NCBI GenBank assembly: GCA_051251855.1
Contig: JBPOGI010000002.1
Coordinates: forward strand, 608,001-672,000
Length of the DNA stretch: 64,000 nucleotides
Direction of reading: 5' to 3'
DNA from: Roseibacillus sp.
GTDB taxonomy: Bacteria; Verrucomicrobiota; Verrucomicrobiia; Verrucomicrobiales; Akkermansiaceae
This document shows, in pieces, positions 1-64,000 of this stretch. The notes below the pieces were generated by a model that ran no database searches, had not been told where the DNA came from, and was given only the letters and a program-made list of their open reading frames with translations. The translations under genes were made by a program, and so were the position numbers. Within the stretch, counting starts at the first letter, position 1; each line of letters begins with the position of its first letter.

Positions 1-2
1 AA

Positions 3-161
3 ACGGCTAAGAATGATCAGTTTGTAGGACGGTGTTTTGTAGAGTTGGCTGCAGAGTTAGATGCTAGAAACGAAGAAGCGGTCTATGACTCTGAAATTCA
101 AAAGCTTGACGAGGAAGATGTCGATTGGTCGGTATTTGTGACGTCAGCAAAAACGGAGTAA
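3..161 (+). CDS. 3' end of hypothetical protein (partial, runs off the window)
   Basis: Frame open from the window edge: TAKNDQFVGRCFVELAAELDARNEEAVYDSEIQKLDEEDVDWSVFVTSAKTE*, TAA at 159-161. Confidence 0.6.
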   Translation, partial: TAKNDQFVGRCFVELAAELDARNEEAVYDSEIQKLDEEDVDWSVFVTSAKTE

Positions 162-207
162 AGTATCGCTGCCCCGTTTCTAATCGATAGCACCGACGGA
201 GTGCTTG

Positions 208-570
208 TTAGGACCCGGTGATTCGGAGTCCTGACCAGACCGCGAGGACTCCTGGGATGACTGAAGCGAGAATGTTGAGGAGCCCGAGGGAGGCGTCACC
301 ACTTCTCATGAGAGAGAGGCTGTCGTTGGCGAAGGTGGAAAATGTGGTGAATCCTCCAAGAAATCCGATGATGAGGAGGGGACCGAACCAGTCGGGGACT
401 GTCTTGCTGGCATATCCAGCGGCCACTCCGATGAGGAAGCAGCCGATGAGGTTGCAAGTGAGGATGCCCCACGGAAATTTGATTCCCCAAAGGTCAGTGA
501 TCGCTTTGGTGAGGGCAAAGCGAGAGACGGCTCCCAAGCCCCCTCCCAGAAAGACGAGGAGAAAGTTCAC
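208..570 (-). CDS. crcB: Fluoride efflux channel FluC/CrcB
   Basis: GGGLGAVSRF, FPWGILTCNLIGCF and GFLGGFTTFSTF motifs; 4 TM segments; GTG start overlaps the trpF stop. Confidence 0.95.
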   Translation of the reverse strand: MNFLLVFLGGGLGAVSRFALTKAITDLWGIKFPWGILTCNLIGCFLIGVAAGYASKTVPDWFGPLLIIGFLGGFTTFSTFANDSLSLMRSGDASLGLLNILASVIPGVLAVWSGLRITGS

Positions 571-1262
571 GGCTGGGTTGGAGGTTGGGTTGCTGCTTGG
601 AGAGCGGCGACTTTGACGAAGTCCTTGATTCCGGGAGCGCTTTCAGCGCCTGAGGCAATATCAAGGGCTGCAGGCTTGGCGATCGTTGCAGCTTCGGCAG
701 CGTTCTCGGGTATGATCCCTCCTGCGAGTAGAACGGGTAGTGGCGAGAGTTGGATGAATTCAGCGGCTTGATTCCAATCGATGGTTTCGCCTGTGCCGCC
801 ATAGACTCCCGGAGCATGAGCATCGAGGAGGAGGGCGAGGGTGCCTCCGCTCTTTTGGGAGAGAGCCTGATAGTGGCCGATGACGGCTGCGAGGTTGTCA
901 TCGGGCTTCAAGGCTAAGGAGCGAATTACGGGGACGCCGCTTGTAAGAAATTCTGCCAACTCTTCATCATCTTCGTCGCCATGCAGTTGGATGGCATCGA
1001 GTGCTCCTTTGAATACGAGCTCGGGAGCGACTTGGCGTGCATTGTTGACGAAGACACCCACACGGACGATTTTGCCCGCAAGTCCGGGCAGAAAGGTGAG
1101 GGCGTCTTCGGCGGGGCAGTAACGTTTGGACTGAGGCCAGAAGTTGATGCCAAGGGCTGAAACCTTTAGTTGGGCCAATTTTTCGGCATCGCTGGGATTA
1201 GTGACACCACATATTTTGAGAGAAGGGTCTGCTGAGGAGAGAAATGACTGAAGTCCGTCCAT
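567..1262 (-). CDS. trpF: Phosphoribosylanthranilate isomerase
   Basis: LKICGVT, QLHGDE, LLDA..GGTG.TIDW, LAGGI.PEN and DIASGAESAPGIKD motifs; ATG at 1262 preferred to TTG at 1268. Confidence 0.93.
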   Translation of the reverse strand: MDGLQSFLSSADPSLKICGVTNPSDAEKLAQLKVSALGINFWPQSKRYCPAEDALTFLPGLAGKIVRVGVFVNNARQVAPELVFKGALDAIQLHGDEDDEELAEFLTSGVPVIRSLALKPDDNLAAVIGHYQALSQKSGGTLALLLDAHAPGVYGGTGETIDWNQAAEFIQLSPLPVLLAGGIIPENAAEAATIAKPAALDIASGAESAPGIKDFVKVAALQAATQPPTQP

Positions 1263-1304
1263 GCGCAAAGAGTGAATCCGAAGAGCGGGGAGTCACTCCT
1301 TTTT

Positions 1305-1784
1305 TCAGCTCGCTTTAAGAAAGCGAAGGTAGTCTTTCTTGCCGATCTCTTTGGAGTCGTTTTCGGCAATGAGGACGAGGTCGTTCTCTAGCTTTGAAAA
1401 GCGGAGGACGAAGTGGTCGTTGGCGGCATTGATGTGGAGAGTAGCAGGAGCGCGTCCAACACCAGGCTTGGAGTGCCAAGCAATGGGGCCATCGATGTGG
1501 CGTCCACCAAGAATAAAATTGGCGTGGCCTCCACCCCAGGCTTCGAGATTGATTCCAGCACGTCGACCGGAGGTTCCTAGAGAACTGGAGACAAGGCCGG
1601 TGGAGCGGGGGCTTAGGGCCCATGAGCCTATAATTTCGTTTTTTGAAACAGAATTGAGGAGGACGATATTAAGCTCTGTGAACTGGTGTTGAGGGGAGGA
1701 ATCCGAGGGTTTGATCTCGTTAATGTATGGGTACACCATGTAGCCAGCGACAGCGCAGGGGGTGAAAAACATGAGGAACCGCAT
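1305..1784 (-). CDS. Hypothetical protein with N-terminal hydrophobic anchor
   Basis: 159-aa ORF filling the gap, co-oriented with trpF; N-terminal TM or signal segment. Confidence 0.6.
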   Translation of the reverse strand: MRFLMFFTPCAVAGYMVYPYINEIKPSDSSPQHQFTELNIVLLNSVSKNEIIGSWALSPRSTGLVSSSLGTSGRRAGINLEAWGGGHANFILGGRHIDGPIAWHSKPGVGRAPATLHINAANDHFVLRFSKLENDLVLIAENDSKEIGKKDYLRFLKAS

Positions 1785-1926
1785 AGTGAAAAAGAAGTAG
1801 CTGGAGAACTTTTCGCTTATTTTGTCTATTAAGACAAGGAAATATTTTGACTAACTTGATATTTCTGATGAATCGCGGACTTTGAAAAGTCTTGTGAGGG
1901 GGGCGAAATGACCTCCAAATGGCGGG

Positions 1927-4776
1927 GTGGAGATGATTCGGATTCGGGGAGCACGACAGCATAACCTGCAGGGTGTAGACGTGGATTTGCCTCGCGGAAA
2001 GCTGGTAGTGATTACGGGGCCAAGTGGCAGCGGGAAGTCGAGTTTGGCCTTCCACACTCTCTATGCAGAGGGCCAAAGGCGTTACGTAGAGAGCCTTTCG
2101 GCCTATGCTAGGCAATTCTTGGACCAATTTGAGAAGCCGGATGTGGATTCGATCGAGGGGCTGAGTCCTGCCATTGCGATCGAGCAACGGGGAGGGCGGG
2201 GGAATCCGCGGTCCACCATCGCGACTGCGACGGAGATTCATGATTATCTACGGATTCTTTTTGCTGGGGCGGGTATTCCGCATGATCCGGAAACGGGAGT
2301 GCGTCTGGAAAAAATGACTGCGGCGGAGGTGGGGAGTCGTCTGATGGCTGAGCCTGAGGGGAGTAAGGTGATTCTATTAGCGCCCTTGCCGACAGCGGCG
2401 GGGGCGGATGCGGAGGGGTTAGCAGAGGATTTACGAAGGCAAGGGTTTGTCCGTTTGCGAATGAATGGGGAGATTCGAGAGCTGGACGATGGGGTGGCCG
2501 ATTGGCCTGCTCAGATAGAATCGCTAGAGGTGGTGGTGGATCGCTTTGTAGTGAAGCCGGGGGCGGAAAGTCGGCTCGCGGATTCGGTGGAGACGGCGTT
2601 ACAAATTTGTGGGCAGGAGACACGGGCGCTGGTGATGGCGAAGGGGGCAAAGGAGTGGGATGAGCGCTCGTTTTCGACCAGTTGGCGAAATCCAGAGAAC
2701 GGTTTTGAGCTCGGCGCTTTGTCGCCTCGGCGGTTTTCATTCAATTCACATGAGGGGGCGTGTCCGCTTTGCCACGGATTGGGAAGGGAACTGTTCTGTG
2801 ATCCTGACTTGGTGGTGCCGGATAAAAAAGTGAGCTTGGCAGAGGGTGCGGTGCGGATTTGGACCTCAGGCTCGGCGAAGCGCAAGGGGTGGAACCAGCT
2901 TCATATTGAGGCGTTGGCAAAGCACTATGGAGTCGATTTGGAGCTCCCTTTCGAGAAGTTACCTCAGACGTTTGTACAGGCGCTTTTTTATGGGACAGGC
3001 GAGGAGACGATTGCGGTGGTGTGGGAAAAGGATGGTGACACGCGCAACTTTGAGAAGCCATTTGAAGGTATCTGTCGGCAAGTGGTGAGGCTTTATCGTG
3101 ATACCGAGAGTGAAGGGGTGAAGCGAACGGTGGGTCGGTTCATGACTTGGCAAAAGTGCGGAGCGTGCCAAGGGGACCGCTTGCGGCCGGAGCTATTGGC
3201 GGTGAAGCTTTTTTCGAAAGAGGATGGTGGGGGGCTGGGAATTGCGGATTTTTGTCGGCTGGATATTAAGAGCGCGAGCGAGTGGTTGGAAGAGCTAGAG
3301 CTTTCTGAGGACCGTGAGCAGGCTCTCAAGTCAGTGGCGGTCGAGATTGCGAAGCGGTTGCGATTTCTTCGGGAAGTGGGGCTGGATTACCTCACGCTAG
3401 ACCGCACGAGTGGAACCTTGAGCGGAGGGGAGTCGCAAAGGATTCGGCTGGCGACGCAATTGGGTGCAGGGCTGGCTGGCGTGCTCTATGTGCTGGATGA
3501 ACCAAGCATCGGGTTGCATCCGAGGGATAACCAGCGGCTCATTGGCGCTCTCAAGCGACTGCGTGATCTGGGAAATACGGTGGTGGTGGTGGAGCATGAT
3601 GAGGAGATGATTCGGGAGGCTGATTGGGTGGTGGATGTGGGCCCGGAAGCAGGGGTGGGGGGTGGAAAGATTCTTTTTTCTGGGACGGTGCCAGCAATGC
3701 TCAAGTCCAAGGAGTCGGTGACGGGGACTTGGTTGCGGGAAGCGGTGGCTCCCGATACTTCGCGAGTAAAAGAGACTGCCGATGAGGTGCTTCGTATTGT
3801 GGGGGCTCGGGAGAACAATCTTCAGAACATTGATGTGGTCATTCCGCTACATCAGATGGTGGCGGTTACGGGGCCGAGTGGAAGCGGAAAGTCCACGCTG
3901 GTGAACACGATTCTAAAGCGCGCGCTGTCGCGGCAGTTTCATAATGCGACTGAGGTGCCTGGAGCGCACGAAGGCATTGAAGGCATGGACTTGTTAGGAA
4001 AGGTGGTTATCGTGGATCAGAGCGCCTTGGGGAAAAGCCCTCGCTCCAATCCGGCGACCTATACCGGGGTTTTTGATGAGATGCGTAAGCTCTTTGCGAA
4101 GCTGCCGGTGTCGAAGCAGCGGGGCTATCAAGCGGGGAGGTTTTCCTTCAACGTGAAAGGTGGGCGCTGCGAGAAGTGTCAGGGTGGCGGGGCGATTAAG
4201 ATTGATATGCACTTTCTAAGCGATGTCTGGGTGCCTTGCGAGTCGTGCCATGGACGTCGATACAACCGAGAGACTTTGGAAGTGACCTTTAAGGGGAAAT
4301 CGATTGCGGATTTGTTGGCGATGCAATGTGATGAGGCGCGGGTGTTCTTTGAAAATGTGCCCAAGATTCATCGCGTGATGGAGGCGCTGTGTGATGTGGG
4401 GTTGGGATATCTGCAGTTGGGGCAAGCTGCGAATACGCTTTCGGGAGGGGAAGCGCAGCGAGTGAAATTGGCGACGGAACTCGCAAAGCCGAAAGCGCCT
4501 CATACTTTGTTTCTGTTAGATGAGCCGACGACGGGATTGCACTTTCGAGATGTGGAAGTGCTGCTCGGTGTCTTGCGACGGCTGCGGGGGGAAGGGCATT
4601 CTCTGATTGTGATCGAGCATCACCTCGATGTCATTGCTGCCGCAGACCATGTGATTGATCTGGGCCCAAGCGGTGGAAGTGAGGGCGGCCAGTTGGTGGC
4701 GGTGGGATCGCCGGAGGAAGTCGCGAAGAACAAGGGGTCGGTAACGGGGGATTTTCTCGCGCAGCGGATTTTTTAG
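1927..4776 (+). CDS. uvrA: Excinuclease ABC subunit A
   Basis: GARQHNL, two Walker A motifs (GPSGSGKS), LSGGESQRIRLATQ and LSGGEAQRVKLA, two intact CxxC..CxxC Zn sites. Confidence 0.97.
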   Translation: MEMIRIRGARQHNLQGVDVDLPRGKLVVITGPSGSGKSSLAFHTLYAEGQRRYVESLSAYARQFLDQFEKPDVDSIEGLSPAIAIEQRGGRGNPRSTIATATEIHDYLRILFAGAGIPHDPETGVRLEKMTAAEVGSRLMAEPEGSKVILLAPLPTAAGADAEGLAEDLRRQGFVRLRMNGEIRELDDGVADWPAQIESLEVVVDRFVVKPGAESRLADSVETALQICGQETRALVMAKGAKEWDERSFSTSWRNPENGFELGALSPRRFSFNSHEGACPLCHGLGRELFCDPDLVVPDKKVSLAEGAVRIWTSGSAKRKGWNQLHIEALAKHYGVDLELPFEKLPQTFVQALFYGTGEETIAVVWEKDGDTRNFEKPFEGICRQVVRLYRDTESEGVKRTVGRFMTWQKCGACQGDRLRPELLAVKLFSKEDGGGLGIADFCRLDIKSASEWLEELELSEDREQALKSVAVEIAKRLRFLREVGLDYLTLDRTSGTLSGGESQRIRLATQLGAGLAGVLYVLDEPSIGLHPRDNQRLIGALKRLRDLGNTVVVVEHDEEMIREADWVVDVGPEAGVGGGKILFSGTVPAMLKSKESVTGTWLREAVAPDTSRVKETADEVLRIVGARENNLQNIDVVIPLHQMVAVTGPSGSGKSTLVNTILKRALSRQFHNATEVPGAHEGIEGMDLLGKVVIVDQSALGKSPRSNPATYTGVFDEMRKLFAKLPVSKQRGYQAGRFSFNVKGGRCEKCQGGGAIKIDMHFLSDVWVPCESCHGRRYNRETLEVTFKGKSIADLLAMQCDEARVFFENVPKIHRVMEALCDVGLGYLQLGQAANTLSGGEAQRVKLATELAKPKAPHTLFLLDEPTTGLHFRDVEVLLGVLRRLRGEGHSLIVIEHHLDVIAAADHVIDLGPSGGSEGGQLVAVGSPEEVAKNKGSVTGDFLAQRIF

Positions 4777-4822
4777 GTGGGGAACTCCTTGAGTTTTTCC
4801 TCTCCAATAGGTAAAAAATTGC

Positions 4823-5533
4823 GTGATTCGACTGATTTATTTTTTCTCTTTCTTGTCCTTTTTAGAGGCTGCACCAAGGGTCGAATTTGAGAGTGTGCAA
4901 GGCAATACTGAGGTGACCATCTCGGAAGATTTATCGTTCACTGTTTCTCGGCCTTTGGGGTTCCAGGATGATCTCGTCGACTTTGTCTTTGTGGACGCTT
5001 ATTCGAGTTCGCAAGGTTTTGGCTCCGATGATTGTCATGTGGCTGGATTTCAAGGGGCTCAACCTCAAATCCGCATCAACGATGTCCTTGCCAGTGGACT
5101 CGTCGTGCTTTTGAGATGCCCCGAGGTTGATGTGGCAGCTACCGACGCTAAGATTTCAATTCTTCTTCCATCAGATATTTCGTTGGAGCTTGATGATGTG
5201 GTGAGCCTCTCGGCGGGCACTTATACGACTAGCTCGGAGCCGGTAGGAGGGCTTCCGTTGCCTGCCACTCCAGACCGTGAGGTGGAAACGGCCTTCCTGG
5301 CGCTTGAGAACGATAGGGTCTCGGAGAATCTCTCTTTAGGAGGTGACGGTGTCGCTCCCATTTTTGTCTCGATTGAGTCTCTGGCGGCGCAACCTCATGT
5401 CTTGGAGGTCGAGTTTTCAGGAGTTTTGGAATCTTCTTCCGATCTGGAAGGCTGGACGGTTTTGGACCCGCAGCCTACTTCGCCTTTTCAGATAACGACG
5501 GAGGACCCCGCGAGGTTCTTCCGAGTGAGATGA
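4823..5533 (+). CDS. Secreted hypothetical protein with C-terminal 'ESSSDLxxW...FFRVR' module
   Basis: Signal-peptide-like N-terminus; C-terminus resembles other secreted proteins in the window. Confidence 0.75.
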   Translation: MIRLIYFFSFLSFLEAAPRVEFESVQGNTEVTISEDLSFTVSRPLGFQDDLVDFVFVDAYSSSQGFGSDDCHVAGFQGAQPQIRINDVLASGLVVLLRCPEVDVAATDAKISILLPSDISLELDDVVSLSAGTYTTSSEPVGGLPLPATPDREVETAFLALENDRVSENLSLGGDGVAPIFVSIESLAAQPHVLEVEFSGVLESSSDLEGWTVLDPQPTSPFQITTEDPARFFRVR

Positions 5534-5760
5534 GGTAGTCCCGAGTTGCTTCGGAAACGGGCAGGCCTACCCTCAACGATCAGCGATGAAAGGTTGCGGC
5601 TTGAAAAGACCACGCTCCTGAGCCTGCGGTCCCTGTTCTCGATAATTCTTTGAACACAGTGCATTCGTCTGAAGTCGACCTTCCTGCGAGTTTTCATGCT
5701 GCCAACTGTGACAGCCATTGAAATTGAACAAATAGGCTGAGGGGCTCAGCTTTCGGGGAG

Positions 5761-7818
5761 ATGTTACGGTCTTTAATGACGGTGTCGGGCTTTACCTTGG
5801 TAAGCCGACTATTGGGTTTCTTACGCGATATTATGATCGCTCGCTTTTTGGGCACTGGATTGGTGGCTGATGCCTTCTTTGCTGCTTTCCGTTTTCCCAA
5901 TCTCTTTCGGCGCATTTTTGGGGAGGGAGCGTTCAATGCTGCGTTTGTGCCCTTGTTTGGAAAGAAAGTCATCGATGACCGCGAGGAGGGGATACACTTT
6001 GCGAGCAAGGCCTTTTCAATGCTGTTGCTGGTGTTGGGTGTTTTTACGCTGGTAGCGATTCCATTGATGCCGCTTTTGATGAACTTGGTAGTGCCGGGCT
6101 TTAAGGCGCGGGATGTCGATCCGAGCTTTTTTGGTAAAAAAACGGAAATTGTTCTCAGTGAGAAGCCGCAGACGATTGAGGTGGGGACGAAGGGGGCGCG
6201 GGCGATGTATCTCGAGATGGCCAAGAAGGGGGAGGTGAAGATTCACGAGATTGTTTACGAGACCGAAAAGAAGACTTTCAAGAGTCTCTTCGGCTCGAAG
6301 GGCGAGACGACGCCGGTGGTTCTGAAGGGTCCGATTTCGGTGGGTGAGGCGGAAGGGAAAACCCGAGAAACTTTGCTGGGGCCTTGGACAGTGAGCATCC
6401 CTGAGGGACTCAAGGGGGATGCTGCGAAAGAGTTTCGCAAAGATGCCGACGAGAAGCTGGCGATAGCAAAGCGGGATAATTTTGTCCTGGAGGGTTTGGC
6501 TTGGGACGGAGAAGGTTTTCAGGGGAAAGAGGGGGCAGAGGTCTTTAAATTTGGGCGTCCTTCGGGTAAAGCTGGCAAGGGGTTTGGTTGGTTCTCGGTG
6601 AAAATGTCGGGGAAGGGGTCGGTGAAGATCTTTCGCAACGACCCAGGCACTTTTGACAAGACGGTTAAGCTGACGCGCATCATGTTCATCTACTTGTTGT
6701 GCATGGCTCTAGCGGCGCATCTCAGCGGGGTTCTGAATACCTTTAATATCTTCGGAATGCCGGCTGCGGCTCCGATTATTCTGAATTTGGTTTTTCTGAT
6801 TTCGCTCGGGTTTGTGGGTTGGAGAGGTTGGCTGCCAGGTGAGACCTTGGCATGGGGAGTGGCGATTGCAGGCTTCCTCCAGCTTGGGGCTCTGTGGTGG
6901 ACGTGTTGGAAGAAGGGGGCGCCGATCAAGGTCATCCGTCCCAAGATGGACCCTGAGATGAAGAAGCTTTTTTTGCTGATGGGTCCCGGAGTGGCAGCGG
7001 CGAGTGTGCAGCAGATTAACCTCTTGATTGGTGGCGTCATTGCTTCCTTCCAGCCAGGAGCGGTTTCCTTTCTATACTACTCGGATCGCGTCTATCAGTT
7101 GCCTCTCGGTATGATTGGTATTGCGCTGGGAGTGGTTCTGTTGCCGGAGGTGACGCGCCAGTTGCGTGGTGGGATGGAGCGACAAGCAGGCAAGACCATC
7201 ACCCGTGGTATCGAACTCGGAATGCTCCTCACCTTGCCCGCTGCTGTGGCGATGATGGTGGTGCCGACGGAGTTGATTGCGGGTCTCTTTCAGCGTGGTG
7301 AATTCGTGCGTGCTGATGCGATTCAAACGGGTAAGGCGCTCGCGGCCTTTGGAATTGGCTTACCCGGCTATGTCCTTATTAAAGTTCTTCAACCTGGTTA
7401 CTTCGCGAAAGGAGACACCAAGAATCCAATGCGAATGGCGATTATTATGGTGTCTGTGAACATTGTGGTGAGCCTTCTCCTCTTTCCTTGGCTTGGTCAC
7501 GTCGGTCTTGCAATTGCGACTTCGGTGGCGGCTTGGGTGAACGTCTTTATGCTTTGGAAAGGCCTGAATGGGTTCGTGACTATGAGTGAAGGCACGGTCT
7601 TCAAGTTGGGTCGCATGGTGTTGGCCAGTGTCCTGATGGGAGTGGTGCTCTTCTTCGCAGCGAAGGGGTTGGCTCCTTGGTTCGAGGCGGGTGCGTTTCA
7701 GCGAATCGTAGCAATGGTCATTCTGGTTGGGACAGGGGCTTCGGCCTTTGGAGCGCTGGCGATTTTCCTACGTGCGACCAGTGTGACTGATTTGAAGGCT
7801 GGATTTGGCCGTTCGTAA
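5761..7818 (+). CDS. murJ: Lipid II flippase MurJ (MviN) with large internal insertion
   Basis: SRLLGFLRD, ADAFFAAFRFPNLFRRIFGEGAFNAAFVP and YYSDRVYQLPLG motifs; 685 aa, longer than the usual ~510-520. Confidence 0.95.
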   Translation: MLRSLMTVSGFTLVSRLLGFLRDIMIARFLGTGLVADAFFAAFRFPNLFRRIFGEGAFNAAFVPLFGKKVIDDREEGIHFASKAFSMLLLVLGVFTLVAIPLMPLLMNLVVPGFKARDVDPSFFGKKTEIVLSEKPQTIEVGTKGARAMYLEMAKKGEVKIHEIVYETEKKTFKSLFGSKGETTPVVLKGPISVGEAEGKTRETLLGPWTVSIPEGLKGDAAKEFRKDADEKLAIAKRDNFVLEGLAWDGEGFQGKEGAEVFKFGRPSGKAGKGFGWFSVKMSGKGSVKIFRNDPGTFDKTVKLTRIMFIYLLCMALAAHLSGVLNTFNIFGMPAAAPIILNLVFLISLGFVGWRGWLPGETLAWGVAIAGFLQLGALWWTCWKKGAPIKVIRPKMDPEMKKLFLLMGPGVAAASVQQINLLIGGVIASFQPGAVSFLYYSDRVYQLPLGMIGIALGVVLLPEVTRQLRGGMERQAGKTITRGIELGMLLTLPAAVAMMVVPTELIAGLFQRGEFVRADAIQTGKALAAFGIGLPGYVLIKVLQPGYFAKGDTKNPMRMAIIMVSVNIVVSLLLFPWLGHVGLAIATSVAAWVNVFMLWKGLNGFVTMSEGTVFKLGRMVLASVLMGVVLFFAAKGLAPWFEAGAFQRIVAMVILVGTGASAFGALAIFLRATSVTDLKAGFGRS

Positions 7819-8024
7819 GCGAAGGCTTGAGTTAGGAAGGAAATTTTTGAGCTTTCCACACTCGGAGACTAGGGAGGAGGTATGTTTTTGGCAGGAAGAT
7901 CACTGAAATCATCCTTTAAGAATGGTTTCTTATGGTCGTTTTCCGCTTTTTGACCGCCTTAAGTCCTAAGGCGGTGTTGACGGTGGGGACCATGTTCGGT
8001 AAGTCGCGTGCGTTGGCGGACTAA

Positions 8025-9068
<1,044 letters not shown>

Positions 9069-9095
9069 GAGTTTCGAGTAGACAGATTTTTCAAG

Positions 9096-9126
9096 AACGG
9101 CGCGAGGTGACTCGCGTCGTTTTTTT
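9096..9126 (+). terminator. Intrinsic terminator after gap
   Basis: AACGGCGCGAG-GTGA-CTCGCGTCGTT stem followed by a T run. Confidence 0.85.
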
Positions 9127-9213
9127 GTGGGATTATGGCTCCTCAGGCCTTAGCTGGGTAAAGAATTTCATTTTTATCGAAATCTTTCACCCGCTTGCTA
9201 TGAACCAGGAGGA

Positions 9214-9927
9214 ATGACTTCTGAAGTGGAAGGGAACTTTCCACCTACCCGGTGGAGCTTGGTGTCGTCAAACGCTGATCAAGAGAATGAGGAGATCCTC
9301 TGTCAGCTGTATTGGCGGCCTATCTTCGTTCACCTCCGGCAGCGCGCTTGGTCACGGGAAGATGCCGAGGACCTTACCCAATCGTTTTTTCTCCGCCTGA
9401 CCTCTGATCACACATTTTTCAATGCGGATCAGAAAAAGGGCAAGTTGCGCACTTTTTTGCTGGGAGCACTCCAACGTCACTTGGCTGACCACTTGCGCTA
9501 TACCGGTCGGCAGAAACGCGGGGGCAATGCCGAACACCTTCCGCTGGCGATTTCAGATTCTGATTTTGAAGATGCCGAGCATCGCTATATCACCGCGGTT
9601 GATGATGGCGCCTCGCCCGAGGATGCCTTTGACCGAGTCTGGGCGAGGGACCTTCTGACCCGCACCCATCAACGAATCGCTAACGACTATGAGCGGGCGG
9701 GAAAGTTGTTGGAATATGAAACCCTGAAACCTGCGCTGACCGTGGAGGATTCCTTGGACACCGCAGCGGCGGGCAAGAGGCTTGGAATCAAGCAGTCCTC
9801 GGTCCGGGTCTTAGTGCATCGACTCCGGCAAAACTTCCGCGCCGCCCTCCGCGACGAGACCGCGCAAACTCTGAATTCAAGAGCCGATGTTGATAGCGAA
9901 CTCAGTCACTTGCGCGAGGTTTTCTGA
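9214..9927 (+). CDS. ECF sigma-70 factor of the kinase-associated type
   Basis: FPPTRWSLV N-terminus, LCQLYWRPI, DAEDLTQSFF (region 2), C-terminal HTH VRVLVHRLRQ; adjacent to a Ser/Thr kinase. Confidence 0.9.
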   Translation: MTSEVEGNFPPTRWSLVSSNADQENEEILCQLYWRPIFVHLRQRAWSREDAEDLTQSFFLRLTSDHTFFNADQKKGKLRTFLLGALQRHLADHLRYTGRQKRGGNAEHLPLAISDSDFEDAEHRYITAVDDGASPEDAFDRVWARDLLTRTHQRIANDYERAGKLLEYETLKPALTVEDSLDTAAAGKRLGIKQSSVRVLVHRLRQNFRAALRDETAQTLNSRADVDSELSHLREVF

Positions 9928-9933
9928 TTTTTT

Positions 9934-9962
9934 TGAAACGAATTCGGAAGGAAGGCGAAAGA
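9934..9962 (+). promoter_or_regulatory. Putative ECF promoter (TGAAACG-N15-CGAAAGA) upstream of the kinase
   Basis: Same bipartite motif and 15-nt spacer as the copies at 14225-14253 and 18530-18558. Confidence 0.65.
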
Positions 9963-9981
9963 CTAAGGAAAGAGAACTTGA

Positions 9982-11520
9982 ATGAGTGAACCCGAATCGA
10001 ACTGCCCCTCCTGCTCCTTGCCCATCCAGGGAGGAACAGCCGGAGGCCTTTGTCCTCGCTGCTCGCTCGACTCGGTCTTATTTCAGGAAGAAAGTGTAGT
10101 GAAGAGTCAGCCCGGAGTTCTGGAGATTGAGGGAATCGAACTGCAGGCCGAGATTGGGGAGGGAGGATTCGGGATTGTCTATCGAGCCAACCAGACGGGA
10201 ATCGTCCGCCGCAAAGTGGCCCTCAAAGTCCTCAAACCCGGGGTCGATACGCGCCAAGTTTTGCGCCGCTTCGAAGTCGAACGCCAAGCCCTCGCGCATC
10301 TGGAGCATCCGGGCATTGCGCGATTCTACGAAGCGGGACAAACCAAAGAAGGCTACCCGTATTTCACGATGGAATTGGTGGAAGGAGTTCCCATCAACGA
10401 AGTGCTTGGCGGGCAGCCCTTGACGGATGTTATGGGCCTGTTTCTTCAAGTCTGTGAAAGCGTGGCCCACGCGCACGACCAAGGAATTCTGCACCGCGAT
10501 TTGAAACCGGGGAACATCCTCGTCACTCCTGCCGGAGCGCCCAAGGTCATCGACTTCGGCCTCGCCAAAGCGCTCGACGCTGAACAAGCGCCCGGCATGA
10601 CTCTCTACACCGGAGGGGAAGCTTGGCTCGGAACCCCGGGATATGCTGCTCCTGAACAGCTGAATGCGAGCGAGATTCAGCTCGATGAAAGAGCCGACGT
10701 TTTTTCGCTCGGGGCGATCCTTTATCATCTCCTCACCGGCTTGAACCCTGGAGACGCACGTGAGATGGCGACGCTCCCTGATACTCTTCCGCCTCCGTCG
10801 GAGATTGCTCTTCAAAAAATCGATCCCGCTTTGGATGCGATTACCCTGCATGCTCTCTCGTCCAATCGGGAAGAGCGCTACTCTTCGGTGCGGGCTCTCA
10901 TGGCCGACCTTCGCCGTTATCGCAATGGTGATGCGCTCTCTATCAAAGCGCCAAAACGCCGCTCCTTCAAGGGGCTACTATTCTCAGGCGCTCTCATCCT
11001 TTCTCTTGTTGCTGGCTGGATAATTTATTCCAGCACAAATCGAAATACCAACGAACCAACTGAGGTCATCTCAATCGAAAGTGACTATCATGGTTTCACT
11101 TTTGAAGAGATTGGCTTCATCAAGCTTACCGATGAGGAAGAAAGCATCCCGCCCTTCGACGAGTCGCGGAACTTTACCTGGATTCGTTTTCAGAAGCCGG
11201 ATGGGGGAGAGTTCATCCTTTCTTACGACGGTCTCTACCGCTCAGCGACCGTGACTCAATTTTTCGTCGGGGGAAAGCGTCCGGATGAACCCAGAGTGAG
11301 AGTGATTCCCGTGGATTCAGAGGAGGACAAGAAGCTCGTCCAATTATACGAAGGGCTGATTGAGAACGCCATTGGCTTGGAACAAGCGGCTTATCTCGAA
11401 GCCACGCCTTGGAGCGAACTTCCCAAGGGCAAGGGTTCGGAACAACTCCGCATGTTCAAGATCCTCTATGGGGCGATTGAGCTCTTCAAAATTCATCGCA
11501 AAGATAACGACTGGGAGTAG
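9982..11520 (+). CDS. Hanks-type Ser/Thr protein kinase with TM segment and extracytoplasmic C-terminus
   Basis: N-terminal CPSC..CPRC ribbon, GEGGFGIVY, VALK, HRDLKPGN, DFGLAK, GTPGYAAPE; TM segment near aa 332-350. Confidence 0.95.
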   Translation: MSEPESNCPSCSLPIQGGTAGGLCPRCSLDSVLFQEESVVKSQPGVLEIEGIELQAEIGEGGFGIVYRANQTGIVRRKVALKVLKPGVDTRQVLRRFEVERQALAHLEHPGIARFYEAGQTKEGYPYFTMELVEGVPINEVLGGQPLTDVMGLFLQVCESVAHAHDQGILHRDLKPGNILVTPAGAPKVIDFGLAKALDAEQAPGMTLYTGGEAWLGTPGYAAPEQLNASEIQLDERADVFSLGAILYHLLTGLNPGDAREMATLPDTLPPPSEIALQKIDPALDAITLHALSSNREERYSSVRALMADLRRYRNGDALSIKAPKRRSFKGLLFSGALILSLVAGWIIYSSTNRNTNEPTEVISIESDYHGFTFEEIGFIKLTDEEESIPPFDESRNFTWIRFQKPDGGEFILSYDGLYRSATVTQFFVGGKRPDEPRVRVIPVDSEEDKKLVQLYEGLIENAIGLEQAAYLEATPWSELPKGKGSEQLRMFKILYGAIELFKIHRKDNDWE

Positions 11521-11565
11521 AGGCCGCAGAAATAGAGCCATTCCACTGAAGTTGACCCCGTCCGT

Positions 11566-14184
11566 TCAAGGTCCGCTGATTTGTAGGCGATAGAAGCGGT
11601 GTCCTTCAGCCGGCGGTGCGCTTGTATCGAGGAAGGTGGCCGTTCCTCCAGCTGCGCGATAGCGAATCTGATTATCGTCCAAGTCCAGAAACTGCCACGG
11701 TGAGTCCAAGTGATCGGTGTATTCAATCTCGTAAGCGCGATTGGAAAGGTAATCAAAACTGAGGGTGGGAGACTGGTTAGGAGTCTCGAAGGAAAGCAAG
11801 GTCTCGCAGAGCCGCTCCATGGGATCCACCGGACTCAAGCCGAGCAAATACTCCCCGTCATTGCTTAAACCGTCGTGGTCGAAGTCTGCTGTCCTTGCGA
11901 GAACTTCTCCCGCAGTCGCCAGCGACCATTCTTCGTAAGTTTGATATCCCGCAAGCTCGTTAATCCAGGCGGTGATGAGAGCCACTCCGTCCTCGTCCAC
12001 GACATGACTCGAGATGGGTGGCATTTGCGAGGACCCACGGGTCGAGATGCGGGAGAGCAGCATCGAGTTTGTCGGCGACCCCGGAACAATGACGCGGCTC
12101 GCGGTATTGTCGCCATTGTCACCCAGCACACCATTGATGATTCCAGCCTCGGCCAGTGGAGTCTGTAGTCGGCCATCCCACGCAGCCAGTCCGGAACCAT
12201 CATGGCAATTCGCACAGTTTGCCTGCAGATAGGAACGGGCGCGAAATTCGACGCTGACATCGACCGCAGAAGTGGGAGCGAGAGCGGGGAGGGAACGATG
12301 GGAAGGGGGCGTGTTTTCAAAGTAACCCATCGTGTTCAAGGCCGACAATTGATTGTGATCCTCAGACCCAAAGAGTCTCGTCCGATTCAGTTGGGCACTA
12401 TCGAAACCCAAGGCCCAACCGCTGTCTGGAGTGTGACAACTGATGCAATTTGATCGTGAAGGGTAGTCCCACCTCTGCGTCACGGCCAGACCATCGATGA
12501 TTCGATTGAGGTCTTCGGTGGCTCCTTCTTCCGGCACCAGCACGGCATCGGTCTGACTTGGATTCCAGCGATAGGTCACGCCGTAAACATCCGTCTCTGT
12601 CTTTACCAAGAAGCGCGTCTCCAGTCGGCGGGCGGTAGCAGGGTCACCTTCGGTCAATTCAATGTCAAAGTGTTTGATCCAAACGCTGCCCGTCGGAAAG
12701 GTAAAGGGACCTTCGGAATCGTAGCCAATCTGATCCGCGACCTCAGGCACACTTAACCAACGGGATTTATCGGCCCCATCAGACCAAAAGGGGGCATTGA
12801 TTTGGTAGGGGAGAATGCCTGCTTCTGGAACCAAGGAAGCGAGATTCGAAAAGGCTCCAGTCGCGGAGAGGGTCGGAGGAAGCGAATCCGTCGGTTCCGA
12901 TAGGTTGCGAACGATCCGTTGAACCGAATCACCATAGGCTATCAGCACATCTCCGTTCCTTGGGTCTTCCCCAAAGGCCCGCGGGCCAAATCCGTAGGAG
13001 GTTGCGACCACCTCATAAGGCACAGGATTGGCGCCATTCGGGATAAGCCCTCGGATTTCCCCGTTACCCCAATCTGTGAAGAGATACGTGCCACTCAGCT
13101 CAGGCAAACGTGAACCCCGATAGACCACGCCACCAATCACCGATAGTCCAGCGTTTCGCCCATAGGCATTGATTGGTTCCACAAAGGCTACCCCCGCTGG
13201 CGGCGTCCCTACTCCAGCGCCCGTTCCCTCCCGAAAGGGCCAACCGTAGTTGCCACCTGCTGTGATTGAATTCACTTCCTCAAAGTCATTCTCCCCGACG
13301 TCGCCCAGGAAAATGGAGCCAGACCCGGAATCAATACTGAACCTCCATGGGTTCCGAAGACCGACCGCAAAGAACTCCGTTCGCAGATCGGCTGCGGCCA
13401 CCGAGAGGCCGTTAAATTCCGTCGCTCCCACGAAAGGGTTGTCACTCGGAACCCAATAGCTGCCAACAACGCTGGGATGGGGGTTGGGAGCGAGACTCCC
13501 TGGCAGGCCATCGACATCGATCCTCATCACCGCAGAGTAGAAATCCCGATCGATTTTCTGCGCGTTCCTGCGATCCCCACCATCTCCCAGCGACACATAG
13601 AGGAACCCATCCCCGCCGAATTCCAAATCTCCCCCATTGTGATTGCGCCCCCACTCATCGCCCGGCTGTCGGATCAGGACGCTCTCACTCGTGGCATCTC
13701 CCAAGTCCGCATCAGAAGCGTCGACCGTGAACCTCGCGAGGACGTCATCATGGACGATGAGCGGGCTGGGATTGCCCTGCGTATAGAAAACGTAGAAGTA
13801 TCCGTTCGTCGCATAGTTCGGATGAAAGGCCATCCCGAGCAAACCTTCCTCACCCGTCCCGCTTTCCACGCGGTCGGTCAGATCCAGAAATTCCTCCGGG
13901 ACAGGGTTTGCGAGATCCGGAATGACGAAAATTCTGCCTCCTTGATCGACAACAAAAAGGCGGTCATCATTCGGCGGCGAAACCAGATCTACCGGAGACC
14001 CCACAGACCCCAGTTGGGCATCTTCCAATTGGTAAGGCTCCAAGCTCAATATCGCAGGTGGCATTTGAAGGGTGGTGTTCGCAACCCGTTCTGGAATCTG
14101 CCCCCTTACCAGCGCACCGCCCAGAATCGAGAGGCTCAACAAACAAAGCACCTTGGTCATCGTTGAAAAATTATCAGTTATCAT
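11566..14184 (-). CDS. Secreted PQQ-type glucose/sorbosone dehydrogenase-like propeller fused to a diheme cytochrome c domain
   Basis: [26 protein letters not shown] and GLRNPWR motifs; [12 protein letters not shown]; two CxxCH (CISCH, CANCH); MPP distal ligand; start may be 14160. Confidence 0.88.
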
Positions 14185-14224
14185 AGCTCTGTAGGGTCCG
14201 TACGAGAGACTGTCCTCACTTCAA

Positions 14225-14253
14225 TCTCTCGATAAACGTTCCCAAACGTTTCA
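14225..14253 (-). promoter_or_regulatory. Putative ECF promoter (TGAAACG-N15-CGAGAGA)
   Basis: Minus strand reads TGAAACG tttgggaacgtttat CGAGAGA, about 40 nt upstream of the dehydrogenase gene. Confidence 0.7.
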
Positions 14254-14426
14254 GTCAAAATAGATTTTTTTGACCGCAAAACGAGCGAAAATAAAGTTCC
14301 TTAGAAATTGAGTTTCGTAAGTTTCGCGGTCAACTTGTCAAAGCATTCACGGAGAACAGGGAGAAGGTTTTAGCATTTTCCTTAGCTTGATTTCCCAGCA
14401 CGAAGAACCGTTGCTGTCCGATGAGA

Positions 14427-17400
14427 CTACTCCACGTTCAGGAGGTAAAAGGCGGCATCATCGAGGACGGGGAATTGAAATTCGATTTCGCCGGAGCTGT
14501 TGATGGTGGTTTCAGGGTCCGTGAAAGGGAAGGGGAGAAAGGTGCTGAGGTCAGTGGCTTTTTCAATCCCGATGGTCAGGGTAGCGGTGCCGCCTGTGAC
14601 TTGGAGCATTGGGGTGCCGACGTGGATGGCCTGGACTGCTGACTCGGTATAGAGCCCAGCAGTAGACGCGTTGGTCAGTAGGTCGTTCACTCTGTTAGGT
14701 TGTGCCGTTTCCCAATCAAAGCCGAAGCCTCGCAAGGAGTACTCGGCCCAGTCGTTCATGCCATCGCCATCGCCGTCTGTGGAGTGCGAGAGCCCTAGTC
14801 CGGAGATGTTGAAGGTGAATATCGGATCGCTGGAATCATTGGAGGTAATCAGAACGGAAGCGTTGCGCAGGGCAGTGCTAGGGCCAGAAGGGGTGAATGT
14901 AATGGTGAAATCAAGGCTCTGACTGGAAGTGAGATCGACTGTAGAGCTGATGACTGGCAGCGTCAGGCTAAACTCACCTAAGTTCGCTCCGCCTCGTGAA
15001 ATACTCTGAAGATCGAGATCAAGTTCGCCACCATTGACGAGGCGAAAGGTATAGGCCTCGCTGGTCCCCAGTTGCTGGCCATTGAACGATGCGGCGGCGC
15101 TGCTGTTGGTCAATTGAGTGCCAAAATGATCATACACGAGTAGTTCTCTTTGCCCAGAGATCGCAAATCTGTAGAGGTAGATGCTGCCGGCATCGGGGGC
15201 TTCATCGTTGTCACCGTATGCGCCGACAACGACGGAATCTCCTGAAATAGCGACAGAATGTCCGTAAAAGTCGAACGCCGCTGCATCGCCGGCGGTGAGC
15301 TTGGCTTCTTGGGACCATGAGGTTCCACTACGGGTGTAAAGATAGGCACTGCCAGAAGATGTGCCGCCATCATCGTCATTCAAGGCACCGACAACGACGG
15401 AATCCCCCGAAATGGAAACGGACTTTCCAAAGCCGTCATCGTTCGCCGGATCGCTCGCGGTCAGCTTGGCTTGTTGGGACCATGAAGAGCCACTGCGAGT
15501 GAAGACCCGGGCGCTACCTGTGGAAATACTTCCAATGAATTCCTCCTGTTCGACCCCGACGACAATGGAATCTTCTGAGATGGCGACAGAAGCTCCAAAC
15601 CAGGCATTCACCACAGGATCGTCTGAGGTGAGTTTATCTTGCTGTGACCATAGAGACCCACTACGCGTAAAGACATAGGCACTGCCAGAATTTGTCCGGA
15701 CATCATCATCTTGAAAAGCTCCGACGACGACGGAATCACCAGAAATGGCGACAGAAAATCCAAAGAAATCAGCTGCTGCAGCATCGTCCGCGGTGAGCTT
15801 GGATTCCTGGGACCATGAGGTGCCACTGCGTGTGAAGATATAGGCACTGCCAGATGAGCCTAAGCCGCAATTGTCGCTCCGGAAAGCTCCGATAACAACG
15901 GAATGGCCTGAAATAGAGACAGAACGTCCAAAGAAATCAGCGCTCGCAGCATCGTCAGCGGTCAGCTTGGCTTGCTGGGCCCATGAAGACCCACTGCGGG
16001 TGAAGACGTAGGCACTGCCAGAAGATGAGCCGCCATCGTCGTCGCCGTCCGCCCCGACGACGACAGAATCGCCTGAAATGGCGACCGATTCTCCAAATGA
16101 ATCACTTGCCGCAGCATCATTTGCCCTCAGTTTGGCTTGCAGGAACCATAAATTGCCGCTGCGTGTGAATACATAGGCACTGCCTGAGGAAATGCCGCCA
16201 TCGTCATCCAGTTTGACACCGACGACAACGGAATCGCCTGAAATAGCAACAGAATCTCCAAAGCGGTCCAACTCTGCAGCTTCGTTCGCGGTCAGCTTGT
16301 CTTGCTGGGACCACGAAGTGCCACTGCGGGTGAAGACGTAGGCACTGCCAGAAGATGAGCCATCATCGTCGTCTAGATGAGCACCGGCGACGACAGAATC
16401 GCCGGAAATGGCGACTGTTTTTCCAAAGTTGTCATTAGCCGCAGCATCGCTAGCAGTCAGCTTGTCTTGCTGAGACCATGAAGAGCCACTGCGGGTGAAG
16501 ATGTAGACCCCGCCAGAACTTAGACCAGCGTGGGAGTCACCGTTGGCACCGACGGCGATGGAATCGTCAGAAATAGCGACAGATTCTCCAAAGAAAGCAA
16601 GCGCTGTGGCATCGCCAGCGTTCAGCTTGGCTTGTTGGGACCATAAAGAGCCACTGCGGGTGAAGACATAAGCGCTGCCGGAAGCTGAGCCGGCATCGTC
16701 ATCACTGTAGGCACCGACGACGATGGTATCGCCTGAAATAGCGACAGAATCTCCGAAGTTATCACTGGCCGCGGCATCGCCAGCGGTGAGCTTGTCTTGT
16801 TGGGACCAAGAAGAACCACTGCGGTTGAAAACGTAGGCACTGCCGTAATCGGTGCCGATGTTGTCGTCAAGATTAGCGCCGACAACAGCGGAATCGCCGG
16901 AAATGGCGACGGAAATTCCAAAGTTATCACCAGCCGCAGCATCACTCGCGGTGAGCTTGGCTTGCTGAGCCCACGAAGAGCCACTGCGGTTGAAAACGTA
17001 AGCACTGCCAGAAAAGGACCCGTTGTCATCGTTCAGACGAGCACCGACGATAACGGAATCGCCAGAAATGGCGACCGAGTATCCGAAGTTGTCTTCAGAA
17101 GCGGCATCACCAGCCGTGAGCTTTTCTTGCAAGGACCATAAAGAGCCAACGCGGGTGAATAGGTAGGCACTGCCGGAATTTAGTCCGCCATCGTCGTCCC
17201 GATAAGCGCCGACGGCGACAGAATCCCCTGAAATGGCGACCGAGAATCCAAACCTGTCCTCCCTCGCAGCATCGTCAGCGGTCAGTTTGGCTTGCAGGGA
17301 CCAGGAAGAACCAAAGCGTGTAAAGATATAGGCACTGCCGGAGGCAGAGCCGCCATCGTCATCTCGTTCGGCACCGACGACGACGGTGTCTCCTGAAATA

Positions 17401-18401
17401 GCGACCGAGGTTCCAAATCTATCACTGGACGAGGCATCGTTCGCGGAAAGTTCGGCTTCTTCATTGACGATCAAAGGATCAACGGTCACGGGGTAGACGG
17501 CTTGGGCATCATTATAGGCAAGTAAAAAACCGGTCTCGATTGGTTCCATCGTGGCCGGGAGTTCCTGGCCTTGGGCATCCACGACGAGGAGTTTGGAATA
17601 GCTGAGCACGGTTCTCTTACCTTCGTTAAAGTTGAGTTGGTAACTGCCATCCTCAGCGGTATGGGCAGCCGCTGTGAGACCGTAGAGAGCGACTTCGATC
17701 ACAACCTCTTCGGTTGGATTTAGATGTGCGGGGCGTTGGGCAACGGTGTAGCCATGCTCCATCGCGACGACGCCATTATGATACCACTCGGTCAGTTCGG
17801 GGCTATGTCGATATTCGACCCTCGTGCTGGAGGTTTCATTTTTTTCAGGAGAAGCACTAAGTGGAATGTTGTTTCCAGCGAAGGAAAGCACGTTCATCTG
17901 CGCGGTCCAAGAGGTGGAGGCCTTCTCGGCATCTTCCTCAGTATAGGTCCGATCTGAGGAAACAAACTGTATCCCTTGAGGCCCAAATCTTGTGGTGAGA
18001 TTCTGCTTAGGGTGCAGGGCATAGAAATCGAAACCGAGGTTTTCCTCACGTTGGCTCCACGACTCAGGGATGGGTCGGATCTCACGACGCGCCTCCGAGA
18101 ATGCAGCCCAGAGGGACTTTTGCTCCGATTGAGAAAGCTCCTCGATCTCCTCTTGGGATTTGTTTGTCTTGTTAAGATAAGCAGGCGAGGAGTTAGTAAC
18201 GAGGTGGCGATTATTTTGACTAACTTCAGGTTGGGAGGGAGATGTAGTGGGAGTCAAAGATGGTGAAGATGTATCTGATGCAGCCCTATCAGTTTGGAAA
18301 TCCTCTTTGGTTTTCAGTTCTTTGGAGTCATCACTAGGCTTATATAAAAAGGCAGCTCCGATGAGAGCGATGACGGGCAGGAAATAACGGATATTTTTCA
18401 T
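14427..18401 (-). CDS. Secreted FG-GAP repeat (integrin-alpha-like) protein with C-terminal Ig-like domain
   Basis: Signal/anchor, N-terminal domain ending YPVTVDPL, 14 FG.SVAISGD.VVVGA repeats, then an Ig-like domain and C-terminal module. Confidence 0.9.
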   Translation of the reverse strand: MKNIRYFLPVIALIGAAFLYKPSDDSKELKTKEDFQTDRAASDTSSPSLTPTTSPSQPEVSQNNRHLVTNSSPAYLNKTNKSQEEIEELSQSEQKSLWAAFSEARREIRPIPESWSQREENLGFDFYALHPKQNLTTRFGPQGIQFVSSDRTYTEEDAEKASTSWTAQMNVLSFAGNNIPLSASPEKNETSSTRVEYRHSPELTEWYHNGVVAMEHGYTVAQRPAHLNPTEEVVIEVALYGLTAAAHTAEDGSYQLNFNEGKRTVLSYSKLLVVDAQGQELPATMEPIETGFLLAYNDAQAVYPVTVDPLIVNEEAELSANDASSSDRFGTSVAISGDTVVVGAERDDDGGSASGSAYIFTRFGSSWSLQAKLTADDAAREDRFGFSVAISGDSVAVGAYRDDDGGLNSGSAYLFTRVGSLWSLQEKLTAGDAASEDNFGYSVAISGDSVIVGARLNDDNGSFSGSAYVFNRSGSSWAQQAKLTASDAAAGDNFGISVAISGDSAVVGANLDDNIGTDYGSAYVFNRSGSSWSQQDKLTAGDAAASDNFGDSVAISGDTIVVGAYSDDDAGSASGSAYVFTRSGSLWSQQAKLNAGDATALAFFGESVAISDDSIAVGANGDSHAGLSSGGVYIFTRSGSSWSQQDKLTASDAAANDNFGKTVAISGDSVVAGAHLDDDDGSSSGSAYVFTRSGTSWSQQDKLTANEAAELDRFGDSVAISGDSVVVGVKLDDDGGISSGSAYVFTRSGNLWFLQAKLRANDAAASDSFGESVAISGDSVVVGADGDDDGGSSSGSAYVFTRSGSSWAQQAKLTADDAASADFFGRSVSISGHSVVIGAFRSDNCGLGSSGSAYIFTRSGTSWSQESKLTADDAAAADFFGFSVAISGDSVVVGAFQDDDVRTNSGSAYVFTRSGSLWSQQDKLTSDDPVVNAWFGASVAISEDSIVVGVEQEEFIGSISTGSARVFTRSGSSWSQQAKLTASDPANDDGFGKSVSISGDSVVVGALNDDDGGTSSGSAYLYTRSGTSWSQEAKLTAGDAAAFDFYGHSVAISGDSVVVGAYGDNDEAPDAGSIYLYRFAISGQRELLVYDHFGTQLTNSSAAASFNGQQLGTSEAYTFRLVNGGELDLDLQSISRGGANLGEFSLTLPVISSTVDLTSSQSLDFTITFTPSGPSTALRNASVLITSNDSSDPIFTFNISGLGLSHSTDGDGDGMNDWAEYSLRGFGFDWETAQPNRVNDLLTNASTAGLYTESAVQAIHVGTPMLQVTGGTATLTIGIEKATDLSTFLPFPFTDPETTINSSGEIEFQFPVLDDAAFYLLNVE
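15170..17460 (-). repeat. 14 intragenic tandem repeats of ~168 bp (56-aa FG-GAP blades)
   Basis: Recurring aggcactgcc..., gaaatggcgac and ccactgcg units; 14 SVAISGD-type motifs counted in the translation. Confidence 0.9.
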
Positions 18402-18529
18402 GTAAGTAAGACGTGAGTTTTTGAAAATTTGAGAGTCCCTATGCTATAGACCAAAAAACGGCTACGCGACGGAAAAATCTCCCTTCGGCACATCTTTCGG
18501 AACTGCAACGGAGACCGTTCTCATCTCAA

Positions 18530-18558
18530 TCTCTCGACAAACATCCCGAAACGTTTCA
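18530..18558 (-). promoter_or_regulatory. Putative ECF promoter (TGAAACG-N15-CGAGAGA)
   Basis: Minus strand reads TGAAACG tttcgggatgtttgt CGAGAGA; lies in a 56-bp block 47/56 identical to 14206-14261. Confidence 0.7.
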
Positions 18559-18747
18559 GGCAAAATGAATCTTTTTTTGCAGGAGAAATCTGAGAACCAC
18601 CAATTGGGCTGCGTTCGGCGCATAGATTGCGTATCGTGGAGGGGGGAGGAATCTCGACCGGTTTTTTGTGAGTATTGAGATCATGCCGATAGCTTTTGCT
18701 GAGATTGGGAAGAAAGGTTCCAGTCGATCAGAAAGTATGATGAGCCT

Positions 18748-20571
18748 ATGGGATTCCTGTTCTCTTTTTTCCTTATCGGTTCTTCTCTTTTAATGAGCAA
18801 AGATACCTTTGTTCCCATTCAAATGGATGAGGAGGTTCCCTCAAATGTGCCTGACCTTTGGAAGGGTTATGACCCGACGGTGGAGCCGTTGGATGTGGAG
18901 GTGGTGACTACTTTTGAAGAGGACGGGATTATCTGCAAATATGTTATCTATACGGTGGCTACGGTGAAGGGCGTTCCTTCGCGCATTGCTGCCTATTATA
19001 CTTATCCAAAAGGTGGGGAGAAGCTTCCGGCCTTTGTTTGGGCACATGGGGGAGGGCAGAAGGCGGATCGGTCTCGTGGTCTCTACTTTGCCAAGATGGG
19101 CTATGCTACTATCGATATCAATTGGAATGGGCGCGAGTTGGAACCGGGAATTGAGAAGAATACGGATTGGGGAATGGTCGACCCCTCGCAGGGAAAGCCA
19201 TTCTATGCGAAGGCTCCCCGCGAGAAGCGAAATCATGGAATGACTCCTGACGATTACAACATCGACCCGATGGTGAGTCCTCGGAATAAGTCTTGGTTCT
19301 TGCTTGCGGTAGCTGGGCGGCGGGCGATCACGTTTTTGGAACAGCAGCCGGAAGTGGATGCTGATAAGATTGGGTTCACTGGGTTTTCGATGGGAGGAAA
19401 TATTACGGCCTTTGTCGCGATTGATAGTCGGCTCAAGACGGTGGTGCCAGTAGTGGGTGGCACGGGTTTTCACTATGAAGAGATTCCCGGATATCCTCGA
19501 AAGAATCGAACTCGGCCGAATGGTGTTCTCGAAGATGCGACGATTGTGCCGCAGGTCTATTGGCCGCACGTCAAGATTCCAGTCTTGTTCATGAGTGGGA
19601 CGAACGACTTTCATGGGCGTATTGATTTCATGCAAAAGTGCGTGGATTTACTTCCACATGATGAGTGGAGCTTGTCACAGACGATGCACAATAATCACAA
19701 CCCAGGGAACCGGTCGTGGCTGGCGGTGGAGTATTGGTTCGACCAATATCTAAAAGGGCAAACTGCTCTCGTTCCAAAGACTCCCCAATCTGAACTCACT
19801 CAGAACTCGGAAACGGAGTGGACTTTTACTGTGACCCCGGACGCTGCGGAAAAGGTCAAGTCAGTGACTGTTTTTTACAGTTGGGATAGTGCGGTTTCCA
19901 ATCGCTACCACAAGCCGCTGATTCCAACTCAAGAGGGTGAGACCTGGTCGGCAACGATTCCCGCTCGAGCAGACTTGCCTCTCACGGTGTTTGCCAATGT
20001 TCACTATCAGACCCGTGATGGGGAATCAGAGGAGTCATTCACGGGGGTGGCCGATTGCTTTTCGGTGACCTCCCGATTTTATCGACAGATTCCTGAGAAT
20101 GTTCTTGAAGAAATCTATCAAGAGGAGGCCTCCAATCGAACTTTCGAACCGGTCTTTGCAGAGTTTCCGAAGGATAACGCAATGTGGGGAATTAGTAATC
20201 GCGACTTGAGCCTGCAGACCTATAAGTTCAATGACTTTGAGCTGAAGTTTCCTAAGGAAAGGAAGCTCAAGTTTGCGGTGGATCCGCAAGGAGGGAAAGT
20301 GGAACTCAAAGTCTACTTTAGCTCGCAGAAATATCGTGATGGCGAACGCAATGAGGGCAGCCGGATTACGATTAAGAAACGATTGACCGAACCGGGAGAT
20401 CTCGTGATCGCGTTGGAAGATTTGGTCTCAGCTGAGGGGGATCGCATCACCTCTTGGCATAATGTGGCCACGATGAAGGTTGTTCTGAGCGACTTTGGAG
20501 GTGGGGGCCCGATCGACCTGCTTGATTCTAAGGCGGAGCATTTGAAGAGGATTGAATGGGTTGATGAATAG
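18748..20571 (+). CDS. Secreted alpha/beta hydrolase (acetylxylan esterase/dienelactone hydrolase-like)
   Basis: HGGGQ oxyanion motif, GFSMGG nucleophile elbow, GTNDFHG, NHNP; signal peptide. Confidence 0.8.
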   Translation: MGFLFSFFLIGSSLLMSKDTFVPIQMDEEVPSNVPDLWKGYDPTVEPLDVEVVTTFEEDGIICKYVIYTVATVKGVPSRIAAYYTYPKGGEKLPAFVWAHGGGQKADRSRGLYFAKMGYATIDINWNGRELEPGIEKNTDWGMVDPSQGKPFYAKAPREKRNHGMTPDDYNIDPMVSPRNKSWFLLAVAGRRAITFLEQQPEVDADKIGFTGFSMGGNITAFVAIDSRLKTVVPVVGGTGFHYEEIPGYPRKNRTRPNGVLEDATIVPQVYWPHVKIPVLFMSGTNDFHGRIDFMQKCVDLLPHDEWSLSQTMHNNHNPGNRSWLAVEYWFDQYLKGQTALVPKTPQSELTQNSETEWTFTVTPDAAEKVKSVTVFYSWDSAVSNRYHKPLIPTQEGETWSATIPARADLPLTVFANVHYQTRDGESEESFTGVADCFSVTSRFYRQIPENVLEEIYQEEASNRTFEPVFAEFPKDNAMWGISNRDLSLQTYKFNDFELKFPKERKLKFAVDPQGGKVELKVYFSSQKYRDGERNEGSRITIKKRLTEPGDLVIALEDLVSAEGDRITSWHNVATMKVVLSDFGGGGPIDLLDSKAEHLKRIEWVDE

Positions 20572-20610
20572 GGAGCCTCAGGCTTCCTATTTCGAGAGAT
20601 ACTCTCAACG

Positions 20611-23493
20611 TTAGTTCTTGGGAGGGACGGTGACTTTGAGTGCTTTGAGAACCAGTTGGGAGAGTAAGCGATTGCCTTTCTCGTTCATGTGAACTTTGTC
20701 TCTGGTGAAGATGCCCTCGGTGGCCTGTTGAGGATTCTGATTTTTGAGTTGGTTGAGGAATGATTTCCGCAGGTCGAGGAGTTGGGAATTGGTTTCGCGG
20801 GCGACTTTCCGGCTGATGTCGGCGTATTGGTCGAGCATTTCATCGTCAGGGTTTGAACCATCGGATTTCTCGCCGATGACGGTGGGGGTGCAGAGGATGA
20901 CGCGAGCCCCAGCCTTGTTGATTTGGGCGATCATGTCTTTGAGGCCGTTTTCGAAATTTTTCGGAGTGGTTCCCTTTCTTCCGCGGGCCACGACCTTGGG
21001 ATGAGTCCAATGCCAGACGTCGTTGATGCCGATATAGATGAAGACGATGGTGGGTTTTTTCTGGAGAACGTCTTTGTCGAGGCGTCGCTGACAGTCCGGA
21101 ACTTTATGCCCACCGACGCCGGCTCCGATGAGTTCGATATTGAGGTCGGGGTGAGCTTTGGCAATGGCTTGGGAAGAGATAGCGATATAGCCACCTTCGC
21201 GGGGACCCTCGGCGGTGATGGAGTCTCCGAGGAAGATGATTCGATCGTTTTTTTGCAGTGTCCCTTTGTTAGGGTTGAATGTCTGATTGCTAATTCGCTT
21301 GTCGGCGCCGGTGGTTTTTCTGTTGTTGTTAGTTTCGAAGTTGTTGCGGAAGGAGTCGAGGGATTGGTCGTAGTCGATGTCGGGAACGATCCAGAGGTTA
21401 CGGAAGGAAACACCGGTGCCTTTATGGTCTTGGATCATGAGGGGACGTTTGCCGTGTTTTTGATAAGGCTTCCCAACTTCACCATAGGTCCAGGCGTCGT
21501 TGTGAATGAGGATGCCGTTGTGATACATGGTGACCCGGAGGGGTTCTTTGAGACTGCCATCGTCGTGAAACTCGGGGGCCTTGTAGAGGATGTCGTAGGA
21601 CTGCCATTCGCCGGGTTTCCGACAGGCATTGGCTTGGGGGGGATGTTGACCGTAGATTGAGCCGCAGTGGCCATCGGCAAAGGTGGGGTTTTGGTAGCTG
21701 TTGACGACTTGAAGTTCGTAGCCGGACTGGAGGAAGACGCCGGTGTTGCCGTAGAGTTGTCCGGTCCACTGGGGGTCGTTAGAGGGGTCGAACCGGAATT
21801 CCAGATGAAGACGAGCGGAGCCGTAGGATTGTTTGGTGGCGTTGTTTCCCTTGCTGCGCGGCACTACGCCATCGTCATCGAATTTCCAGTTGGGGTTGGT
21901 CCATTGGGAGGCATCAAGGAGGGTGGCATTGGCGGGCATGGGGACGGCGCAATCTTTTTCCGGAAGAGGAGTGACCACGGGTGGGAGGGGGCGGGTCTTG
22001 TCGTTGCGAACCCAACCGGAGCCGACGAGCTGAATAGCGTGAGCTTTCTTTTCGCGCGCCTCTTTCGCGGGGAGAAGTTTGTTGGCGGTGTAGTAGATGG
22101 TGTCAAAATCGAGGGGCTGGGAGTCACCGTTTTGTTGCTCGGGGAATTGGATGGCATAGACTTTTCCGGCAGTGAGTGGGACGTCAAAGGTGACGGTCTT
22201 CCCATCCTCCGAGAGTTGGTAGTTGGTGACGGGGATTTCTTTTTCATCCACCATGGGGGAGCCGTAGGTGCTGTAGTAGTGGTAGTGATAATTCCTGACC
22301 TTGGGGGTGACTTCCTGCCCGAGCGGTTGGGTGAAAGTGACGGAGAATCCGGTCTTGGTGAGCTGGGTGGAGTGGATCGCAAAGGGGGTAGTTTTGCCAT
22401 CCCACTCCGCATACTGGAGGGCGGTGCGCTTACCACCGGCGCTGAACCAACCGCGCCCGACTTGAGCGGACCAGAGGCGGCCTTGTTGGTCGAACGAGAG
22501 TTTTACGCCGCCGGAACTGGTGCCGCGAAGGAAGTCGACGCACCAGCCTTGCAGGTCGCCATCTACTTTTTGAAGGCCGCAGCGGAAGTAGTTCGATTGG
22601 CGCTGGTCGGTGAGGAAGATTTGATTTTGAAAGGGGCCGAATTTTCCTCCGGTGGTATCCCAAACGGGGCTGCCGGGTGAGTTGGCAATGGCTTCGCGAG
22701 GGAACCAGATGGCGGGAGGGGTGCGGAGCTTGTCGAAGTCGGCTGCTTTCAGGGAAAGGACTCTTTCTTTCGTGAAATCAGGGCGCGCTGGAAGGGAGGC
22801 AGGGTGTCCGTAGAAGTTGCCCTCGCGGACGTGGAAGAGACAGCAGTCGGCCACCCAATCACCTTGGTTGTCGGTGATGAAAAGTTGGTCGTCGGGGCTC
22901 ATGCCGATGCCACAGGGGGACCGGAATCCAGAGGCGAAGGGTTGGAAGTGGCCACGGCGATCGGAGCGGTAGACCCAGCCGCGCCAAGGGGCGGTGTAGG
23001 CCATGTTACCTCCGCCTTTCCCTTTTTCTTTACCATCGGGAACGATGAAGTCGCCACGGGCCGCGAGGTTGAGAGAGGCATACTTGCGCCCGAGCGAATC
23101 GACGACGGGACCATAGTGATACTCATGGTATTCCCCGGAGATTCCGAAGGCATCAGTGATGCATTCGTAGCGATCGCAGATGCCGTCCTTGTTGCTGTCA
23201 ATGAGGCGGGTGAGTTCGGGTTTCTGCGCGACGTAGTAGGCTTCTTCTTTGGGGTCAAAGTAGATGCCGTTGGGTTCCATGAGGTTCTCCGCGAACTTGC
23301 TCCAGGTCTTGTTTTGATATTCCCAGACTTCGCCTTCCCAAGAGACGACGGCGAGGGTGCCATCAGGCTTGTGGCAAAGGCCAAGCACGGTGACGGCTCC
23401 TTTGGGAAGGGGAACGGTGGTGAGTTGATAGCCTGCGGGAATTTGGGCGGTGAGGACGCTCGCGAGAGCGAAGAACAGAAAAAGGAATTTCAT
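20611..23493 (-). CDS. Secreted fusion: dehydrogenase-like beta-propeller + DUF1080 (3-keto-disaccharide hydrolase) + SGNH/GDSL hydrolase
   Basis: YHEYHYGP, SGFRSPCG and TDNQGDW (propeller); LHLEFR..GNTGVF..YELQV..GSIY..WQSYDI..QDH..VSFRNLW (DUF1080); FLGDSIT, GVGG, GIND and DKVH (SGNH). Confidence 0.85.
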   Translation of the reverse strand: MKFLFLFFALASVLTAQIPAGYQLTTVPLPKGAVTVLGLCHKPDGTLAVVSWEGEVWEYQNKTWSKFAENLMEPNGIYFDPKEEAYYVAQKPELTRLIDSNKDGICDRYECITDAFGISGEYHEYHYGPVVDSLGRKYASLNLAARGDFIVPDGKEKGKGGGNMAYTAPWRGWVYRSDRRGHFQPFASGFRSPCGIGMSPDDQLFITDNQGDWVADCCLFHVREGNFYGHPASLPARPDFTKERVLSLKAADFDKLRTPPAIWFPREAIANSPGSPVWDTTGGKFGPFQNQIFLTDQRQSNYFRCGLQKVDGDLQGWCVDFLRGTSSGGVKLSFDQQGRLWSAQVGRGWFSAGGKRTALQYAEWDGKTTPFAIHSTQLTKTGFSVTFTQPLGQEVTPKVRNYHYHYYSTYGSPMVDEKEIPVTNYQLSEDGKTVTFDVPLTAGKVYAIQFPEQQNGDSQPLDFDTIYYTANKLLPAKEAREKKAHAIQLVGSGWVRNDKTRPLPPVVTPLPEKDCAVPMPANATLLDASQWTNPNWKFDDDGVVPRSKGNNATKQSYGSARLHLEFRFDPSNDPQWTGQLYGNTGVFLQSGYELQVVNSYQNPTFADGHCGSIYGQHPPQANACRKPGEWQSYDILYKAPEFHDDGSLKEPLRVTMYHNGILIHNDAWTYGEVGKPYQKHGKRPLMIQDHKGTGVSFRNLWIVPDIDYDQSLDSFRNNFETNNNRKTTGADKRISNQTFNPNKGTLQKNDRIIFLGDSITAEGPREGGYIAISSQAIAKAHPDLNIELIGAGVGGHKVPDCQRRLDKDVLQKKPTIVFIYIGINDVWHWTHPKVVARGRKGTTPKNFENGLKDMIAQINKAGARVILCTPTVIGEKSDGSNPDDEMLDQYADISRKVARETNSQLLDLRKSFLNQLKNQNPQQATEGIFTRDKVHMNEKGNRLLSQLVLKALKVTVPPKN

Positions 23494-23505
23494 GGAGAGA
23501 GAAGA

Positions 23506-24612
23506 TTAGTTGGCGGAAATGGTGAAGGCAGATTCGCCATCAGGTGCGATGGTGACGGTCATCGGCTTGCCATCGACGAGGGAGTGAATGAGGGCGGATT
23601 TCCCCTTGGATTCGTAGGCGATGAACTGGGTGTTCGGGGACTTGAAAAGGGGGCGGGCACTTGCGGGGATTTCGGTGCCATTGATTTCGGAAGGCTTTTG
23701 GCTGCGATCCGGAAGGGAAGGGGTTTGGTTGATCTCGGCAGAGTGCCAGGCATTGAGGACGGAGCCGTCGACCGGGTTGTAGGCGACAATGACTTTGTTC
23801 GGCAGCAGGCAAAGAAGAGCGCGTGGAGGTAGTTCTCTGATCCACTTGCGGACGATCTTGGCTTCGGGGCCTGCGGCGATCACTTTAGGGATGTTTCCTT
23901 GCAGGCTTCGTCCGGTGAGGGGGAAACTGATTCCTCCGGGTCCATTCAAGGTGGCGTGGAATCGGTAAGAGTGACTCTTCGGCTCATTGTGAAGAATTTC
24001 GAAGGAATAGACGCCGGGATCGAGATCGAGGGTTTGGTTGAGCTCCTGATCTTTGGCGTCCGAGTAGTGAACTTCCTTCCCCTCAAAATAGACCGCGGTG
24101 CGGCCGAGACGGCGGATGCTAAAGTGATAGGAACCGGCTTTGCGGATGTGGACCTTGGCCGTGACTCGAATGACTCCGATGGCATTTCGCTTCATATAAA
24201 TCCAGTTTTCCGGAAGGTGAGTCTGGGAAGTGGATTCGACGGTTGTGAAGAGCTCTGGGGCGAGGCGTTTTCCAGCGAAAAATTTAGGAGGGTAGATGGA
24301 GCGCACCATTTCACGAACTCCTTCCTGCTTCGAGAGCAGGAAATCACGTAGCGACAGGCGGTCAGCTTCGGGGAAGACGTCCTTGTATCCGATCATTTCC
24401 GACCCTTCGACGCCATGGTTGATGACGTCAAGAATGGCCTCTGGCGACGAGCCATGATGCCAGTAAGCGTCTGTGAGTGAGGGGCCAATGCCTCCTTCAA
24501 GATGGGGGCCGTGGCAGGTGAAACAAAGCTGGTTGTAGATGACCTCTCCCCGAGCGGGATCGGCCTGGGTCAGGCTTGTTGAGAGAAGGAGTGGGGCGAG
24601 GAGCCATTTCAT
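23506..24612 (-). CDS. Secreted cytochrome c (cbb3-CcoP-like) with PA14-like beta domain
   Basis: CFTCHG..LEGGIGPSLTD.YW.HG, M ligand; signal peptide MKWLLAPLLL. Confidence 0.8.
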   Translation of the reverse strand: MKWLLAPLLLSTSLTQADPARGEVIYNQLCFTCHGPHLEGGIGPSLTDAYWHHGSSPEAILDVINHGVEGSEMIGYKDVFPEADRLSLRDFLLSKQEGVREMVRSIYPPKFFAGKRLAPELFTTVESTSQTHLPENWIYMKRNAIGVIRVTAKVHIRKAGSYHFSIRRLGRTAVYFEGKEVHYSDAKDQELNQTLDLDPGVYSFEILHNEPKSHSYRFHATLNGPGGISFPLTGRSLQGNIPKVIAAGPEAKIVRKWIRELPPRALLCLLPNKVIVAYNPVDGSVLNAWHSAEINQTPSLPDRSQKPSEINGTEIPASARPLFKSPNTQFIAYESKGKSALIHSLVDGKPMTVTIAPDGESAFTISAN

Positions 24613-24690
24613 GAGAATAACTCTACGCAGGGAGGTCGGTAAGAATATCTTCATTTTAGGGGAGAGATGAGGGCTGAGCTGATTTAGCCG

Positions 24691-27405
24691 CTAAATCTGG
24701 TTGGAGAGGACGTTTGTTAGGAAGTTTTCTTTGCGAACTTCCCATTCGGCGAGGCTGAGTGGAAGGAGGCTGAGTCCGGCTCGTTTGAGGAGGAGGGTCT
24801 TCTCGATAGAGACGACGTTACCGAGGCTGTCGGGAGTTCCGACAAGGTCGATGCCCAGCAGCCTCTCTTCTTTCTTGAAGAGGAGATCGACTTGCATTCC
24901 GGCGACTTCGATTTCGGATTCGATCAGGTTCCAGCCAGCGGATTCGAAGCGAGGAAGGAGGTCGTTGGGGAGGTGGGGAGGTTGGGTTCTCTTTCTTGTT
25001 CTTTTCTCGTCGGTGGCATGGAGGAGGTAGGCGCAAAGGAGAGAGTCGACCGGAAGCTCACCTGCGGTGAGGGAAGTGAAGAGTTGAATCTGGTGGCGGG
25101 CTCGAGTGATGGAGACGTTGAAGACATCGGGCCGCTCTAAAAAACGACGGGCGGCGGAGGGGCTTTGAGCATCGATGGCAAGAGAGATGAACATGGTGTC
25201 GCGTTCCGCGCCTTGGAAGGAATGGGCGGTGCCGGCGATGAGGTGGTGGTCATGCAGAAGACGTTGCTGTTGGGTGGGGGTGAGCTCTTCTTGCAGTCGC
25301 TTTTGGAAGGAGTCGACTTGAGCGCGGAAGGGAGAAAGAAAACCGACCGAGAGGGGGCTCTGCCCGTCACATTGGACGAGGAGATTGCGAAGGCTTTCCA
25401 AGACCGCGGTGATTTCCAATTCGTTTATGCCTTCCTTGTCTCGAGTGCCGGAAATGTGGTTGGTGATGAGGGCGGGTTCGCTTCTTGTTTGGCTAAGAGT
25501 TTCCACTTCGCGCATGCAGTGGAGATTGCCGTGGTAGAAGTGTTGGTTAGAAAAGGAGATGAGCTGGGGAAGAGAGCGAAAGTGTTCGTCGAGAAAGGTG
25601 AGGGCCGGGGAGCCGGAGGTGATTGATATGGCTCGGTCGAGAAAAGAGACTTTACGAAAGTCGTATTGTTCGCGAGTGGTCGCGGAGAGGGCATGTTTTT
25701 GACCCAAGTTATCGAGTCGATCTTTGGAGAGGAAGGAGAGGTGGCGAAGTTGTTGGGGGTCACCGGTGATGAAGGCACGGTTGCCGCGATAGAGAATGGG
25801 GAGGGCGGAGGCGAGGTCGCATTGGGTGGCTTCGTCGATGATCACGACGTCAAAGACCGCAGGCTTGAGAGGGAGCACGCGATGAATATCGTCCGTGGTG
25901 GTGACCCAGATGGGGAGGTAGTTGACGAGCGCTCGGAGGTCGAGGTCGAGAAGTTCGCGCTCTTGTGAGGCGGGGATTCGTCTGCCAATGGCTTCGCGAT
26001 AGCGCTTGAGAGTGTCGCGCGAGTGGAGGTTTTTGAGATGTTTGTGCAGGTGCTGCTGATGGGTCTGAGCATTGAAGGCGTCGAGGAGCTTCAGGCGATT
26101 GCCCTGCGTCGCGATGATGTCGGTGACGAGTTTTGAGAGAAGGGGGGCGTTTTTGAGGGATTGGTGGTGATTCCAGCGGCGGACTTTTTGCCAAAGTCCA
26201 GTGGGAGGGATTTGGAAAAGGGAAGCTGCTTTGAATTCCTTTGAGAGGCGTTTTGAGAGCTTGTGGCGAAGACGGGCGAGTTCCTTGTTGGGGCCACGAA
26301 GACTGATTTTGGGCAAGCCTGGTGGAGCTGTTTGGGTTGGGTTGGTGGCAAGGAGTTGGTCGAGGAGGCTTTTGAGTTTTCGGAGATGCTTTTTGCGGCC
26401 GGCTCGAATGACGAGTTGGCTGCGTGGAATGAACTCGGAGATTTTCGACTCGATGACGGCAGCGGCTTCTTCAGAGCGGCAGGCGATGAGGACGGAGTGT
26501 CCGCGTGCGACTTGGTCCAAGGCGGTGGCGGAGATGGTGAAGGATTTTCCAGTGCCGGGAGGGCCGTGACAGACGGTGAGGGGTTGGGAGTTGGCCGACT
26601 TGAGCAGTTGGCGTTGAGCGGGACTGAGAAAGGCGGGGGCAAAGTCTTCCTCTGAGACGGGTTTGGAGTCGGGAGCTTCTAAGATGGGTTGACCCAAGAG
26701 GGCGCGCATCGCTGGGGGGAATTTTTCTACCGGTTGGGTGAGGAGTTCTTCGAGTTCGTGAAGAAGACCTGCCACGTTCTTGGACTTCTCTGCTAAGATG
26801 ATGGCTGAGGCTGGGAGGAGAGCGGGGCCCTTTTTCGCCTGACTGGAGGAGATGTCGGTGGAGCTAAGAAGTTGGGGAAAGGCATCAAAAGGAGAGAGGT
26901 CGAGCCCAGGAATGTGCTGGGCTAGGTCTTTGGCGATGAGGCCGGGGGTTGCGAGGTTGAGTTCGCCGGTAGGAATGAGAGAGAGGATCTCGTTTTCAAA
27001 AGAAGGAGGGAGATCGAAGAGATTGCTTAGAGCTGGATTGAGGCTTACTCGGGTGTAATCGATGCGAAGCTCGGGCTCTTTTTCATTCCCCTCAATTTCG
27101 ATGGGGTAGAGCAAGACGGGGGTGTGGATGGCCTTGTCTTGGTAGCGCGAGGCGATGACGATGGTGCTGTAAAAAAGCTCGGTGTCGCGCTGGAGGAGTC
27201 CTGCGGTGGTGGCGAGGACGGAGAGGTCGGATGGGGGAAGGTCGATAGATCCAAACTCGCTAAAGAGAGCTTTTTCTTCCCCTTTGATGATGCGGCGGGT
27301 GCGGATTTTGGAGGCGAAAAGAGAGGGGATACCAGAGCGAGCGCGTTCCTCGGCGAGGCAATCGCGAAGGTAGGCGAGAAGAGCTTTGGGGTCGGGTGCG
27401 TCGAT
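24691..27405 (-). CDS. SF1 (Upf1/DNA2/NAM7-like) helicase with C-terminal restriction-endonuclease-like domain; start uncertain (ATC 27405 proposed, ORF track gives TTG 27114)
   Basis: HGPPGTGKS, IIDEATQ, GDPQQL, EHFRS, SPFRAQ, HSFQGAERD and FNVSITRAR motifs; frame stays open and protein-like upstream to the TAA at 27417-27415. Confidence 0.85.
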   Translation of the reverse strand: MDAPDPKALLAYLRDCLAEERARSGIPSLFASKIRTRRIIKGEEKALFSEFGSIDLPPSDLSVLATTAGLLQRDTELFYSTIVIASRYQDKAIHTPVLLYPIEIEGNEKEPELRIDYTRVSLNPALSNLFDLPPSFENEILSLIPTGELNLATPGLIAKDLAQHIPGLDLSPFDAFPQLLSSTDISSSQAKKGPALLPASAIILAEKSKNVAGLLHELEELLTQPVEKFPPAMRALLGQPILEAPDSKPVSEEDFAPAFLSPAQRQLLKSANSQPLTVCHGPPGTGKSFTISATALDQVARGHSVLIACRSEEAAAVIESKISEFIPRSQLVIRAGRKKHLRKLKSLLDQLLATNPTQTAPPGLPKISLRGPNKELARLRHKLSKRLSKEFKAASLFQIPPTGLWQKVRRWNHHQSLKNAPLLSKLVTDIIATQGNRLKLLDAFNAQTHQQHLHKHLKNLHSRDTLKRYREAIGRRIPASQERELLDLDLRALVNYLPIWVTTTDDIHRVLPLKPAVFDVVIIDEATQCDLASALPILYRGNRAFITGDPQQLRHLSFLSKDRLDNLGQKHALSATTREQYDFRKVSFLDRAISITSGSPALTFLDEHFRSLPQLISFSNQHFYHGNLHCMREVETLSQTRSEPALITNHISGTRDKEGINELEITAVLESLRNLLVQCDGQSPLSVGFLSPFRAQVDSFQKRLQEELTPTQQQRLLHDHHLIAGTAHSFQGAERDTMFISLAIDAQSPSAARRFLERPDVFNVSITRARHQIQLFTSLTAGELPVDSLLCAYLLHATDEKRTRKRTQPPHLPNDLLPRFESAGWNLIESEIEVAGMQVDLLFKKEERLLGIDLVGTPDSLGNVVSIEKTLLLKRAGLSLLPLSLAEWEVRKENFLTNVLSNQI

Positions 27406-27452
27406 GGGTGCCTTTTAGCTTTTGGGAGGGATTCGGGAAATGAGGAAATCGT

Positions 27453-28094
27453 TCATTTCTCCCCTGTAGCGATCTGGCGGAAGGTGAGGTTGACCCTGGG
27501 GGTGGTGACCTTCTTTGTTTTTGGGATTTGATGGTGCCAGTGAGTCTGGGTTGCGCCGGCCATGATGAGGAGGCTGCCGTGTTCGAGGAAGACGGAGGCT
27601 TTTTCGCGGCTTTGTTTGTGACGGAAGTCAAAGCGGCGTTCGGCTCCGAAGCTGACGGAGGCGATGTTGGCGTCGGGGTTCAGTTCTTTTTCGTCGTCGC
27701 TGTGCCATCCCATTCCTTGGTCGCCATCGGCATAGAGATTGAGGAGGCAGGAGTTGTAGCGGGAGCCTGAAGCTTCTTCGACGGCGTTCTTGATGGTGAG
27801 CAAGTCTGGAGTCCAGATTTTGGCGGTGTGGGTGTTGCCGGAATAGCGGTAGTCGAAGTCGCGGTCGCCATACCAAGCCATCTGGCGGGCGGTGATGATG
27901 CGCTTGCCAAATATCACGGTTTCGTCGTGTTGCCAAGGGATGCTGGTGAGGAGGGTTTGAAGGTGGGAGTCGGCGGCTTCTATGGGGAAAATGACTCCGT
28001 GATAGGTGGTTTCGCCGTCTTTGGGGAGGACTGGGTACGGTGGAGTGTTCTCAGGGGAGTCGAGGTCGAGTTGGAATTGGTCTGAATTGCTCAT
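27453..28094 (-). CDS. AlkB-family 2OG-Fe(II) dioxygenase (ALKBH2/3-like)
   Basis: NSCLLNLY.DG, MGWHSDDE, IASVSFG, HQIPK and RVNLTFR motifs; ATG at 28094. Confidence 0.92.
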   Translation of the reverse strand: MSNSDQFQLDLDSPENTPPYPVLPKDGETTYHGVIFPIEAADSHLQTLLTSIPWQHDETVIFGKRIITARQMAWYGDRDFDYRYSGNTHTAKIWTPDLLTIKNAVEEASGSRYNSCLLNLYADGDQGMGWHSDDEKELNPDANIASVSFGAERRFDFRHKQSREKASVFLEHGSLLIMAGATQTHWHHQIPKTKKVTTPRVNLTFRQIATGEK

Positions 28095-28109
28095 TGGTTC
28101 GTGGCAGCA

Positions 28110-28139
28110 GGGCCGGTCAAAGACCGGCGCTCCCAGTGG
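28110..28139 (-). repeat. REP-like palindrome GGAGC-GCCGGTC-TTT-GACCGGC
   Basis: Perfect 7-bp hairpin with GGAG foot; 29/30 identical to 63547-63576. Confidence 0.75.
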
Positions 28140-28147
28140 TCGGTTCT

Positions 28148-28810
28148 CTACTCGTCTTGGTAGATGGTAGGGTCTGTTAGTTGCGCGAGGGCGAAGGCTT
28201 CTTTGCGTTCGACGCAGGTTCCGCATTTTCCGCAGTGGGTTTCGCCGCCTTTGTAACAGGACCAGGTGTGGGTGTAGTCGACGGCGAGTTCGGCGCCGCG
28301 TTGGGCGATGTCTTCTTTGCGGATATCGACAAAAGGGCGGAGGACGGTGACGTCGGCGTAGGTGCCTGCGGAAATGGCTTGCGACATGGGAGCGAGGAAG
28401 TCTTCGCGGCAATCGGGGTAGATGGCGTGGTCTCCGGAATGCGCGGCAATGACGAGTCCTTCGGCACCGACGCTTTCGGCAAAGCCGGCCGCGACAGAGA
28501 GGAGGATGCCGTTGCGGAAGGGGACGACGGTGCTTTTCATATTTTCTTCTTCGTAGTGGCCTTCGGGGATGTCGCCACCGGATTTGAGAAGGTCGCTTTG
28601 GAAGAGGTCATCCATGAAGGTGAGGTCGGCGCGCTGGAAGGGAACGCCTGCTTTCTCGGCCTGCCATTGGGCCATGGGGAGTTCCTTGGCGTTGTGCTTG
28701 GAGGCGTAGTCGATGCCGAGGCAGGCGACCACTTCGTGGCCTTCGGCGAGAGTGTGCCAGAGAGCGACGGTGGAATCCATGCCTCCAGAGAGAAGGATGA
28801 TTGTTTTCAT
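28148..28810 (-). CDS. queC: 7-cyano-7-deazaguanine synthase
   Basis: LSGGMDST, TVVPFRN, YPDCR and TWSCY..CGKCGTCVER Zn motif. Confidence 0.96.
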   Translation of the reverse strand: MKTIILLSGGMDSTVALWHTLAEGHEVVACLGIDYASKHNAKELPMAQWQAEKAGVPFQRADLTFMDDLFQSDLLKSGGDIPEGHYEEENMKSTVVPFRNGILLSVAAGFAESVGAEGLVIAAHSGDHAIYPDCREDFLAPMSQAISAGTYADVTVLRPFVDIRKEDIAQRGAELAVDYTHTWSCYKGGETHCGKCGTCVERKEAFALAQLTDPTIYQDE

Positions 28811-28853
28811 GGGCCTAATTTGCGGCTCTGAGGGGCGTTTGCAAGTGTGGGTT

Positions 28854-30287
28854 TTATTCCACGACTGCTTCGAGGCGGAGGAAGCCTTTGTTGGGAGTAT
28901 GGGGGATTTGAGCGCGGAAAAGGCCGTCGCTTTCGATGGGTGGGAGAGGGAGGGCTTGGAAAGGAGTGGAGAGGTCGGTGGTGGTCATGGGGAGAAGGGT
29001 GACGTGGGTTGAGCTGGGGAGTCGCTGGGGGTAGGCGAGGGTGAGGTGGGGTTGGCCGTTGTGCGGCTCGGTGGAGCAGCGGACTTTGTGGGAGTCTTTA
29101 AGGAGAGGATTGAGTCCGAGAGCGAATTCTAGGGCGGCGGGGAATCCATCTTGGTCGCTATCGTCTTGTTCGGAAAGGGAGGGGAGAGTGTAGCTGCTAG
29201 CCCACGTGGGGAAGTCCATGTCGACTTGGGAAGAAGTTCTTCCGAGAAGGTTCGTGAGAATTTCGGTCGCGGTAAGGGCTGGGATGCCGGCGTCGTAGTG
29301 TTCGTTGAAGGCGCAGACGATCTCATTGGCGATGAGGGCTTGGCCGGAGGTGTTGGGGTGAAAGTTGGTGGAGTAGGGACCATTGAGCCAGACGAAGTCG
29401 AGGTCTCCGGTGGTGGAACCGATGTTGCTGAAAGGAATTCCGTAGACCGAGAGTGGGTCATTTGAAAGCATGGGTAAGGTGGCGGAAAAGATGTCGGCGT
29501 ATCCTACATTTCGTGAGCGGGCGAGTTGGGCGAGTTCACTCATGAGCAGGCGAAGAAAGTTGGTGGCGCGGGTGGTCTTGACGGGGTCGGTGGGGCGTTC
29601 GCTTTTCACCATGGGGGTGATGCCGACATGAGGGACATTGACGAGAACAATAGGGAGGTTGGGGTTGAGCTCGAGAACGCGGTCGAGGATGACGGTGGCG
29701 TCGTCGAGGTAGTCGGCGATGAAGGTGCCGGGGTCGCCGCCATCGTAGACGGTGCCGTAAATGGAATCGATGTCGTTGCCGCCGATAAAGAAGACGAGGC
29801 GGCCGGTGGAGTTGGTGATTTGGGTCTCGAGGTCTTCGATGGCGAAGTCGACGCTAGTGAGGGAGAAGAGAACGCTGAGGGGCCCGAAGTCGGGGCTCTC
29901 GGCGAGGAGCTCGAGGAAGCCGGCTTCGCTGGTCATGAATCGGCGTAGTTGATCGATTTTGAGACCGGGGATGGCCCAGTTCTTTTTTTGTCGGAGGTAG
30001 AGGTCGTAGTCGAAGAGGCCGAGGGGGATTTGGATGGATTGACGTTCTCCAAGGTCGAAGTGGTTGCTGCGCTCTTGGTCGAGGATTTCGGCCCAGTTTT
30101 TGACCTCGTTGGGGTCCATGCCGTCGCCGTAGGTGGGGCCGAAAGGGATGCTGAGCTCGAAGCCGAAGGAAGCTTCGTAGGCAAAGGTGAGGGAGTCGCC
30201 GAGGGTGATGAGTTCGGTGCCACCGAGAGGCTGGGCGGCAAGAACAAGAGACAGGGCGAGGGACTTCACTTCAGAGAAGGTAGGCAT
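28854..30287 (-). CDS. Secreted SGNH/GDSL hydrolase with C-terminal module
   Basis: LGDSLT, NWAIPG, IGGND and FHPN blocks; DSDQDG..EFALGLNP and GFLRLE C-terminus. Confidence 0.8.
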   Translation of the reverse strand: MPTFSEVKSLALSLVLAAQPLGGTELITLGDSLTFAYEASFGFELSIPFGPTYGDGMDPNEVKNWAEILDQERSNHFDLGERQSIQIPLGLFDYDLYLRQKKNWAIPGLKIDQLRRFMTSEAGFLELLAESPDFGPLSVLFSLTSVDFAIEDLETQITNSTGRLVFFIGGNDIDSIYGTVYDGGDPGTFIADYLDDATVILDRVLELNPNLPIVLVNVPHVGITPMVKSERPTDPVKTTRATNFLRLLMSELAQLARSRNVGYADIFSATLPMLSNDPLSVYGIPFSNIGSTTGDLDFVWLNGPYSTNFHPNTSGQALIANEIVCAFNEHYDAGIPALTATEILTNLLGRTSSQVDMDFPTWASSYTLPSLSEQDDSDQDGFPAALEFALGLNPLLKDSHKVRCSTEPHNGQPHLTLAYPQRLPSSTHVTLLPMTTTDLSTPFQALPLPPIESDGLFRAQIPHTPNKGFLRLEAVVE

Positions 30288-30377
30288 TGTCCCGTTATGA
30301 AGCAAGGGATGGGTTGTCCCCGTCAAAGGGAGCGCAGCTATGAGCCCGTTTCTAAGCGAGTGAAAAGCGGGCCGCGC

Positions 30378-31397
30378 TTATTTTTTGAGGTGCTTCTTCA
30401 TGACCTCTTTGGGGGTGCGGTCTGCAAAAAAGATGCCCCAGTGCTTTTCGGCTCCCCAAGGACTACCGGGGTCGCCCTTCCAGCTTTCGTCGAAGGCTTC
30501 GAAGAAGAAGGTGGTGATGTTCATCTCTTTGGCCCAGCGCTCGAGGTTGCCGTAGTAGAGAGTTTGCTTTTTCTCGCTGGCGCGTTCACCGAATTCGGTG
30601 GCGATGGTGGCCCAACCTGCTTCGGTGATGACGAGCTCGCTGTCGGGAAGGGCGGCACGCACTTTTTCCATGTTGGCAATGCTGTAGTCCATCGCTTGGT
30701 GGATGTCCTTGCCTTCCCAGACGGGGTAGATGTGCACGGAAACAAAGTCCAGTTCCTTGGCGAGTGCTTGGCCGTGCTGAGCCCACCATTCGTAGTTGTC
30801 GGCGACGGTCACGGGCTGCTTGATGGCGGCCTTGACCTCTTTGACGTAGGTGATGATTTGCTCGACCGGAACCATGTGGTCATTCCAGTCCACGAGGGCT
30901 TCGTTGCCGACAGCCACGGCGACGACTTGGTTAGGGTATCGCTTGGCCAGACTGATGGCGCGCTCGATTTCTTGTTGGTTCTTGACCTTGTTCTCGGCGA
31001 GTTTGGTCTCGGGGTAGGGCTCTTTTTGCCAAGGGCAATTGGGGTTGTTAACCTCGGCGTCGAGCCAAGCACCTAGTAAGACAGTGAGGCCGAGTTTGTG
31101 CTCGCGGATGAGGCGGAGAACGGCTTCGGAGTTCGTTTGGGAATCGTAGAGGCGAATGAGTTTGAAGCCACATTGCTCGGCGAGGATTTTGAGGTCTTCG
31201 AGGATTTCTTCGTCGCTGGGGTTGATGGCACCTTGCCCACGATCTGGATGTTGCCCGTCGCGAAAGCCGGAATAGCAGATGGCCCAATGTTGTCCGGTAA
31301 GGAGAGCATCGCTCTTTTGGCGAAGTTCCTTCTTTTCCTGCGAAAAAGCGGGGAAGATGATTGCGAGTGAGAGAAGAAAGGTGAAGAGAGCTTTCAT
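30378..31397 (-). CDS. Glycoside hydrolase family 17 (beta-1,3-glucanase-like)
   Basis: ICYSGFR.GQHP, LIRLYD, AVGNEAL, SVHIYP, ITEAGW, FEAFDESWK and EKHWG motifs. Confidence 0.88.
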   Translation of the reverse strand: MKALFTFLLSLAIIFPAFSQEKKELRQKSDALLTGQHWAICYSGFRDGQHPDRGQGAINPSDEEILEDLKILAEQCGFKLIRLYDSQTNSEAVLRLIREHKLGLTVLLGAWLDAEVNNPNCPWQKEPYPETKLAENKVKNQQEIERAISLAKRYPNQVVAVAVGNEALVDWNDHMVPVEQIITYVKEVKAAIKQPVTVADNYEWWAQHGQALAKELDFVSVHIYPVWEGKDIHQAMDYSIANMEKVRAALPDSELVITEAGWATIATEFGERASEKKQTLYYGNLERWAKEMNITTFFFEAFDESWKGDPGSPWGAEKHWGIFFADRTPKEVMKKHLKK

Positions 31398-31445
31398 ACT
31401 CAATAGGAAAATCAAAAATGCAATTTCATGCAATTTTATTCGACG

Positions 31446-32288
31446 CTATCTTTTGGTGGCGAAGGGAAAGCGTGGAATCTCGGAGAGGTCGGCTTTGACT
31501 TGCACGGCATCAAAGGGCTGTTGCTTGAGGAGTTGGGCGGTGGGTTCGCCTTGGTTGTGGCCGACTTCCATTGCGACGAGGCCGCCGGGATTGAGGTAGG
31601 AGCCGACCTCGGAGACGAACTTTTTCACTAAGTCCATGCCGTCGGGGCCCGAAAAGAGGGCCAAGTCGGGGTCGTGCGCGAGCTCGGGGGCGAGACTTTC
31701 GCGGTCGCGCTCGGGGACGTAGGGGAGGTTGGCGACGATGAGGTCGAAAGTGCCTTCGATGGCTGAGAAGAGATCGCTCGCGATGAGGGTGGTCTTGATT
31801 TCAAGGGTGTCGGAGTTTTCTTGCGCAAGGGCGAGAGCTTCGGGGGAAACGTCGGTGAGAACCACTTCGCTGATGTCTTCGAGCTCTGCGGCGAGAGACA
31901 GGCCGATGACACCAGAACCTGTTCCGACATCAAGGATGCGAGTAGGTCGGTTGAGGCGGTCTTTTTCTTGGAGAATGAGGCTGACGAGCTCTTCGGTCTC
32001 TGGTCGAGGAATGAGGGCACGAGCATCGCATTTGAAGTCTCGGCGCATGAATTCGACTTCGCCGATGACGTGCTGGAGGGGCACGCTTTGGCCTCGTTTT
32101 TTGAGAGCGTCGCGGATGGGGACGAGCTGCTCTTCGGTGAGAGGACGGTCAAACTCGAGGTATAGCTGGACTCTGGTGAAGCCGAGAAAGTGGCTGACAA
32201 TCCGCTGCATATTGAGACGAGCTTCGCCGATACCCTTTTTCTCAAGGTAGCCTGTCCCTCCATCTATCACCTCTAAAACCGTGGTCAC
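31446..32288 (-). CDS. prmC: Release factor glutamine methyltransferase
   Basis: PLQHVIG, ALIPRPETEEL, DVGTGSG and NLPY motifs; GTG start at 32288. Confidence 0.95.
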   Translation of the reverse strand: MTTVLEVIDGGTGYLEKKGIGEARLNMQRIVSHFLGFTRVQLYLEFDRPLTEEQLVPIRDALKKRGQSVPLQHVIGEVEFMRRDFKCDARALIPRPETEELVSLILQEKDRLNRPTRILDVGTGSGVIGLSLAAELEDISEVVLTDVSPEALALAQENSDTLEIKTTLIASDLFSAIEGTFDLIVANLPYVPERDRESLAPELAHDPDLALFSGPDGMDLVKKFVSEVGSYLNPGGLVAMEVGHNQGEPTAQLLKQQPFDAVQVKADLSEIPRFPFATKR

Positions 32289-32440
32289 GAGAACGAAGGT
32301 GAGGGAGTGAGCCTCACGGATCCACTGCAAATCCTGCCCTTTTGGATTGCAGGGAATGGGGCTGCCAATCCTGTTTTTGCTCTGAATCGGAATCTTGTCG
32401 ATTGAATCGGCGCGAATCTTGCGTAAGATGTATAAGATTT

Positions 32441-33436
32441 ATGAAGTTTTTCCCTGTTGACCGGTTGTTCGCCGTCTTACTTGCTCTGAGTTCTGGCTGG
32501 GTGAGTGCTGAGGTTGAACGGCATTATTTTAATGATCTCCCTGCTCCTGAGTCTGTGGAGGATTTGATCAATATCGAAAGCGCTCTCAAGTCCAACTTGC
32601 CCAAGACGCGTGCAGCAACGATTTGCTTGGATTTAGGAGAGGAGAAGGGCTCGGGTAGTGGGGTCATTATCAGCCCTGATGGTTTGGTCCTGACCGCAGC
32701 GCACGTGAGCGGCGGGGTGAATCGCACCATTGAAGCCGTTATGGAGGATGGCACCCGTTATCCCGTGAGAACCTTAGGTCTGATTTCGAGCACAGATGCC
32801 GCGATGGCGCAGATTGAGGGCGATGGGCCCTTTCCTTACGTGGAGGTCGATCGTGAGAATACGACTTTGTTAGGAGATTGGGTAATGTCTCTGGGTCATT
32901 CGGGTGGTTTTGATGAAGAGCGTGGAGTGGTGGTTCGGTTAGGGAGACTTGTTAGGATGGCGCAGCGGACTTGGCAGACTGATGGTACCCTGATTGGCGG
33001 TGATTCGGGAGGGCCTCTTTTTGATTTGCATGGTCGTTTGATTGGAATTCACAGCCGAGTGGGTAAGGTGAAGGGTGAGAACCTGCATGTGCCGATGAGT
33101 AACTTTGTGGAGAACTGGCAGGCGATGCTGGATGGGGATTTTATAGGTGAAGGACCATTTGCGAAGCGTCTGAGTGGATTTTTGGGAGTGATTCTTGAAG
33201 AGAATGAGAAGTCCGGAGAAGTGTCTATCAAGGAGGCCGTGGAAGAGCAGGCGGCAGCGAAGGCTGGTCTCTTAGCTGGAGATGTTCTCTTGAAGGTGGG
33301 GGAAGAGAAGATTGAGAGCATTGAAGGCTTGCAGGAGAGTCTCAAGGAGACGAGCGAGGGTGATGCTGTTGAGCTGACTTATCGACGTGATGATGAAGAA
33401 CAAACGATTGAATTCAAACTGGGTGGCCGTGAATAG
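32441..33436 (+). CDS. Trypsin-like (S1C/HtrA) serine protease with C-terminal PDZ
   Basis: LTAAHV, TDAA and GGDSGGPL catalytic triad; PDZ (FLGV..AAKAGL.AGDV). Confidence 0.9.
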   Translation: MKFFPVDRLFAVLLALSSGWVSAEVERHYFNDLPAPESVEDLINIESALKSNLPKTRAATICLDLGEEKGSGSGVIISPDGLVLTAAHVSGGVNRTIEAVMEDGTRYPVRTLGLISSTDAAMAQIEGDGPFPYVEVDRENTTLLGDWVMSLGHSGGFDEERGVVVRLGRLVRMAQRTWQTDGTLIGGDSGGPLFDLHGRLIGIHSRVGKVKGENLHVPMSNFVENWQAMLDGDFIGEGPFAKRLSGFLGVILEENEKSGEVSIKEAVEEQAAAKAGLLAGDVLLKVGEEKIESIEGLQESLKETSEGDAVELTYRRDDEEQTIEFKLGGRE

Positions 33437-34499
33437 AGTTCATCTTCTGGCGTTGTGCCTCGTCCCTCTTGGTATGCTTCCAGGTCAGAGTTTGGAGGGT
33501 GATTTTCGGAAGGAGGGAGTGCACGTGCGTGCTTCCTACGATGAGCTAACGGAGGTGTTTCAGACGAGCAGTGCGGTGCTCTATGACAACTCGGTGCCCA
33601 ATGGGTATGGAGTGGTGGTGAGCGAGGATGGCCAGGTCTTAGTTAAGGCGAGCGAGTTCGACCTGTTGGAAGAGCCCTCGCTCATTATTGGTAAGAAGAG
33701 ATATCGCGATTTAGCGGTTTTAGCGACGAACTCAGAGTGGGATGTGACACTTTTGAAGGTGGAGGGGGAAGATTTGGTGCCGATGGAGTATTCTGAAATG
33801 GAACCTGAACAGGGTTCGGTGGTCTTGTCGAATAGTGCCACTTCGAGGTTTAAGCGGCGGGCTCAATTGGGAGTTATTGCAGCTAATGCGCGTCCAGTGG
33901 GGAGCGAGAAGTTAGCGGTGCTGGGGATTGCGATGGTGGGTGGCGAAACTGAGACCTTAAAGATCTCGGGAGTGAGCCCCAAGAGTGGAGCGAAAGATGC
34001 AGGGTTGGAGGTGGGGGATGAGTTTGTCTCGATTGAAGGTTCTGAGGTGGGGAAAAAGGAGGATGTGCCTGAACTCCTGGAGGGCAAGTTGCCTGGTGAT
34101 TTGGCTAAAATTGTGATTCGGAGACAGGTGTTGCCGGAAGAGCCCTCTGAGCCTGAGGAAGTCGAGGACCCTTTCGCCTTTGTGGAGGAGAATCCGCCTG
34201 TCTTTAAAGAGTTGGAGTTTGATGTGGAACTTCGTGAGCGGCAGGAGGTATTTGCGGAACAGCTGACTCGTAATGATGTGATGAGTGGTGAGTTCTCGAA
34301 ACGTCGCACCAATTTTCCGCGTATTTTGCAGCACGATACCTCTTTGGCTCAGCGAACCACTGGGGGGCCGTTGTTGACTCTAGATGGTAAGTGCGTGGGG
34401 ATGAATATTGCTTTTGTGAGTCGAGAGTGCTCTTACGCGATTCCGGCGAAGGAGTTGCAGGAGTTGATTGGGGAGTTGCAGGCTGAAGCGGGGTTGTAG
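33429..34499 (+). CDS. Trypsin-like pseudo-protease with PDZ inserted between the protease halves
   Basis: GYGVVVSEDGQVLVKASE (no His), PDZ, then LQHD...TTGGPLL (no Ser); overlaps the upstream protease by 8 bp. Confidence 0.8.
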   Translation: MNRVHLLALCLVPLGMLPGQSLEGDFRKEGVHVRASYDELTEVFQTSSAVLYDNSVPNGYGVVVSEDGQVLVKASEFDLLEEPSLIIGKKRYRDLAVLATNSEWDVTLLKVEGEDLVPMEYSEMEPEQGSVVLSNSATSRFKRRAQLGVIAANARPVGSEKLAVLGIAMVGGETETLKISGVSPKSGAKDAGLEVGDEFVSIEGSEVGKKEDVPELLEGKLPGDLAKIVIRRQVLPEEPSEPEEVEDPFAFVEENPPVFKELEFDVELRERQEVFAEQLTRNDVMSGEFSKRRTNFPRILQHDTSLAQRTTGGPLLTLDGKCVGMNIAFVSRECSYAIPAKELQELIGELQAEAGL

Positions 34500-34558
34500 T
34501 AGCGATTCCCTTCGCCTTCAGGCTTGCTCCTATTGAGTAGATTTCCAAAGCTCACGGT

Positions 34559-34837
34559 ATGCAAGATCACACTTGGCGTGACACCGATGACGAGGGTGTC
34601 ATCTTTTACCGAGCGACTCATCATGGAGGACGTTGGAAAATGGCGAGTCAACGTAAAGGCAATAGCCGTAAGAGTGACGAGGAGTGGGTCTACTACGAGC
34701 CCATTCCTGACGACATCTTGGAGAAATTGCGTGATGTTATCTTCAACAAGTATCAAAGAGGGCGCTGCGGGTGGAAATTGGTCGCTGGAATCGATAAGCT
34801 GTTAGGACGAGATCCGGAGGAGCCGGGGAAGGGCTAG
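34559..34837 (+). CDS. Small hypothetical protein
   Basis: 92-aa ORF whose stop abuts the bioA start; natural-looking composition. Confidence 0.7.
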   Translation: MQDHTWRDTDDEGVIFYRATHHGGRWKMASQRKGNSRKSDEEWVYYEPIPDDILEKLRDVIFNKYQRGRCGWKLVAGIDKLLGRDPEEPGKG

Positions 34838-36076
34838 GTGATGGAGGAGGACACGAGGCAGTGGCTGGAGGAAGATTGGAAGTATGGGTGGCATCCCTTT
34901 ACTGACCAGGCGCAGTGGGAGAAGGTGGCGGGGCCGGTGATTGTGAGGGGGGAGGGTGTCTACCTCATCGATTCGGAGGGGCGGCGTTATTTTGACGGGA
35001 ACTCGAGTATCTGGACCAATATTCATGGTCATAGTCATCCCAAGTTAGTGGAGGCAATTTGCAAGCAGGCAGGGGAGCTCTGTCACAGTTCATATCTGGG
35101 GCTTGCGAATGCACGAGCAAGTGAACTTGCGGCCAGGCTTTCTCGAGCAACGGGCATGGACCGCTGCTTTTTCTCAGACAATGGAAGTACCGCGATTGAG
35201 GCCGCTTTGCGGATGGAACTGCAATGGAGGCATCACAATGGAGAGGCCGGTCGACGGGGCTTCGTGGCCTTCGAGAATGGATATCACGGTGATACTCTGG
35301 GAGCGGCGAGCTTAGGTGGAGTGGGGCGTTTCTTTGAGAGCATTGCGGGGATGGGGCCGCAGGTGACGTGGGCGCGTGGTCTCGAAGACTTAAAGGCGGT
35401 CGATGCGACTAAGATTGCGGCAGTGATCATCGAGCCCTTGATTCAAGGAGTGAATGAGATGCGTCCTTGGCCAGTAGGGATGTTGAGGAGTCTTCGCGAA
35501 TGGTGTGATCGGAAGGGAGTTCATCTGATTTTGGATGAAGTGATGACGGGGTTCGGGCGCACGGGGACTCTCTTTGCTTGTCAGAACGAAGAGGTGAGGC
35601 CGGATTACCTGTGTCTAGCGAAGGGGATTACGGGAGGTTATATGCCGTTGGCTGCCACTCTCACCACCGATGAGATTTATCAGTCCTTCAAGGGACCTGG
35701 CCGGACGTTCTACTATGGACATAGTTACACCGCTAATCCCTTGGGTTGCGCGGTAGCTTTGGCGAGCCTGAAGTTGTGTGAAGAGGAAGGCTTTCTGGGT
35801 GAGGTTCGGGCAAAGGGTGAGATGATGGGGGAGGTATTGGCGTCTCTCCAGAGATTGCCCAAGGTGCTCGCGGTGCGGCGCTGCGGGATGGTGGCTGGGA
35901 TCGAGTTGACCGGCGATGGTTCAGGAGCACACGGTAAAGAGGTCTGTCAGCGACTAAGAGAGCTTGGGATGTTGACAAGGCCCATCTTAGATACCTTGGT
36001 ATGGATGCCGCCGCTGGGGAGTTCGCGAGAGGAGATTGGTGCGATGGGCGCGCTTTTTGGCGAGGCTTTGGCTTAA
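34838..36076 (+). CDS. bioA: Adenosylmethionine-8-amino-7-oxononanoate aminotransferase
   Basis: WHPFT, DGNSSIWTNIHGH, SDNGSTAIE, YHGDT, DEVMTGFGRTG, AKGITGGY and GHSYTANP motifs. Confidence 0.93.
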   Translation: MMEEDTRQWLEEDWKYGWHPFTDQAQWEKVAGPVIVRGEGVYLIDSEGRRYFDGNSSIWTNIHGHSHPKLVEAICKQAGELCHSSYLGLANARASELAARLSRATGMDRCFFSDNGSTAIEAALRMELQWRHHNGEAGRRGFVAFENGYHGDTLGAASLGGVGRFFESIAGMGPQVTWARGLEDLKAVDATKIAAVIIEPLIQGVNEMRPWPVGMLRSLREWCDRKGVHLILDEVMTGFGRTGTLFACQNEEVRPDYLCLAKGITGGYMPLAATLTTDEIYQSFKGPGRTFYYGHSYTANPLGCAVALASLKLCEEEGFLGEVRAKGEMMGEVLASLQRLPKVLAVRRCGMVAGIELTGDGSGAHGKEVCQRLRELGMLTRPILDTLVWMPPLGSSREEIGAMGALFGEALA

Positions 36077-36126
36077 GCATAGGCAAAAAGGCTTGCGCAG
36101 CTGTCAAATCAGGCTTTTTTGAGGCT

Positions 36127-36786
36127 ATGAATCGTGAGGAAACTGACATTGCAGCGTTGCGTGAGAACTACACTCGGGGCGGGTTGACACGGGAGGACTT
36201 GGCGGATGATCCGATAGTGCAGTTCCGGCTCTGGATGGAGGATACCATTGCTGCGAATCTCTTGGAACCTAATGCGATGTCCTTAGCTACGGCCTCGGCT
36301 GCTGGGGTTCCATCGATTCGGACGGTTTTGCTCAAAGGGCTCGATGAGCGAGGGTTTCGATTTTTCACTAATTATCGGTCGCAAAAGGGGCAGGACTTGC
36401 TGGAAAATGAGAATGCAGCGATTTCATTTCTGTGGAAAGACTTGGAGAGGCAGGTAAATATTGAGGGGGTTGTGAGAAAGGTTTCTCGCGAGGAGAGTGA
36501 GGAGTATTTTCGGACTCGGCCCTATCTGTCGCAAATTGGGGCTTGGGTGTCTGAGGTTCAATCTGGGGAGGTTTCAGGCCGGTCTTTCTTGGAAGAACGG
36601 GAGGACTTGTTGAAAGGACAATATCCTGAGGGGAGTGAAGTTCCTTTACCTGAGTTTTGGGGTGGTTATGTCCTTGAGCCTGTTCGGGTAGAGTTTTGGC
36701 AGGGGAGAGAGTCGAGGCTCCATGATCGGCTTAGGTATCAGAAAGCGTCAAATGGCTGTTGGGATGTGGTTCGATTAAGTTCTTAG
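36127..36786 (+). CDS. pdxH: Pyridoxine/pyridoxamine 5'-phosphate oxidase
   Basis: LRENY, EPNAMSLAT, RTVLLK, FFTNY.S.KG and EFWQGRESRLHDR motifs. Confidence 0.96.
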   Translation: MNREETDIAALRENYTRGGLTREDLADDPIVQFRLWMEDTIAANLLEPNAMSLATASAAGVPSIRTVLLKGLDERGFRFFTNYRSQKGQDLLENENAAISFLWKDLERQVNIEGVVRKVSREESEEYFRTRPYLSQIGAWVSEVQSGEVSGRSFLEEREDLLKGQYPEGSEVPLPEFWGGYVLEPVRVEFWQGRESRLHDRLRYQKASNGCWDVVRLSS

Positions 36787-36820
36787 GGGAGTAGGGACAG
36801 GGATGTCTCAGCTCCAATAG

Positions 36821-36853
36821 AAAACCCAAGGCATTGCTGCCTTGGGTTTCATT
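36821..36853. terminator. Probable bidirectional terminator between convergent pdxH and hpf
   Basis: AAACCCAAGGCA-TTGC-TGCCTTGGGTTT 12-bp perfect stem flanked by A/T runs. Confidence 0.85.
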
Positions 36854-36879
36854 TGGGGGATTTGCAATGGGAACGATTT

Positions 36880-37470
36880 CTATTCCGTTGGCAGCTCTAA
36901 GAGCGCGTATTCACCATCTTTACGACGGTAGACAAGCTGATTGAGGTTGCGACGTGCGTTTTTAAAGAGGACGAAGGGCTTGTCGGAGAGCTCTAACTCC
37001 ATAATGGCTTCTTCTTTGTAGAGGGTGCGTAGGCGATAGCCTTCGCGGTGGACGATAAGAGGCTCGGGGTCGAGCGTTTCTTCTTCGCCGTGGTCGAGCA
37101 CAGATTCGTTGTACCACTTTTCCTCAAGGTGTTTGATGGTTTGCTCGGGCTTCGGTCGATGCTTCTTCATTAAGCGCGTTTTATGCTTGCGCATGCGTCG
37201 GGCGATTTTGTCGATAGTAAGGTCGATGCTCTTATACATGTCCTCGGTTTCACTCGAAGCTTCAATAACGATATGGTCGGCGCAAAAGAGAAGGATCTCC
37301 GCGATGTGGCGGTTCTTTTGAACGTCGAGAATGGCTTTGGCTTCGATGATGCGGGGGTAGTCGAGGGAAAGCCCGTCGATTTTCGAGATCGCGTATTTGC
37401 GAAGCGAATCGGTGGGTTCTTCATGACGGACGGTTACAGTTACAGGGGCATCAGCGTTTGCAGTTTTCAT
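36880..37470 (-). CDS. hpf: Ribosome hibernation promoting factor, long form
   Basis: TVRH..TDSLRKYA, DMYKSID...KIARRMRKHK, and C-terminal EEAIMELEL...F.LF..YRRKDG domain. Confidence 0.92.
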   Translation of the reverse strand: MKTANADAPVTVTVRHEEPTDSLRKYAISKIDGLSLDYPRIIEAKAILDVQKNRHIAEILLFCADHIVIEASSETEDMYKSIDLTIDKIARRMRKHKTRLMKKHRPKPEQTIKHLEEKWYNESVLDHGEEETLDPEPLIVHREGYRLRTLYKEEAIMELELSDKPFVLFKNARRNLNQLVYRRKDGEYALLELPTE

Positions 37471-37686
37471 GTATTACGTTCTACGGATCTAGAAAATCCA
37501 CCCCAAAGCTAGATCAGGTTCAGGGGTTCCGCCAAGTCAGAGTTTAGAAAAATGCGTTTTCTGAGGTTTTAAAGGGGCTGGAGAGGAGTGGACGGCTCGT
37601 TTGAAGGCTGCCTCCGTTCGTTTCGTGACTCCTCGCGCGATGTCCTTCTCTTGTTCTTTGTGAGATGGTTGCTAAAAAGCCTTCTC

Positions 37687-38622
37687 ATGAAATTATTTTC
37701 TCTCCTCGCTCTTTTGGCCCTTGCCCAGACAATTGATCATGTCGACGCAGAATCCCTCAAAGTCTACCTCCTCGCTGGGCAGTCGAATATGGTGGGGCAG
37801 GGGGTAGTGGAAGGAAAGGAGACGCCGGGAACGCTTGAGTTCTGTATCGCGAATGACAAGTCAGGCAAATATGACTTCCTGACTGACAAGCGTGGCAAGC
37901 TGACCGAGCAGGAGGATGTTTGGATTTACCATGAAAGGGATGGGAAAGTTCTCACTGAGAACCTCTCGCCAAGATTTGGGAAGAGCGATGAAATGGTGGG
38001 GCTCGAGATCAGCTTCGGGGAGCAAATTCGAAAGCAAGAAGGAGGGCAAATTCTTCTCATCAAGACTGCGTGGGGCGGGAAAAGCTTAGGGAAGGATTTC
38101 CGGCCTCCCAGCGCGGGAGGGGAGACGGGACCTTATTACGAAAAGATGGTGGCTCAGATTCACGATGCCCTCGATAACTTAGGGAAACATTTTTCCAAAT
38201 ATAAGAAGACTCAAGGCTATGAAATCAGCGGGCTTTGCTGGCACCAAGGATGGAACGATCACGTCAACAAAAAGTTCACGGCAGAATATACCGACAACCT
38301 TGAACACTTCATTAACGATCTACGTGCTGAATTTGGAACCGATTTCCCCGTGGTGGTGGCGACGACTGGAATGGCGATGAAGCGCGATGCGGTGAACGGA
38401 AACCCTCTCAAAGAGAAGCCCATCGAAAAGGCTCAGCTCGCGATCACGAAGGTGAGAGCGTTCAAAGGGAACGTTGCCGTCGTTGATACGAGGCAATACT
38501 GGAAAAGTCCCAAAGAAAGCCCAGTCCCGAGTGGAGGACAGCACTACCATTGGAATAAGAGCGCCGAGATTTACATGGACCTCGGCTTCGCCTGCGCGGA
38601 AGCGTTTGCAGAACTTCGGTAA
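37687..38622 (+). CDS. Secreted sialate O-acetylesterase (SASA/CE6-like)
   Basis: LLAGQSNM, IKTAWGGKSL..DFRPPS, WHQGWND and HW motifs. Confidence 0.85.
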   Translation: MKLFSLLALLALAQTIDHVDAESLKVYLLAGQSNMVGQGVVEGKETPGTLEFCIANDKSGKYDFLTDKRGKLTEQEDVWIYHERDGKVLTENLSPRFGKSDEMVGLEISFGEQIRKQEGGQILLIKTAWGGKSLGKDFRPPSAGGETGPYYEKMVAQIHDALDNLGKHFSKYKKTQGYEISGLCWHQGWNDHVNKKFTAEYTDNLEHFINDLRAEFGTDFPVVVATTGMAMKRDAVNGNPLKEKPIEKAQLAITKVRAFKGNVAVVDTRQYWKSPKESPVPSGGQHYHWNKSAEIYMDLGFACAEAFAELR

Positions 38623-38685
38623 GGCGCTGTTTTGGGCGCTCGACGTTTTGGATGAAAAAATGCCTCTATGGCGATTGCCAGAAAC

Positions 38686-38997
38686 CTATTTCGAGAGTTC
38701 ATGTCCTTCCCAAAAGCTTTTCCGGTTGATGACCAGGGCACACGCGGCTCGAATCTCGTCGAGTGACTCGTCCTCGAGATAGGCGTTCCAATGCTTCCTC
38801 GAAGGAAAATTTAAAAGATGAGTCTCGTAAGGAGATTCGTCGCCTTCCTGATAGTTGGGATTTCGAATCCTTGAAATCACGGCGGCATCGTAGTGCGTTA
38901 GTCTCTCAAGGAGTATTCTCTCGCATCTCAAAAATTCATCTTCGCCATCCTTCTTGATCCAGAAGGATGCCACGATGATGATAGTCGCTTCTCGCAT
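38686..38997 (-). CDS. Small ferredoxin-like-fold protein (DUF1330-like)
   Basis: 103 aa; PYETHLLNFPS...YLED pattern; lies downstream of the metalloprotease gene. Confidence 0.55.
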   Translation of the reverse strand: MREATIIIVASFWIKKDGEDEFLRCERILLERLTHYDAAVISRIRNPNYQEGDESPYETHLLNFPSRKHWNAYLEDESLDEIRAACALVINRKSFWEGHELSK

Positions 38998-39041
38998 AGA
39001 TTGATGAGTTCGCTTTCGAGACGATTTCTTGGGAGCTCAAG

Positions 39042-42000
39042 TCACTCCTGTTCGACCTTAATGCGGAGGAATTTTCTGGCCTCATCTTGGGCGGCAGAGA
39101 CGGAAACGGTTTCGACTTCGCCATCATCACTCATGACCACTTCGTTGAGCCCCATTGTTTTCCAGCTGAGGTCGGTCAAGTCAGGGGACCATTCGGCAGC
39201 AATCGTGACTCCATCCAATTTGCGGCGGGTGTAGTCAAAGCTGATCTCATCGTTTTCAGCCGAGAGTGGTCCCACAGGGGAATCAATGTTGAGCGGATTG
39301 GTGCCGAAGAACCACTCCGAGCTATTGCTCTGACCATCGCCATCAGTATCGGTCATCGCACTGGCTTCCGAAGGTTCCAAGCCATTATTCATCAGCCAAG
39401 CAAAAGGAACGCCTTGCGAGGTGGTGTAGCTGAGAAAGAGGTCAGAGACTTCTTGGGCGTCGAGACTCACGTTATAGAGACGCACCTCGTCAATCACTCC
39501 TGAATAGTATTGCTTACCAATCTGACTTCCTAGAACCACGTTGTTAATTTCTCCCATCGCGCGGCTGAAACCGCTCCCGCTGTGCCAGAGAATGCCGTTG
39601 TGATAAATGGCCATCTCACCGCTGAGCACATTCTTGGTAAAGACCCAATGATTCCACTGGTTCAGAAATTGGTCTGAAGTGGCGGCTTTACTGATCCGAT
39701 CATATCCATTTTCAAAGCCTGCATCCCAGTAGACTTTGCTGTCTCCCCAAGGCAAATGGATATTCAAGACTCGGTTGCCGGCTGAGTCAGTGGCATGGAG
39801 CAGAGTATCCGACTGGGGTTGATTGCCATCGCCATAAATCCATATCGAAAAAGTGACTTCGTCCTCGATGGATTGAAACGCTGTCGTTGGCAATGAGACT
39901 GTCGAAGTGCTGCTGTTGAAATCAAGAGCTCCACCGACAATGCCGTCGACCCAAGTGGCATTGGCTTGGGTGCCATCAAAGCCATTCACGGAATCGGAGG
40001 CCGTGCTACCCGCGGTATCGTCCAGAGACCAATGCGCGACGAGAGGCCCTACTGGCTCGGAAATACGAATGCGATCTAAAGAAGGATCGGCGGCATACCA
40101 TAGCAAGTTGGCAGTGCGAAATCGAAGGGTTACTTCGCTGTTGCCAGCATAGGCTGAGAGATTCACTGCCGCCTCGGACCAAGGATCGGAGGAACTCGAA
40201 TGCTGTTGCCCATCTTGAATCCAAACATCGAGGTCCCAGCCGCTGCCATCGTTCACATCCAAAGCCAAGTAATCGATGTAGAGACCATACATGTGATAGT
40301 CAAATGCGAGCTCGATTTCGCTCACTCCGGTAAAGTCAAAGTTGGCTTCGATGGAAGAGAGTTGGTAGGGTTCGGAGGCACCATGGCCTTCGGAATAGAA
40401 GTAGTAGTCTCCCTCCGAGGCTCCTTCAGGTCCAGCCGCCTCAGTGGAAGTTCCACCGGTTTGTCTGGTCCAAGCAAAGTCACTACCAGCCGAGGTGACC
40501 CAACTTCCGGAGCCTTCCTCAAAGTCTTCGCGGTAGGGGAGGCTTTCGACCACTTTTCCAATCGTGAAGTTTCCGCTGTTATCGAAAGTGCTGCCGTTCA
40601 GGGTCACTCGAATACTGTAATCGTTTCCGTCAGTAACGTTGGGCACGGTCCAATCATACCATCGGTCTTCTCCCGAAATCCCAGAGGCAATTGTCGATTG
40701 GAAAATCCCTCCTTTATAGAGCGCAAGGGCGATGGAATCAGTATGGTCTCCGCCATACCAGAAGATGGTGAGGTTACTTCCAGTCGGCGCTAGAAGACCT
40801 GTCTGTGGATCCAAAACTGCGAGGCTTTCCCGCGTTCTTCGGTTCACCATCGTTTGAGTATTGTTGCGAAGATAGGGCCCGTTGCGGGCGCCTAGCTGGG
40901 AGTTGCTGCCATCGAAGCCAGCTCCGAGAACTCCAATAATCCCTTCTTCGACCAACTGTTGATCGTAGGCCGGACTGGAACTGGTATCGGTGGCATCGAA
41001 GCCACTAACTGCCCCGGTGAAAGCCCTGCTATAGGTGATTTCGGGATTGGAAAAATGGAGAATACGACTGCCTGACCATCCACTGTTGTAGGCCATAATA
41101 GTACGAAGTTTGGTGCCGGCTGGGGTCCGAAAACGCCAACCGTAGTTGTCCACGTTGGTGGGATTCGATGACGCGTTGCCCGAATCACCCCAGGCATGGC
41201 GGAGTCCGAGATTGTGGCCCACTTCGTGAGAAAAGGTCAGTGCCGATGAATTGAGAGCAGTGCGTGCCGTCACATTGTAAGCTCCTGGTCTGGTTGCAAC
41301 CCCGGCCGCCCCACTGATGGCAGCATTGCAGATAAAGGTGGCTTGGTCTGCTCCCAACTCTTCCTTCAAGTCGGCGATGGAATCCAGAATCCCGTCTGTT
41401 GTTTGCCGGAGGTCGGTCAACATCGCGCCCATAGTCTCGTAGTCAGAGTCGGAAAAATTAGGATTCGAATCCTCCGCTGTCGCCAAGAGTGAGCAGAACC
41501 AATCTCCAGCCGCACTGTTAGTGAAAGCGAGATTGAGCCGGTCGACCGCTTCGATGATCTTTGCCTCCATGGCGGCGGTTCCTCCGCTGCTTTGTCGAGC
41601 TTGCGCACTGTAACCGACTACGATGTCGAAGGGAGTGGTGCCCGCCGGAGCGGCCAAAATTTCACCCTCGGCATTTTCATCCTCTGGCTCATCAACTAAG
41701 ATATCATCCGCGAGTTCGGCCATGAAATGCTCGGGGTTCTGACAGTTGAGGCAGCTATCCTGAACCTTGCTCGGGTCCAGCTGACGAATGGCGATGTTCC
41801 CATTTCCAGCCATTCCCACTTGGTAGTGAGTATTGGTCTCGTGAAAGGCAAGGGACCCGCTCAAGGCGCCATCATGAAAGACCACCAAGACATCGCTCAG
41901 ACTTTCATCGGCAACTTTACCTATCAGGGTGATGGTGTTTTTTCCTCGAGTCACCACTTGGTCGACGATGATTTCAACCTCTCGGTCGATCGAGAGGGGA

Positions 42001-42464
42001 ATGGCAATCGTTTCGGCTTTGGAATCTAAAAAATTGCTGAGAGCTTCTTGGTCGAAACTTACTTCGATGGCAGCTAAGGTTTGTTCGTCAAAGGTCAGTG
42101 GCCCCCATTGGTCACTCGACAGCCTCGCGAAGACGACTTCCTGCGAAACCTTTTCCGCATTAGTATCCCGCTTTTGTGCAACTGCTTCTTCTAAAAGGAG
42201 CCTTCGGTTGCTCCCGCGTCGCATCTGGCTGACGGGCTCGATGATAACGAAGTCCTTGTCACTCGAATGGCTAGCGCGAGAAGGGGAAGTAGGCTCTGAT
42301 TGGCTGGTAGTTTTTTGAGTTTGGTTGGACTTCGCACCCACACTTCGGTTGTATTCCTTTGCCTTTTCTCCCAGCTTTCGCTCCGAATTGAGCAGAACGA
42401 GAAACCCAACAAGTAAGAGGGAGAGACTTGCAAAGAGGGTGATCTTGTTTCGATGAGGGCTCAT
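39042..42464 (-). CDS. Secreted reprolysin-like (M12B) zinc metallopeptidase with Ig-like, MAM and LamG domains
   Basis: HEVGHNLGLRH plus Met-turn TIMAY; MAM (FDYHMYG); LamG (GVIDEVRLYN); DTDGDG C-terminal module. Confidence 0.88.
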   Translation of the reverse strand: MSPHRNKITLFASLSLLLVGFLVLLNSERKLGEKAKEYNRSVGAKSNQTQKTTSQSEPTSPSRASHSSDKDFVIIEPVSQMRRGSNRRLLLEEAVAQKRDTNAEKVSQEVVFARLSSDQWGPLTFDEQTLAAIEVSFDQEALSNFLDSKAETIAIPLSIDREVEIIVDQVVTRGKNTITLIGKVADESLSDVLVVFHDGALSGSLAFHETNTHYQVGMAGNGNIAIRQLDPSKVQDSCLNCQNPEHFMAELADDILVDEPEDENAEGEILAAPAGTTPFDIVVGYSAQARQSSGGTAAMEAKIIEAVDRLNLAFTNSAAGDWFCSLLATAEDSNPNFSDSDYETMGAMLTDLRQTTDGILDSIADLKEELGADQATFICNAAISGAAGVATRPGAYNVTARTALNSSALTFSHEVGHNLGLRHAWGDSGNASSNPTNVDNYGWRFRTPAGTKLRTIMAYNSGWSGSRILHFSNPEITYSRAFTGAVSGFDATDTSSSPAYDQQLVEEGIIGVLGAGFDGSNSQLGARNGPYLRNNTQTMVNRRTRESLAVLDPQTGLLAPTGSNLTIFWYGGDHTDSIALALYKGGIFQSTIASGISGEDRWYDWTVPNVTDGNDYSIRVTLNGSTFDNSGNFTIGKVVESLPYREDFEEGSGSWVTSAGSDFAWTRQTGGTSTEAAGPEGASEGDYYFYSEGHGASEPYQLSSIEANFDFTGVSEIELAFDYHMYGLYIDYLALDVNDGSGWDLDVWIQDGQQHSSSSDPWSEAAVNLSAYAGNSEVTLRFRTANLLWYAADPSLDRIRISEPVGPLVAHWSLDDTAGSTASDSVNGFDGTQANATWVDGIVGGALDFNSSTSTVSLPTTAFQSIEDEVTFSIWIYGDGNQPQSDTLLHATDSAGNRVLNIHLPWGDSKVYWDAGFENGYDRISKAATSDQFLNQWNHWVFTKNVLSGEMAIYHNGILWHSGSGFSRAMGEINNVVLGSQIGKQYYSGVIDEVRLYNVSLDAQEVSDLFLSYTTSQGVPFAWLMNNGLEPSEASAMTDTDGDGQSNSSEWFFGTNPLNIDSPVGPLSAENDEISFDYTRRKLDGVTIAAEWSPDLTDLSWKTMGLNEVVMSDDGEVETVSVSAAQDEARKFLRIKVEQE

Positions 42465-42638
42465 AGTTTCTTTAAAAAGGGCGCGTAACGCACCTGATTT
42501 CAAAGGATAAGGCCAAACGGGGTAGAAACAAGCGATGAAAAAGGACCGTCGGGCTTGGACGACGTTAGGAAAAAGTGGGGATCCGAAGACGCTCAGGCAC
42601 GCTGATTGTCCGGATCGATCTTGTCTCTAGCAAGCGTA

Positions 42639-43037
42639 CTACTGCAACTCGTCTTCCACAAATTCCAGCACCACGTCGACAAGTTCTTCCATTCCAGGGG
42701 GGAGTTCTTCTTCGATGGTGGAAAGGTAGTCTGCTTCGGTCTCGCTGTAGTCCCCGCGTTCTTGGCTCCGCGTTCCACACCAGCGGCTGGCGTTGAGAGG
42801 ATCGACTAGGGAGGCTGCGCCAACGAGGTCGAAGGACTTGATGATGCGCTGGTGGTCGAGATCGGTCTGCCAGAATTCATGCAAGCAGTCTTCGCTTTCA
42901 AGAATGGGGACAGTCTCATATACATCCACGAGGGCGCGTTCCTCACGGTTCAAGGGCCGGTCAGCGGATTCGCTTTCGAGACGATCGATGAGAAGTTCAA
43001 TCTCGTCCGGCCATTCAATTGTTTCCAAAAACTGCAT
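42639..43037 (-). CDS. Acidic hypothetical protein (DUF4375/DMP19-like)
   Basis: 132 aa, strongly acidic and helical, 'DCLHEFW' reminiscent of the DMP19 GG..Q.F motif; family call tentative. Confidence 0.6.
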   Translation of the reverse strand: MQFLETIEWPDEIELLIDRLESESADRPLNREERALVDVYETVPILESEDCLHEFWQTDLDHQRIIKSFDLVGAASLVDPLNASRWCGTRSQERGDYSETEADYLSTIEEELPPGMEELVDVVLEFVEDELQ

Positions 43038-43238
43038 CGCGGTTAGATTTAGAACAGAGGGGGATTCTTGCCAAGAGTTTCTGATCTTTCTTGAGCAAGT
43101 AAAGTGACAAGCGAGAGTGGGCGAGTGGGCCCTACGCTTGGGGCGGAGATGTCCAACGTTCCCCGTCCCTCAATAGCAATCTGGCGCGCTCCAGCCTATA
43201 TCAGCCGAGGCGGCCTAGAGGCTTCCCTCTCAGCGTGG

Positions 43239-46200
43239 CTACTCAACTGCGTGAATTCTTACGCGAAAGAACTCTTTCTCGTTAAAACCGCGTAAGGGAA
43301 TCATGCGGGATTGCTCGGTTTCGGTCAAAATGTCTGCATCTCCAAGAACAATGCCATCGTCATGCAATCGCGCCGTAGTTAGCCAATCGACCAGATCATT
43401 TGTTGTCTCTAAGCTTATCGCTATGTCTGCTGGAATTCGGTTGGGAAGATCGAAGCCAAAGAAATCTCCTTCCGGCTGGGCTGTAAGACTAAAATTATGC
43501 CAGCCAGGATTTAGGAAATGGAGGTAGTCGACTTCGGAAATTTGGCCATCTCCATCGAAGTCGTAGTCGACTCCAAGGTCCTCCGCAGTGGTCAGCCACT
43601 GCGCATAGAGAGGCTGCTCTGGGAGTTGGTAAACTTCAAGGCGTGTTCGCCGTTCGCCATTTTCGGAACCCGGAATGGAAACCCAAGCTTCATTGTTATC
43701 TAGAACGGAGTGAAAGCCGAATTCTTCTCCGTCCCGAGTCTGGCTAGGCCCATTAAGGACTCCCACGAGATGACCTTCTCCATCTAAGACTTCAATCAGG
43801 CCTGCGCTTTCTCTTTCGCGGGTGTTTGCATAGGCTGCAGTAACTAGAAAAAGGTCGCCGTCCGCTGTCAGTTGCGCTCCATATTCGACGATAGTTGCAT
43901 CGCCATAGCTTTCGGGTGCGCTTCGAGACCAGAGATAAGATCCCGATTGTCGGTCAAAACAATACACCGTATCCAAGTCATCAGACACTAGTAGACGTTG
44001 CGTCCCCAAGGCAACTGCACTTCCGAAATTCGCTTCCGGGGCGGGATTCGGAGACGTCAGCGACAGAACAAAATCGTGTGTATCAGAATCGAGAAGAAAA
44101 GTGCTTCCCGCGTTGGTCCCTGCGGCATCATGCCCAGGAGATCCGACCAGAACGTCCTGAGCATCCGCTTGCACAGCATCGCCAAAATAATTGCCAGCAG
44201 TATCTCCTGGCGCGCGAATCGTCGGTGATACAGTGCCAGTGGCAGGGTCAACAAAGATGAGGTAGCCCTTTGCCGTTCCGGTGACATTACCTGGATTCGA
44301 CACCACTAATTGTTCGCCGGAGAACACCACTTCACCTCCAAAGAGGGTGTCGCTGGCTCCTTGGCTTAAGGTCCTTATCACCTGATTATCACTCACCCGA
44401 TAAATAGTTACCGTTCCTTGACTGAAATTGCTAAAAGGATTGCCAGGTTGAGAAACAGCAAAGAACTCTTCATTGGCCGCAATCCCTGAGCCAAAGAGAC
44501 TTCCTAGAATAGGCTGACTCGAAGCCAAGGTATCAAGTAAATTGCCAGTCTCTCGATCATAGACGTAAGCCTTCCCATTCGAATTTGAGCCGGCGTCAAC
44601 AGGCTGTCCGACATAGACTCGGGAGCTATTGAGATCGAAATCGAAGCCGAACAAGTCTTGATAGGAGAGGTTAGGGCCAAGCAACTCCTCGCTCTCGGGA
44701 AAGGAGTCATCATCGCGAATCGTTACGGACGTCGTCCCGAGTTCAGTAAAATCATCGCTCACGGTGAGAACTGCAAACTCCTCACCTTCATCGACTGAAT
44801 CGTCGAGTAAAGGAAGAGGAATGAGGTGGCTGGTTCGCCCCGCTCCAAGCGTTACTGGTAGTGGTAATCCAAAGTCGGAGCCGAGAGTCACATTACCTGG
44901 TGCAAGCGCCACAGTAACGTCCCAATCCTCAGCAAAGGGCTCATTCGACAAGCCCACAACACTTGGAAAGGCCTGCCCTTCCTGAATTTCGGAGTTGAGT
45001 AGGGTCAAGCTAGGCTTGGGGCTGCGCGAGTAGACATGAATCGTATCCTCGAAACCGGCGATGAAAAAGTAGGTTGCATTTGCGGACACTGTGCGGCCAA
45101 ATCGTTCTCTAGGCAGCTGTGAGTTCCGGGGTACTCCTTCGCTCAAGGTCTGCAACAAGGCTCCTGTTGAAGTGCTGTAGACGTTGAGATGGTTCTCCTG
45201 AGAGGAGGTGTTGTAAGGGGACGAATAGCCATAAAATAGCAACTCTCCGTGAAGGTGTAAAAAGCCATTGAAGCCGTAGTCTGTTCCGACAGGTGGTTGA
45301 ATTGTCTGCTCAATCTCTCCGCTGGCGATATTGAATCCCATTAAGGCCTCGTCGGGGCCTCCGCTGACCCATGCGACCCCGTTTCCAACGGCTCCGCCTT
45401 CCGCAAAGTCGCTTGCTTCATTCGGCTCGGGAGCGGAAATGACCTTGGCGGCACCTCCTGTTGAAAAATCATAAATCACGCGGTCTGGGATGGTGAGGGT
45501 GGAGCCACTATAGTTGCTCAAGCCAAAGCCAAAGTGCCCATCCGAAGCAAAAGTCAGAGGCATCCTTGATGCCACTCCCGGTAAGAAAACAGGAGTCAAG
45601 TTCTCAAGGTGGTAAGCCTGAAATCCAGCAGCCATGTGAGGAGTCGCGACGAGGAGATAAGGAGGGGCTACATCGACGTAGCGGCCAAACTCAGAAGTCG
45701 ACGATGCCGCGCTATCTGGGTTGTAGAATGTGGTTAGGAGTGTCTGAGAGGGGATGTCATAAATAAGAACCTGCTTCTTGGGGACGGGTTGAGTCCAATG
45801 GGAGCTTTTAGGAAGTCCAATAGGAACGATCAGCTTGTTGCCGTAGGTTTCAACCGGATAGCTAGTGAACCAGGGTTCCATTAGAATGGGTGCGGTAAAT
45901 TCCCAAACCACCTCGTTCGTTTGAATATCAAATACAGAAATATTGAAATTTCCTGAAGTAGCTTCCCCGAGTGGTTCCCCAATCGAGGCCGTTGCGGAAT
46001 AGCGGCTTCCTTCTGCTGCAGCGTAGTCGTTTCGAAAGGTGGGGGGAACATCTCTTCGTTCGAACTGTCCCACCTTGTTAAGAGAGCTTCCCATGATGGT
46101 GATGGGAAGCGTTGTGGATTCAACAACTGCACCAGTGAGTGAGGTCATCTCAAGCTCGAAGTCCTCCGTTTTCTCTAGCTGCAGATCTTGAAGGAGAGTG

Positions 46201-47468
46201 ATGTTGAATTCGGCCTCCTGCTGCCCAATGGGGATCGTGAGCGTGGTCGTTACTCCTTGGAAATCCGAGCCGGCTACTGCCGAGCCATCTCGCGTTCGGA
46301 AAGCAATCGCAACGGGGTTTTCGGCTGGGTCCTTCAAAAGAAAACGAATCGTTACCAATCTTTCACGTTCTGAACTGGTGGTCGCAGACCATGTGAGTAA
46401 AGGCTCATCCGGCTGGCTATCGAAGATGGAAACTGAGCCAGCAGTGCTGGGTCCATACGAAGGGCGGTAGACCAAGTTTCCTACGACGACAAATCGAGGG
46501 CCACAATCGAAAGAAAGGGAATAGTTGTATAAGGACGGGAGGGATACGTGATGGAGAACCTGATAGGTGAGAGGATCACAGAAATCGAGTCGGCCTGACC
46601 CTATGGCGACGATGTAGTTGTCCGTCGCTGAAATCGTACCGTAGTGGCGGGCATTCTCGACAGTGGGGAGATGGCTGTCACCTGTGAGGAGATCGACGAC
46701 GTAGAAATGGCCCACCCAACTGGATCCATCCGCAATCAAACATTTATCGCCGTAAATTCCAGGAACCCTTTGGGCAGAATACGGGCTTGGGTTGGTGAAA
46801 GATCGTCGATTTTCCCAATCCCCGATATCGAACACGTCCAGACCGGTATTCGAAACAACGAGGTAATCATCACTGGCTACCATGATTTCTCCAAACTGAT
46901 CCCTAAAGCTGGGTTCACTAGCGGTGAGGGTTGTCACGATGTCTCCTGTCTCCCAGTCAATCACCAGAATTTCTCCTGCCGAAGATTGATGGGGACTGAT
47001 AAAGAGATAGCTTTCATTGGAAGTGACTGTGACCTCTCGATAGGGACTGGCGGCAATCGTCTTGGACCACAGGAGGATTCCATCCTCTGCTCGGTGACAC
47101 CGGATTTGCTCACTTCCTCCCTCGCGATGGACCGTGACCAGTTTGCTTTCATTTGTAGTGATGGCGAGCAAGGGGTCTGCGAAGGCGTTGACGTTCTCCG
47201 TAGTTGGATAGCTCCAAGAGGTGCGAAGAGATCCGTCTGATTCGAGAATTTGGAAGACGATTTCTCTCGTGCCAGTATCTTTTACAAGGAAACCCCCAGC
47301 TACTAACCAGTCACTACTGGTAGCCACAGTCTCGCCAAAAAAGCGGGACTCGGCAGTCGGTTCTAGGGTCGCAAAACCGCTCAGTCTCGTGGTTTCCTCT
47401 GCCTCCAGTAGCCCAACGTGAAGACTTAGACACCAAGTCATCATAACGATAAGGTCTAACTTCTTCAT
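43239..47468 (-). CDS. Large secreted protein with beta-propeller (FG-GAP/PQQ-like) repeats and Calx-beta domains
   Basis: TRDGSAVAGSDF...LEKTEDF and DDSVDEGEEF (Calx-beta); FG..V repeats; DFDGDG and FFRVR C-terminus. Confidence 0.85.
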   Translation of the reverse strand: MKKLDLIVMMTWCLSLHVGLLEAEETTRLSGFATLEPTAESRFFGETVATSSDWLVAGGFLVKDTGTREIVFQILESDGSLRTSWSYPTTENVNAFADPLLAITTNESKLVTVHREGGSEQIRCHRAEDGILLWSKTIAASPYREVTVTSNESYLFISPHQSSAGEILVIDWETGDIVTTLTASEPSFRDQFGEIMVASDDYLVVSNTGLDVFDIGDWENRRSFTNPSPYSAQRVPGIYGDKCLIADGSSWVGHFYVVDLLTGDSHLPTVENARHYGTISATDNYIVAIGSGRLDFCDPLTYQVLHHVSLPSLYNYSLSFDCGPRFVVVGNLVYRPSYGPSTAGSVSIFDSQPDEPLLTWSATTSSERERLVTIRFLLKDPAENPVAIAFRTRDGSAVAGSDFQGVTTTLTIPIGQQEAEFNITLLQDLQLEKTEDFELEMTSLTGAVVESTTLPITIMGSSLNKVGQFERRDVPPTFRNDYAAAEGSRYSATASIGEPLGEATSGNFNISVFDIQTNEVVWEFTAPILMEPWFTSYPVETYGNKLIVPIGLPKSSHWTQPVPKKQVLIYDIPSQTLLTTFYNPDSAASSTSEFGRYVDVAPPYLLVATPHMAAGFQAYHLENLTPVFLPGVASRMPLTFASDGHFGFGLSNYSGSTLTIPDRVIYDFSTGGAAKVISAPEPNEASDFAEGGAVGNGVAWVSGGPDEALMGFNIASGEIEQTIQPPVGTDYGFNGFLHLHGELLFYGYSSPYNTSSQENHLNVYSTSTGALLQTLSEGVPRNSQLPRERFGRTVSANATYFFIAGFEDTIHVYSRSPKPSLTLLNSEIQEGQAFPSVVGLSNEPFAEDWDVTVALAPGNVTLGSDFGLPLPVTLGAGRTSHLIPLPLLDDSVDEGEEFAVLTVSDDFTELGTTSVTIRDDDSFPESEELLGPNLSYQDLFGFDFDLNSSRVYVGQPVDAGSNSNGKAYVYDRETGNLLDTLASSQPILGSLFGSGIAANEEFFAVSQPGNPFSNFSQGTVTIYRVSDNQVIRTLSQGASDTLFGGEVVFSGEQLVVSNPGNVTGTAKGYLIFVDPATGTVSPTIRAPGDTAGNYFGDAVQADAQDVLVGSPGHDAAGTNAGSTFLLDSDTHDFVLSLTSPNPAPEANFGSAVALGTQRLLVSDDLDTVYCFDRQSGSYLWSRSAPESYGDATIVEYGAQLTADGDLFLVTAAYANTRERESAGLIEVLDGEGHLVGVLNGPSQTRDGEEFGFHSVLDNNEAWVSIPGSENGERRTRLEVYQLPEQPLYAQWLTTAEDLGVDYDFDGDGQISEVDYLHFLNPGWHNFSLTAQPEGDFFGFDLPNRIPADIAISLETTNDLVDWLTTARLHDDGIVLGDADILTETEQSRMIPLRGFNEKEFFRVRIHAVE

Positions 47469-47639
47469 ACTTGAAAACTAGCGGGGAGAATGAGGGCAGG
47501 CAACCTACAAAGAGAGAGTTTTCTAGCTACAAAAAGTAAACAATTACTCGCCTTGAGTGAGGCCCGAAAGAGAATCCCTTGGCGAGAGCCGTGACATTGA
47601 GTCACGGATGCGAGGTGGAATTTGGAATGGGATTACGGC

Positions 47640-49079
47640 TTACTCTCGCGGGAGAGATTTTCCACTCAGACGACTGCTTCCCGTTGCGGCTGCATCTTTC
47701 GATTGCAGAAAGGCGTCGATGGCATGGCCGTGGCCGGAGGCGTGGGCGGCTTGGATAGCTTCTTGGTTGATGCTGTTAGAGCGGCGGTCCCAACTTTGTC
47801 TGAGGAGTCGGTTGAGGGACTCTTCTTGCGTGGAGGCGTCAGTGATATCCGAATTCCAGCGGAAGGCGGCTTCCCATTCGTCGTTTTGAGCGGAGCGGGT
47901 AGCAAGGAGGGATTCGGAGTAGTCGCGGTCTGGGTTGTTAGGTTGCTGAAGAAGCCAAGTGGCGGCGCCTTCGAGGTCGCGCACCATCCATCGGTTGGTG
48001 ATTCGCTGGAGTCGTTCGGCTTCGGAGGTGTCTGGGCTGAGTTCTTGGGCTTGATACCAGGCGGCACCTTCGGAGGGGTTTTCTTGAAGGAGGGAATTGG
48101 CGATGCTGGCATACATGTGATCTCGATTCAGCGAGAGCGGTTGGGTGGTCGCCCAACTTTCGGCAGCATCGGTGTCTACTTGAGTAAGTTTCGCTATCAG
48201 CTCGATTTGAGCATGCCCGAAGTCCTTGAAGGTGTCGTCGTTGAGGAGAGAGAGGATTTGGTCTTTAGAATTGGCTCCTTCGATGAGTTGTTCGGAGAGC
48301 TCCATTTGCATGTGTTCGCGGATTTCGTCGCTTTGTAAACTCGCGATGCTTTCTTTGACGGCATCGGGATCGAGGGCGGTCATTCCTCGGAGGTAGGCGC
48401 TGATGATATCGGTTTCTTCGAGGAGGGACGCTGCCCCCTTGAGGTCCTCTTCTTCGCCGCCAGCAAGTATGACCTTATCCACTTCGAGCATGGCTCCTTG
48501 GAACCAACGTCTTGCTCCTTCGGGATCGGCGGCGACCCACGCGTTCATCCCGAGTATGGCGACGTCGTCGATATCTTCTCCCAACTCACCTGAGTGAAGC
48601 ATACGCATCGCTTCGGGGCCGTTGAGTTCGCAAAGCCGAGAGAAGACGATGATCGAGATGGATTCAGCAACTTCTTGCATCGCTCCGTCTTCTTCATCGA
48701 AGGGGCCTTGGAGTTCCTTGAGAAGGGCGGTGACTTCGAATTCGCCCATGTTGGTAAGTTGAGCGGCATAGCGTGCGAGCGCCATGGGGTTGATTTCTTC
48801 TTCGTCTTGGAGGTTTTTGAAGGTGGAAATAAGGTTCTCGACGGTGAGTTCCTGATAGAGTGAGGAGTTACGAGGGTTTCCCTGCGAACGGGTGGAGGAG
48901 CGATTGTTTGCTGAGAGTCCGCTCCGAGATGAGGAGTGGGTGCTTTTGGATGCCTGTCGGGAGAGGGCTGCCGTGATTTGTTCTGGGGTGAGGTCTTTTT
49001 CGCGAGGGCTCCAAAGGGTGCCGAGGGCGAGGCCAAAGAGGAGAGCTCCAACAGGGATGACCTTTTGACCGATATTCAT
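47640..49079 (-). CDS. Membrane-anchored helical-repeat hypothetical protein
   Basis: N-terminal TM segment, Ser/Arg linker, repeated (D/N)P..A..W helical motifs. Confidence 0.75.
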   Translation of the reverse strand: MNIGQKVIPVGALLFGLALGTLWSPREKDLTPEQITAALSRQASKSTHSSSRSGLSANNRSSTRSQGNPRNSSLYQELTVENLISTFKNLQDEEEINPMALARYAAQLTNMGEFEVTALLKELQGPFDEEDGAMQEVAESISIIVFSRLCELNGPEAMRMLHSGELGEDIDDVAILGMNAWVAADPEGARRWFQGAMLEVDKVILAGGEEEDLKGAASLLEETDIISAYLRGMTALDPDAVKESIASLQSDEIREHMQMELSEQLIEGANSKDQILSLLNDDTFKDFGHAQIELIAKLTQVDTDAAESWATTQPLSLNRDHMYASIANSLLQENPSEGAAWYQAQELSPDTSEAERLQRITNRWMVRDLEGAATWLLQQPNNPDRDYSESLLATRSAQNDEWEAAFRWNSDITDASTQEESLNRLLRQSWDRRSNSINQEAIQAAHASGHGHAIDAFLQSKDAAATGSSRLSGKSLPRE

Positions 49080-49155
49080 TGCTGCATTTGAGCAGAAGAG
49101 GGGTGCCGGTTCAAGTCGGGGAAAAGGAGGAGCGAGATTCTTGTCGCTCCTCCTT

Positions 49156-50304
49156 TTATGAGAGTTGTTCGGCGATGGCGTCGACGAGGAGGGAGCCATC
49201 GCGGGTGAGGATAAGGTGGGTGTCGGTTAGGTTGGCGAGATTGTTCTCGAGTAGTAGGTCGAGTTTGGTTTCTTTGGGGAGGTAGTGGAGGGGGAGGCCG
49301 GTGTCGGTGCGAAGGAGAAGGGCAATGCGTTCGAGGTTGTATTGCTCTTCGGTGAGGTGCTCGGTGTCGTGCATCGCGTGACCGACGGTGTTGATTTGCT
49401 GAATGTAGGCGGCGGTGTCGGGGGTGTTTTTCCAGCGAGTGGCATGGGGGTGGTTTGACGGGGTTGGTGGGGCGGACTGAAGTTCGCGCTCCGTTAGGGT
49501 TGAGACGGCGGAGGGACCGAGGCCGAGGTAGTCGCGGCCCTCCCAGTAGCTTTGGTTGTGTTTGGAGTGGTGGCCGGGAGTGGCATAGTTGGAGGTTTCG
49601 TAATGACGGAATCCGGATGCTGTTAGAGTTTCGTGAGCGAGGGTAAAGAGGCGGGCGTTGAGGTCGGGGTCGTCGCTGAGTTCGCCTTTTTGAAATTGGT
49701 CGAAGTAGGCGGTGTCTTCCTCGTAGGTGAGATTGTAGCAGGAGATGTGGTCGGGTTTGAGAGCGAGGGCTTGGGTGAGGTTGTTGGCCCAGGATTCTTC
49801 CGTTTGGTGAGGGACGGAGAACATGAGGTCGAGGTTACAGGAGGGGATTTTTGCTTCGCGCAGGAGGGCGAAGGATTCGGCGGCGGCTTGGGCGGTGTGG
49901 TCACGACCGAGGGCTTTGAGCTCGTTGGCTTGGAAGGATTGAATGCCGAGGGAGACGCGGGTGATGCCGAGTTCGCGGAAGAGTTGGGCTTTGGGGAGAT
50001 GGAAGGTGGAGGGGTTGGCTTCGAGGTCGATTTCTTCGAGGGGGGAGAAGTCGAAGATGTCGCGTAGGCCGGTGAAGAGGTGGGTGAGGTGCTTCTCGGA
50101 GAGCAGAGAGGGGGTGCCGCCGCCGAGGTAGACGGTGCGGAGGGGGCGATTGAGCTTTTCGCTGTGGTGACGGGCTTCAGTGAGGAGGGCGTCGATGAAG
50201 GCGGTGAAGTCGGTGTTGCCAGGGGTGTGTTTGTAGAAGGAGCAGTAGGGGCAGATCTTGTGACAGAAGGGGAGGTGGAGGTAGAGGGAGAGTGGTTCGG
50301 GCAC
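49156..50304 (-). CDS. hemW: Radical SAM heme chaperone HemW
   Basis: LYLHLPFCHKICPYCSF, GGGTPS, HISCYNLT, YETSNY and HN..YW motifs. Confidence 0.93.
   Translation of the reverse strand: MPEPLSLYLHLPFCHKICPYCSFYKHTPGNTDFTAFIDALLTEARHHSEKLNRPLRTVYLGGGTPSLLSEKHLTHLFTGLRDIFDFSPLEEIDLEANPSTFHLPKAQLFRELGITRVSLGIQSFQANELKALGRDHTAQAAAESFALLREAKIPSCNLDLMFSVPHQTEESWANNLTQALALKPDHISCYNLTYEEDTAYFDQFQKGELSDDPDLNARLFTLAHETLTASGFRHYETSNYATPGHHSKHNQSYWEGRDYLGLGPSAVSTLTERELQSAPPTPSNHPHATRWKNTPDTAAYIQQINTVGHAMHDTEHLTEEQYNLERIALLLRTDTGLPLHYLPKETKLDLLLENNLANLTDTHLILTRDGSLLVDAIAEQLS
49472..49492 (-). repeat. REP-like palindrome inside hemW (GGAGC-GCGAACT-TC-AGTCCGC)
   Basis: GGAG foot plus 7-bp hairpin with 1 mismatch, within an apparent in-frame insertion. 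Confidence 0.65.
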
Positions 50305-50420
50305 GGGGTGGGGTGATTCGTTGTTGGCTATGGGTTATTGGGTGGGGGGATTTTTGAACAGAAGAAAGGTGAAGGAGTGGGGGTGGGAGGACGGAGAGGG
50401 ATGGACGGGGTTGGACTTTT

Positions 50421-50460
50421 TCAACGCAGAGGCGCAGAGGACGCGGAGTGAACACAGAGG
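50421..50460 (+). repeat. Short degenerate tandem repeat, (A)CGCAGAGG units
   Basis: acgcagagg cgcagagg acgcggagt gaacacagagg in the hemW/squalene synthase intergenic region. Confidence 0.55.
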
Positions 50461-50495
50461 ACGAACTGGTGGGGATTTTGAGTTTTTTTAGGACT

Positions 50496-50520
50496 GGAGC
50501 GGCGGCCTTTATTGCCGCCG
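50496..50520 (+). repeat. REP-like palindrome GGAG-CGGCGGC-ctttatt-GCCGCCG
   Basis: GGAG foot followed by a perfect 7-bp hairpin. Confidence 0.6.
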
Positions 50521-50648
50521 GGGATGATTTGGCTGAATGGGAGGGCTTACGGGTGGATAGGAGCTGAGTGGACAGAGCTTTGGTTTTTGAGTTTTTGATG
50601 ATTCGGTTTTTGAAGTCCGGGGTGGGTGTGGTTAGTTTGTGGCTGAGA

Positions 50649-51542
50649 ATGGCTGGGACGACAAAGGAAGAGTTGGGTAGGGATGTGCTGCGGGATGTGT
50701 CGCGGTCGTTCTATTTGACGCTGCGGGCGTTACCGTCGGGGATGCGGGAGGCGACGAGTGTGGGGTATTTGTTGGCGCGGGCGAGTGATACCATTGCGGA
50801 CTGTGGGGGGGAGCGTGCGATGAGGTTGGGGTTGTTGGAGGACTTTCGAGTGTTGATTGAGGGTGGGGAGAAGGAGGGTTTTTTTGAGGAGGCGGCGTTG
50901 ATTGCGGATGAGGAGGGGGTGAAGGAGGGGGAGCGGGTGTTGATGCGGCGGTTGGAGGAGGTGTTTCTGTGGTGGCAGATGTTGGCGGACCATGAGCGGG
51001 GGGCAGTGAGGGAGGTGGTGTTGACCATCATTTCGGGTCAGGTTTGGGATTTGGAGAAGTTTCCGGAGGGAGAGGTGGTGACTTTGACCGATGCAGAGGA
51101 GGCGGAGGAGTATTGTTATCGCGTGGCGGGGTGTGTGGGGGAGTTTTGGACGGAGGTGGGGTTCGGGAGTGATGAAAAATTTGCGAACAAGTCGAAGGAG
51201 AATATGAGGGCGTTGGGGAAGAATTATGGCAAGGGATTGCAGTTGGTGAATATTTTGCGGGATGAGGTGGAGGATGAGGAACGGGGGCGACGGTATTTGC
51301 CGGGGGATCGGGAGGATTGGCTGAAGAAGGCGCGCGGTTTTTTGGAGGATGGCTTGACCTACTCGCGTGCGGTGCGGGGGAGGCGGGCGCGGATGGCGAC
51401 GGTGTTGCCAGCCTTGATCGGATTGAAGACGATTGATTTGTTAGAGCGGGCTTCGAGAGAGGATTTGACAAAGGGAGTGAAGGTGGGGCGCAAGGTGGTG
51501 AAACGGTGTCTGTTGGAGGCGATGTTTTTTAAGAAGGCGTGA
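50649..51542 (+). CDS. Squalene/phytoene synthase family protein
   Basis: LRDVSRSFYLTL, YLLARASDTIAD, YCYRVAGCVG and GLQLVNILRD motifs. Confidence 0.9.
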   Translation: MAGTTKEELGRDVLRDVSRSFYLTLRALPSGMREATSVGYLLARASDTIADCGGERAMRLGLLEDFRVLIEGGEKEGFFEEAALIADEEGVKEGERVLMRRLEEVFLWWQMLADHERGAVREVVLTIISGQVWDLEKFPEGEVVTLTDAEEAEEYCYRVAGCVGEFWTEVGFGSDEKFANKSKENMRALGKNYGKGLQLVNILRDEVEDEERGRRYLPGDREDWLKKARGFLEDGLTYSRAVRGRRARMATVLPALIGLKTIDLLERASREDLTKGVKVGRKVVKRCLLEAMFFKKA

Positions 51543-54500
51543 TGAAGAAGTGGTTGGTGCGAGCGGATACAGGAGGGACCTTTACCGATGGTTGGGCAAT
51601 GAATCCTGATGGGGTGGAGAGGCGGTGTAAGGTGTTGTCGAGTGGATGTGTGCGGGCTGAGGTGAAAGAGGAGTTGGGCGAGGGGCGATTGCGCTTGGCT
51701 GGATTGGAGGGCTTTGGAGATTCCTTTTTTGAGGGGTGGACCTTGAATGGGATACTTGTGGTGAGCCAGCTGAAGGGTGTTTTTACTTTAGAGAGATCGG
51801 TCGAGGGTCTTGCGATGATTGAGTTGAGGACGGGGGAAGAGGCTCCGGTAGTGGCGGCACGAATTTTAACGGGGACACGGATGGGGGAGGGGTTTCCTGA
51901 GATGGACTTTCGGGTGGCGACGACGCGGGGGACGAATGCGTTGTTGGAGGGAGAGGGGACGGAGCCGGTATTGTTTGTGACGAAGGGATTTGGGGACTTG
52001 CCGGTGATTCGGGATCAGCGGAGGCCGGAGTTGTTGGCAAGAGTGATTGTGAAGGAGGCTCCCATTACGAGTAAGGTAGTGGAGGTGTCGGGTCGGCAGG
52101 CTGTGTCGGGGGAAGAGTTGGTGGCGCTTGATGAGGAAGGGCTGCGTCAAGTGGGTCGGGAGTGGGTGGCGCGTGGAGAGACAGTGGCGGTGGTGGCGTT
52201 ACTTCATGCGGATCGTTTTCCGGCAATGGAGTTGCGGGTGAAGGAGGTTTTGATGGAGGAGGGCTTCTTGGAGGTGACTGCTTCGGCGGAGTTAAGTGCG
52301 CGGATGGGGTTCTTGGGGCGGATGGAGACGGGGTTGGCGAATGGGTATTTGGGGCCGGTGATGAATGGGTTTAAGGGACGGGTTTCGGAGATGGGAGAAG
52401 TTTCATTTCTGACGAGTGCGGGGAGTTTGCAGCTCGGGGAGGAGTATGAGCCGGTGGATAGTCTGCTGAGTGGTCCAGCGGGTGGTTTAGTGGGGGCTCT
52501 GGAGGTCGCGAAGGGGGCGGGGATCGAACGAGTGTTGACCTTCGATATGGGGGGGACGAGCACGGATGTAGCGCGCTTGGAGGGGGCGATACCGTTGCGC
52601 TATGAGCAGGCGATTGGGCCAGTGCGGGTATTGAGGCCTGGGGTGAAGATGGAGACGGTGGCGGCGGGAGGAGGGTCGATTTGCCGATGGCATCAGGGTG
52701 GTTTGGAAGTGGGTCCGCAGAGTGCAGGGGCGGATCCGGGGCCGGCCTGTTATGGGCGTGGGGGGCCGTTGACGGTGACCGATGTGAACTTTTTGTTAGG
52801 GAATTTGGATGAGGAACGGGTGGAGATTCCGCTCTCACGGGAGGCTGCGAAGGAGAGGTTTGCGGAGCTGAAGTGGGAGATGGTGGCTGCGGGGGCGGAG
52901 GTGCCGGAGGATGAAGAATTGTTGCGCGGGCTGCGGGCGATTGCGGTGGAGCGGATGGCGGAGGCAGTGCGGTCGATTTCGGTGGGAGAGGGATTTGAGC
53001 CGGCGGATTATGCCTTGGTGGCTTTTGGGGGAGCGGGTCCGCAGCATGCTTGTGAGTTGGCAGAGAGTTTGGGGGTGTCGCGTGTTTTGGTGCCGAGGGA
53101 TGCGGGTTTGTTGAGTGCCTGGGGCTTGCATCGCTCGCGGCGAGAGGGCGTGGTGGAGGAGCAGGTCTTGCAGGCGATGGACGATTTGCAGAAGGGATGG
53201 GAAGTGCGGTTGGGAAAGTTGGCTGAGGAGGCTCTCAAAAAGGTTGAAGGCGGGAAGGTTTCGCGTTGGTTGATTGAGGTTCGAGTGGTGGGGCAAGCTT
53301 CGGCAATTGAGATGGAGAGTGCGGGGGCTGAGGTTCCGGGGTTGTTGAGAGTGAAAGGGGATTTTGAAAAGAAATACGAGCAGTTGTTTGGCTATGAGTG
53401 TCCGGTGGGGCATGCACTGGAAGTTGTGATGGTGCGCGTGATTGCGAGTGAGGAGCAGGGTTTGGAGAAGGAGGAAAGATTCGGAGAAGGGCAGGAGGTG
53501 CGGGGGCTTTTGAGGGCAAACTATTGCACTATTTTGGCGGGAGAAGGTTGGCACTGTCGGGAGGGAGATAGTGGGAGTCTTTTGTTAGAAAAAGTGGAGG
53601 TGAGTGAGGCGGTGGTTCGGGACGGGGCGGTGGGTGAGGAGTTGATGCGGGCTCGCTTTGAGAGCATTGCGGAGAGTATGGGCGAGCTGTTGCGGCGGAC
53701 GGCTCTTTCGACGAATGTGAAGGAGCGTTTGGACTTCTCCTGTGCGCTGTTAGATGGCGAGGGAAGGCTGTTAGTGAATGCGCCGCACATCCCGGTGCAC
53801 TTGGGCGCGTTGGGAGTTTGTGTCAGGAAGGTGTCGGAAGGTCGGGTTTGGCGAGAGGGTGATGTGGTGGTGGTGAATCACCCGGGGTTTGGTGGGTCGC
53901 ACTTGCCGGATGTGACGGTGGTGAGTCCGGTCTTTGGTGAGGGAAAAGAGGTGGTGGCTTTTGTAGCGAACCGAGCGCATCACTCGGAGATTGGCGGGAA
54001 GGCTCCGGGGTCGATGCCTGGGGATGCGGCGTGTTTGGAGGAAGAGGGGGTGGTGATTGCGCCTCAATTGTTGGTGGATGCGGGGGAGGAGCGTTTTGGA
54101 GAGGTGGAGGCGGTTCTGAGTGCGGCGAAGTATCCCAGTCGAGCGGTGGCGGAGAATGTGGCGGACTTGCGGGCGCAGGTGGCTTCGAGCCGTTCGGGAG
54201 TGTTGGCGATGCAGGGGTTGTTGGGTCAGTTTGGGGAAGAGAAGGTGATGGGAGGGATGCGGTCGCTTTTTGAGCGGGCGGAGGGATTGATGAGGGTGCG
54301 ATTGGAGGAAGAAGGGGAGTGGAAGGCTGAGGATTGCTTGGATGACGGCACTGCGGTGGAGGTGAATATGGTGTGTCGCGAGGGCTTTTTGGAGGTGGAC
54401 TTTCGCGGGAGTGCGGCGGCTCATGCGGGCAATCTGAATGCGACCGAGGGGGTGACTCGGAGTGCGGTGTTGTATGCACTGCGGCTTTGGTTGGATGAGG

Positions 54501-55144
54501 ATTTGCCGCTGAACGAGGGTTTGCTTTCGCGGGTGAGGATTCTTGCAGAGGGGACTTTTTTGCAGCCTGAGTTTAGTGAAGATTTGTCTGCGTGTCCGGC
54601 GGTGGTGGGTGGGAATGTCGAGACCAGTCAAAGGATTGTGGAAGTGATGTTGAGGGCGCTGGGATTGAGTGCGGAGAGTCAGGGGACGATGAATAATTTT
54701 CTCTTCGGAAACGAGAGGTTTGGCTACTATGAGACCATTGGGGGAGGTTCAGGTGCAACAAATGGTTCGGATGGTGCGAGTGGGGTTCATGTTCATATGA
54801 CGAATACTGCCATCACGGACCCGGAGGTGCTGGAATATCGTTTTCCGGTGCGACTGCGTCAGTTTGCCTTGCGAAGAGGGAGTGGGGGTGCCGGAAAATA
54901 TCGGGGTGGGGATGGTCTGGTCAGGGAGTTTGAGTTTTTAGAGGAGATGACGGTGACCTTACTCACCCAGAGGCGGACGGTTGGGCCGAAAGGTTTTGAT
55001 GGCGGGAATGACGGGACGCATGGCCAACAGTTTGTGTGGGAAGATGGAAAGTGGAAGGCGTTGCCGGGGAGTGCTTCTTTCAATGCCTTCGAAGGTGAGC
55101 GCATCAAGATAGAAACGCCAGGTGGCGGAGCTTGGGAGGGATGA
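51539..55144 (+). CDS. Fused hydantoinase A/B, ATP-dependent 5-oxoprolinase family
   Basis: DTGGTFTD, ATTRGTNALL, SGPAGG, DMGGTSTD, NVKERLDFSC, HIPVHLG, GGSHLPD and ETPGGG motifs. Confidence 0.93.
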   Translation: MMKKWLVRADTGGTFTDGWAMNPDGVERRCKVLSSGCVRAEVKEELGEGRLRLAGLEGFGDSFFEGWTLNGILVVSQLKGVFTLERSVEGLAMIELRTGEEAPVVAARILTGTRMGEGFPEMDFRVATTRGTNALLEGEGTEPVLFVTKGFGDLPVIRDQRRPELLARVIVKEAPITSKVVEVSGRQAVSGEELVALDEEGLRQVGREWVARGETVAVVALLHADRFPAMELRVKEVLMEEGFLEVTASAELSARMGFLGRMETGLANGYLGPVMNGFKGRVSEMGEVSFLTSAGSLQLGEEYEPVDSLLSGPAGGLVGALEVAKGAGIERVLTFDMGGTSTDVARLEGAIPLRYEQAIGPVRVLRPGVKMETVAAGGGSICRWHQGGLEVGPQSAGADPGPACYGRGGPLTVTDVNFLLGNLDEERVEIPLSREAAKERFAELKWEMVAAGAEVPEDEELLRGLRAIAVERMAEAVRSISVGEGFEPADYALVAFGGAGPQHACELAESLGVSRVLVPRDAGLLSAWGLHRSRREGVVEEQVLQAMDDLQKGWEVRLGKLAEEALKKVEGGKVSRWLIEVRVVGQASAIEMESAGAEVPGLLRVKGDFEKKYEQLFGYECPVGHALEVVMVRVIASEEQGLEKEERFGEGQEVRGLLRANYCTILAGEGWHCREGDSGSLLLEKVEVSEAVVRDGAVGEELMRARFESIAESMGELLRRTALSTNVKERLDFSCALLDGEGRLLVNAPHIPVHLGALGVCVRKVSEGRVWREGDVVVVNHPGFGGSHLPDVTVVSPVFGEGKEVVAFVANRAHHSEIGGKAPGSMPGDAACLEEEGVVIAPQLLVDAGEERFGEVEAVLSAAKYPSRAVAENVADLRAQVASSRSGVLAMQGLLGQFGEEKVMGGMRSLFERAEGLMRVRLEEEGEWKAEDCLDDGTAVEVNMVCREGFLEVDFRGSAAAHAGNLNATEGVTRSAVLYALRLWLDEDLPLNEGLLSRVRILAEGTFLQPEFSEDLSACPAVVGGNVETSQRIVEVMLRALGLSAESQGTMNNFLFGNERFGYYETIGGGSGATNGSDGASGVHVHMTNTAITDPEVLEYRFPVRLRQFALRRGSGGAGKYRGGDGLVREFEFLEEMTVTLLTQRRTVGPKGFDGGNDGTHGQQFVWEDGKWKALPGSASFNAFEGERIKIETPGGGAWEG

Positions 55145-55652
55145 TTCTTTTTCGAAGAGGAGGTGGGGACGGCTTGATGAAGGAACTTGAATTCTTAGAG
55201 GCAGCGACGGTGACGATTCTAATCCAGCCGAGGAACCAAGGGTCCCGAGGTTTTTCTGGAGGCGGCGATGTCTCATCCTAAGAGTGTTTCCATGAGGGGG
55301 AGGTGAAGGTGATCGTTCGAAATCGAAGAGTTTGAATAAAGAGTTGTGACTTATTCGTCACGGATTGTGAGGAGGGTGTTTCTTCACGGGGAATTGGAGG
55401 TGATTTTTAGAAAAGTTTTCCGGGCCGCGTTTGACCTAAAGAGTTCCTTCAGAGAGGGGTTAAGAATTCGCGTTTTCTTGAGCCTCGGGAAACTTTCTTA
55501 AGGCTGAGGCGGGAGGCACGGAATGTGCAGTGACTCTCGCGAAGTTGTCGAAGTTTATTCCTTGTGCGAACGAGTCAATGAACCAAACGATTTCGAGGGG
55601 ACGACATTAAACAAACGCCAAGTAAACCAATTAATGATAACCAATAATAACT

Positions 55653-56459
55653 ATGAAAAGGAATTACAGTTTAGTGCTCCCCGCATTGGGAGTCTGTGCG
55701 CTCAGCACTTCAATTGCTACAGCAGCATCCACCCTCGACGTCGATGGAAATCTACCAGCAGCAGCTGATGGAAGTACGACGACCTTGGCTGACGGCACGA
55801 CCTTAACGCTCACAGAATATGCAGGAGGGCCCGCAGGTGGATTGGGGAGCATTTACCCGAACACCTCCGCTTCTGATTTTGACTTTGGCTCGTCTTCTCC
55901 GGGTGTGGGAAACTGGGGTTTTATAGCCCTTGAGGTGACCTTCGGCACAGACTTTGGCGTCAGTGGCGATGGGTTGGTCTCTGCAGCGGATTTCGAACTG
56001 GGAGTTTCCAGTCTGAACGGTTCATCCAACTGGTATGAGTGGGGTTTCATTGACCTTGAGGGGCCAGGTGGTTCGATCACCGTTGCAGACGTGCAGTCCT
56101 ACCTTGGAGTGTCCTCGAACTATACTGCTGTCGATCCTACTACTGAGATCGGAACGGTATTGGGAGCGAATGCTGCCAACGATGAGCATAACAATGGGGG
56201 CGCTGGTGGCTCTTCTGGCTCTGGGCCATCTAATGATGTTTGGAATAATACTGATTTCGGGCTCGATCCTGAGGAGGCGATTTCAGGTTTTACCTTTTAC
56301 TATGGGGCCGTGACTTCTGATAGCCGTTCCTCCAGCCCTGGTGCGAGTATTGCAAACTTTGAAGACGCGATGACGACTCAGGCCGTTATTCCAGAGCCTT
56401 CTTCTTTCGCGCTTCTTGCTTTGGCTGGGATGTCTCTTTTCGGGATCCGTCGTCGATAA
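55653..56459 (+). CDS. PEP-CTERM sorting domain protein
   Basis: Signal peptide; C-terminal IPEPSSFALLALAGMSLFGIRRR. Confidence 0.93.
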   Translation: MKRNYSLVLPALGVCALSTSIATAASTLDVDGNLPAAADGSTTTLADGTTLTLTEYAGGPAGGLGSIYPNTSASDFDFGSSSPGVGNWGFIALEVTFGTDFGVSGDGLVSAADFELGVSSLNGSSNWYEWGFIDLEGPGGSITVADVQSYLGVSSNYTAVDPTTEIGTVLGANAANDEHNNGGAGGSSGSGPSNDVWNNTDFGLDPEEAISGFTFYYGAVTSDSRSSSPGASIANFEDAMTTQAVIPEPSSFALLALAGMSLFGIRRR

Positions 56460-56483
56460 AGTAGGCTACTTTTTTAATTCTTT

Positions 56484-56513
56484 AAAACGGGGAGGTTTTC
56501 ACCTCCTCGTTTT
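56484..56513 (+). terminator. Intrinsic terminator after the PEP-CTERM gene
   Basis: AAAACGGGGAGGT-TTTC-ACCTCCTCGTTTT. Confidence 0.8.
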
Positions 56514-56688
56514 GTTGAGTGGCCTCTTCGAATTAGGCTTAAGATTCCCTCAAGGGTATGAGATTGGCAGCAGAACTTGGATGGATGGCGCTTTGTATAG
56601 AATTGCAGCGTTGTTTTTTGGAGTTGGCTTGCTGACGATGGTGATTGATTGGAGAGTTTCCTTTTAATAATTTTATGGTTCAACTATT

Positions 56689-58047
56689 TTGAAAATTCTA
56701 GGTGGCAACCTCAACTTTGCGCTTCCCCTCATTTCACCGGGTCTCGCTCTTGAACTCTTTCGTCGTGCGTTTGGCTGTATTTTTTTTCTTCAGATTATTT
56801 CGGAATATTTGAAGGGAGAACTTATTACCAAGTGGTTTCCTCCGACAGTCCGGCTCCCGCCAGATTTTCTTACTTGGCTCCCGCGAATTCCCCCCACTAT
56901 TGGATTTATTGTTTTGTCAGCGGCAAGCCTTTGGCTGGCCTTTGGAAGGCAGCACCGGATTCCGGCTCTCATTATTGCGGTTGTTTGGGGAAATCTCTTG
57001 GCCACTGACCGGTTTGTTTTTCTCAATCACTACTACCTCATTTTTCTTTTCGCTTCGATTTTGGCTTTCTGTCCGAAGAGAGCATTAGGATCGAATGCGC
57101 AGATTGAGACGTCTGTGGTCTGGCTTTACCTCTTTCGCTTTCAGGTCGCGCTTCCTTATTTCTTTGGCGGTTTCAATAAGCTTCATCGCGATTGGCTGGT
57201 GCGCGCTGAACCGATGGTTGACTGGATGAAGAATCACGAAATCAACTTCTTCCAAGAGGCTGTGGCTTCGGTGCCAGCGCTACCGATATGGATCAGTCGG
57301 TCGGGGACGATCTTTGATCTCTTGATTATTCCTCTTCTTCTTTACTGGAGAACAAGGTTCATCGCTTTTGGGTTTGCTCTAGCCTTTCATCTCTTCAACG
57401 GGATTTTTTTCAACTTGGGAATTTTTCCTCTTCTTATGGTGGCATCGTTAGTCTTGTTTCTTCCGCTGAAGGGGAAGTCCGATGAAATGGAGAAGAGGAA
57501 TGAGAAAAGGCCGTGGAAGATGCTATTTGCGACCCTCTCTCGAGGAGGCCAATCCTTTTGTATCGTTCTCATTGTTAGTCAGATTCTATTACCCCTGCGA
57601 CACTGGTTTGCCCCAGGATGGGTCCTCTGGAATGATATTGCGGCCAATCCTTCTTGGCAGTTGAAGCCCAAGCGTCTGACGACCTTTAAATTTTTTAAGG
57701 CGCGAAATCCGAACACCGGAGAAGAGTGGAAGATCGATCTCTCAGAGTTTTTAACACCTTGGCAAGTCAATCGGCTAGCGACTCCGGGGGACTATCGTGC
57801 CTTTGCGAGATACTACTCACAGGCTTACGAAAGGAAGCATGGTCAGCCACTTGAGGTCTACGTGATTGCCTTGAGGGGTCTCAATGGGAGGGAGCCGATT
57901 CCTCTGGTGGATCCTAGGGTCGATCTTGCGGTTTCTCGGCCAGCGGCGCAGGGAAGTTGGGTGCTTCCGTTTTTTGAGAGTCACTATCCTTGGAAGGTTG
58001 GAGATCCAATTACTGGAGTGTCTTCATCTTCGAATGGAAAGCTGTAG
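56689..58047 (+). CDS. HTTM-domain, vitamin K-dependent gamma-carboxylase-like membrane protein
   Basis: FLNHYYL, RFQV..YFFGG..KL..DW, FHLFN...LGIFP, PLRH...SW and LNGR...L.DP.VDL motifs; start uncertain (TTG). Confidence 0.85.
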   Translation: MKILGGNLNFALPLISPGLALELFRRAFGCIFFLQIISEYLKGELITKWFPPTVRLPPDFLTWLPRIPPTIGFIVLSAASLWLAFGRQHRIPALIIAVVWGNLLATDRFVFLNHYYLIFLFASILAFCPKRALGSNAQIETSVVWLYLFRFQVALPYFFGGFNKLHRDWLVRAEPMVDWMKNHEINFFQEAVASVPALPIWISRSGTIFDLLIIPLLLYWRTRFIAFGFALAFHLFNGIFFNLGIFPLLMVASLVLFLPLKGKSDEMEKRNEKRPWKMLFATLSRGGQSFCIVLIVSQILLPLRHWFAPGWVLWNDIAANPSWQLKPKRLTTFKFFKARNPNTGEEWKIDLSEFLTPWQVNRLATPGDYRAFARYYSQAYERKHGQPLEVYVIALRGLNGREPIPLVDPRVDLAVSRPAAQGSWVLPFFESHYPWKVGDPITGVSSSSNGKL

Positions 58048-58227
58048 AGTACGAAGTCGTTCATGGGTAGTGAGGCTGAAGGATAGTTTTTGCCTTGCAC
58101 TGGAAGACCTTTGCCAGAACCTGATGCGAAGAGGGAACTCAAAAATTGATCTTGAGAGTCCACCTTTCAATGAGGGCCCACATTATTCTCTTCCTTTTGC
58201 TGAGCTCTAAAAAGGAAAGAGAAGGAA

Positions 58228-58302
58228 TGGTGCTCGGTGCGGGATTTGAACCTGCGACCCCTACAATGTCAATGTAGTGCTCTACCCCTGAGCTAACCGA
58301 GC
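58228..58302 (-). tRNA. tRNA-Val(GAC)
   Basis: Reverse complement GCTCGGTTAGCTCAGGGGTAGAGCACTACATT-GAC-ATTGTAGGGGTCGCAGGTTCAAATCCCGCACCGAGCA-CCA; cloverleaf with encoded CCA. Confidence 0.97.
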
Positions 58303-58476
58303 GTTCCTTTCGGGGCGGGGAAGCTATGAGGATCTGAGGGCTCTGGCAATGTCTTTTTGTGCAGAAGTTGAGAAATTGTGGCGAGAGGCGCAGAGGGCGA
58401 TCTTTTCTTGGAAATTATGTGGGGTTTGGGAAAACATGATAGACGTACGAAAGGATTCCCGTTAGTGGTATTCATT

Positions 58477-59394
58477 ATGGATAGACGTCAATTTGTCACC
58501 GCTGCTGGAACTACTTTAGCCCTTGCTGGAGCAGGAAGAGGAATTGCTCAGGAAGCTGTAGCTGAGGCTACGGCATCAGGTGGAGCCGAGCCCTTTAAGG
58601 TTCTTTTCGCGCCGGGAGCACGCCACTTTGGAGGAGGGAAAACTTTGGAAGGGTATCTGGACGCCATTAAGAAGGCCTACGATTTTGGTTTTCGGGCTTG
58701 GGAGGATAATTGGCTGGTAAGACGAGCGGCTGGCGAGCAGGAGAAAATTGGTGAGCTTCTTCGAGAGAAGAAAATGACCATGGGGGTGTCGGTGGTAACG
58801 ACGGGTGGAGGGGCTCGCTTCTATGAAACGAGCGCTGAAGAGGAGAAAAATATTCTCGCTGATTATTCCAAGGCGGTTGAATTGGCGAAGTTGGTGGGTC
58901 ACAAGTGGTTCACTTTGGTTCCAGGAACTCGGGATGTCAGTCAGCCTCGCGAGGAGCAAATCAAGGGGTGTGTGGAGTTGATGCAGAAATGTTGTGATAT
59001 TTTTGAGGAGGCGGACCTTATCGCGGTGGTGGAGCCTCTGTCCCATGATATGGCGAAGAAACCAGTTCTGTTAGAGACTTTTAAAGAGGGGTTTGATTTT
59101 TGTAAGTTGGTGAACCGGCCTTCCTGCAAGTTGCTTGCGGACTATTACCACCAGCAGCAAGTGGGCGGGGATTTGATTAAAAATACTGACGAATGCTGGG
59201 AAGAGATTGCCTACGTTCAGTATGGAGATGTACCGGGGCGTAAGCAGCCGGGTACGGGTGAGATCAACTATGCCAATGTGACGAAGCACTTGCAGAAAAA
59301 GGGATATACTGGAGTGATTGGTTTGGAGCACGGGATCGAGGGGACTCCGGAGGATTTAGTGAAGTCTTATCGCGAGATTGACGCCGTTCTTTAG
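58477..59394 (+). CDS. Tat-exported xylose isomerase-like TIM barrel (hydroxypyruvate isomerase family)
   Basis: MDRRQFV twin-arginine signal; EPL, DYYHQQ, GDVPGR.QPGTGEINY and GLEH motifs. Confidence 0.88.
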   Translation: MDRRQFVTAAGTTLALAGAGRGIAQEAVAEATASGGAEPFKVLFAPGARHFGGGKTLEGYLDAIKKAYDFGFRAWEDNWLVRRAAGEQEKIGELLREKKMTMGVSVVTTGGGARFYETSAEEEKNILADYSKAVELAKLVGHKWFTLVPGTRDVSQPREEQIKGCVELMQKCCDIFEEADLIAVVEPLSHDMAKKPVLLETFKEGFDFCKLVNRPSCKLLADYYHQQQVGGDLIKNTDECWEEIAYVQYGDVPGRKQPGTGEINYANVTKHLQKKGYTGVIGLEHGIEGTPEDLVKSYREIDAVL

Positions 59395-59436
59395 GAGCTA
59401 TTGCAGGCGGCAATAAAGGCCGCCTCTCCGGCCCGA

Positions 59437-60378
59437 CTACGAGAACCAGAAGAACTTGGTGAGGTGAAAGAAGACGGGGGCCGCAAAGGCGAGGGAGTCG
59501 ATGCGGTCGAGAACTCCGCCGTGGCCAGGAATGAGGGTGCCGTAGTCTTTTGCTTGGTGGTCGCGCTTGATGGCAGAGAGGGTGAGGTCGCCGAAGAATC
59601 CGCAGGTGGCGATGAGGAGAGCCATGAGGCCGGCTTGCCACCAGAGAAAGGGAGTGATCCAGTAGAGGGCCATGCCAAGGGCGGCGGCGGTGAGGATTCC
59701 GCCGATGGTTCCTTCGAGGGTTTTGTTGGGTGAGACGTGGGGAGCGACGGGTCGCTTTCCGATTGATTTGCCCCAGATGTATTGAAAGACGTCGCTGCTT
59801 TGACAGATGATGACGAGGAAGAAGAGAAGCTTGGCACCAGTGGCCCAGTCTCCGAGAGAGAGGAGCGCGGGGGCGTGTGAGAGGGCGTAGACGCAGATGG
59901 CGAGAGCCCAATGGTTGCGCGCGGTTCTAAGAAGGAAGTCGTCGGTGGATTGGGCGAGGATGTTGCGGATGGGGAGAAAGAGGAATCCGTAGACGGGAAG
60001 GAAGATGGTCCAGATTCCGTAGCGGTCGAAGGCAAGGAAACTATAGTGGAGTGGGAGAAGGATGAAGAAGGACCAGGCGAGGGTGCGGTGATCGTGCCGG
60101 TGGGTCGACATGAGGGTGGTGAGTTCCCGCAGGGCTTGGAAGGACATGAGCGCGAACAAGAGAAGAGAACCTATTTTTCCAAAAAGAGAGGCGCCGACGA
60201 AGAGGGCGACCATGAACCACCACGAGTTGGTGCGTTGACGGAGGTCCTGGCAGAGCTTGGGATCCTTCTTGAGTGGAGTGAAGCGGCTGAGGGTGGCGAC
60301 GAGAAAGGACGCGAGAGCGAGGACTCCGAGGAGGAGGTAGAAGAGGAGCTGGAATTGGGGGTCGGCGAGGAGTTTCAT
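59437..60378 (-). CDS. Phosphatidate cytidylyltransferase (YnbB/CdsA family)
   Basis: SDVFQYIWGK, SPNKTLEG, SAIKRD...KD and GHGGVLDRIDSL motifs. Confidence 0.92.
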   Translation of the reverse strand: MKLLADPQFQLLFYLLLGVLALASFLVATLSRFTPLKKDPKLCQDLRQRTNSWWFMVALFVGASLFGKIGSLLLFALMSFQALRELTTLMSTHRHDHRTLAWSFFILLPLHYSFLAFDRYGIWTIFLPVYGFLFLPIRNILAQSTDDFLLRTARNHWALAICVYALSHAPALLSLGDWATGAKLLFFLVIICQSSDVFQYIWGKSIGKRPVAPHVSPNKTLEGTIGGILTAAALGMALYWITPFLWWQAGLMALLIATCGFFGDLTLSAIKRDHQAKDYGTLIPGHGGVLDRIDSLAFAAPVFFHLTKFFWFS

Positions 60379-60983
60379 TTGGTGGGTTCGTGAAGGTTGA
60401 GGAGGGATTGACGGCAGCGGTTGAGGAAGGGTGCTTTGGATTCGGAAGGGGTGAGTTTGAGGCTTGGGCCGAAGGTGGTGGTGGCGAGGAGGGGGAGAGG
60501 CAGAAATTCGCCTTTGGGGAGAATGCGAAAGGCGCCTTCGAGCCAGACGGGGACGAGTTCGACTTCGGGACGGCGGCGGGCGAGGTGGTAGATGCCGGAC
60601 TTGAAGTCTTGCAGGGTGTCACCGGCATCGCGGGTGCCTTCGGGGAAGATGATGAGGGAGTCGCCTTCGTCGAGTGCTTGGGACATAGCGTCGAGGGGAT
60701 TTTCTTGGCGGCAGAAACAACCCCGGTCGACCAGGAGGGCGCGGAAGACTTTGTGAGCGAGGAAGCGGCGGAGAGGGGTTTTGTTCCAGTAATCAGCGGC
60801 GCCGACAGGGCGGGAGCGTTCACGGATTTCGCGGGGAAGCGCGGCCCAGACCAAGAGGAAGTCGAGGTGGCTACTATGGTTTCCGTAGTAAATGCGTGGA
60901 GCATGGGAGTCGGTGGTGGGGTTGAGATTGTTGAGTCGGACGCCAGTGAGGGCGCGTAAGATGGGAGCGAGGGAGCGTTTCAT
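60375..60983 (-). CDS. Lysophospholipid acyltransferase (PlsC family)
   Basis: NHSSHLD, FPEGTR and FKSG motifs. Confidence 0.92.
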   Translation of the reverse strand: MKRSLAPILRALTGVRLNNLNPTTDSHAPRIYYGNHSSHLDFLLVWAALPREIRERSRPVGAADYWNKTPLRRFLAHKVFRALLVDRGCFCRQENPLDAMSQALDEGDSLIIFPEGTRDAGDTLQDFKSGIYHLARRRPEVELVPVWLEGAFRILPKGEFLPLPLLATTTFGPSLKLTPSESKAPFLNRCRQSLLNLHEPTK

Positions 60984-61657
60984 GAGGCAGACTGGTTAAG
61001 GGTTTTGAGGAGGTGGCGGCTGCGGGTCACGATGGTGAGGAGGGTTCCGAGGATGAGGGTTGAAAGGAGGACACTGAATCCAAGGGTTGGATTGGGGAGA
61101 AGGGCGACGAGGGGGAGGCCGACCATGAGGAGTCCGATGCGATGGGGTTTGGCGAGGGGGCCACGAAAGTCGTCTTCGTTAGTGAGGGTTTTGCCGAGGG
61201 CGCGGATGTATGCGGTGCCGAAGGCGAGGAGGGAGAGAAGGAGCCCGGCGCTGAGTCCGGTGAAGTCGAAGCGCCAGGCGAGTCCAAGTCCGATGAAAAT
61301 GAGGGCGTCGGAGAGGCGGTCGGGGGCTTCGTTGAAAAAGGCTCCGGTGCGAGTGGCTTTGTTGTTCTCGATGGCAATGAGGCCGTCGAGGAGGTTGCAG
61401 ATACCGCGGGCAAAGATGGCGATGACAGCCCCAATTGAGAGAGGAAAGATGGCCTGGGGAAGGAAGGGAATCGCGATGAGGGCAAGAGCGGCAATGAAAG
61501 CGCAGACGATGCTGAAGAGGGAGATGCTGTTGGGTTGGACTCCGCGACGAGCGAGAAGTCGGGCAGCGTATTGGATGAGACGGCTCGCGCGCAGGCTGAC
61601 GGGGCGGCGGCTGGTGTCGGGGAGTTCGGAGGTGGGAGTAGTAGTGAGGTCGGACAT
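60980..61657 (-). CDS. CDP-alcohol phosphatidyltransferase (YnbA-like)
   Basis: PNSIS and NLLDGLIA...GAFFNEAPDRLSD signature; GPLAKPHR. Confidence 0.9.
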   Translation of the reverse strand: MSDLTTTPTSELPDTSRRPVSLRASRLIQYAARLLARRGVQPNSISLFSIVCAFIAALALIAIPFLPQAIFPLSIGAVIAIFARGICNLLDGLIAIENNKATRTGAFFNEAPDRLSDALIFIGLGLAWRFDFTGLSAGLLLSLLAFGTAYIRALGKTLTNEDDFRGPLAKPHRIGLLMVGLPLVALLPNPTLGFSVLLSTLILGTLLTIVTRSRHLLKTLNQSAS

Positions 61658-61734
61658 GACCCCTGAACCATCTCAGGGGATTGAGATTTGGTGAAATCGA
61701 AGAATCTTATGCGAATATCGATTCAGTCGATGTT

Positions 61735-61951
61735 TGGAGTGCAGTGGCTCGACACCGCTTTTCGAAGTCACCCAATATGGACGAAAGGTAGAAGAGATGG
61801 CAGTTGTGGGTGAATACGGGAGGAGAGGTTGAAACAGTGCTCTAGCGAGTGCGCACTTTTGAGAAATTGTAGTATTAAGTCTATTGGGGGGATTTGTAAT
61901 CTATCCGGTTGTTTGCCCATGCGAAGAGCGGTGTCGAGCCACCGCACTCCA
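61735..61951. repeat. Inverted pair of 30-bp REP-like elements (REPIN/MITE-like)
   Basis: 61735-61764 TGGAGTGCAGTGGCTCGACACCGCTTTTCG vs reverse complement of 61922-61951, 28/30 identical; 157-bp spacer. Confidence 0.8.
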
Positions 61952-61959
61952 GAAGACGG

Positions 61960-63420
61960 TTAGGTGCCGCAGAAGGTGGCGGTGACGACTTGATCGGGGG
62001 TGGGCCGGGTTTCGTAGGGGGCGAATTTTTCGGACTCTTCGAAGGGGTGAGCGAGGGCGGCTTGGAGGGTTTGGAATGGGGCGAAGTCTCCGCGATAGCC
62101 GGCTTGGATGACTTCTTCCACGCGGTGATTGCGAGGGATGCGAATGGGGTTGGCGGCGCGCATTTGGGTGAGGTTGGGCTGGTCGTGAGTGACTTTTTTC
62201 CAGAGGGCGAGCCAGTCTTGCGCGGATTCTGGGTTGTCGAAGAGGGAGAGGAGGTCGCTTTCGCCGTTGGGCTCATTGGCGGCGTGGCGGGTGAGGTGAC
62301 GGAAGAAGAGGGTGAAGTCGACTTGTTGGTTGGCGAGGAGTTCGAGGGAGGAGCGGATGAGGTCGGGATCGGTTTCGGAGGGGATGCCGAGCTTGGCGCA
62401 GAAACGAGAGTGGTAGTGACTACCGAATTGTTCGGCGTAACCTTCGAGGGCGTCTTCGGCGAGGGTTTTGGCTTTATCGAGTTCGGGGTCTAACAGGGGG
62501 AGAAGGGTTTCGGCGAAGCGACTGAGGTTCCAGAGTCCGATGTTGGGTTGGTTGCCCCATGAGTAGCGGGCATCGCGGTCGATGGAGCTGAAGACGCATT
62601 GGGGATGGAATTCTTCCATGAACGCGCAGGGGCCGTAGTCGATGGTCTCGCCGGAGAGGGCGCAGTTGTCGGTGTTCATGACGCCGTGGATGAAGCCGAG
62701 ACTCATCCAATGAGGGATGAGTTGGGCTTGGGCGGTGATGACGCTTTCGAGGAGGGCGAGGGTGGAGTTGGGTGCGTTGGCTGCTTCGGGGTAGTGGCGG
62801 TTGATGGTGTAGTCCGCGAGGGTGCGGAGGGCATCGTGGTCTTCGCGGGCAGCGAAGTATTGGAAGGTTCCGACGCGGAGGTGGCTGGCGGCGACGCGGG
62901 TGAAGACGCCGCCCATGACGTGGCCTTCTTGGCGATAGACTGTTTCACCCGTGGAAACGGCGGCAAGGGCGCGGGTGGTGGGGACTCCGAGGGCGTGCAT
63001 CGCTTCGCTGACGAGGTATTCGCGCAAGACCGGGCCGAGGGCGGATTTGCCGTCGCCTTGACGGGAGAAGGGAGTGCGGCCGGAGCCTTTCAGTTGAATG
63101 TCGCGTGGACCGTTGGCGGTGGGGACTTCGCCTAACAGGAGGGCGCGTCCATCACCGAGTTGGGGAGAGAAGCCGCCGAATTGGTGTCCGGCGTAGGCTT
63201 GGGCGAGAGGTTCGGAGCCGGGGGCGATAGTATTGCCGGAGAAGACGGCGAGGGCTTCGGGGGTGGTGAGCCAGTTGGGGTCGATGCCGAGTTCGGTGGC
63301 GAGGGTGGAGTTGGTGGCGATGAGCTGGGGGCTGGGGACTTTTGAGGGAGGTTGCTTGGCGTAGAATTTCTCCGGGAGCTTGGCGTAGGTGTTTTGGAAA
63401 GGGATGGGGTTGTTCGGCAC
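61960..63420 (-). CDS. selO: Protein adenylyltransferase SelO (YdiU family)
   Basis: YAGHQFG, LGDGRA, QLKGSG.TPFSR.GDG, GFIHGVMNTDN, IDYGP, IPRNH and C-terminal TFCGT motifs. Confidence 0.95.
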   Translation of the reverse strand: MPNNPIPFQNTYAKLPEKFYAKQPPSKVPSPQLIATNSTLATELGIDPNWLTTPEALAVFSGNTIAPGSEPLAQAYAGHQFGGFSPQLGDGRALLLGEVPTANGPRDIQLKGSGRTPFSRQGDGKSALGPVLREYLVSEAMHALGVPTTRALAAVSTGETVYRQEGHVMGGVFTRVAASHLRVGTFQYFAAREDHDALRTLADYTINRHYPEAANAPNSTLALLESVITAQAQLIPHWMSLGFIHGVMNTDNCALSGETIDYGPCAFMEEFHPQCVFSSIDRDARYSWGNQPNIGLWNLSRFAETLLPLLDPELDKAKTLAEDALEGYAEQFGSHYHSRFCAKLGIPSETDPDLIRSSLELLANQQVDFTLFFRHLTRHAANEPNGESDLLSLFDNPESAQDWLALWKKVTHDQPNLTQMRAANPIRIPRNHRVEEVIQAGYRGDFAPFQTLQAALAHPFEESEKFAPYETRPTPDQVVTATFCGT

Positions 63421-63546
63421 GGGGAAAAGATAAGGTGCTTTGGGAGGAGGGCAATCTTTGTTCGTTTTTGAGAGTCCAGAGATGGGGTTGTTAGAAGTTT
63501 GGGAGAGGTATTTAAGGTAAGAAGGCCTGAGGAAGGCGAACCGGTG

Positions 63547-63576
63547 GGGCCGGTCAAAGACCAGCGCTCCCAGTGG
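63547..63576 (-). repeat. REP-like palindrome, copy of 28110-28139
   Basis: 29/30 identity with the copy between queC and alkB. Confidence 0.75.
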
Positions 63577-63592
63577 ATGCTCCCAGTGTGGG

Positions 63593-64000
63593 TTAGTGGA
63601 AGTCGTGGGAGGAGATGTTGAGGGTGTTGGGGAGGTGGTTGAGGGGCCAGAGGTTGTGGGTGTAGACGGAGGCGTTGTTGCCTTCGCCGATTTGGAGGGC
63701 GCCTTCGATGAGGAGGAAAGGTTCGGTGGTGATGGTGAGGCGGTGATGCTCGAAGGTTTTTCGAGGGACGAAGATGTTGGCGATGCCGGTTTCGTCTTCG
63801 AGGGAAATGAAGCAGTGGCCCTTGGCGGTTTGCGGGCGCTGGCGGCAGATGACCATGCCGGCGATTTGAAGGTAGGAGCCGTGGGGGAGGTCGGGGAGTT
63901 GGGTGGCGGTTTTTAAGGAGGAGGGAGATTTTCGTCCCTCTTTTGACGAGGCAGTGGGGAGGGACAGGAATCTCCCTCCTCCTTTGTTCATTTGGCTGCG
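63593..64000 (-). CDS. dnaE2: 3' end of error-prone DNA polymerase DnaE2 (partial)
   Basis: OB-fold AGMVICRQRPQTAKG..FISLEDETG and diagnostic C-terminal SHDFH. Confidence 0.9.
   Translation of the reverse strand, partial: RSQMNKGGGRFLSLPTASSKEGRKSPSSLKTATQLPDLPHGSYLQIAGMVICRQRPQTAKGHCFISLEDETGIANIFVPRKTFEHHRLTITTEPFLLIEGALQIGEGNNASVYTHNLWPLNHLPNTLNISSHDFH
63915..63984. repeat. Inverted pair of 26-bp REP-like elements inside dnaE2
   Basis: 63915-63940 AAGGAGGAGGGAGATTTTCGTCCCTC vs reverse complement of 63959-63984 AAGGAGGAGGGAGATTCCTGTCCCTC, 23/26 identical. Confidence 0.8.

Follow-up and report, generated by a model that had tools for sequence, protein, structure and literature searches.

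What an ECF-type sigma factor encoded beside a membrane kinase transcribes, and what keeps it in check when no separate anti-sigma gene accompanies it, is the question raised by this locus of Roseibacillus sp. (the window, meaning the whole stretch of 64,000 nucleotides that was analysed). A preliminary description had labelled its genes as an ECF sigma factor, a kinase, a PQQ-type dehydrogenase/diheme protein and an FG-GAP protein, and these labels hold by domain searches:

9214..9927, plus strand: ECF-type sigma factor of 237 aa, with an FxxTxWS motif, DAED, a long linker and a C-terminal extension
9982..11520, plus strand: Hanks-type Ser/Thr kinase of 512 aa (Pkinase), with one membrane segment near 331-349
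11566..14184, minus strand: cargo 1, by domain matches a GSDH (PQQ-type propeller) and diheme cytochrome c protein of 872 aa, predicted to be secreted
14427..18401, minus strand: cargo 2, an FG-GAP repeat protein of 1324 aa with 14 FG-GAP_2 stretches and choice-of-anchor D, likely surface-bound or secreted

The explanation that we consider best overall, with a probability of about 0.55, is that the sigma factor reads promoters at this locus and that the kinase acts as its holder, releasing it on a signal.

The sigma protein matches PF07638 above the cut-off, with TIGR02937 at 39.8 bits (under the cut-off of 42.9) and Sigma70_r2 just below its own; its profile matches M. tuberculosis SigE at 5e-07, and its top fold hits are ECF sigmas. 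Judged by its sequence, 9214-9927 encodes a divergent ECF (group 4) sigma consisting of sigma2 and sigma4 only. It carries an N-terminal FxxTxWS motif (F9, T12, W14 and S15) in a region that was modelled with low confidence and is likely flexible, DAED at residues 50-53, and a C-terminal extension bearing T219, E229 and L233. One genome scan returned 546 loci of this family, with up to 35 matches in a single genome; the best 80 of the 546 belong mostly to Verrucomicrobiota, with a few in Acidobacteriota and Planctomycetota, and the named relatives are Verrucomicrobiota, largely Akkermansiaceae. Seven further related sigma genes occur in the host genome, all having a kinase gene no more than about 4 kb away, and no sigma relative was found in viral contigs. 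Family-wide comparisons used 139 sigmas less than 80% identical, 112 with a kinase within 8 kb and 27 without one (many loci being short), among which T12, S/T219, W143 and E229 are conserved in 100%, S/T15 and R205 in 98%, and L233 in 96%. Besides, a search of 9000-11700 for ORFs of 40-260 aa with a membrane-like segment yielded none, which bears out the earlier remark that no anti-sigma gene is adjacent.

The motif TGAAACG-N15-CGARAGA had been reported three times in the window, each copy oriented toward a gene, and an exact pattern search of the window recovered all three, whereas none of 100 dinucleotide shuffles of it contained a match:

9934..9962, plus strand: promoter-like site 1, TGAAAC-N16-CGAAAGA, 6 bases past the sigma stop codon
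14225..14253, minus strand: promoter-like site 2, TGAAAC-N16-CGAGAGA
18530..18558, minus strand: promoter-like site 3, a duplicate of site 2 including its flanks

The first motif base lies 48 bases ahead of the start codon of the kinase (9982), 69 ahead of that of the GSDH/diheme gene (14184) and 157 ahead of that of the FG-GAP gene (18401), which confirms the orientation. Transcripts are predicted to start near 9969 for site 1, from the -35 offset seen family-wide, near 14218 for site 2 and near 18523 for site 3; a scan for sigma-70 promoters and terminators gave chance level only. A stretch of about 65-70 bases around the motif is common to both minus-strand copies, which marks sites 2 and 3 as one duplicated leader and leaves the window with two independent sites; the earlier claim of three stands as a count of copies but not of independent sites. 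Similarly, the motif as first written matches exactly in the window, but the G at position 7 falls outside the core, since in relatives that position is A or C and position 3 is T or A; the better form suggested by this comparison is TG(A/T)AAC-N16-CGA(A/G)AGA.

In the 4.96 Mb assembly the exact pattern with a spacer of 15 occurs at three places only, all in the window, with a spacer of 14 once, and with spacers of 12, 13 and 16-19 never. Relaxed motif counts over the whole genome showed no excess for the correct spacer, and the bare 13-base pattern matches 100 of 401 family genomes, with many matches in the reversed control as well. The scan of genome and relatives that had been proposed thus yielded a clustering confined to the window at spacer 15 and a link with the sigma clade, whereas the bare-pattern count per genome is near chance; the evidence is the clustering and the position.

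The link with the clade comes from the closest sigmas whose neighbours were read (G304, 89% identical; G235, 86%; L185, 86%; four in G256; G229; G095; and L112, 47%), in which the motif stands upstream of the sigma's own kinase or of unrelated cargo genes. A loose pattern gave 20 hits in 15 loci, and the 14 located just before a module kinase or cargo gene were kept, the six others being within genes or unlinked (5) or without a long ORF behind them (1). The cargo behind these sites varies by locus (a subtilase, a laminin-G protein, a beta-helix protein and several proteins without a Pfam family), and their consensus is TG(A/T)AAC-N16-CGA(A/G)AG with a T-rich stretch ahead. A matrix built from the 14 relative-only sites ranked the three window sites at the top of the 4.96 Mb, with scores of 30.8, 27.6 and 24.5 that are favoured by the orthology of 2 of the 14 training sites to window sites; the next genome score was 22.6 (no gene behind) and the best in the reversed-genome control was 23.0. 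Site 1 has a counterpart in G235 and L185, and site 2 is retained upstream of an 81% identical gene in G304. Moreover, in a survey of the 25 best loci of GSDH homologues, 8 of which could not be assessed, the motif was present at 2 of the 17 assessable loci, namely the window and G304, whose sigma is the 89% identical one. These comparisons indicate that the motif follows the sigma and not the cargo.

A fourth site has left a trace at the edge of the module:

9150..9190, minus strand: scar of a fourth, divergent site, with box and gene missing in the window

In G235, G304 and L185 similarity to the window begins at about 9160, where all three carry TGTAAC-N16-CGARAGA pointing away from the sigma and upstream of another cargo gene. 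Because this divergent box was lost in the window exactly where the similarity begins, and because the DNA past gapA is different in 5 of 5 congeners, the module is seen to be a lineage-specific insertion. The break in similarity at the divergent box, the cargo genes that differ among close relatives and the 11 of 139 loci where box and sigma stop codon overlap might also be taken to mean that the motif is a recombination or cassette boundary behind the exchange of cargo, rather than a promoter. We regard this as highly improbable, since the sites always face a gene start, keep a fixed 35-base offset and covary with the sigma in a domain-specific manner; in addition, the aligned sites have no inverted arms and no recombinase was found among the ORFs in 5000-24000.

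The offset and the covariation were observed across the family. Among 107 kinase genes, 52 have a [TCG]GTAAC/TGAAAC box within the 100 bases ahead of the start codon and 55 lack one, versus 11 of 185 distant control genes with a box; the opposite strand gave 4 of 107, and 30 shuffles gave a mean of 7.3 (maximum 13). Non-kinase genes within 5 kb are barely enriched (31/386). Boxes starting exactly 35 bases ahead of the start codon (14/58) are what one would predict if a -35 element drove a leaderless message. The sigma lies directly before the kinase at 55 of 112 loci and the kinase directly before the sigma at 30, and in the former arrangement the box stands ahead of the kinase in 28 of 55 loci and ahead of the sigma in 9 of 54. 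Such a position, before the kinase and seldom before the sigma, may be why the self-regulation search described in sections of the ECF classification (PMC7826278) found no promoter for groups of this kind. The -10 part is clade-specific (CTTCTGA, CTGAAT, CGARAG). In 66 pairs selected for possessing a -35 box, the similarity of the -10 part tracks sigma domain 2 given domain 4 (partial r 0.23, 0/500 permutations), and that of the -35 part tracks domain 4 given domain 2 (0.127, 8/500) and not domain 2 (-0.03, 342/500); as the spacers also correlate weakly with sigma similarity (0.07-0.085; 17 and 5 of 500), relatedness inflates these figures. The sigma recognition helix aligns with GTVRSRIHRGR of M. 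tuberculosis SigE.

The family-wide box, the covariation and the relatives' matrix support the earlier proposal of an ECF-type promoter, and the three motifs are very probably -35/-10 promoters read by the adjacent sigma; likewise, motif and gene order support a small local regulon of a kinase and predicted secreted proteins. The motif could instead be the promoter of a different ECF in the genome, either a paralogue sharing the -35 box or one of the canonical stress ECFs, with the clustering produced by duplication of the leader. Sites 2 and 3 are indeed duplicates, and the 7 further related sigma genes have similar -35 boxes nearby. The SigW consensus, that of an ECF unrelated to the window sigma, is a TGAAAC-N16-CGTA-like promoter. 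Such promoters of unrelated ECFs would also fit, as would the TGTAAC boxes given for ECF120 and ECF231 in the classification entries (PMC7826278). Nonetheless, this reading is improbable, given that the -10 variant tracks the window sigma's clade across genomes with different cargo, that the genome has no further strong site and that the motif is absent before 15 GSDH homologues elsewhere.

The cargo genes that the adjacent sigma would thus control appear to be interchangeable. The diheme part of cargo 1 is TIGR03806-like (215 bits, below the cut-off of 313), with CxxCH at 580 and 657, and its C-terminal domain is an unnamed one of Verrucomicrobiota. The cargo proteins have hydrophobic N-termini and C-terminal domains that suggest secretion, and the free swapping seen among close relatives indicates that the pair is not a conserved functional set. 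The idea that the Verrucomicrobiota C-terminal domain is over-represented near sigma/kinase pairs was rejected (5/86 versus about 3.2 expected, with a profile that covers the domain partly). A weak match to the same profile was noted in the FG-GAP protein.

Regarding control, kinase-linked ECFs without an anti-sigma have been catalogued as ECF43, 59-62, 217 and 283. A sigma beside a membrane Hanks kinase, without a separate anti-sigma, is shared with ECF43, represented in the reviewed material by the pairs EcfP/PknT of Vibrio parahaemolyticus and EcfK/PknS of Xanthomonas citri (PMC8999054; PMC13147305). According to the pages on this group, ECF43 lacks DAED and is switched on by phosphate at that place (PMC8999054; PMC8103513). 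Because a DAED-like motif (at least 2 acidic residues) is kept in 134 of 139 family sigmas, the ECF43 switch does not apply, in line with the earlier remark that the window sigma keeps DAED and may be activated differently; with DAED not replaced by an uncharged Thr-bearing motif, its features place it outside ECF43, from which the family also differs in the zinc-ribbon kinase tail and the N- and C-terminal sigma extensions. ECF59 is described with a Ser in the DAED region as the predicted phosphosite (PMC8103513) and with a longer linker; the linker of the window sigma is long, and Ser/Thr within DAED occurs in about 5% of its family only. ECF62, ECF59, ECF61 and ECF217 are listed in the classification sections as 100% Planctomycetes and without a studied member, and the promoters of ECF61 and ECF62 as "not conserved" (PMC7826278). 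The window locus resembles ECF62 in having no anti-sigma gene, a kinase at +1, one membrane helix and an N-terminal zinc finger; compared by description only, it differs in that its family is mostly from Verrucomicrobiota, and the WD40 repeats of the main ECF62 subgroups were found in 3 of 5 sister kinases scanned and are absent from the window kinase. In contrast to ECF61 and ECF62, the window family has a promoter that can be read from the sequence, and it stands ahead of the kinase or cargo, not ahead of the sigma. The review passages on DAED-keeping, kinase-linked ECFs state that these must work unlike EcfP and describe none as characterised (PMC8999054).

Two parts of the kinase gene are of importance for its possible role:

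10003..10080, plus strand: CxxC-x12-CxxC zinc-ribbon-like motif and following helix (kinase aa 8-33), the predicted sigma-docking element
11038..11517, plus strand: outer (putative sensor) domain of about 150 aa, rare

The catalytic motifs are intact (GEGGFG 59, K82, HRD 171 and DFG 191, so that Gly loop, VAIK Lys, HRD, DFG and APE are all present), from which the enzyme looks active. In the family the N-terminal motif ranges over CxxC-x8-20-CxxC; a zinc ribbon was found in 77 of 112 kinases, only the GLxPxxLL helix in 13 more from several clades and neither in 17, the remaining 5 being truncated.

A complex between the sigma and kinase residues 1-323 was predicted with a score of 0.69, versus 0.13 for the best of 3 controls; 116 of 157 solved pairs attained this mark, as did 2 of 215 mismatched ones, counts that are only rough for the alignments used. 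At least 79% of contacts agreed among the runs, with a partner pLDDT of at least 77. In the best contacts, kinase 20-32, covering the latter half of the zinc ribbon plus its helix, meets sigma 141-152, 175, 205-213 and 230-234. Three elements form the predicted docking pocket: the linker helix (141-152), the terminal part of the recognition helix (205-213) and the family-specific last helix (230-234). The modelled kinase lobe contacts sigma 192-203, which is the -35 recognition helix by the SigE alignment. R205 and L233 lie in the predicted interface, which W143 and E229 adjoin. A Trp in the last sigma helix accompanies 8 of 17 kinases without ribbon or helix versus 0 of 90 with either, in two clades only, and an ordinary sigma C-terminus accompanies 9 of the 17. 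Similarity of the docking helix and of the pocket showed no covariation beyond chance in 47 pairs (partial r 0.089, a value equalled or exceeded by 30 of 150 random position sets), and the model puts no conserved Ser/Thr in the active site of the kinase. Profile and fold searches found no like complex, and a memory of anti-sigma complexes could underlie the prediction. Overall, the model makes it probable that the kinase binds sigma domain 4 through its N-terminal zinc-ribbon helix.

In the mechanism that we propose, the sigma would drive its own membrane kinase and two exchangeable, predicted secreted proteins, and the kinase would hold the sigma by the zinc-ribbon helix at domain 4, with its lobe over the -35 recognition helix, until the outer domain senses a signal and the kinase lets the sigma go. 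With an intact DAED, the sigma can probably bind polymerase without a phosphate, and the kinase would therefore likely be first a built-in anti-sigma. Release would likely follow phosphorylation, possibly of T12/S15 in FxxTxWS or of T219 beside the docking pocket; T12, S/T15 and S/T219 are candidate phosphosites by conservation alone. In sigma/anti-sigma operons, sigma-driven synthesis of the anti-sigma is negative feedback, and sigma-driven synthesis of the kinase would be so here. Taken jointly, a built-in anti-sigma, release by phosphorylation and negative feedback fall slightly short of even odds.

A serious rival to hold-and-release, although a less likely one, is pure activation, in which the sigma would be intrinsically inactive (for example, shut by the FxxTxWS arm), the kinase would only activate it by phosphorylation, the zinc ribbon would be a substrate dock and the feedback would be positive. 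Flexible N-terminal Ser/Thr residues are typical of kinase substrates, and here the invariant T12 and the near-invariant S/T15 lie in a likely flexible N-terminus; the kinase catalytic residues, too, are invariant in 46 sequences. The studied precedents, EcfP/PknT and EcfK/PknS, are activations, docking could merely recruit a substrate, and EcfK is described in the available excerpt as being activated also via linker sites outside DAED (PMC13147305). However, the predicted contacts cover the -35 recognition helix and DAED is kept in 134/139, and we favour hold-and-release. Of the kinase-driven positive loop proposed in the preliminary description, the regulon of sigma, kinase and secreted proteins is retained, whereas activation by the kinase is only one option: an inhibitor that lets go on a signal, with negative feedback, matches the predicted complex no less well.

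Class I anti-sigma domains (RseA, RsiW, ChrR and RskA) are outlined in the relevant review section as membrane-tethered, with an N-terminal helix on domain 4 and zinc optional (PMC7406223). The predicted complex shares the membrane-tethered partner and the N-terminal helix at domain 4, but the window element has CxxC..CxxC instead of the Hx3Cx2C of class I ZAS domains, with predicted contacts on the linker helix, sigma4 and the C-terminal extension and none on domain 2, and it is fused to an active-looking kinase, so that release would be catalytic and not proteolytic. The new element is the predicted complex itself, in which the zinc-ribbon helix of the kinase is docked on sigma domain 4 with the lobe over the -35 helix. 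A literature search for the family's promoter, a kinase-borne anti-sigma or a zinc-ribbon dock found only the reviews cited here; most subscription papers and Table S2 of the classification were outside its scope, and "Ser/Thr" spellings were possibly missed.

The predicted grip on the sigma would explain switching without a separate anti-sigma in a large, unstudied family, and the promoter consensus, three test promoters, the predicted docking interface and three candidate phosphosites make the control of DAED-keeping ECFs testable. Tentatively, and with somewhat less confidence than for this locus, receptor kinases of Verrucomicrobiota and Planctomycetota may double as anti-sigma factors, tethering domain 4 at the membrane until phosphorylation frees the sigma. 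Such pairs would be portable modules, up to dozens of them per genome, in which the TG(A/T)AAC -35 is shared, the -10 is clade-specific, transcripts often lack a leader, and sensor domains and secreted cargo can be swapped. If true, because the family is abundant, this rule would let local regulons of secreted proteins be read across these phyla. The outer domain of the window kinase, which has no Pfam family and no Atlas hit, has 9 relatives among 1.84 billion representatives, several of them on similar kinases.

The ECF sigma/kinase pair of the window is not alone in its genome, which encodes seven further pairs of this kind, two of them with a sigma factor of a different subfamily.

Sigma/kinase pairs elsewhere in the genome of the window (contig: positions)
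C1: 817891-820167
C7: 238137-241061
C9: 105036-108310
C13: 12936-16274
C10: 97868-104768
C6: 437614-440334, different sigma subfamily
C8: 258291-261205, different sigma subfamily

TGTAAC, GGTAAC or CGTAAC boxes, variants of the putative -35 element, were found upstream of the kinase, the sigma gene or a neighboring gene at these pairs, and several of the pairs adjoin genes for large secreted or PEP-CTERM-like proteins. Cargo also varies among relatives. At locus L048 (G058:C191, 4489-8382 and 17548-19566), a sigma/kinase pair is accompanied by TGTAAC boxes preceding genes that, judging by eye from the ORF listing, presumably resemble those for a type III secretion chaperone and secreted proteins. 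At locus L265 (G304:C34), 60 codons of the FG-GAP gene survive (1589-1765), with the GSDH gene on one side and a different cargo gene on the other. Both of these neighbors have a motif of their own, and the surviving fragment is a trace of cargo replacement.

The N-terminal GLxPxxLL helix, predicted to dock the sigma factor, is retained in kinases of several clades that have lost the four zinc-ribbon cysteines (L086, L088, L096, L043, L128, L150, L180, L233, L093, L034, L045, L047, and L022).

Directly upstream of the sigma gene, GCTTGCTATGAA (window 9190-9205) is conserved in G235 and G304 and may represent an extended -10 element for the housekeeping sigma factor, in which case the ECF sigma gene would not be self-regulated. 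A hairpin followed by a T run was seen by eye at about 9096-9127, between gapA and GCTTGCTATGAA, and is not among the terminator-scan matches.

Two or three instances of the bipartite pattern TGAAACG-N15-CGARAGA recur in genus g11, common to many genomes lacking the sigma clade of the window (G143, G197, G223, G279, G292, G298, G034, G086, and others). These are promoters of some other ECF or else lie in coding sequence that is conserved.

The last 128 amino acids of the GSDH protein (window 11566-11950, minus strand) form an unnamed domain with the pattern DxDxDG..N..EY..G..P...Y.VE.S.DL..W...RFYRL, typical of secreted proteins of Verrucomicrobiota. A profile search retrieved about 86 matching proteins in the genome of the window, and no Pfam family was common to the Atlas clusters examined for this domain, which is possibly an export or anchoring signal.

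Elsewhere in the window, the product of 5761-7818, a putative MurJ-like flippase by the look of its sequence, contains an atypical hydrophilic insert of about 180 residues.
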